Below, one piece after another: positions 1-32,000 of a stretch of 32,000 bases of DNA. Within the stretch, counting starts at the first letter, position 1. The number at the start of each line of letters is the position of its first letter. Under the pieces are notes generated by a model. That model ran no database searches. It had not been told where the DNA came from and saw only the letters and a list, made by a program, of their open reading frames with translations. The translations under genes were made by a program, and so were the position numbers. The stretch is from Trichodesmium erythraeum IMS101. Its GTDB lineage: Bacteria > Cyanobacteriota > Cyanobacteriia > Cyanobacteriales > Microcoleaceae. The stretch is from positions 6,330,001 through 6,362,000 of the forward strand of contig NC_008312.1 in the NCBI RefSeq assembly GCF_000014265.1, in the 5' to 3' direction.

Positions 1-942
1 TTGTCTCAAATCAGTATCCTTGTCTGCAATAAGGATATAAGGTAATTCTTTGTCTGGCAATTTTCCGGGCGATCGCCTCAGTACACGTGGTTTGACTTTT
101 TCATCCCAAAATAGAGGTTGATGTTGAGCAAAATTTTGTACAGTTGTGGGAAATTGGGGCAATAGTTGTAAATAAAGGTCACAACCTCTAGCCACCTTTT
201 CCTCTACCCAAATATCCAGATCGCGACCTGTGAAATAATGATGACTGCGTAGAAGCATTAACAATTCTTGCCCTAACCCTAAAGGGGGAGTGGGCAAGAT
301 AACTGAAGTTCCAAAAGCAATAGCTTCATATATCCTTTCTGCAAGGTTGTTTTCTAATTGTCGCCTATGTGGATAATGGGCTGTGCCATAGCTACCTTCA
401 ACTATTAATACATCTAGCTTGAGTCCTCGTAAGTATGCTAAAGGGAGACCTTCAACTAAACGGCTTTTAGATAAAAAGAAATCTCCCGTGTATAAAAGCT
501 TATAGGTTCGATTTCCTTGAGTATAGGTGAGTAGAAAAGCTGTTGCCCCTGGTAAATGACCAGCAGGAAAAAGCTCTACAGTTAGACCACTACAAAGTTC
601 TATTGGTGAGTGCCAAGGTAGAGGTTGACAAAAATCAGGGACTTCACAAATAGTAAGTTCTGGCCAATTTAGAGGTAGAAGTTTAGTTGTTGCCTCGCTA
701 GCATATATTGGCAGATCTGGAAAGCTTCGGTGAAGTGCTAATAGTCCTTGAGCATGATCTGAATGTGCGTGGGAACACAATACAATATCAGCAGGTAGTT
801 GTTGTTTTGTTTCATTAGTTAATAATGAAATATTTGTAATACCACAATCTAATAAAATCCGGTGTATTCCAATGCGAACTAGCAGACATATTCCATCATC
901 TGCGTGACCTACACTGTAAGCTAAACATTCTAAATTTATCAC
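1..942 (-). CDS. MBL-fold metallo-hydrolase, beta-CASP-like; 3' end cut by the window edge
   Basis: Absent from the supplied ORF track because it runs off the window. My reverse-complement translation from GTG at 942 gives VINLECLAYSVGHADDGICLLV...LCSHAHSDHAQGLLAL...FPAGHLPGA...LYTGDFF...DVLIVEGSYG... and stays open for 314 codons to position 1. An in-frame stop lies just upstream at 973-975. It carries the HxHxDH zinc motif plus AGH, TGD and (E)GSYG motifs typical of beta-CASP MBL enzymes. Confidence 0.75.
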   Translation of the reverse strand, partial: MINLECLAYSVGHADDGICLLVRIGIHRILLDCGITNISLLTNETKQQLPADIVLCSHAHSDHAQGLLALHRSFPDLPIYASEATTKLLPLNWPELTICEVPDFCQPLPWHSPIELCSGLTVELFPAGHLPGATAFLLTYTQGNRTYKLLYTGDFFLSKSRLVEGLPLAYLRGLKLDVLIVEGSYGTAHYPHRRQLENNLAERIYEAIAFGTSVILPTPPLGLGQELLMLLRSHHYFTGRDLDIWVEEKVARGCDLYLQLLPQFPTTVQNFAQHQPLFWDEKVKPRVLRRSPGKLPDKELPYILIADKDTDLRQ

Positions 943-1606
943 AAGGTTAAACTGCTTGCGTCTAGGAAAACTTTAACTATTAATAAAATTGAATTTTTGG
1001 ATATATTAAACTTAAGAAATATGAACGAAAATACCATATAAATACAAGCTAAAGTTAGCTAAATTGACGTTTAATGTCTTGAATTGCAAGTTTAGGGAAG
1101 CAGTATTTTTAGGTAAAAAATAAATATACAAAGTTTATTTATTCTTAAAAAATCAAAAGATTGAAGGCATCTTATCTTTGCTTTATTGAAAATTAATACA
1201 ATTAAAATATATTATATATTATGCATTGTTTTCAATAATAATTTTATTAGCTAGCAAATCATATAATCTTCCATTCTGCTATTTTTAACTAAAAATTGCT
1301 AAATATTCAACTGTAAAAAGAATATACTAGCTTAATTGGCTAGTTTACGATCTTTGCTCAGAAAATATCCAGTGTACATTTGTATATAGTTAAAAAACTT
1401 TATAATTCTTTATAATTAAGAGTATTGTGGCGGTGTATATTCCAGAAAAGTATAAAGCTTAAAAAAATAGGCTCATAAATTCATACAATTCTTCGTTCTG
1501 CCGACAGAAGAGATTTGAGTAATGAGCCGGACTTTTTTTTTAGTTTTGTAACTAAAAAATATATTTTTTTTCAGTAAACCTTGTTGTCACCTAGGAGATA
1601 GTTCAA

Positions 1607-2476
1607 ATGGTTTTTGGACCTGCATCTCAGTTAGGGGTTAGCCTTTTTGAAGATACAGAACCCGTAGAGCTCTTACCCGGACGCTCATCAGAAGAAATAG
1701 AAACTGTGATTCGAGCTGTCTATAAGCAAGTTCTAGGCAATGCTTATGTCATGGAAAGTGAAAGACTCACTGTACCAGAGTCTAAACTTAAAGAAGGCAC
1801 AATTACTGTCCGTGAATTTGTACGTCAAGTTGGACGCTCTGACTTGTATCGTTCTCGGTTCTTTGACCCTTGCCCCCGCTATCGTTCAGTTGAGTTAAAT
1901 TTTAAGCACTTTTTAGGTCGTGCTCCCGATGGCTACGATGAAATGAAGCTTCACAGTAATCTTCTGGATGAAGGAAGTTTTGAAGCTGATATTGATTCCT
2001 ACATTGATAGTGATGAGTATAGTAGTGCTTATGGAGAAAATATTGTTCCTTATTATCGAGGTTACAAAACCCAAACTGGTAAAAAAATGGTTGGTTTTAC
2101 TCATATCTTCCAACTATTACGGGGGGCTTCCAGCAGCGACTTAAAAGGAAGTTTATCTGGAAACAGCCCTGCTTTAAATAAATATGTGATTCAAGAAACA
2201 CCTTTAGCAGTAGTTCCTCCTTCTGGGGGTTCAGATGGTTGGTCATTCCAGGATACACCTTTGGGTGCTAGAAGTAGACATGGAGTCGGAGCTAGTTCTA
2301 GTGGTAAAGTTTACCGCGTTGAAGTAACAGCTTATCGCTCAAAAGTAGTAAATCGTGTTTCTAGATTCCGCCGTAGTAATCAAGTATTTTTGGTACCTTT
2401 TGATCAACTTTCTAAAGAGTATCAAAGAATTCATCGGCAGGGTGGTGTAATTGCAAGTATTACTCCTATTAGTTAG
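1607..2476 (+). CDS. cpeC: Phycobilisome rod linker polypeptide, probably phycoerythrin-associated (CpeC-like), with a C-terminal CpcD-like domain
   Basis: 289-aa ORF with an AGGAG RBS 9 nt upstream. PBS-linker signature: AVYKQVLGNAYVMESERL...REFVR...SDLYRSRFF...ELNFKHFLGRAP...YIDSDEY...FGENIVPYYRGY. C-terminal small-linker domain: KVYRVEVT...VFLVPFDQLSKEYQRIHRQGGVIASITP. The N-terminus M.FGPAS.LGVSLF and the GASSS motif resemble CpeC rather than CpcC, from my memory of Fremyella CpeC. The family call is firm; the cpeC versus cpcC choice is about 0.6. Confidence 0.9.
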   Translation: MVFGPASQLGVSLFEDTEPVELLPGRSSEEIETVIRAVYKQVLGNAYVMESERLTVPESKLKEGTITVREFVRQVGRSDLYRSRFFDPCPRYRSVELNFKHFLGRAPDGYDEMKLHSNLLDEGSFEADIDSYIDSDEYSSAYGENIVPYYRGYKTQTGKKMVGFTHIFQLLRGASSSDLKGSLSGNSPALNKYVIQETPLAVVPPSGGSDGWSFQDTPLGARSRHGVGASSSGKVYRVEVTAYRSKVVNRVSRFRRSNQVFLVPFDQLSKEYQRIHRQGGVIASITPIS

Positions 2477-2732
2477 GGGTTAAAATTAGAAAATTATTTA
2501 CTCATATTTCCTGAGTTTTTTTTAGTTGCTAGGTTCATAAAAACTAAAAATGAGGTTATTACTCTTTAGTAATAATATCTAGGATAAAAAAGGGTACAAT
2601 TTTTGAATTAATTTGTAGTAGTTTATAGTTGGTAGTTATTCATTTTGTACTTTATGGATGAATGGCTGTGAGCTATAAACACTGCAAAAATAGTATAAAA
2701 AAATCATAATCTTTGATTTGAGAGGAGTTAAA

Positions 2733-3494
2733 ATGTCACTTTGGGTAGAAAAAATCGATCCAATAGAACTACGTTGGAATGCAACACAAGATGAAAAACA
2801 AGCTGTAATTAGAGCTGTTTATAAGCAAGTTTTGGGAAATATCCATGTAATGGAAAGCCAGCGTCTAATTAGCGCCGAATCATTGTTCATAGGTGGAGAA
2901 TTTTCTGTCCGTCAATTTGTTAATATGGTTGCTCAATCAGACTTATATTTCTCCTTGTTTTTTGAATCATGTTCTCCTTATAGATTTGTAGAACTAAACT
3001 TTAAGCATTTGTTAGGTCGTGCCCCCCAAGACCAGGCAGAAATTTCTCAACACATTTGTATATATAATGAAAAGGGATACGAAGCAGAAATTAATTCTTA
3101 CACAGACAGTTATGAGTATCTTCAAAACTTTGGGGAAAACATTGTTCCATATCCACAAGGTACTAGTACTGTAGTTGGGATGAAAAATATCACATTTAAT
3201 AGGACATTTGCTTTGGAACGAGGAAATGCTACAAGTGATAGAAACAAACCTTCCCAATTGACTTTAGATTTAGGTGCTAATTTGAGCACAAAGATTCAAA
3301 AACCTGCTACTGTAGGTGGGCCGTATAATAACAGAGTTAAACGTTTCCAAATCTCAGTTACCAAAACTGGTATTGGGCCTGTTGTGAAGAAGAGCGCGAC
3401 AACTTATACAGTATCTTACGAACAGTTAAGTTCAAAAATCAACAGTATCCAAAGAACAGGTGGTAAAATCTTAAAAATTACTGAGGTTCCTTAG
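2733..3494 (+). CDS. Phycobilisome rod linker polypeptide (CpeD/CpeE-like) with a CpcD-like C-terminal domain
   Basis: ORF track frame 2718..3494. I prefer the ATG at 2733 (MSLWVEK...) because GAGGAG sits 6-11 nt upstream, whereas 2718 is a TTG. Signature: AVIRAVYKQVLGNIHVMESQRL...RQFV...SDLYFSLFF...ELNFKHLLGRAP...FGENIVPYPQG. C-terminal KRFQISVT...YEQLSSKINSIQRTGGKILKITEV. Confidence 0.9.
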   Translation: MSLWVEKIDPIELRWNATQDEKQAVIRAVYKQVLGNIHVMESQRLISAESLFIGGEFSVRQFVNMVAQSDLYFSLFFESCSPYRFVELNFKHLLGRAPQDQAEISQHICIYNEKGYEAEINSYTDSYEYLQNFGENIVPYPQGTSTVVGMKNITFNRTFALERGNATSDRNKPSQLTLDLGANLSTKIQKPATVGGPYNNRVKRFQISVTKTGIGPVVKKSATTYTVSYEQLSSKINSIQRTGGKILKITEVP

Positions 3495-3525
3495 ACCAAA
3501 ATTTAAGAACCTGCAAGTTATTCTT

Positions 3526-3599
3526 GAAAAGACCCGGTTAGTCGCGAAAATATGGCGGGATATAGTTGTCCTAAAATACAAAGAAACCGGGTTTTTCTT
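3526..3599 (+). terminator. Long-loop hairpin (about 12 bp A-tract/CCCGGTT stem, U-tract on the 3' arm) 32 nt after the linker gene stop; candidate terminator or processing site
   Basis: AAAGACCCGGTT (3528-3539) pairs with AACCGGGTTTTT (3585-3596), allowing one G-U pair. The loop is about 45 nt and the hairpin is followed by CTTT. Confidence 0.35.
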
Positions 3600-3691
3600 T
3601 GGAGTAAGTTTCAATTTTGATTTTATATTCAACTACAAAATAGTATCTTCTTTTATCAATATCACTTTAAATAATTTTAAAAATAGCAATA

Positions 3692-4213
3692 ATGGATATC
3701 GAAGAATTTGTTGAACGTTCTATAGGATGTTGGCGATCTCAACGCAGTGGCCACAGTTTAGCATTGAGTCATTTTGAAGAAGTTCGTTCCACAATAGATA
3801 TTGTTGATTTACCAAAAACTGATCATGAAGTAAAAAATTTATGTGATTCTAGTGGAGTAGATATAGAGAATGCTGTCTCTCCTTTTAAGATGAGTTGGGA
3901 AGGAGAATCAGATTGGGATGAAAATGAGATTATTAAAGGTAGTTGTGTCCTAGTACCAATACCTGAAGATGATAATCTAAAAAAAGGCAAATTATTACGT
4001 TCCCAAGGTTATGCAGAGACTGTTTCTGCTGTTGGAGAATATTACATTACTGAAGATGACACTTTTGTTCTATATACAGAATATGAAAGTGCTGCTGCGG
4101 AAGAAAAAATTTGGTTCCATACTTCCAATCTTAGGTTTAGAGTATCGTTGATTAAAACGAGTGATGGTAATGGTGTATTAACTGCTTCTTTTTCATCAGA
4201 AATTCGTTCTTGA
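3692..4213 (+). CDS. cpeS: Phycobiliprotein bilin lyase, CpcS/CpeS family (lipocalin-like)
   Basis: 173 aa. The N-terminal EEFVERSIGCWRSQRSGHSLA motif and the C-terminal KGKLLRSQGYAE...EYES...EEKIWFHTSNLRFRVSLIK...ASFSSEIR are hallmarks of S-type lyases. Its position right after two rod-linker genes mirrors cpeCDE-cpeS operons. The symbol is inferred from context. Confidence 0.8.
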   Translation: MDIEEFVERSIGCWRSQRSGHSLALSHFEEVRSTIDIVDLPKTDHEVKNLCDSSGVDIENAVSPFKMSWEGESDWDENEIIKGSCVLVPIPEDDNLKKGKLLRSQGYAETVSAVGEYYITEDDTFVLYTEYESAAAEEKIWFHTSNLRFRVSLIKTSDGNGVLTASFSSEIRS

Positions 4214-5522
4214 TCAACTGAATAAAAATAATTTGTAAAATAATCGCAATAGTTAATTAGCTAGGTACAAATAATTTTGACTACATAACACAGTTTTTTT
4301 GAGATAAAACTTTTGATATTGCTTGGTGTATACTCAGTTATAGTAACTGTGAGACATAGTTACATCTAATTATACTTAGATAACCAGATAAATAGGGCTT
4401 GCTGATAAAAAACTTGAGAATAAAAAGAAAAAAATTAACAATAAAGAGGGAATAAGGTAAATATTTACCATACAGCATACAAGAAAAACTTGAATAACTT
4501 AATTACTCTATCTAGTTAGATTACAGGATAATTTAGTAATCCAAAATCACCTTTTTTCAAATCAGACTCTTTATGCTAATATTTATGTTTTTTATGACCT
4601 GGGTCACAGACTTTTTTTCTGGTATAGGTTTTTGTTAAGAACAAGTTAATAGCTTATAATATCTGGATTATATATCGTAAAGGGGTACTTAAACTAATAA
4701 ATAAAGGGAATCATATTTAGATCAAAAACTATAGTGTTAAAAACCCAATTATTTGTACATATAAATCACGATAACTTGATTTATTGCATACTATTTATTG
4801 AACCAAAAATTATTAAGAAAAAAATATAGGGTTAGCTCATATTAAAAATTGTTGAAAAATAGTATCTTTTATTATCCTATTGTCATGAAAGGTTTTTAGG
4901 TTAATTTAGTAATGAAAATACATTCCAATTGTTAAGCCGTAAAAACCGATAGTATGAAAATTATGTGACATTTCTAGTTCCTGTAAAAGCTTGTATTGCA
5001 AACAGGTTAGAAAAATATTGATTTGTCAATAAAATTGTGGATGAGCTTGCCCTGTAAAAAAATATAGAATATTGTTGAAACTATTCTATAGTTTATGTTT
5101 TTTCTAAATGAGATGGAAAAATATTTTTCGGTAAGTATTTTTAGGGGGGTGTTGAATCAGAAAATAAATGTTGAATTAATAATAGAAGATAGGATACTTA
5201 TCTGCTTAGTAAAGTAGAGTAAGCTGAAAATATATGGGTTAGCTTAGATATGGTTCTGAATGTTAATCAAATGAATAGATATAGGGTTCAGCAGCAAAAC
5301 TACTTAAGTTTGAAAAACAAACAAATTTTGTTAATGAGTTACCAAATACTAATAAGTAGTTAGACAAAATTATTTTCATGTTTACTATTGAGTTATGTTC
5401 TGATTTTTTTTATTAGCTCTTTCCCCAACCCTTAGGGATCCACAATGTATAGTTAATTTTGTCTAGGTACTTCAAAAACTAAAGGTAGCAGCAATGAAAT
5501 AGTGTTAGGGAGCTAAAATAAA

Positions 5523-5828
5523 ATGTTGCCACCAACAGCAGAGAAAAAATTACAGGGTTGGATCAGAAGTCGCCATATAATTTGTTCTGGAAATTTTTTT
5601 TTATTTGAAACTGTAGAGTATTCTACTATTGATAGGTTTACAGTATGTGTTCGAGCCTTGGGTGGGAGTTTGATATCTGTCAAACCTATTAAGAAAATTT
5701 GGATTGGTAATCATAGAAAAGTGGTTCTTTATCAAGCGAAAGCAAGTCTCCATACACCTCACCACGATTTAAAACAATATTGGGTCAAGTATGGTGGTTT
5801 TTATACCAGATTTGATGAACGAGGTTGA
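5523..5828 (+). CDS. Hypothetical protein (101 aa), doubtful
   Basis: The only ORF of at least 60 aa in the 2 kb gap 4214-6266. GGGAG lies about 12 nt upstream of the ATG. I recognise no motif. Confidence 0.25.
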   Translation: MLPPTAEKKLQGWIRSRHIICSGNFFLFETVEYSTIDRFTVCVRALGGSLISVKPIKKIWIGNHRKVVLYQAKASLHTPHHDLKQYWVKYGGFYTRFDERG

Positions 5829-5988
5829 TAAAGTTTTACTAGTACGTTTGATACCGAAACTGGTTGCCAAAAATTTCTTTTTATACCGGTTACTTGTACT
5901 TAGTTAGTAGTAGGTTAATCATAAAAAAATTAACTATCTTATCTAGGATATCAGAATGCTTTAATTAGGGTGTGCTACAAAAACTTTT

Positions 5989-6044
5989 TTAGGGAATAGG
6001 AAGTAAGGAGTTAGAACTCAGAAGTCAGGAGAATTAATTAGGAG
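5989..6044 (+). repeat. STRR-like degenerate heptamer array (8 units, consensus RTAGGRA)
   Basis: Reads in strict 7-nt register: ttaggga ataggaa gtaagga gttagaa ctcagaa gtcagga gaattaa ttaggag. Confidence 0.6.
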
Positions 6045-6226
6045 GTACTCGGGTATATTTATTCTTTGATTGTTCTGTCCTCTAGAACTAAAAATACTAA
6101 TATCCGTGACTTTGAGCAACTGAAAAGCTGGAAATTTTGTTTTGAGGTAAAAAGTGTAAAGCCTCTATCTGTAAAATCTTTGAGATTTAATCAGCCAACC
6201 CTAATTAATTAAGGAATACTATTAAA

Positions 6227-6235
6227 GGGTATACT
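6227..6235 (+). promoter_or_regulatory. Candidate -10 region GGGTATACT, 31 nt upstream of the RHH/coiled-coil ORF, with a second related copy AGGAATACT at 6212-6220
   Basis: Contains a TATACT -10-like hexamer. The identical 9-mer recurs in sense orientation upstream of the hpsB-like gene (24335-24343, minus strand). AAGGAG RBS at 6254-6259. Confidence 0.3.
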
Positions 6236-6266
6236 AGAAAAGGTATGGTGGCCAAGGAGAATGTAA

Positions 6267-7910
6267 ATGACGAAAAAACGTGGTAGTGCCACCTCTTATA
6301 GAGAAACCAAGGTTAAAGTAGGTGTGTCTCTTACTCCCACTAGCGCTGAGAAGCTAAAAGAAGTAGCAAAAGAACTTGGATTATCAAGGTCTGAGCTACT
6401 TGAGCGTATTGCTAGAGGAGACCTTGCTGTTTTGAGAGAGGCGGCACAGATAACAGCGAATTTAAATAATCAGTTGGTTCCAGTCAACAATGTGCTGGGT
6501 AAAAATGAACTCCCTGAAAGTGGTATAGATGTTGTGACAATTCCAGAACCATTAAATGAGTCTGTAGAAGCACAATATTTATTATCAGAAAGTTATCAAA
6601 TTTTACAACAAGAGTTGGAATCTCAGATGGCACAGGTTAAGCATTTGGAAAAGCAAATGGTTAATATGGTGTCAAAAGAAAGTTATGAAACTTTACAAAA
6701 ACAATTAGAAGAAGATAAGAAAGAAATTACAAGTTCTCGCCAAAAGTTAGCTCAACTCAAGCAATTAGAAGAGCAAGTGGCTTTAATGATACCAAGGGAA
6801 AGCTACAAAACTCTAGAGCAAGAGTCTCAAGAGCAAAAATTGCAATTGGAACTTTTGGAAGAGCAAGTAGGTTCAATGGTGCCCAAAGAAATTCATGATT
6901 CTTTGCAGTACCAGTCACAACAGCAAGAAACTCAAATTCAACAACTAGAATTACAAGTAGCTTCTATGGTTTCCCAAGAAGTATACGAAATTCTACAACA
7001 AGAGTCTCAAGAACAAAAAGTTAGGTTACAACTGTTAGAAGATCAAGTAGCTTGTATGGTGTCTCAAGGAGTTCATAATTCCTTGCAGGAACAGTCACAA
7101 CAGCAAGAAACTCAAATTCAACAACTAGAGTCACAAGTAGCTTCTATGGTGTCCCAAGAAGTATACAAAATTCTACAGCAGGAGTCTCAAGAACAAAAAG
7201 CGAAGTTGGAGCTGTTGGAAGAGCAAGTAGATTCTATGGTGTCCCCAGAAATTCACGATTCTTTGCAGCAGCAGTCACAACAGCAAGAAACTCAAATTCA
7301 GCAACTAGAATCACGAGTAACTTCTATGGTGTCCCAAGAAGTATACAAAATTCTACAGCAGGAGTCTGAAGGACAAAGAGTCAAGTTGGAACTGTTGGAA
7401 GAGCAAGTAGCTTGTATGGTGTCCCAAGAAATTTATAATTCTTTGCAGCACCGATCACAGCAGCAAGAAACTCAAATTCAGCAACTAGAATCACAAGTAG
7501 CTTCTATGGTTTTACACGAAAGTTATGATGCTTTGCAACGTCACTCAGAAGAACAGGAAAATAAGTTGCAAGACCTAGAAGAACAAGTGGCCACAATGGT
7601 GACTAGAACAGTCTATGAGACTTTGCAAAAACAGTTACAAGAACAAGTGAATAACTTGCAATACATGGAATCTATGCTTGGTTCAATGATATCCCAGCAA
7701 ACCTATGAAGCTTTAAAAAAAGAGTCAGAATTTCAAAAACAAATAATTGCAGATTATCAAAATAAGCTGACTCAGTTACAAGAGAAGTATCATAGCCAAT
7801 CTGAGCTATTAGAGACTTCTAAAAAAGAAGTTTCTCAGTTAAAAACCCCAGCTATGATTGGAGAAAATCGATATCTTAACAAGTGGCAATATCGGACTTT
7901 TTCCAGATAA
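6267..7910 (+). CDS. Ribbon-helix-helix (CopG/Arc-like) N-terminal domain fused to a ~430-aa Q/E-rich coiled coil built of 30-aa repeats
   Basis: 547 aa with an AAGGAG RBS. Residues about 14-50, KVKVGVSLTPTSAEKLKEVAKELGLSRSELLERIARG, show a beta-alpha-alpha RHH pattern. After that come about 12 units of LE.QV.SMVS.E.Y..LQ..SQ.Q...... Confidence 0.8.
   Translation: MTKKRGSATSYRETKVKVGVSLTPTSAEKLKEVAKELGLSRSELLERIARGDLAVLREAAQITANLNNQLVPVNNVLGKNELPESGIDVVTIPEPLNESVEAQYLLSESYQILQQELESQMAQVKHLEKQMVNMVSKESYETLQKQLEEDKKEITSSRQKLAQLKQLEEQVALMIPRESYKTLEQESQEQKLQLELLEEQVGSMVPKEIHDSLQYQSQQQETQIQQLELQVASMVSQEVYEILQQESQEQKVRLQLLEDQVACMVSQGVHNSLQEQSQQQETQIQQLESQVASMVSQEVYKILQQESQEQKAKLELLEEQVDSMVSPEIHDSLQQQSQQQETQIQQLESRVTSMVSQEVYKILQQESEGQRVKLELLEEQVACMVSQEIYNSLQHRSQQQETQIQQLESQVASMVLHESYDALQRHSEEQENKLQDLEEQVATMVTRTVYETLQKQLQEQVNNLQYMESMLGSMISQQTYEALKKESEFQKQIIADYQNKLTQLQEKYHSQSELLETSKKEVSQLKTPAMIGENRYLNKWQYRTFSR
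6841..7560 (+). repeat. Four tandem copies of a 180-bp unit (each made of two 90-bp sub-units) inside the coiled-coil ORF; degenerate 90-bp units extend over about 6642-7754
   Basis: Because the period equals three 60-nt print lines, lines 6901/7081/7261/7441 align directly (ctttgcag...cagtcacaacagcaagaaactcaaattca.caactaga). The same holds for lines 6961/7141/7321 and 6841/7021/7201/7381. Confidence 0.95.
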
Positions 7911-8711
7911 TGTTAAATTATAAGAGAATAGATAATTTTTGGTAAATATAGAAGTGTTAAGTTTTCAGCTTTGAAAATTTAAAACAAAGCCAAGAGCAGA
8001 AACCAATTATTTTTCTGAAAGCGACAAAATCTCTCCGCTAATTTATGGATTTGATAAATTTAAAGTTCAAGCTGTCCATTGTCTACATGATCCACATAAG
8101 CTATGAAGCGGAGAGTACCTAAGTCGCCTGTTGAAGTATTTTTTAGGGGTGGGTTAGAGTATTTATAGGTTGAATATTTTTGATGGTAGGGGATTGAAAA
8201 AGTATTTTGAGGGAGTTTTTTGTAAGGATAAATTAAAATTATAGTTCAATACGGTTTACTTAAGGATTTTTTTCTGGGGCTTATCTAATGTGAATAATGA
8301 CTTATTGTGGTGCCGTACTTTATGAGTCTTGAATATTATCTGAACTTTATTGAATTATAGAGGAAATAGACGTAAGAATAGTACCTGAATTTTTATGCTC
8401 TTGTCTGACAAAACTGCTAATTTTTTAGGCTGTTTAAACTGAAAACCTAGCAATTTTTGAAGTAAAAAGTCTTTTAGTCTCTCTCTGTAAATACTGTGAG
8501 AGTTAATAAGTAATTCCTAAATAAATGGGAATTGGGGGGGAAGAGGGAAATTTTGGTATAAGAATGAGGGTTTAATATTCCTTGTAATTAACGAGGGGCT
8601 TAATTGAGGATAAAGTCAAACTTTACCCAGACGACAAAGTTTTTTCGACCTAATTTACCTAATCAAGGATATTCTTGAATCCTGATTATTATCATTAGTA
8701 GGCAAAAAAAT

Positions 8712-9935
8712 ATGAATGACAAAATAATTAATACAAATCCATTAAAGTCTAAAATAATTATACAAAATCTAATTAAAATCTACGGTAAAAAACATCGTGC
8801 TGCTCTTAAATTATTTCGGGAGGGAAAAACAAGGGACGATATATTACAGTCTACAGGTAATGTTTTGGGATTAGCTGATGTATCTATTGATATTGGTACA
8901 GGGGAATTATTTGTGGTAATGGGGTTATCTGGTTCGGGAAAGTCTACCCTAGTTCGCTGCATTAATCGTTTAGTTGATCCGACAAGTGGACATATTTATA
9001 TTGATGGTGAAGATATTGCTCATGCTGATGAGAAACGGATGCGAGATATACGACTGAATAAAGTTTCGATGGTATTTCAACGCTTTGGGTTATTTCCTCA
9101 CAAAACAGTAGCGGAAAATGTAGAGTATGGCCTAAAGGTACGGGGGGTTTCAACAACTCATCGTCGTCAGAAAGCTTTAGAAACATTGGAGGTTGTTGGT
9201 TTAGAGAAATGGGCAAATTATCAACCTACTTCTTTGAGTGGGGGAATGCAGCAACGGGTGGGTTTGGCTCGTGCTTTGGCGACTGATGCAGATATTTTAT
9301 TGATGGACGAAGCTTTTAGCGCTCTTGACCCACTGACTAGGGGAGAGATGCAGGATGAATTGTTACGACTTCAGAAAGAATTGCATAAGACTATAGTTTT
9401 TATTAGCCATGATATGCAAGAAGGTTTGAAGTTGGGCGATCGCATTGCGGTTATGAAAGATGGTGCAATTGTCCAATTGGGGACTCCTGAAGAATTAGTT
9501 ACTAATCCTAAAAATGATTATATTAAGGCTTTTACTGAAGAAGTAAATTCAGCACAAGTTATTACGGTAGGGTCAATTATTAGTAAAAGAACTTCCCTGA
9601 TAATTGGTCAAAATTCTGTTAGCTATGGTTTGGAGGAAATGTTAAAGGATAACCTTCAACTTTTGTATGTAGTTGATGAGTACAATAAACCTATTGGTTT
9701 GTTGAAAAGAGAAGGTTTGCAAGAGTTTATCAAACAGGGAGAGGAAGATTTTAGGGCAATTATGGAAACTGATTTTCCGATAGTCAATAGTTCTACTCCC
9801 TTGGAGGATATTTTTTACCTTTACAAACAGGGTTTTCCTCTGGCGGTGGTTAATGACAAAAAAGAATTTCAAGGTATGGTAGAGGCAGTTGATGTACTGA
9901 CGAGTTTGGGAAAACCAAATAAAAATTATGGTTAA
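8712..9935 (+). CDS. proV: Glycine betaine/proline-type ABC transporter ATP-binding subunit (ProV/OpuAA) with C-terminal tandem CBS region
   Basis: 407 aa. Walker A GLSGSGKST, signature LSGGMQQRV, Walker B ILLMDEAFSALD, H-loop FISHD. The N-terminal leader ...ILQSTGNVLGLADVSIDI... is typical of ProV/OpuAA, and there is a ~130-aa C-terminal extension. Confidence 0.9.
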   Translation: MNDKIINTNPLKSKIIIQNLIKIYGKKHRAALKLFREGKTRDDILQSTGNVLGLADVSIDIGTGELFVVMGLSGSGKSTLVRCINRLVDPTSGHIYIDGEDIAHADEKRMRDIRLNKVSMVFQRFGLFPHKTVAENVEYGLKVRGVSTTHRRQKALETLEVVGLEKWANYQPTSLSGGMQQRVGLARALATDADILLMDEAFSALDPLTRGEMQDELLRLQKELHKTIVFISHDMQEGLKLGDRIAVMKDGAIVQLGTPEELVTNPKNDYIKAFTEEVNSAQVITVGSIISKRTSLIIGQNSVSYGLEEMLKDNLQLLYVVDEYNKPIGLLKREGLQEFIKQGEEDFRAIMETDFPIVNSSTPLEDIFYLYKQGFPLAVVNDKKEFQGMVEAVDVLTSLGKPNKNYG

Positions 9936-9939
9936 ACCA
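9856..9939 (+). repeat. Direct repeat copy 1, the functional 3' end of proV
   Basis: acaaaaaagaatttcaaggtatggtagaggcagttgatgtactgacgagtttgggaaaaccaaataaaaattatggttaaacca. About 90% identical to 10192-10277. Confidence 0.9.
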
Positions 9940-10191
9940 GTAGTTGATACTTATACTTTATGAGGGTAGAAAATTTTGGGAAAAACTTTTCGAATTCTAA
10001 GCTTTTGTTACTCTTAAGTTGACCAACATTCTTGTAAAAAGTGTATGTGCTAGAAGCCAATTCTTGTTAATACTTTGAGTTTTGAGATTAAGTAATCTTT
10101 TGAGAATAACTGTGTATTTTTCATGGAGACTTAGCTAAAGGATATTGTTGATTTTCACAATACTTGGGTTTCCGCACTTGAGTTGTTAACT

Positions 10192-10277
10192 ACAAAAAAA
10201 AGAATTTCAAGGTATGGTAGAGGCAGTTGATTTACTGACAAGTTTGGGGCAACCAAATCAAAATTTGGATTAAACCA
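10192..10277 (+). repeat. Direct repeat copy 2, a relic copy of the proV 3' end lying immediately upstream of proWX
   Basis: acaaaaaaaagaatttcaaggtatggtagaggcagttgatttactgacaagtttggggcaaccaaatcaaaatttggattaaacca. It still reads EFQGMVEAVDLLTSLGQPNQNLD* in frame, but it is cut off from proV by about 250 bp of unrelated sequence. Confidence 0.9.
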
Positions 10278-10299
10278 ACATTACAGGAGCTAGTCAATT

Positions 10300-12288
10300 G
10301 TGTTTATTTTGAATTATTTATCTTATTACTTGATCACTGAAACTCAAGGAGGATTAAACAATTTATTGAACCCTTTCGAGTCTTATACTTTACCCCTGGA
10401 GGAATGGGTTAACAATTTAGTTGATTTTCTGGTTGACAACTTTCGGTTTATATTCCAAGCTATCAGCTTACCTATTAGCGGAACTCTAAGAATAGTAGAA
10501 TTGACTTTTCTAGCAATTCCGCCTTTAATTTTTCTCATTATCACTGGTTTGCTGGTCTGGCAATTAGCAGGTAGAAAAATAGCTATATACAGTTTTATTT
10601 CTCTTTGTATTATTGGTTTTTGTGGTGCTTGGGAACAATCAATGGTTTCCCTATCTTTAATACTTACTGCTGTAATATTCTGTATGCTTATTGGTATACC
10701 TCTAGGTATTGCTTGTGCCCTGAGCGATCGCTTTAATAAAATCTTGCGACCTCTCCTAGATGGGATGCAAACTCTTCCAACTTTTGTTTATCTGGTACCT
10801 GTAGTAATGCTATTTGGTATTGGCGAAGTTTCTGGTATAATAGCGACTTTTGTTTTTGCAGTTCCTCCTCTAATTCGCCTGACCAACCTGGGCATTAGAC
10901 AGGTGTCCCCAGAAGCGGTAGAGGCTGCACTTGCGTTTGGTTCAACTCGCCAACAAGTTTTGTTGGAAGTGCAAATACCTCTAGCTTTACCTACTATACT
11001 TGCTGGTACGAACCAAGCCATTTTATTAGCCTTATCGATGTCAGTTGTCACCTCAATGATTGGAGTAGAGGGATTAGGACAAATGGTATTACAAGGTTTA
11101 GGACGTTTGAATGTGGGACTAGCGGCAATAGGGGGCTTAGGTATTGTATTAATTGCTATAATGTTAGACCGTATTACTCAAGGTGTTAGTCAAGGTAATA
11201 TTCAGTCTTGGCAAGACCGTGGTCCTATCGGTTGGTGGCGGTCTCGTAAGTTTTTCAAACATCATAAAACAACTTTAGGGATAAGTATTCTGCTTGCCTT
11301 GTTAGTTGGTGTGACAGGTTGGCAATTAATGTCTCAAAAAAATATCAAGTCAACTGAGCATCTACTGCCAGGGGAAGGAGTAGTGGTGCGTCCAACTTCT
11401 GGCTTAGAAACCTACGGTATATTCACCACAGAAATTGTGAATATTGGACTGGAAAAATTAGGATATGAGATAAGAGGTGAAAAGCAACTGAATGTTCCAG
11501 CAATGCATCTGGCTGTTAGCAATGGAGATTTAGATTTTGCTGGAACCCATTGGGAAGCTAGCCATCAAGAATTTTTTGACAATAATGGTGGGGAAGAAAA
11601 ATTAGAACGGCTAGGAACTCTGATTTCTAATTCTACTATGGGGTATCAGATAGATAAAAAAACAGCAGATAAGTACAATATTACTAATATATCACAACTT
11701 AAAGAACCAAAAATTGCTAAACTTTTTGACTCTGATGGTGATGGTAAGGCAAATTTAATTGGTTGTACTGCTGGTTGGTCGTGCGAAAGAGTCATAAATC
11801 ATCATTTAGAGGTTTATGGACTTGAAGATACTGTTGAGCAAATTCAAGGAAATTATTCTTCTTTGTTGGCAGATATTTTAGTTCGTTATCGTCAAGGAAA
11901 ACCAATTTTATTTTTTGCTTGGAAACCCCATTGGTTTTCTTCTATTTTAAGAGAAGGAGAAAATGTAGAATGGTTGAGTGTTCCTTTTACATCTTTGGTA
12001 GGAACTATGGAAAACTTCACGGAAAAAGATACTTTATTTAATGATAAAAATATCGGTTTTCCTATTGATAATGTCAGGATATTAGCTAATAAGAAATTCT
12101 TGAAGGCTAACCCAGTTGCTAAACGTTTATTTGAACAGATTGAGATTCCTTTAGAGGATGTTAGTATTGAACAGGAAAAAGTAAAAAATGGAGAAAATAA
12201 ACCTATTGATATTCGCCATCATGCTGAGGAATGGATAGTTAATCATCAAGGGTTATTTGATAGTTGGTTAGAAATAGCAAAAAGTTAA
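10300..12288 (+). CDS. Fused betaine ABC transporter permease (ProW) and periplasmic substrate-binding domain (ProX-type)
   Basis: 662 aa. The N-terminal half aligns by eye with E. coli ProW (PLEEWVNNLVDFLVDNFRFIFQ; LLDGMQTLPTFVYLVPVVMLFGIG; EAALAFGSTRQQVLLEVQIPLALPTILAGTNQA). An extra TM segment is followed by a ProX-like domain (YQIDKKTADKYNITNISQLKEPKIAKLFDSDGDGKANLIGCTAGWSCE...GNYSSLLAD...YRQGKPILFFAWKPHW). The GTG start at 10300 is uncertain, and an in-frame TTG further downstream is possible. Confidence 0.88.
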   Translation: MFILNYLSYYLITETQGGLNNLLNPFESYTLPLEEWVNNLVDFLVDNFRFIFQAISLPISGTLRIVELTFLAIPPLIFLIITGLLVWQLAGRKIAIYSFISLCIIGFCGAWEQSMVSLSLILTAVIFCMLIGIPLGIACALSDRFNKILRPLLDGMQTLPTFVYLVPVVMLFGIGEVSGIIATFVFAVPPLIRLTNLGIRQVSPEAVEAALAFGSTRQQVLLEVQIPLALPTILAGTNQAILLALSMSVVTSMIGVEGLGQMVLQGLGRLNVGLAAIGGLGIVLIAIMLDRITQGVSQGNIQSWQDRGPIGWWRSRKFFKHHKTTLGISILLALLVGVTGWQLMSQKNIKSTEHLLPGEGVVVRPTSGLETYGIFTTEIVNIGLEKLGYEIRGEKQLNVPAMHLAVSNGDLDFAGTHWEASHQEFFDNNGGEEKLERLGTLISNSTMGYQIDKKTADKYNITNISQLKEPKIAKLFDSDGDGKANLIGCTAGWSCERVINHHLEVYGLEDTVEQIQGNYSSLLADILVRYRQGKPILFFAWKPHWFSSILREGENVEWLSVPFTSLVGTMENFTEKDTLFNDKNIGFPIDNVRILANKKFLKANPVAKRLFEQIEIPLEDVSIEQEKVKNGENKPIDIRHHAEEWIVNHQGLFDSWLEIAKS

Positions 12289-12450
12289 ATTTTAGTGTTA
12301 GTTTGTTGATAAGTTTGTTAGAGATTATTTATTGTTAAATTTATGACTTAAGTAGTCACGGTCTAGGTTTTTAGAATAAGTCGTTATTTTTAACAATAGA
12401 TAGCTAGAAAAAATGAGACTTACACAGAGAATATGAAACTATAGATCATT

Positions 12451-12490
12451 TGTAGGGGTTAACTTCTATTAACTCCTACAATATATTTTG
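12451..12490 (+). terminator. Rho-independent terminator candidate downstream of proWX
   Basis: 12-bp stem tgtaggggttaa / ttaactcctaca with one G-U pair and a 6-nt loop, followed by atatattttg. Confidence 0.5.
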
Positions 12491-12796
12491 ATTAAGCCTA
12501 ATTTCTAAAAAAATCGGGGTTTTTTTTAGCTACCCCACTTAAGTCGTAAAACATTAACATCCTGCTGTACAATAACTATACAATTACGGAATTCAGTAGG
12601 TAAAATCTGGTAATGCCATTCAAAGATATTTGCTTCTTGCTTCAACTACCGGAGGTTGGCTTTGTCGAGTTCACAAGCATAAATTCAGATAAAGGCTACC
12701 AGATAAGTTTGATTAATTTCCCTATACTGAGATTACAAGGGTTTTATATCAGCTTAAGTGAATAAACATTAGTAAATCAACAATAGTTAACTAACC

Positions 12797-13378
12797 TCAA
12801 CTTCTAGCAGCATTTTTTTGAACAATTTCTTCTAATTGTTTGCGAGTAATACAACGGCGTTCAGAACAATAAGCCATTAAATTAACACCATTCATCATTC
12901 GCACTGTATTAATTCGTACCCGAAAATCATCAGTCAAAAACCAACAACGTTCTTGTCCTTGATTTTTTTCATATTCTGTGTCAATTGTTAAGACTCCATC
13001 GTTGGTAAAATGATATCTACTCACTACAGGAATACTTTCAATATAACCACGATTACGCAAAAATTTTCCAGTTCTACCTGTTTGAGAATCAGGAATATCA
13101 ACTAGAATAGCACTATAATTTGGGTTAGGTTCACCATGATCTAAATTATCTTGCCAGTTAAAACTTGCACCACCTTTTGCTAAAGCTGGGTTGACTTTTT
13201 GCTGTTCACAAACTTTGATAACTTTGGGGTCATCTTTTGTTAAAACTTTGACAAGTATATTAGATTTTCCTGATTCATCTTGAGCAGAATCAAAATGATG
13301 AACAGTACGTTGAGAAAACCATGTTCCCTCGCTTTTGAGAAAAAAATCCATCATTGTCATTGGTGGTTTTAACTTCAT
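12797..13378 (-). CDS. Phycobiliprotein bilin lyase, CpcS/CpcU family
   Basis: 193 aa. MDFFLKSEGTWFSQRTVHHFD... at the N-terminus, then GKFLRNRGYIE...TEYEKNQGQERCWFLTDDFRVRINTV...MAYCSERR. The true start may be one of the internal Met codons (MTMMDFF), 6-9 codons downstream. Confidence 0.8.
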   Translation of the reverse strand: MKLKPPMTMMDFFLKSEGTWFSQRTVHHFDSAQDESGKSNILVKVLTKDDPKVIKVCEQQKVNPALAKGGASFNWQDNLDHGEPNPNYSAILVDIPDSQTGRTGKFLRNRGYIESIPVVSRYHFTNDGVLTIDTEYEKNQGQERCWFLTDDFRVRINTVRMMNGVNLMAYCSERRCITRKQLEEIVQKNAARS

Positions 13379-13753
13379 TTTTTACTCTTAAAGTTTTATT
13401 GACAAATGTCAGATTTTTAGTTAAGAAAATTAACAAAAATCTAGTTGAAAGTTATAAGATTATAGGATAAATCTAATGGAGGCTTTTGAGTAGATAATTA
13501 ACGAATCTATATATATCAAAGTTATCAAAATATATCTCAAATCTGAAAAGTATTGCTAAATATTCTTGAAAGGAGAGAGGAAAGAATAGGGAGACGTAAA
13601 AATGAGATGTCAGATATTCACCCTTTTATTATAATCATTAAAAATATTACTTAATTTTATTGATTATTTAATAGATGAAGTGTTAAATAAGTGCCATATT
13701 ATTTTTGGTAACTTATATGATCTACTGTAAATAAAAAAATATTTTTAGCCAAA

Positions 13754-14590
13754 ATGCAGTTTCAATCAGCTACAGAAATTATTCAAGCTTATCAGCAAGA
13801 TAAAAATCTTATTGCTAGTAATTTAGAAGGTATAGATATTAGTGAAATTGAACTATATGAAGTTAATCTGAGCAAAAGTAATTTACGACAAGCTAAGTTA
13901 CATAATACTATTCTTATTGGAGCTAACTTAATTGAAGCTGACTTGAGTGGAGTTAACCTTAAAGGTGCTGATTTACGTGGAGCTAACCTTCAAGGTGCGA
14001 ACTTGAATGGGGCAGATTTAACTAATACTTATTTGAATAGAGCTGAACTACAAAATGCTAATTTTACTAACGCTAATTTAGAAGGTGCTAAATTACAGGT
14101 AGCATACTATGATAGTTACACTGTTTGGCCTGAAGGATTTCCTTACAAAAAATCAGGTGCAGTTGGACCTGGGGCGAACTTAAGCGGAGCTTTCTTAAAT
14201 ACAGCTGATCTTAAAGGTGCTGACTTACGGGGTGCAAATTTGCGAGGTTCTTATCTGAGTGGTGCTGACTTACGGGGTGCAAATTTGCAAGGTGCGGCTT
14301 TGAGCGGGGCAAATATGAAGGGGGCTTTTTTGATAGGTGCTAACTTGCGTGATGCTCTCCTGAATGCTGTGGAGCTGGAAGGGGCAGATTTGCGAGCGGC
14401 TGATTTAACGGGGGCAAGTTTCAATAATGTTATTAGTATTGCTGGAGTTGATTTTACTCTAGCGCAGGGATTGAGTGATGATGTTAGGGGTATGTTATGT
14501 GCATATCCAGGTAAAGATTTGGGTACTTGGAATTCTTTTACTCGCACTAATACACAGAGTAGTTTATTATCCCACTTAACTGATCTGTGA
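13754..14590 (+). CDS. Pentapeptide-repeat protein
   Basis: 278 aa. Long runs of A(D/N)LxG units (GADLRGANLQGANLNGADLTNTYLNRAELQNANFTNANLEGAKL...). Confidence 0.85.
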   Translation: MQFQSATEIIQAYQQDKNLIASNLEGIDISEIELYEVNLSKSNLRQAKLHNTILIGANLIEADLSGVNLKGADLRGANLQGANLNGADLTNTYLNRAELQNANFTNANLEGAKLQVAYYDSYTVWPEGFPYKKSGAVGPGANLSGAFLNTADLKGADLRGANLRGSYLSGADLRGANLQGAALSGANMKGAFLIGANLRDALLNAVELEGADLRAADLTGASFNNVISIAGVDFTLAQGLSDDVRGMLCAYPGKDLGTWNSFTRTNTQSSLLSHLTDL

Positions 14591-14999
14591 CTAGTTAGAA
14601 AACTAGGGTTAAATTTGAGGTTGATAGTTTAGAATTCTGGGTACTAATCATACTACAATCTAATATATCTTCTATGGTTAGGGTTGATTGCACTTTATAA
14701 TTATGAATTGTGTATTATGTGCTAAATCACCCTTGCTTCAAAAGTCTAGGTCTTGGTAATTAATTTGGCAGCTCTATCTCTGGTGTGTGAGAGCTCTAGA
14801 CCAAGGCGACATAAGTAATAAAGAAGTTATAATAGATTTTATAAGAATATAAGGATATGCCCTTACAAGATAGCTTTCTACTGAGTATTGCTGACAAATA
14901 TTTAGCTCTTAAATTGTGTCAATTATTATAGTAAATCGCGATCGCTACTTAAATATACTTTTTCCTCAAAAAAGACTAACAAAAAAGACTAAATGGGTT

Positions 15000-15869
15000 T
15001 TATACTTTGCCTCTCCTCTTTGGAACAACAGACCTCATTCCCCCTTTAGTTCCTAACTCGTTCTTTTGATATCTAGGAATAACGTGAATATTAGTATGCA
15101 TCATTTTTTGTCCTCCAGCATGATTAACGTTAATTCCTATATTAAATCCGTCAGGTTGATATTTTTCCTGTAAAATCTTCTGTACTTGATTTACCATTAA
15201 CCAACATTCTAACTGGTCATTTATAGGCAATTCAAAATAATTTTCCTGGTGAAGTTTGGGAATAATTAATGTATGGCCTTTTGTGACTGGGTAACCGTCA
15301 AGTATTGCATAAGCTTTTGCTGATTCTGTAATTAATTGTAGATTTTTACGAGGATTACAAAATAAGCATTTGTTCTCTGAATTTTTTTGCTGATTATAAT
15401 GAGTATATTCATAAATTTCACGAAGTTCATCAGTATAAATAGATTTAAAAGGTAAATTAACTAAACACTGATAAGTTGGTTTTTTGTGTATGTAATGTTC
15501 TCGAAAACCTTCTCCTTTCAAACCTCTTCTCACAGCATAATAAGCTTTTCCTTCAGAGTTTAATAACTGGGAAATTTGCATCAACACTTCGATTTGTGGT
15601 TGTTCAAATAAGACGTTTAAGACATAAAAACAAAGGATAGTATCAAATTTTCCCTGGGGATATTCTGGAAAATAATAAGGGTCGTAACCAATAATATCAA
15701 AGCCTTTTTTTTGTAGTAGTTTAACGTCTTTACCGAGACCACAGCCAAAATCAAGAATTTTACCTACTAGCAAGTTTTGTTTTAGTATTACTTGAGTTGG
15801 AAATGAGATAAATTTACGGTCTATAGCTGTAAGGTGGGTATATTGGTTTGGTTGTTTATTGGTAAACAT
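15000..15869 (-). CDS. Fusion protein: class I SAM-dependent methyltransferase domain plus HIT (histidine triad) domain
   Basis: 289 aa. Methyltransferase motif I ILDFGCGLGKD, acidic post-I DIIGYDP, and motif DTILCFYVLNVL. HIT part: CLFCN...AYAILDGYPVTKGHTLIIPKLH...GFNIGINVNHAGGQKMMHTNIHVIPR. Confidence 0.8.
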   Translation of the reverse strand: MFTNKQPNQYTHLTAIDRKFISFPTQVILKQNLLVGKILDFGCGLGKDVKLLQKKGFDIIGYDPYYFPEYPQGKFDTILCFYVLNVLFEQPQIEVLMQISQLLNSEGKAYYAVRRGLKGEGFREHYIHKKPTYQCLVNLPFKSIYTDELREIYEYTHYNQQKNSENKCLFCNPRKNLQLITESAKAYAILDGYPVTKGHTLIIPKLHQENYFELPINDQLECWLMVNQVQKILQEKYQPDGFNIGINVNHAGGQKMMHTNIHVIPRYQKNELGTKGGMRSVVPKRRGKV

Positions 15870-15871
15870 TG

Positions 15872-15903
15872 GTATGGAGAGGTTAGGGAGTAGGGAAATT
15901 AGG
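15872..15903 (+). repeat. STRR-like degenerate heptamer stretch (ttaggga gtaggga aattagg)
   Basis: Purine-rich 7-nt periodic run directly abutting the start of the minus-strand methyltransferase-HIT gene. Confidence 0.45.
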
Positions 15904-16487
15904 TAAAATAGGATTTTTAACAGGATTTTTTAAGTTTGGGGCTTTTAGGAGTTAACTTACCCCTAGGCTTTCCCGGGAGAGGTAGGGAGGTTGTATTCAA
16001 TGTCCCTAGAAAGAAGCAAACATCAGAATAATTAAGATTAGCTTAAACTGAGTTTTGCAAGAAGGTTTTTCAATTTTCGTTAATTACTTAAGTTTTTGAA
16101 GTGCTATTAATGCTGTTTTAGCATAACATTAATTCATGGGAATTAGTGTAATATATCTTGCTTAGTGGGTAAAAAAGTTTTACTTATAACCTTAAATATT
16201 CTTGACTTATTAAACTGTGAAGATGGGGAGCATAAGCAACTTCTTCAGGGAGGCTATACCCGAGTTCAAGTAGACTAGAATGGGTTTTACTTTTACTCTA
16301 AAAGGAATTTGTATTTAAAGCTATGGGGGTAGTTTTAATTGTTGCCAATTTATATTGGTGACAATACTTGTATTCAGGAAGCAAAATTTTAATTATCTTT
16401 GCCAAAATGATTATTTTTATAAGTAAATTATAAGTATGTTTTCTAGCTGTTTTAATTTGAGGTTTTGCATTTAATTTCTCCCCTTTG

Positions 16488-16526
16488 TTTTATAAATAGG
16501 TTTTATAAATAGGTTTGATAAATAGT
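16488..16526. repeat. 13-bp tandem repeat x3 (ttttataaatagg / ttttataaatagg / tttgataaatagt)
   Basis: Read directly from the sequence. It lies 17 nt before a HIP1 site (16544-16551). Confidence 0.9.
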
Positions 16527-16552
16527 TTGTATTTTAACTTAGAGCGATCGCT

Positions 16553-16578
16553 ATATTTTAGATAAATATTTTAGATAA
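16553..16578. repeat. 13-bp tandem repeat x2 (atattttagataa)
   Basis: Read directly from the sequence. It begins 1 nt after the same HIP1 site. Confidence 0.9.
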
Positions 16579-18238
16579 AATTATGCTGGGGCTACAATTT
16601 TATTTGGTATCAATTTCCTCAAGTATAATTACAGATAGTATTTTAATAATTAAATTATATCTTGTCAAAAAAACTAATGTCTTTTTTGCTAAATTTATGT
16701 CATAAATTTTTGATGATTATTCCTAAAATTTTTCAGAGATTGAGGATAGAATTTTTGATTTTTTTTCACTTCTATTCTTAGTCTTTTAATGGGATTAATT
16801 TGGGAAAAATAAGAGGATTAAAATAGTAATATGTTATCATAAAAAACTCATTTTTCTAAAACATTCTAAAAGCAAATATTTTGGTTTTTTTTACAGGATT
16901 ATTTCATAAAATTATAGATTTTTTTACTGTTGATACTGTTTTATTTTTTCACAAATAAACAGCTTTAATTTTTGATTTTTATTGAATTTTATCCCAAATT
17001 TTTAAGAGTGATTTTATAGTTTATGCCCATTGACTGATACCACTTTTAACTACTCTCAATATTAGGCATCTTCTTCTCTAATAATTGCTTTTCAAAGCGT
17101 AACCCAGATTTATAAAACTAATATCAGTGCGTAAAGATTAATGATATTGGTGTTTATTATTTTTGAGTACAAAGTTTTCTTAAAAACGAATTGCTCTGTG
17201 AGAGGAAAATATGATGGGGTAACCCTTACAGTAGCTACAGTTAGAAAGATAACTTTTTTGAGCTTGATATCGCTAAAAACTTTAGTTAGCAATAGTTATT
17301 CCTATAACTTGGCACTGTGAATATCTATTACTTTGATTTTTATGGGAATAGTAATAAAATTTTGTCTCTTAATTATAAGTAAATATATTATATAAGATTA
17401 GACGAAAATTGGCTGGGAAGTTAAATATTATTTTCTTTTCAGAACTATTAACTATATTAATTTCAGTTTTTTTACAAAAAAATTATAGTTTTGATACTGT
17501 TGACACCAATTAGGTTCTTATTAAATGTTTTAGTTATGTTAGATTCTGTAATATTAAAATCACTATTCTTTCTCACATTTTGTTTGTGCTGTGATTTTTG
17601 ATTATAGGTTTACCAAACAATTAGATTTTTTCAATAAAATAATGTATGTCTTACCACTAGGCAAATAGGAGATTTGAAAGTTAATTAAAAATTAACTATA
17701 TTTATTCAAAACTACGGATAAATAGGAATATTATAGCAGTATGAGTAGTTTAGAAAACTATGTAAATAAGTAACTTAGAGTTCCAAGATATTTGAAGCTT
17801 GAGTCTGAGATGAGTTAAAGAGTATAGTCCCTAGTCTTTAGTGAAAGAGGAAGCTAGCCCCAAACCTTATGCAATTCAATTTTACGGGTAAGTTTGGGTA
17901 ACTTTAGTAGAGGGCACAGAAATTTATAAATGCTCAAACTCCATCAGAACTTACTTCTAACTTTTGACTTCCCTCCCCTTACAGAAAAGGTAGCAAGTTC
18001 AATTTATTGTCACTAGAGAAAAATTGTATCCTTTGAAACCTCATTAAATCTCAGATATGTTATTAGCATTAGTTAAGCAACAATAGATATAAATATTCTC
18101 TGACAACAAAGACTAGCCCTATTTTTAGGAGGGTTAAAATTAAATTACGTGTAGCCCTATAGTAGCTTCCCTACTAATAATTTTTGATTAAGTTTGGGAG
18201 CAAATTACAAAATATATAAATAATTCAGAGGTTAAGCC

Positions 18239-18964
18239 ATGACTAACATTCTCAAGTCTCGTCTAAATAAAGAACAAACCACTGCTTGGTTACGAGGACT
18301 AATGACTATTGCTTATGCAGATGGAAAGCTTGATGCTACAGAAAAGGATTTATTTGACCACTTTAGTCATGATGAGTTTGCTTCAGAAATTGAAATCTCA
18401 GAACTCCAAACTATTAGCCCAGATGAGCTAGCTAAGATTTTTAGGTATGATTCCAGCATAGCAGAAAACTTTATGAGAACTGCTGTAATGGTGGCTTTGG
18501 CAGATGGGGTTTACTCTAGTATTGAGGATGAAGTACTTCATAAATATTGTGAAGCCTTGGGACTAAAGGTTAAGGCTTTAGAAGCGCTGCGAAAGAATTT
18601 GGAACAAGCTAAGGAAGAAGCGGAAAATTATGACCTTAAAGGTTGGTTAGAAGGGACAGAAGATACTAATAATTCTGTTATTGCCCATGATCCTGAGCAT
18701 GATAGAACTATACTCGCTCCAATTAAAGATTGGCTGGATAATTGGGAGATTAATGACTCAAAAGTGGCTCACATGGTTTGTAAAATGATTCCGTCTGAAT
18801 GTCCATTTGAGCGAGATGTTGTGATTTTTGGTAAGAAAGTAGCCCATATTCCAGCTATGTGCAAACTTAACCCGGTTTATGATCAGTTGGTTGGTTTGCG
18901 CTTCCGTGCTTTGTCTTATTTGGCAGATGAATGTAAAGAAGATATTTCTAAGTATTATCAGTAA
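18239..18964 (+). CDS. TerB-like N-terminal domain fused to a Mo-dependent nitrogenase C-terminal-like (Mo-nitro_C) domain
   Basis: 241 aa. Two ADG-type TerB motifs (MTIAYADGKLDATEKDLF; VMVALADGVYSSIEDEVL). The C-terminal IKDWLDNWEINDSKVAHMVCKMIPSECPFERDVVIFGKKVAHIPAMCKLNPVYDQLVGLRFRALSYLADEC matches my memory of the cyanobacterial Mo-nitro_C family. Confidence 0.75.
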   Translation: MTNILKSRLNKEQTTAWLRGLMTIAYADGKLDATEKDLFDHFSHDEFASEIEISELQTISPDELAKIFRYDSSIAENFMRTAVMVALADGVYSSIEDEVLHKYCEALGLKVKALEALRKNLEQAKEEAENYDLKGWLEGTEDTNNSVIAHDPEHDRTILAPIKDWLDNWEINDSKVAHMVCKMIPSECPFERDVVIFGKKVAHIPAMCKLNPVYDQLVGLRFRALSYLADECKEDISKYYQ

Positions 18965-18970
18965 ATATTG

Positions 18971-19012
18971 TTAGAAGGTGGAGGGTAGAGAGTAGAGAAT
19001 AGGGAATAGGAG
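18971..19012 (+). repeat. STRR-like heptamer array (ttagaag gtggagg gtagaga gtagaga ataggga ataggag)
   Basis: Strict 7-nt register, starting 7 nt after the stop of the preceding gene. A partial inverted counterpart (cctactctttactccct) lies at 19174-19190. Confidence 0.6.
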
Positions 19013-19314
19013 GTAATTACAGAAGATTTTAATTATATAAAATACAAATATTAATGATAAGATTTTTGTATGGTAGACGTCTTCCATGATAACTCTACCT
19101 CCCCTAAGATAAAGTCTTCTGTAAAATTTAAAAGACAATTTGAAAATCTTATAAGTTAATGACTTTGTTTTTTCCTACTCTTTACTCCCTGAGTTTAAAA
19201 AATGATTATTGGTCTGATGAAAAAATTTCAAAACTGATAACAAAATATTTTTTCTTATTCTCTAGTTTTGTCCTGTTGCCTTAATTATTTTTTTCTTTCT
19301 CTTTAATACTTATT

Positions 19315-20373
19315 ATGCAATTCATTGACCAAGCAGAAATTCAAGTAGAAGCTGGTAAAGGTGGCGATGGCATGGTTGCCTTTCGTCGTGAAAAGTTTGT
19401 GCCGGCAGGAGGGCCTGCGGGTGGTAATGGTGGTCGTGGGGGTTCTGTTGTTTTAGTGGCGGTTGCTAATTTGCAAACTTTGTTAGATTTTAAGTTTCAG
19501 CGTGTGTTTAAGGCGGAAAATGGCAAGCGCGGGGGGCCGAAAAATATGACTGGGGCCGGAGGAAGCGATCGCTTAATTGAAGTGCCTCCTGGTACTATGA
19601 TTTATGATAGGGAAACTGAAGAATTATTGGGAGACTTAGTGAAACCGGGGCAAACTTGTTGTGTGGCTCAAGGTGGTAAGGGTGGTTTGGGAAATAAACA
19701 TTTTCTCAGTAATAGTAACCGCGCTCCTGAATATGCTTTGCCTGGGTTGGACGGTGAAGTCAGAATGTTGAGGTTAGAGTTGAAGTTACTGGCTGAGGTG
19801 GGAATTATTGGTTTGCCTAATGCGGGAAAGTCTACTTTAATTGCTGCTCTTTCTGCAGCTCGTCCAAAAATTGCTGACTATCCTTTTACTACTTTGGTAC
19901 CAAATTTGGGGGTTGTGAGAAAACCCACGGGAGATGGTACTGTTTTTGCTGATATTCCAGGTTTAATTGAAGGTGCTTCTGCTGGTTTGGGTTTGGGGCA
20001 TGAGTTTTTGAGGCACATTGAGCGGACTCGGTTATTGTTACATTTGGTTGATATTACGGATGTTGATCCGGTGGAGAATTTTGAGACTATTCAAAATGAG
20101 TTAGAAGTTTATGGGCGAAGTTTGGAGGATAAGCGGCAAGTTTTGGCTTTAAATAAGGTTGATGCGGTTGATGTGAAGGGTGCAGAAATACAAGAGTTGG
20201 TGAATAGGTTTAGGGAGATAAGTGGGGGAAAGGTTTTTCTAATTTCTGCTGTTGCGGGTATTGGTTTGGAGGAGTTGATGCAGGAAATTTGGGGGTTGTT
20301 GGAGATGGAGGAAGAGGTTAAGTCTTCGGAGCTAACCCCCACACCTCCTTTAGTTTCTAGGGAAGAAAGTTGA
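19315..20373 (+). CDS. obg: GTPase Obg/CgtA
   Basis: 352 aa. Glycine-rich Obg fold [46 protein letters not shown]1 [10 protein letters not shown]3 [10 protein letters not shown]4 NKVD. Confidence 0.95.
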
Positions 20374-20376
20374 GTT

Positions 20377-20407
20377 TCTCCTGTTTTTGCAGGGGATGGT
20401 TTTTTTC
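20377..20407 (+). terminator. Candidate intrinsic terminator after obg
   Basis: ctcctg / cagggg stem with one G-U pair and a T-rich loop, followed by atggttttttt. Confidence 0.4.
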
Positions 20408-20461
20408 AGAAGATAGTAATGGAAGTTGGGTTTGACTACTGTTGTACCCAACCTACAAATT

Positions 20462-21073
20462 CTAATAGCAATATTTTTCATCTTTGGGTTTAGGTTGATC
20501 TTTTGATATTCGCATTTTTCCTAAAAGGGTAGAAACCAATACACAGCGTTTTGCTTTACCTCCACTCTGAAGAGATAAAGTGAGACGTCCTAACTGACCG
20601 TTGACATGACCTTTGTGGTTAAATTGCACCCTCCATATATTGCTTGAAGGGTATTTACTTGAGGGGTATTTGTACAGGGTTGTTTCATCATCTACTTGTA
20701 CAAATGAGTTTAGGTTTTCCCAGTTAGCTTTTTCAGGCTCAACCGTTGCCTGGTGAACTGCCCATTTAATTGTTTTGCCTTGTTCTTGTTGAAAACTTGC
20801 TTGCCAGGTCGTTTTATGTTGGATAGCTTTTGTCTGTGCAGTTTTAATTATTTGATATGCCCTGTTATTGGAAGCACGAAGGCGTTGGTTGTTGATCAAA
20901 GCACTCCAGCCAGGAGCAGCGATCGCTGCCAGAGCACCTATCATTGAAACTGTAATCATTAATTCTATCATACTAAATCCTGCTTTTTCTGGCTTTAGTA
21001 ACTTTTCTGATAGACTCCGATGAATTTTTTTAACAATAGTTGATTTTAAAGATAGTGATGCATTTCTTTTCAC
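20462..21073 (-). CDS. Prepilin-type N-terminal cleavage/methylation domain pseudopilin (GspH/FimT-like), paralog of the HpsD-like gene
   Basis: 203 aa with a GTG start. Class III signal ...EKAG|FSMIELMITVSMIGALAAIAAPGW followed by SALINNQRLRASNNRAYQIIKTAQ. C-terminal strand CVLVSTLLGKMRI. Confidence 0.8.
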   Translation of the reverse strand: MKRNASLSLKSTIVKKIHRSLSEKLLKPEKAGFSMIELMITVSMIGALAAIAAPGWSALINNQRLRASNNRAYQIIKTAQTKAIQHKTTWQASFQQEQGKTIKWAVHQATVEPEKANWENLNSFVQVDDETTLYKYPSSKYPSSNIWRVQFNHKGHVNGQLGRLTLSLQSGGKAKRCVLVSTLLGKMRISKDQPKPKDEKYCY

Positions 21074-21648
21074 TTTGACCCCGATATTCTAATATTTATT
21101 TATTTGATTTGAAGTTATTATTTTAGTAATTAAAAATTTTATGTCAAACATAGAATATGGTGATATCAAACAAACTTTTAAAAAAATTGCTATGCTTAAA
21201 TTTGATATTTATAAAGACTATTTATTAATATAAATCTATTCTTAACTAATTTCTGTGGTTTATCTAATTATTTTTACTGCCCTCAGTAGAATAGCGCTAC
21301 TTTCGAGAAATAGTAGGATATCTATTTACAATTATATACCTTTTAAAACCCTTCTTAAAAGTGTTCTTAAAAAATGTTCAAATTCCCCATATCTCCATCT
21401 CCCCAGTTTATATACAAAATATTAAGTAACTAACGTCTTAGAAATTAAGGGATAAATATTTTTTTGCTTTTTGCCCATCCTAAATCCTCTTTTCCCTACT
21501 TCCTACTGCCGAAAACCCTCAATATTATGTACTTCATAATTTGGGAAAAAAGGTGATGTTTTTGAAGACAAAAAAAACTGCCCTGTCGTTAGCCGGAGGT
21601 GGTATTGACAAAGCAGTCGTTTTGTGGTAAATTTCAGCTAAAGTTAAA

Positions 21649-22359
21649 TTATGGGCATCCTTCTCCTTTACTTGAATTAAACTCTCCCTCTTCTATTCTC
21701 ATGCTACCTAAGATAGTTTCAATAATTACGCATCGTTTAAAAGCATCCTCCTTTGCCGTAGAAACACTAACAGCAAAAGGCAGTTCTTGGGGTAGTTCTT
21801 GGTCATCTACTTCTACTGCGCCTAAATTGTCAAACTGAATTACACCATCTTCATCGTCTTTATAAGCTTTACAATTACCATCATCATCTTTAGTTTCACA
21901 TTCTTTTACAGATAACTTAACCATTCCTGGCTTAATTTCACCATTAGCCCTTAAAGAATTCCATAAAAAACCATCAGAACCATCAGCATCGTTCTTAGGA
22001 TAAGTTTCGCTAGGAGGATCCTCATCATCCCCAGGAGGATCATAAATAACAAACCTTGGTGGATCGTTATAAGGTTTATTTGTGTCAGGATCTTTTTCAT
22101 CATTGTAGCGGAATTGAAGTCTTTTCTTTACCTTCGTTGACTTAGCATCACTTTGTGCTGCCCTTAAGGCTTGAAGGACCCCATTATTAACTGTGCGGGT
22201 GCGTTGTCTATTGATAAAAGCATTCCAGCCGGGGAGAGCGATCGTGCTCAATATTCCTATGATCAGCACTACGAATATTAATTCTATTATAGTAAAACCT
22301 GTAGTAGATGTTTTTGGCTGGTTTCGTAGTAACGTTTTAAATAAATTCAGAGGTTTCAT
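21649..22359 (-). CDS. hpsD: Pseudopilin with prepilin-type signal, HpsD-like (GspH/FimT-like N-terminal region, acidic D/E/P-rich middle)
   Basis: 236 aa with an ATG start. ...TSTTG|FTIIELIFVVLIIGILSTIALPGWNAFINRQRTRTVNNGVLQALRAAQ. C-terminal CVIIETILGSMRI. The symbol is inferred from position and size relative to the HpsA-like gene. Confidence 0.7.
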   Translation of the reverse strand: MKPLNLFKTLLRNQPKTSTTGFTIIELIFVVLIIGILSTIALPGWNAFINRQRTRTVNNGVLQALRAAQSDAKSTKVKKRLQFRYNDEKDPDTNKPYNDPPRFVIYDPPGDDEDPPSETYPKNDADGSDGFLWNSLRANGEIKPGMVKLSVKECETKDDDGNCKAYKDDEDGVIQFDNLGAVEVDDQELPQELPFAVSVSTAKEDAFKRCVIIETILGSMRIEEGEFNSSKGEGCP

Positions 22360-22421
22360 ATTAGTTTTTTATCTAGATAGTCTGAAAATCTTTTTGATTT
22401 TTTGTGGTATTTATACTCGTA

Positions 22422-23438
22422 CTATTCCCCAAAGCCACTACGCGGTCCCACTTGTGCAGTTGCTTTTGGACAATATGGAGATTTTTTATACGTTGGAGGA
22501 GTTGTCGAATTGTCTTCTATGCAACTGAAGCCATCTCGACGGCGGCGCATAGCATTACCTAGAATTGTGACTCTAGCTAGCGTTTTACCTTTTGCTAATT
22601 CTGTTTGCTTTATTTCAGAGTCTTTTGTATAGTCACTTGCCGAGTCTAGGGTAAAGTCTTCTATGTAATTTACTAATACAACCGGGCTGTTACTGTAGTC
22701 TTCACCTTCTTTTTTAGTCCAGCCAGTAGGATTACTGTTATCATAGGAAGTGTAGCCCAAGTCTCGTTTAAATTTCTTTTTACTTCCTGAGCATTCTTCT
22801 GAGCGACCGTCAGTACCACAGAAATAGTTACCCCAATAATCTTTTACCCCATCCTGTATTTCAAACCTAGCTATGCGCTTGGGGCAACTACTACCAGATG
22901 GCTGACACCAGATGCTATTCTTATCCTGCTCTTCTATTAAATAATAAATAACTAACGACTGGACAAAGCCGTCGTCACACTTATTTTCATCTGCCGGACA
23001 ATTAATAGACGTATCCTTATCGTCAATAGGTATAGAATGTTCTATAAACTTTCGCTTCCAGAAAACAAGGATAGGGTCTTTGTCCTCATCCTCAGAGTGC
23101 GGTAGTTGCTTAATAAAATCATCATAGCTAGGGATAGGAGGAGTTTTGCCTGGTTCTCCAACATAGTCAGGCTCATAAACATAAAACGCTTGACTCATAT
23201 CCTGAGCAATATAGCTAATAGCCGTTTGTAGCTCCTGCTCACTGTTAGCCTTTGCCTGCTCCCCCACATCTCGGTTGAGCATATCTACGGCAAAGGTCAA
23301 TATTGGTACAATAATTATGCTCGCCACAGCTGTTGCTACTAGCAGTTCAGTCATTGTGAAACCACTTGTTAAATTGCTGGCTTTTTGTAGCTTGCTATTT
23401 GATAGGGCTTTTATTAGTAGTTTTTGCAAGTTGTACAT
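22422..23438 (-). CDS. hpsC: Pseudopilin with prepilin-type signal, HpsC-like
   Basis: ORF frame 22422..23543. The 23543 start is a TTG that would overlap the upstream gene by 52 nt, so I prefer the ATG at 23438 (MYNLQKLLIKALSNSKLQKASNLTSG|FTMTELLVATAVASIIIVPIL). Cys-rich globular part. The symbol is inferred from synteny and size. Confidence 0.7.
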   Translation of the reverse strand: MYNLQKLLIKALSNSKLQKASNLTSGFTMTELLVATAVASIIIVPILTFAVDMLNRDVGEQAKANSEQELQTAISYIAQDMSQAFYVYEPDYVGEPGKTPPIPSYDDFIKQLPHSEDEDKDPILVFWKRKFIEHSIPIDDKDTSINCPADENKCDDGFVQSLVIYYLIEEQDKNSIWCQPSGSSCPKRIARFEIQDGVKDYWGNYFCGTDGRSEECSGSKKKFKRDLGYTSYDNSNPTGWTKKEGEDYSNSPVVLVNYIEDFTLDSASDYTKDSEIKQTELAKGKTLARVTILGNAMRRRRDGFSCIEDNSTTPPTYKKSPYCPKATAQVGPRSGFGE

Positions 23439-23491
23439 TGTAAATACATTTCCAAACTTTTTAAGAGTTATTATCCGTGTTAGTCGTCTTT

Positions 23492-24223
23492 TTATTCTGT
23501 GCCACAATGTTTTTCTGAGTGTTTGTCTTTCACGCGATCGCAAATATTTTTAAATGAACCATAGAGTTTCTTTGGAGCTATCTCTGTTGTTGTTTTAAAC
23601 AGTGCCCTTTCTTTATCGCCATATCTAGTAGCCAACCCTGCATTATTAGAATAAGTCGATATGGTCTCATTCAACAGCTCAAACCCTTCGACGCCCCCAC
23701 CCCTATAAACCCACACAAATAATTCGTAGCCATACTCAGGTTTCTCGTAATCCCCATGAAACCCTACAGCATATACAATCATATCTGTCAACCCTTTGCA
23801 GTCACCTCCGTCTCCTCCATCAACGCAGTATAAGTTGGAAGCAACTCCAAGGTGATTTACAGCTGTTTTACAATACTTCTTTGGGTTTAGTTTTTTGAGG
23901 TCTAGATCTTTGCAGTCTAGCTCTGTTGGAACCTTTACCCCTTGAACTGTGCTCCATCCCTCTGGATCAGTGAGAGCTATTTTTGGAGGCTCTATATCCC
24001 CTTGCCTCACAGCATCAATATAACTCCTGGCCGCTTGCGTCGCCAGTTCGACCCGTCGTGCCTGCACCCGCCTCCCCACTGATAAAGCAACAACCGGAGC
24101 AATAGCGCTCATTGTTGTCGCTACGAGAACCATCGCCACCAACCCTTCCAGGATAGTGTAACCTGAATTAGGATTAGTTTGTTGCCATTTTAGGATTTTT
24201 TGCTGAATTTGTTGTTTATTCAT
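23492..24223 (-). CDS. hpsB: Pseudopilin with prepilin-type signal, HpsB-like
   Basis: 243 aa with an ATG start and a GGAG-type RBS (gagggagctATG). MNKQQIQQKILKWQQTNPNSG|YTILEGLVAMVLVATTMSAIAPVV. The symbol is inferred from synteny and size. Confidence 0.7.
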   Translation of the reverse strand: MNKQQIQQKILKWQQTNPNSGYTILEGLVAMVLVATTMSAIAPVVALSVGRRVQARRVELATQAARSYIDAVRQGDIEPPKIALTDPEGWSTVQGVKVPTELDCKDLDLKKLNPKKYCKTAVNHLGVASNLYCVDGGDGGDCKGLTDMIVYAVGFHGDYEKPEYGYELFVWVYRGGGVEGFELLNETISTYSNNAGLATRYGDKERALFKTTTEIAPKKLYGSFKNICDRVKDKHSEKHCGTE

Positions 24224-24334
24224 AGCTCCCTCATAAAACTGATATAAAACCTCATAACAAGTAACATTTTTATGTTTACTTCCTACCTTGGCTGAGACCG
24301 CCGGCGGTTACTCACCCACAAGTATTAATACTCA

Positions 24335-24343
24335 AGTATACCC
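24335..24343 (-). promoter_or_regulatory. Candidate -10 region GGGTATACT (minus strand), about 110 nt upstream of the hpsB-like start
   Basis: Plus strand reads agtataccc. It is the same 9-mer as at 6227-6235 and contains TATACT. Confidence 0.3.
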
Positions 24344-24538
24344 CATTTTTTTCAATTAATGCTTGCATATCTACGGGGTCTATAGAAACTCGACGGTTAG
24401 GGCCATCATAAGCCCTGAGATTCAATAGCATATCTTTAACATCACCACACCTACTTTTTTGATTTAATTATATTTTGCCAAATATTGCAGAAAGAGGTAA
24501 TAGGATAGATAGAAAATTTTAAGGATAAGACTCACGAA

Positions 24539-24605
24539 GAAACCGGGTTGATCAAATAAATTTTGTGGTTTAAACAACAACAACTATGGGAATAAACCCG
24601 GTTCC
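24539..24605 (-). terminator. Long-loop hairpin about 60 nt after the hpsA-like stop; candidate attenuator, terminator or processing site
   Basis: aaccgggtt (24541-24549) pairs with aacccggtt (24595-24603), with a ~45-nt loop. It shares the 13-mer aagaaaccgggtt with the hairpin at 3526-3599. Confidence 0.3.
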
Positions 24606-24667
24606 TTATTTGGGTGCGTGAGCCTTGAAATCTTGACCTCTACAAGATGTCTATTGATTTTTAGGTT

Positions 24668-27600
24668 TTATTTTGTCGATTTGTCACAGAATGCCTCGGG
24701 ACGATAACCATCAGGAGTCGCGTTTTCAACAAAATTGCCATCGTCGTCTATGACTTTAGAACACAACAAAGTTTTTACCCACCTATCATCGAAACTTACT
24801 TCCCGATAATACCTGTCTGGTTTACCACTTGAGTCTTCCCCGCTCAGTAGTTGAGAAAAGTAGTCGGGGGGCTGAGATAACAAACCTACATCATATCCCC
24901 AGTTACGATCAGGTGGTAGGAAGTATCCCACCCTAGAGCCCCTTTTATCAATTACGTAGTTGTTGATTTTATAGGAACCCGGATATCCAAAATCGGTGGA
25001 TACTTTATCCAAAAGATGTGGATAAGGTGCAGTAGCATAGGCACTACGACTTAATTGCATGAAACTACCAGTGATCTTGGCAGTAAAGTTGTTGTTCTTG
25101 TCTTTTGCCCAGTTTTCTAGGAAACGAGGCAAGTTTTGTAAACCACCATTGCTTTCTCCAGGACGAGGTGGCACGTCACCAGAGCCTACTATTAAGTTAA
25201 ATATAGTATCTCCAGAAGCTCGGGTTAGCCACCTTGGCCCATTGTTTAGAGTTGTGTTATTCTCGCTTGGTAGTGTGGCTTGAGTCTCTTCAGGTGTTTC
25301 TGTTGGTAGATAGTTTTGTAGAACAGGTATTAGTAAAGGTTGTTGAACTGTTACTTCCTGCAAATAAGCCAAAGGATATTGGTTGCCATAGTTGTGATCA
25401 TTTGGGTTGTTGCTGTGTGGCACAGGAGGATTGCTAGAAGAAGTTCTGAACCAGAGAGCATTTTCAGCTAGCCTAGGTAGGCTACCGCCGCTGTAGGGGA
25501 AAACATTCACCAGCTCATTATTATTTATTCCTATTGGAATTGGTAAACTACTGTCTAATATTAACTCGTTATTTGTATTCCGAGCAAACGCTACACGTCT
25601 TGGGTAACGGCGATCCTCAGCCTCTAGTGGGGGGCGAGCTGTTGTGCCTGCAACTAAATTATTGACACTTGTTCCAACTAGTTCAGATCCTTTCTCATCA
25701 CTATTGACAGCATTGTTACCCACAAACCAATCACCAGGCCCACAAGAAAACACAGTAGGTTTACGACAGATCTCCATTACATACTCTGGGAAATTTCCAC
25801 GTCGCTGAACAGGCGTCACATAATTATTGAAGTAAGAACTATTGACAGCAGGACCATTATTATTAGTCGCGTAATTCTTATCTGTTCGAGCCCCAGTTCC
25901 TGTAATATCAGCACCGCTACTCAGGCCATTGGTAACAAAATTGTTCTCATAGAAACCATTTAACATCCGAGCGCCAGCAACAGTAACATCGCTGGCTGAG
26001 ACGTTGGTATTTGTGTTTTGTCTGTCGCCGTCTAGGTCAAAGTTTAATGCTGTTTCGTCAAACGGCCCTCCTACAGGGTATCCTACTTTGAGGGGGCTAC
26101 CAGCATTATTTCTCAGATCAAAATCTCCTTCATCACGAAAACCCGTACGAAAACCTTCAGATAACAAAGTAATGGCATCTGACACCACAGTTGCGGGACG
26201 CCAACTATCTCCTTGTGTGCACTTAGGAAGCCTAGGATCTCCAGGACGACAAGCAAAATTAGGATTTATCTTATTTTTAGTGCGAGTATAGAAATTACTC
26301 CAGTTAGATGTTAACTCGTCATTAAACTCCTCTTGAGTATGAAGATTAAAATTACCTTTAATATACACTGGCAAATTAGTGACTAAGGTTAAACCCTTTT
26401 CTTTTACTACATCGGACAGTTTCTTAACGCCATCATCATTTTGGCCATCGTTATTATTATCATTTCTAGCTAGACGCTCACCATTGATCAACATTATGCC
26501 ATTAGGTCGTCGAGTCGGATCTAACTTATAGTCTGTGGGACTTAAAGCCTTAGTCCTGTCCTCATCTATGCCTGTTCCTTCACTATTTTGAGATCGATCG
26601 CTCCTATCTGGCAAAGCATCATCCCGACTAGCATAAATAATACCGCTATATGGGAGTAAATATTCTTTTTTTAGTCCCGTTGATACCTCACTAGGAATTG
26701 CGCTACCAAAAGAAGATATACTTTGATTTCTCATTTGACCTAAGTCCAATTGAGTCAAGCGAATTTCCAGAGGTTGCCGCTCCTCTAAGGGCAGGTTATA
26801 TTCTGCTTTTAATTGGGCTGGTTCAGCTAGAGTGCTATTAAGGGTAAAAGTCTCGTCAACATTAGGGGTACTGACGTTATCCGCATGTATAGCTTTTATT
26901 TGTCTGGCATCCAATAGAGTTACTTCTTTAATTACACCATCAGCAATAGTTACTCCAGGGGAAGGACTGTTAGTTGAAGTCAATGTGCCGTCTAATATAT
27001 CCAAAGAACAGAGAGTAGAATCTATTGCTGCTTGTTCTGCTAAAGTGAGTTCGTTACCATTAGACAACCTTCTTAAAGCTTTTCGCAGAGGCTCGTTAGC
27101 AAACCTGCCATTTGGAAAAACCATGTTTGCTTGTGTTCCCAGTTCAGATGGGCTTGTTCCGGAAAACAAACCTGTAGTTGCGTCAAAACTAGCAGTCGTT
27201 GGTCTACTTGTTTTTGGTGGTGGGTAAACCACACCGTTGTTTGAGTTACCATCTGGTGCTGCACCAAACCCTACGTCTGGTAACGGCGATAGGTTTTTTG
27301 CTGTTTTCCTGCTTGTTGGGTCGTAGTAACTACTAATACAAGCAATAGGAGCTTGTTCGTTGTCTGTAGAATCAGATCTTTGGTCAATGGGGTCTCGTGC
27401 GTAGTGATACAACACTGTTGCACGCATTATCAGATCTCCTTTGGCATACTGGGGAGTATCTGGGTCAATTGTCGGAAGTTGAGAGGGATATAAAGATGTA
27501 TCTAGAGGCCAATTTGGGCCTTGAGATGGAAGCGTAACACTGTTCACTTTAGCCCCAGGACTAGGCGACATTGGCATAGTATCTGGCCAGACAACTGTAT

Positions 27601-29515
27601 ATTGTTCAGTCTGAGGAGTTGCTGGGTCATCATAGGGGTTTCCTGGAGGTGGCGGCAGAAAAGAATTCTGGCGCTTATAAACTCCTGCTCCTGTAATTAT
27701 ACGTAAGCCACCAACGCCCTCTAAAGCATCTTCAGGCACTTGCGCCGCCGCCTTTTCCCAAAAGCCACCCCGATCTGTAGAACCCACATCAGGTAGTTCT
27801 GTGACGCGAGGTTTACGGGTACGAAGAGGATCATTGATTTGGTTTCCATCATCATCAAGCCATTTTCCACCTGTTTCTTGTGGATAAAAGACAAACTTAG
27901 AATCATTTGGGCTGGAGACGTCTTTAGAATCATCCCACCATTCAACTGGCAGGTTATTTCCTACAAGTATACGTTCTCCCAAAAAATTCTCTGGGCGATC
28001 ATCTTGTTGATCATCTGGTTTCCTTGCTTTTAGTTGATCATTTTTGAGAGACAATTTAGTTTCAGCGTCTGTTGGCAGTATCCATTTATCTGGTGGTTTA
28101 AGTGTATTACCACTATTTTCAGGAGTATCTGTCGGATCATATACATCAGATGGGCTTACTTCTGCAAAAGTTACTCTTCTGGTTCTATCGCGGAAGTAAA
28201 GACCTATTATCTCGCGACGTATTTCTTTCTCCCTATCTTCGTCACCTTCTTTTCCTTCCTTCTTAAGCTGCTTCTCTACTTGGCTTTTAACTATTTCAGG
28301 GTCTTGTGTTTTATTTTTGTCCACTTGATCGTCAACCATAACCTCAATACGCTTACTGTATGCGTTGTTGTTATACATTGCCTCAAAAGCATTGTTATTC
28401 ACAGACTGATCTGTAGTGGTAATTTTGTCTGTTGTTACAGTTACCCCTTGGCCCTGAAATAAATCTACCTCTACGTCGTTTCTCTCGTCTTTATTACTTG
28501 ACATTCCATTAACAACGTTTCCCCCAACAATGATCTTGCTATTTTCTGCTTGATAGAAGCAAGACTCATTACTACTTACTTGATATAAGCGTAAAGCGTT
28601 CTCAAAAGGAGAAACTACTAAGTTACTGTTTGTTACAATTCTCCCATTCAGACGAAAAGCCGGACCTGGAGATATTTCCAAATCATCTTGATATACCACA
28701 GCATTGTTGCTCAGAGGAACTCTTTTCCAGTCCTCTTGATATTCCAGAGCAGTAATAGATGGGTTTGTTTTATTTTCCTGTATAGGAACAGCCACTGTGT
28801 AGACAAAAAAACTTTTGATGAAATCACCTGTTGCTGTGTTTTTATACCAGCCATTCCCTGTTGAGCTTAAGTCTCCAGAGCAGTCTTCCTTTTGCAGTGT
28901 TCCTACAGCTACTGGCGGAGTTCTTGCTTGTAAAGGTGTTTTCGCCCTCTTGTCAAGGGGAGTCTTGAGATATATGCCATATATTACATAATGATCATCG
29001 TCTCCATCTCCATTTGTGTCAAAAGGAAACCTCCACGCAGTTGTGATCTCATCTTCCGTTTTAGGATCGTTATCGTTGTAAGTCACCTTTAAGCGCCTTT
29101 CATCTGGAAACTTATACCTCTGATCAATGGCATCACTTAAATATGCGTCAACTCCTCGCTCACTAGGTGTTTGCCCCCTTGGTAAAGTAGGATCTTCCCT
29201 CAATAAATACTGAAGTTTAGCCTCCGCCCTATCAAGAGCAGGAGCAGCTAAACTCAGGGCTTCTTGGCTTGCTGTAACTTTGCTAACTTGTTCAGCTCGA
29301 TCAAAAGACCGCAGTAATATAGCTGAAGTCAGTAATACTACTGCCAACATTACCATTGTAGCTGTTGGGAGCACAAACCCTGCATTAAAAAGGTTACCAT
29401 TAACTTGTTTGCCTGGAGCGATCGCCCTGACAAACCCCTTAGCCAGTAGCCTTAGTTGTCTTCTTATCTTTGTGAGTCTACTATTGATATTTTTTAAAAT
29501 ACGATGGTAATACAT
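24668..29515 (-). CDS. hpsA: Giant (1615 aa) HpsA-like protein with a single N-terminal pilin-like hydrophobic anchor
   Basis: Uninterrupted 4.8 kb ORF with an ATG start. N-terminus ...GNLFNAG|FVLPTATMVMLAVVLLTSAILL, then a large Asn/Asp/Pro/Thr-rich region. It sits directly upstream of four pseudopilin genes, as in the Nostoc punctiforme hpsA-D arrangement. The symbol rests on architecture and synteny, not on an alignment I could run. Confidence 0.7.
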   Translation of the reverse strand: MYYHRILKNINSRLTKIRRQLRLLAKGFVRAIAPGKQVNGNLFNAGFVLPTATMVMLAVVLLTSAILLRSFDRAEQVSKVTASQEALSLAAPALDRAEAKLQYLLREDPTLPRGQTPSERGVDAYLSDAIDQRYKFPDERRLKVTYNDNDPKTEDEITTAWRFPFDTNGDGDDDHYVIYGIYLKTPLDKRAKTPLQARTPPVAVGTLQKEDCSGDLSSTGNGWYKNTATGDFIKSFFVYTVAVPIQENKTNPSITALEYQEDWKRVPLSNNAVVYQDDLEISPGPAFRLNGRIVTNSNLVVSPFENALRLYQVSSNESCFYQAENSKIIVGGNVVNGMSSNKDERNDVEVDLFQGQGVTVTTDKITTTDQSVNNNAFEAMYNNNAYSKRIEVMVDDQVDKNKTQDPEIVKSQVEKQLKKEGKEGDEDREKEIRREIIGLYFRDRTRRVTFAEVSPSDVYDPTDTPENSGNTLKPPDKWILPTDAETKLSLKNDQLKARKPDDQQDDRPENFLGERILVGNNLPVEWWDDSKDVSSPNDSKFVFYPQETGGKWLDDDGNQINDPLRTRKPRVTELPDVGSTDRGGFWEKAAAQVPEDALEGVGGLRIITGAGVYKRQNSFLPPPPGNPYDDPATPQTEQYTVVWPDTMPMSPSPGAKVNSVTLPSQGPNWPLDTSLYPSQLPTIDPDTPQYAKGDLIMRATVLYHYARDPIDQRSDSTDNEQAPIACISSYYDPTSRKTAKNLSPLPDVGFGAAPDGNSNNGVVYPPPKTSRPTTASFDATTGLFSGTSPSELGTQANMVFPNGRFANEPLRKALRRLSNGNELTLAEQAAIDSTLCSLDILDGTLTSTNSPSPGVTIADGVIKEVTLLDARQIKAIHADNVSTPNVDETFTLNSTLAEPAQLKAEYNLPLEERQPLEIRLTQLDLGQMRNQSISSFGSAIPSEVSTGLKKEYLLPYSGIIYASRDDALPDRSDRSQNSEGTGIDEDRTKALSPTDYKLDPTRRPNGIMLINGERLARNDNNNDGQNDDGVKKLSDVVKEKGLTLVTNLPVYIKGNFNLHTQEEFNDELTSNWSNFYTRTKNKINPNFACRPGDPRLPKCTQGDSWRPATVVSDAITLLSEGFRTGFRDEGDFDLRNNAGSPLKVGYPVGGPFDETALNFDLDGDRQNTNTNVSASDVTVAGARMLNGFYENNFVTNGLSSGADITGTGARTDKNYATNNNGPAVNSSYFNNYVTPVQRRGNFPEYVMEICRKPTVFSCGPGDWFVGNNAVNSDEKGSELVGTSVNNLVAGTTARPPLEAEDRRYPRRVAFARNTNNELILDSSLPIPIGINNNELVNVFPYSGGSLPRLAENALWFRTSSSNPPVPHSNNPNDHNYGNQYPLAYLQEVTVQQPLLIPVLQNYLPTETPEETQATLPSENNTTLNNGPRWLTRASGDTIFNLIVGSGDVPPRPGESNGGLQNLPRFLENWAKDKNNNFTAKITGSFMQLSRSAYATAPYPHLLDKVSTDFGYPGSYKINNYVIDKRGSRVGYFLPPDRNWGYDVGLLSQPPDYFSQLLSGEDSSGKPDRYYREVSFDDRWVKTLLCSKVIDDDGNFVENATPDGYRPEAFCDKSTK

Positions 29516-29858
29516 AGGCTCTTACTTAATATTTAATATTCTTGGTATTACCTAATAAGATTTGTTATTAGGAACTCAAGCCATTACTTTTCATATTGCC
29601 CATATTGACTAAAAAAATTACACTGCCATAACAAATTGACTTAAATTAATATTTTAGCTTGACTAGGTCTAGATTTTTTTCCTCTCCCTGAATTAAAAAC
29701 AGAAGCAGGCTATTGAAATAGAGCCAAAGCTTAGGGAGAGCAACCTACTACCCATGAGACGAGGCAAAATATTTAATAAAAGTAGACTCCTTGAACATTG
29801 GATCCTAATTTCATCCTCCGCCCCAGGAGTTGACACCGAGAAGTATGTCAATATAGTC

Positions 29859-30704
29859 CTATGATTTTAATAATTCTAAGTTAAACCCAGAAATATTATC
29901 CAATATATATTGCTTCTGAGATTCATCAAAGATTTTATTGAACTTGTCAGAACCAAATTTTTTAATTTCCTGACTAACTGTTCTCCCCCCTTTCTCTGAA
30001 CTTAAAAACGTAGCAGCTTGACTGTAACTTGTGATCATCGTTTCATCAAACTCTAGAGATAGAAAATTACATACCCTCTTGATCATAGCAGAAGTATTTG
30101 TAACAAGCTCGTCATAACTCAGCAAAATATGATTAGATTTCTGAGAATACTTCATACTAATTTCTATTGACTCCTTCCATCTTTCTAGGCAGCGGTTTAT
30201 GTCCCATGCCCCATACCATTCTTGAGGATATTTATGAGTCACTTCATACAAAGAAGCTACCACATCAGAACCATTTCTTAAAAGATGGATCATTCTAGCT
30301 TCAGGTAACATCTTTTCTATGTAGTCTAAATAAAGCAAATGGTCCGGTGTTTTTTCTAGCCACAGACTCTTACCTTCTTCTACAGTTAAAATATTTAAGA
30401 CCTTAATAAAACTACGAGTATATAAATCTATAAAATCTAGAATGGGAATTTTAGGAAAATATTTTAACATTTCTGGGCGATTAATTTGATTTTTAAAGTA
30501 TTGATTTAAATGTGGTTTTAAACGCCGGGAAATTAATCCAAATTTTTTTCGCTTAGGCTCATACTTAGCTACTCCATAGAGAAAAAACTTAGTTTCAGGA
30601 AAAGAAGCTATTTCAGGATGAGTTGCCAATATACTTTGTAATAATGTTGTCCCAGAACGAGGACATCCAAAAATAAAAATAGGTGCTTGAAGTTTTGGTT
30701 TCAT
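29859..30704 (-). CDS. Sulfotransferase (PAPS-dependent family)
   Basis: ORF frame 29859..30710. I prefer the ATG at 30704, preceded by aaaGGTGatt. 5'-PSB loop FGCPRSGTTLLQSIL and 3'-PB region HLLRNGSDVVASL. Confidence 0.8.
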   Translation of the reverse strand: MKPKLQAPIFIFGCPRSGTTLLQSILATHPEIASFPETKFFLYGVAKYEPKRKKFGLISRRLKPHLNQYFKNQINRPEMLKYFPKIPILDFIDLYTRSFIKVLNILTVEEGKSLWLEKTPDHLLYLDYIEKMLPEARMIHLLRNGSDVVASLYEVTHKYPQEWYGAWDINRCLERWKESIEISMKYSQKSNHILLSYDELVTNTSAMIKRVCNFLSLEFDETMITSYSQAATFLSSEKGGRTVSQEIKKFGSDKFNKIFDESQKQYILDNISGFNLELLKS

Positions 30705-30765
30705 AATCACCTTTTAATTAATGAAAAATTATAAACGCAAAAATCAAAATATTCTCCATTTTTTC

Positions 30766-31701
30766 TTATTTATTAAACCAGACCTGTACAAAATAACCCC
30801 AACTACGCCAAATACGACACCTAGTTGTTAATCGTACTCTACTTTGTGGCCAAAATTGTGCAATAACTCTTTTTAAATTAAGTAAATTCCACAAACTTTC
30901 TAGATATTCACGAGTTATGGACTTACCTATTATCTGATCAGCGATCGCATCAGACCGGCCTTGCCAATAACTGCGACTCAACAACCATTTAGCATTAATT
31001 CTTTCCTTCGGTACCCAATGCTGCACAGACGCTTTAGGGTTGTAATAAAACTTCCCACCAAATTGTTCTAAAGTTAAATTTAGTAATAACTCTTCTTGGG
31101 ATAATAGTTTTTTTCCTTGACGGCCTAACTTTTCATTAAAACCCCCCACATTTTTGAGAGACTCCTTGGTATATGCCATATTTGCCCCATAGGGAAATTT
31201 ATTTGTTTTAAACCACTTAGGTTGTGAGCCATAGTCAAGTACAGTAAAAAAATCCTCCATAGTTTTATCTATCCAGTCTGGTTTAGGAATTTCCCATAAC
31301 CCATAAATAGGTCCACCAACACATACTGGAGATGGTTTAACCGTTGTAAAACTATCTAATATCGACTCTAACCATTCCTCACAAGGAATAGCATCATCAT
31401 CTAAATATGCAACATATTTACCTTTGGCCAGACTTAAACCTAAATTACGAGCCCTTGACAGTCCCAGTACTGGTTCATATATATAACGAAAATTAGAATA
31501 GTTTTCTTGATAGCGATCGCCTATTTCTTTAGTATTATCCTCAGAAACATTATCTATAATTAAAACTTCAAAATTTTGATTAGGAAAAGACTGTTTTACC
31601 AGTCCTTCTAAAGCTAAAATCAACCTATCAGCTCTATTATGAGTGCATATAACCACAGAAACTATTGGTTGAATATTTTTTTGAATTTCAATTGAAGACA
31701 T
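30766..31701 (-). CDS. Family 2 glycosyltransferase (GT-A fold)
   Basis: 311 aa. VSVVICTHNRADRL...FEVLIIDNVSEDNT...RARNLGL...YVAYLDDDA (DxD motif). Confidence 0.85.
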   Translation of the reverse strand: MSSIEIQKNIQPIVSVVICTHNRADRLILALEGLVKQSFPNQNFEVLIIDNVSEDNTKEIGDRYQENYSNFRYIYEPVLGLSRARNLGLSLAKGKYVAYLDDDAIPCEEWLESILDSFTTVKPSPVCVGGPIYGLWEIPKPDWIDKTMEDFFTVLDYGSQPKWFKTNKFPYGANMAYTKESLKNVGGFNEKLGRQGKKLLSQEELLLNLTLEQFGGKFYYNPKASVQHWVPKERINAKWLLSRSYWQGRSDAIADQIIGKSITREYLESLWNLLNLKRVIAQFWPQSRVRLTTRCRIWRSWGYFVQVWFNK

Positions 31702-31840
31702 AAATAGTCTAATAAAACTTTTTTCTAGCAGTTTATAAATTGATCAAGCATGAAGCCATAGAGCAGTAGAGAAAACATCAAAATAAATAGATATTAATAG
31801 TTAAAACTTATTATTTACCAATCAAATTAAGCCAAACTAG

Positions 31841-31999
31841 CTAGTAGCTATTTAAGCTATTATCCTTAATAAAATGTGCGTACTTACTTTTTTTAATTGC
31901 TTGAATTAACTCCTCATAATTTTCTACCATTTTTGAAAGATCTAATGGCATTAACTTGACCAGATTAGTTTTCACAGGATTTGAGGGTAAATTAAATAA
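31841..31999 (-). CDS. 3' end of an unidentified minus-strand gene; the start lies beyond the window
   Basis: My reverse-complement translation gives ...LFNLPSNPVKTNLVKLMPLDLSKMVENYEELIQAIKKSKYAHFIKDNSLNSY*, with the stop at 31841-31843. It is open to the window edge. No motif recognised. Confidence 0.3.
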   Translation of the reverse strand, partial: LFNLPSNPVKTNLVKLMPLDLSKMVENYEELIQAIKKSKYAHFIKDNSLNSY

Positions 32000-32000
32000 T

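Follow-up and report, generated by a model that had tools for sequence, protein, structure and literature searches.

The Trichodesmium erythraeum IMS101 copy of the cyanobacterial hps locus and a candidate pilus tip complex

Hps loci and related minor-pilin sets

The hps locus was described in Nostoc punctiforme as hpsA-K, spanning Npun_F0066-F0078 (Risser and Meeks 2013; Khayatan et al. 2015), and its small pilin-like products are known in the literature as the "four pseudopilins hpsBCD and H". In this organism, HPS secretion requires PilB, PilQ, Hfq, and EbsA, and hpsA-D are expressed in a sigJ-dependent manner. A 2026 preprint has since assigned HpsA to the PilX-type minor pilins (PilX_EPS) and proposed that it forms a tip complex with minor pilins (bioRxiv 10.64898/2026.02.12.705559). 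According to the same work, PilX-PilV-PilW-FimT sets usually share one locus, and the EPS-type set PilX_EPS-PilV_EPS-PilW-FimT, represented by Synechocystis pilA9-12 and Thermosynechococcus tlr0680-82, would prime long motility pili and bind EPS. Synechocystis has no surface pili once both core minor-pilin sets are lost, whereas one of them, EPS or Com, is enough for surface PilA1. Deletion of the HpsA-type (EPS-type) locus of Thermosynechococcus abolishes phototaxis (bioRxiv 10.64898/2026.02.12.705559). Against a tip complex, some authors, who favor extrusion of slime through PilQ, report that permanently gliding Oscillatoriales bear no assembled pili. Whether the hps pilins export polysaccharide, as the word "secretion" implies, is contested.

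Gene content and promoter elements of the T. erythraeum locus

A 32,000-nucleotide stretch of the T. erythraeum IMS101 genome (here called the window) had been predicted from its sequence to carry an hps-type locus. The seven minus-strand genes of this original prediction were all recovered as open reading frames (ORFs) at the positions listed in Table 1. Profile comparison with NCBIfam places HpsA (1501.7 bits, cutoff 400, residues 10-1606 covered), HpsB (158.5 bits, cutoff 150), and HpsC (211.2 bits, cutoff 200) above their equivalog cutoffs, in agreement with the predicted Hps similarity. The cluster is the cyanobacterial hps locus as it occurs in T. erythraeum IMS101: HpsA is 100% identical to the protein of this strain, which bears out the guess of a Trichodesmium-like host. 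The predicted hpsA-hpsBCD arrangement is present as claimed, but the fourth pseudopilin is HpsH, so that the set reads HpsBCD plus H. The prediction's statement that the system has no mechanistic description is superseded by the N. punctiforme and minor-pilin work cited above. One gene length was corrected. The third pilin had been ORF-called as 373 aa (22422-23543) from a TTG start that overlaps hpsB, whereas the start Met at 23438 is nearly invariant among 39 orthologues.

Table 1. Features of the hps locus within the window
Feature	Length	Positions	Strand	Assigned by
GT2-family glycosyltransferase	311 aa	30766..31701	-	Pfam and NCBIfam
PAPS-type sulfotransferase	283 aa	29859..30710	-	Pfam
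J-Box-like extended -10 element GGGCAATAT		29593..29601	-	Consensus and positional conservation
hpsA	1615 aa	24668..29515	-	NCBIfam HpsA
hpsB	243 aa	23492..24223	-	NCBIfam HpsB
hpsC	338 aa	22422..23438	-	NCBIfam HpsC, conserved Met start
hpsD	236 aa	21649..22359	-	Synteny
hpsH	203 aa	20462..21073	-	Synteny and hhalign paralogy to HpsD

The order of hpsA, hpsB, hpsC, the 236-aa gene, glycosyltransferases, and the 203-aa gene fits the Nostoc order hpsA-B-C-D-E-F-G-H, as predicted. As far as the N. punctiforme accounts describe that locus, the two share HpsA/B/C equivalogs, the relative order of HpsD and HpsH, an HpsE glycosyltransferase within the cluster, a J-Box-type motif ahead of hpsA, and the absence of linked pil machinery genes. 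By the same accounts, T. erythraeum differs in that hpsE, GT1, and GT2 lie upstream of hpsA and not between hpsD and hpsH, that a sulfotransferase gene intervenes immediately ahead of hpsA, and that the organism glides permanently, with classical hormogonia not known. No hpsF- or hpsG-type genes were identified in the T. erythraeum locus.

On T. erythraeum contigs, the locus continues beyond the window end on the GT2 side, where three further same-strand genes lie 5' of the window GT2: a GT2 of 322 aa, a GT1 of 349 aa, and a third gene of 184-201 aa. The window GT2 (Pfam Glycos_transf_2, 6.8e-29) has HpsE as its best NCBIfam match, with a score of 143 bits against a cutoff of 300; by these scores it is HpsE-like and not an HpsE equivalog. 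Its orthologues, with 76-85% identity, occupy the same position in two Dapis loci (L002 and L004). The 322-aa GT2, located three genes further upstream (locus L081), reaches 498 bits for HpsE, which identifies it, at the level of profile similarity, as the true hpsE.

The sulfotransferase matches Pfam Sulfotransfer_3 (1.2e-34) and Sulfotransfer_1 (7.1e-18) and shows weak similarity to NoeE (9.7e-15). Orthologues with 75-82% identity lie directly upstream of hpsA in loci L001-L004. Among the 55 loci with enough flanking sequence, eight have a sulfotransferase match at most 2.5 kb upstream of hpsA, all of them from the Trichodesmium/Okeania/Dapis group or unclassified MAGs; in one of the eight (L018), the sulfotransferase is merely 23% identical. 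The adjoining sulfotransferase appears to be specific to the Trichodesmium/Okeania/Dapis group, a modest addition to the known locus. Sulfotransferases are abundant in Trichodesmium. We infer that this one sulfates the motility polysaccharide, and the secreted polysaccharide is probably sulfated. The sulfated-EPS (synechan) cluster xss of Synechocystis similarly holds sulfotransferase genes among EPS glycosyltransferases; unlike hps, it is a Wzx/Wzy cluster with no pilin genes, and the likeness noted here is one of gene content.

The J-Box-like element GGGCAATAT lies 86 nt upstream of the hpsA ATG and fits GGGnAnnnT (SigJ consensus, GGGaAtacT). Where the hpsA start is consistent (45 loci), the motif begins between -92 and -78 in 42, versus about 1 expected. 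TGGG.A..AT is invariant in an alignment of 14 sequences, and the flanking sequence differs between clades. This marks the element as a candidate SigJ/SigF-type promoter of hpsA, and its conserved spacing is another modest addition. Upstream of hpsH, a sigma-70-like TTGACA-16-TAAAAT sequence was found at 21147-21120 by consensus match alone, and hpsH may have its own promoter.

Since Trichodesmium lacks classical hormogonia, the genes may be a relic that is in decay or no longer used. Trichodesmium hormogonia were undocumented before a tentative 2026 report, and unusually long spacers separate hpsA from hpsB (445 nt) and hpsD from hpsH (575 nt). However, the seven ORFs are intact, including the 4.8-kb frame, and the hpsA promoter motif is conserved. 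HpsA is identical on 39 contigs, and the GT2 recurs in 70 collection blocks from isolates and field assemblies. The full set is kept in other Trichodesmium lineages at 54-90% identity, and Trichodesmium filaments glide. We therefore regard a relic as highly improbable.

Five prepilin-like proteins

The four predicted prepilin signals are all present (cleavage site marked by a slash): NSG/YTILE in HpsB, TSG/FTMTE in HpsC, TTG/FTIIE in HpsD, and KAG/FSMIE in HpsH. Cleavage would follow G21 in HpsB and HpsD and G32 in HpsH. Gly-1 and Glu+5 are invariant in all four proteins, as G21 and E26 across 39 orthologues of HpsB and as G21 and E26, together with F22, in HpsD.

Class assignments of these proteins rest on sub-threshold matches, mostly over the N-terminal helix. 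HpsB is tentatively a PilV/GspI class minor pilin, with PilV (TIGR02523) matches in 28 of 39 orthologues (best, 4.5e-8). HpsC would belong to the PilW/GspJ class: of its 39 orthologues, 7 match PpdB, 5 match GspJ, and 27 match Verru_Chthon cassette protein C, again below threshold. Synteny across 80 related loci identifies the 236-aa and 203-aa pilins as HpsD and HpsH. The 236-aa pilin is the fourth gene after hpsA-B-C, and its Nostoc counterpart precedes hpsE-F-G; this position points to HpsD. NCBIfam holds no HpsD model, and the Nostoc orthologue likewise gives generic matches only; matches to PpdA (3.8e-7) and GspH (4e-4) suggest the FimT/GspH class. The 203-aa pilin has orthologues in the Nostoc loci L070, L071, and L073 that follow the hpsE-G glycosyltransferases, which is the hpsH position. 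HpsH is a paralogue of HpsD (hhalign probability 100%, E value 9.5e-45) and a putative member of the same class, with PpdA matches in 25 of 25 orthologues and GspH matches in 18 of 25. Profile searches of the PDB with HpsD and HpsH returned alpha1-helix matches only. No major-pilin-like gene was found among the pilin set of the locus.

HpsA has a 46-aa basic leader followed by NAG/FVLPTATMVMLAVVLL. At its AG/FVLPT site, Thr replaces Glu at +5, and this is conserved among homologues; G46 and V48-T51 are invariant among orthologues. The absence of Glu5 is the hallmark of the tip subunit GspK/PilX. Beyond the long alpha1 helix, HpsA consists of a large, beta-rich body. Ten cysteines are conserved, eight of them invariant and two at 90% or more, which would fit an extracytoplasmic protein. 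AF2 models, computed as two fragments and not for the whole chain (pTM, 0.73 and 0.79), show a 56-residue helix (52-107), then beta strands, with a short-strand solenoid-like stretch at 271-365 (pLDDT near 90). Foldseek gave no match of either fragment to the PDB (best E values, 0.48 and 5.7), a library that presumably includes the GspK, PilX, and ComZ entries, and no structural match was found among viral structures. A profile search of the PDB with HpsA returned nothing. By hhalign, the HpsA C-terminus does not match HpsD, and the weak HpsA-HpsD match covers the alpha1 helix alone. AF2 models of HpsA that have no structural relative in the PDB are a further modest addition.

HpsA has neither a Pfam domain nor a structural match, and it could be an enzyme that processes polysaccharide (lyase, hydrolase, or polymerase-like) or a one-helix-anchored adhesin, with the four small pilins acting separately. 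Its NCBI name is "biosynthesis protein", a DUF3494 ice-binding-like solenoid occurs in a few homologues (P0097 and P0113), and numerous Asp, Arg, Trp, Tyr, and Asn positions scattered along 1,500 residues are invariant, a pattern that a surface binding or acting on carbohydrate would show. On the other hand, sequence searches detect no catalytic family, the AG/F prepilin-type site is nearly invariant, the alpha1 helix is of pilin length, and hpsA strictly adjoins hpsB-hpsC, which directly follow it in 80 of 80 loci. An enzyme or separate adhesin is therefore quite unlikely.

Assembly machinery and a possible tip complex

As predicted, none of the window's ORFs of 80 aa or more encodes a motor, platform, peptidase, or secretin. 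The next 10 kb on the GT2 side of the cluster likewise lacks such genes; no type II secretion system (T2SS) or type IV pilus machinery genes adjoin the locus. The inference that the machinery is encoded elsewhere agrees with published BLAST data, in which pilA/B/D/M/N/O/Q/T lie elsewhere in the T. erythraeum IMS101 genome and PilA1, B1, D, M, N, O, Q, and T homologues score at least 1.0.

The first proposal made for the hps locus was extrusion. HpsA-D/H would form a short T2SS-like pseudopilus on PilB/PilC/PilQ, a piston or guide driving polysaccharide through PilQ (the "junctional pore" or nozzle), and the Hps pilins would be export parts, not primers of an external pilus. This agrees with the lack of HPS secretion in N. 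punctiforme pilB, pilQ, hfq, and ebsA mutants, the tight and wide co-location of pilin and glycosyltransferase genes, the lack of a major pilin gene, and the several permanently gliding Oscillatoriales with no reported pili. In gliding cyanobacteria, the nozzles consist of PilQ/GspD secretins, and hps pseudopilins have been speculated to supply PilQ with slime. However, work on HPS has identified a Wzx/Wzy-type pathway that includes a Wza-type exporter, and the literature calls the export route unresolved. A DnaK1-DnaJ3 regulatory link to active motors can explain HPS loss in type IV pilus mutants, and the homologous EPS-type sets of unicellular species prime real external pili. To our knowledge, a pseudopilus that moves a polysaccharide has no precedent, which also counts against extrusion, and we consider it unlikely.

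A tip complex has known parallels. Like the hps set, GspH-I-J-K of the T2SS and FimU-PilV-PilW-PilX(-PilY1) of proteobacterial type IVa pili comprise four to five prepilin-like subunits, including one without Glu5 that bears a large additional domain (GspK-like logic), and are assembled through a secretin by a PilD/PilB/PilC-type machine. Unlike them, the hps set shows sub-threshold sequence similarity only, has no PilY1, and is linked to glycosyltransferases and not to the machine; HpsA is about five times larger than GspK. In the EPS-type sets, a giant subunit lacking Glu5 is likewise followed by PilV-, PilW-, and FimT-like proteins, but the preprint modeled no HpsA-size proteins (>1,280 aa), and Trichodesmium has two FimT-like paralogues (HpsD and HpsH) inside a polysaccharide gene cluster. 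The preprint's architectural parallel for cyanobacterial PilX proteins is Thermus thermophilus ComZ, a tip pilin whose pilin fold houses a beta-solenoid insert (bioRxiv 10.64898/2026.02.12.705559). The HpsA model similarly has its solenoid-like segment after the N-terminal pilin-like part, but Foldseek did not match HpsA to ComZ, which serves DNA uptake, not motility or EPS. The hps pilin leaders (21-46 aa), unusually long compared to those of type IVa pilins, count against a tip complex, as do the structural and profile searches above, none of which ties HpsA to a solved minor pilin, and the sub-threshold class assignments of HpsB, C, D, and H.

The hps locus was already known, and the T. erythraeum copy is an ordinary, correctly spotted member. 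With reasonable but incomplete confidence, we favor the following explanation, which takes priming, PilB/PilQ dependence, and Trichodesmium gliding from the literature. The upstream half (hpsE, GT1, the third gene, GT2, and the sulfotransferase) would help make and sulfate a motility-associated exopolysaccharide. The downstream half would provide five type IV pilin-like proteins in the inner membrane (HpsA, B, C, D, and H), cut by the PilD prepilin peptidase and assembled by the single type IVa pilus machine (PilB/C/M/N/O/Q and PilT) encoded elsewhere. Together they would make up a PilX-PilV-PilW-FimT-type core minor-pilin complex with a tip or priming role. We infer that HpsA, lacking Glu5, is tip-most, with HpsB and HpsC beneath and HpsD or HpsH joining the complex to the major pilin. 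Expression would probably depend on a SigJ/SigF-type sigma factor at the conserved J-Box. The complex would start the assembly of long adhesive motility pili, and the extracellular body of HpsA would cap the tip and bind the cell's own polysaccharide trail. Gliding of Trichodesmium is tied to aggregate formation, and slime deposition would in this way be coupled to pilus-driven trichome gliding and hence to colony formation.

Composition and extent of the hps locus

All seven consecutive minus-strand genes predicted at 20462-31701 are present as ORFs, and their identification as an Hps locus is correct: HpsA, HpsB and HpsC pass the NCBIfam equivalog cutoffs (the latter two narrowly), and the gene order is shared with Nostoc. 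The locus is already known, being named by curated models and described as conserved across filamentous cyanobacteria. The 1615-aa HpsA shares 100% identity with a Trichodesmium erythraeum IMS101 protein, in agreement with the Trichodesmium-like host that had been considered, and Pfam upholds the identities proposed for the GT2 glycosyltransferase and the sulfotransferase. The expected matches to Hps family models were obtained for HpsA, HpsB and HpsC but not for the 236-aa and 203-aa pilins, which match generic prepilin models only. No curated NCBIfam model exists for HpsD or HpsH, because the Nostoc orthologues, too, give generic matches alone. The 373-aa hpsC ORF starts at a TTG within hpsB; as a Met start is near-invariant in 39 orthologues, the start was corrected to the Met at 23438.

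Features of the hps locus and of the remaining window (window positions)
Feature	Position	Strand	Remarks
GT2 glycosyltransferase	30766-31701	-	Pfam; HpsE-like only, 143 bits (HpsE cutoff, 300)
Sulfotransferase	29859-30710	-	Pfam
J-Box-like motif GGGCAATAT	29601-29593	-	86 nt upstream of hpsA ATG
hpsA	24668-29515	-	NCBIfam NF038301, 1501.7 bits (cutoff, 400), residues 10-1606
hpsA-hpsB spacer	24224-24667		445 nt
Hairpin	24537-24552 / 24592-24607		16-nt arms, right past hpsA stop
Near-consensus J-Box GGGTATACT	24335-24343	-	~112 nt before hpsB
39-aa ORF	~24312-24431		Called by some pipelines
hpsB	23492-24223	-	NCBIfam HpsB, 158.5 bits (cutoff, 150)
hpsC	22422-23438	-	NCBIfam HpsC, 211.2 bits (cutoff, 200)
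hpsD	21649-22359	-	236 aa
hpsH	20462-21073	-	203 aa
TerB + Mo-nitrogenase C-terminal domain fusion	18239-18964	+	241 aa
AT-rich stretch	15870-18238		~2.4 kb, GC 25-29%
13-nt tandem repeats	16487-16579		Within AT-rich stretch
Methyltransferase-HIT fusion	15000-15869	-	289 aa
CpcG-like and CpeS-like genes (two each)	1607-4213, 12797-13378
Fused ProW-ProX gene	10300-12288		662 aa
Direct repeat	9858-9939 / 10196-10277		82 nt, 90% identical
547-aa protein	6267-7910	+	N-terminal ribbon-helix-helix (RHH) domain
90/180-nt tandem repeats	6804-7627		Body of the 547-aa protein, up to 85% matches

The window cuts the locus, as the cluster runs beyond it. On T. erythraeum contigs, the window GT2 gene, whose product falls below the HpsE cutoff, is preceded on the same strand by genes for a 184-201-aa protein without family, a GT1 (349 aa) and a 322-aa GT2. 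The last, three genes upstream, is the true HpsE of this genome (498 bits versus a cutoff of 300). These genes are in turn preceded by rpmB (L28), htpG and nifZ/nifT, while a convergent obg gene forms the downstream border of the cluster. The hpsA-hpsB spacer, in which the hairpin and the 39-aa ORF lie, is long compared to the 0 to 200 nt found in most relatives.

To compare gene order, the window proteins were searched against all ORFs of 80 HpsA-encoding loci, on contigs from one genome per species. The hpsB-hpsC pair lies directly downstream of hpsA in 80/80 loci, the homologue of the 236-aa gene is the next gene after hpsC in most of them, and the homologue of the 203-aa gene then follows, either directly or past one to three GT2 genes. 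In the Nostoc loci, the order is A-B-C-236aa-GT2-GT2-GT2-203aa, with two of the GT2 proteins scoring 520 and 474 bits for HpsE. This equals the published Nostoc punctiforme order hpsA-B-C-D-E-F-G-H, in which the four pseudopilins of the literature are hpsBCD and hpsH; the 236-aa gene is therefore hpsD and the 203-aa gene hpsH. Beside conserved position, BLAST E values of 1e-15 to 5e-34 support both orthologies. The relative order A-B-C-D...H is thus the same in the window and in N. punctiforme, as had been anticipated for A-B-C-D. HpsD and HpsH are full-length paralogues (hhalign probability 100%, E value 9.5e-45).

No gene for an ATPase (GspE/PilB), platform protein (GspF/PilC), peptidase (PilD) or secretin was found among the window ORFs, in line with the original prediction, and the same holds for the 10 kb past the GT2 end of the cluster. 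A self-contained type II secretion or type IV pilus operon was consequently rejected, since none of these four classes is encoded with the pilins; the type IV pilus machine is encoded elsewhere in the genome. That the cluster is a relic is highly improbable: its ORFs are intact, it is widespread among isolates and field assemblies, and Trichodesmium itself glides, all of which contradicts such a reading.

Several other features of the window are recorded here. The 82-nt direct repeat copies the 3' end of proV, and its downstream copy sits just upstream of the fused ProW-ProX gene. Family searches with the 547-aa protein returned the RHH match only. The AT-rich stretch contains no ORF longer than 60 aa and no Rfam or tRNA match. 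Both the methyltransferase-HIT and the TerB-nitrogenase fusions are unusual. The phycobilisome linker (CpcG-like) and bilin lyase (CpeS-like) genes flank betaine transporter genes and are unrelated to the hps locus.

The small pilins and the giant HpsA protein

The class III prepilin signals predicted on the four small proteins are supported by alignments of HpsB, HpsC, HpsD and HpsH, in which Gly-1 and Glu+5 are invariant, and by agreeing N_methyl/TIGR02532 matches. N_methyl is their only Pfam match. Matches to the PilV/GspI, PilW/GspJ and FimT/GspH classes all lie below curated cutoffs, with a pattern that is consistent across orthologues. These sub-threshold matches suggest a PilV class for HpsB (28/39 orthologues), GspJ, PpdB or ComGF for HpsC (5, 7 and 7 of 39, respectively) and PpdA or GspH for HpsH (25/25 and 18/25). 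PpdA or GspH is also suggested for HpsD, by single-protein matches of the window and Nostoc proteins only. Sequence-profile searches of the PDB gave N-terminal-helix matches at best, significant for HpsD and HpsH only and not informative on class.

Compared with type IVa pilins, the leaders that precede the G↓F site are long, with 46 aa in HpsA, 21 in HpsB, 26 in HpsC, 21 in HpsD and 32 in HpsH; the HpsC, HpsD and HpsH alignments show a conserved start Met. Sub-threshold matches were also seen to the Verru_Chthon cassette, a set of pilin-like genes in Verrucomicrobia whose products include a very large protein A. They concern its protein C in 27/39 HpsC sequences and its protein D in 18/25 HpsH sequences; the window HpsC, HpsD and HpsH likewise match the cassette models, and HpsA has no match to protein A. 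The cassette may be an analogous system.

HpsA begins with a 46-residue basic leader, for which a basic helix is predicted at residues 3 to 36. Next come the site AG↓FVLPT (G46↓F-V-L-P-T51), whose conservation reaches 90% or more across 76 sequences, and a body some 1500 residues long. Its +5 residue is Thr, not Glu. In type IV filaments, the tip-most subunit, GspK or PilX, is the one without Glu5. HpsA fits this position on two features, namely, the missing Glu5 and the large extra domain.

HpsA was modelled with AF2 as residues 1 to 1200 (pLDDT 74.7, pTM 0.73) and 416 to 1615 (pLDDT 73.2, pTM 0.79), each with a 76-sequence alignment. The N-terminal model starts with the leader helix, followed by low-confidence residues across the cleavage site and by a 56-residue helix (52 to 107), which, with the conserved AG↓F site, agrees with the single N-terminal pilin-like helix that had been proposed. 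Beta strands (140 to 265), a confident solenoid-like stretch of short strands (271 to 365) and mixed alpha/beta domains follow. With the halves modelled apart, the least confident parts, approximately 100 to 270 and 1496 to 1575, lie beside both termini, which is compatible with a domain built from both ends. Ten cysteines are conserved, as fits a protein located outside the cytoplasm.

Foldseek searches with both halves against the PDB, and with residues 1 to 1200 against viral models, returned nothing below an E value of 0.1, and a PDB sequence-profile search with HpsA gave no match. When the N terminus, the C terminus and a "mini-HpsA" (N plus C) were aligned to the four small-pilin alignments by hhalign, a weak alpha1-HpsD match (probability 33%) was the only one, with none for the C terminus. 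A search with the last 215 residues for shorter PilX-like relatives retrieved C-terminal fragments from short contigs only. HpsA is a worthwhile structural target, as some 1500 residues fold with moderate confidence and match nothing solved. That HpsA acts as a free enzyme or adhesin appears very unlikely.

Candidate promoter and sulfotransferase upstream of hpsA

In N. punctiforme, hpsA-D are sigJ dependent, and SigJ promoters carry the J-Box GGGaAtacT. A J-Box-like motif precedes hpsA in the window. Across 45 loci with consistent starts, GGGnAnnnT begins between -92 and -78 of hpsA in 42, against approximately 1 expected, a count that overstates independence given the many close relatives. 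Better evidence for this reason is a 14-sequence alignment from Trichodesmium to Microcoleus, in which the TGGG.A..AT columns are invariant and the flanks vary between clades. The pattern suggests that SigJ/SigF-type control of hpsA is conserved, also in non-hormogonial Oscillatoriales, with the motif as a candidate promoter. Allowing up to one mismatch, GGGAATACT occurs 9 times in the whole window versus 7.4 expected, which is chance level, so that the weight of the motif comes entirely from its position upstream of hpsA. J-Box-like motifs upstream of hpsB, including the near-consensus one, and of hpsH show no conservation between loci. Scanning the window for Rfam families and tRNAs returned nothing; hence, no riboswitch precedes the locus at gathering thresholds.

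In four of the compared loci (L001-L004), two of them from Dapis, the gene directly upstream of hpsA encodes a close sulfotransferase orthologue of 75 to 82% identity. Among the 55 loci with enough flank, eight have a match within 2.5 kb upstream of hpsA, one of which (L018) is just 23% identical; all eight belong to the Trichodesmium/Okeania/Dapis group or to unclassified MAGs. No hpsA-linked sulfotransferase was found in the Microcoleus or Nostocales loci compared, and two Lyngbya loci (L022 and L023) have homologues of 45 to 51% identity at a distance of over 5 kb upstream. For marine cyanobacteria, Trichodesmium among them, sulfated polysaccharides and an abundance of sulfotransferases have been noted. 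We infer that the gliding polysaccharide of the Trichodesmium/Okeania/Dapis clade may be sulfated.

Where a sulfotransferase gene adjoins hpsA (L001-L004, L009, L014, L018 and L063), the HpsA proteins are strongly acidic, with net charges of -63 to -124 and a pI of ~4.3 to 4.6, compared to a mean of -13 and a pI of ~6.4 elsewhere and -42 and 4.95 for the window protein. A test for higher basicity of HpsA next to a sulfotransferase thus gave the reverse, a much more acidic protein. A marine or phylogenetic origin of this acidity is probable; as charge is confounded by phylogeny, and probably also by marine habitat, no conclusion was drawn from it.

A candidate role in gliding

The earlier statement that the system has no mechanistic description has been overtaken by a proposal in a 2026 preprint (bioRxiv 10.64898/2026.02.12.705559), in which cyanobacterial core minor-pilin sets are ordered PilX-PilV-PilW-FimT and HpsA-like proteins form a "PilX_EPS" subfamily. 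In Synechocystis, either of the two minor-pilin sets by itself is reported to support surface pili, which disappear when both are missing; in Thermosynechococcus, phototaxis is abolished by deletion of the EPS-type locus. Assembly at the pilus tip and priming of PilA have been demonstrated for one set only, the EPS-type set of Synechocystis, in the same preprint, whose modelling left out proteins of HpsA size. A genetic requirement of hps for motility and for the release of polysaccharide has been established in N. punctiforme only.

By sub-threshold class hits, the hps pilin order A-B-C-D/H matches the cyanobacterial PilX-PilV-PilW-FimT sets. We consider it fairly probable that HpsA, HpsB, HpsC and HpsD/HpsH form a tip or priming complex, assembled by the shared type IVa pilus machine, in which the HpsA body caps the pilus and binds the secreted polysaccharide; synthesis and sulfation of the latter would fall to the upstream enzymes. 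That the Hps pilins instead build a pseudopilus under PilQ that pushes polysaccharide is unlikely. Somewhat more doubtful still is a dedicated short pseudopilus, capped by a giant HpsA whose body lacks known structural relatives, which would handle sulfated polysaccharide directly and drive or guide the glycan through the PilQ secretin. If true, a type IV filament machine would here secrete glycan rather than protein, and "slime nozzle" gliding of Oscillatoriales, Trichodesmium included, would gain its first mechanistic basis.

The analysis yields a clean T. erythraeum hps parts list, including genes beyond the window edge, and evidence that a candidate SigJ-type element is retained before hpsA in non-hormogonial Oscillatoriales. 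A large part of the new nitrogen entering the open ocean comes from Trichodesmium, which needs filament gliding to form colonies; for gliding, as for colony behavior, the hps locus is an obvious genetic handle. The clade-limited sulfotransferase predicts that the gliding slime of the Trichodesmium/Okeania/Dapis group would be sulfated.
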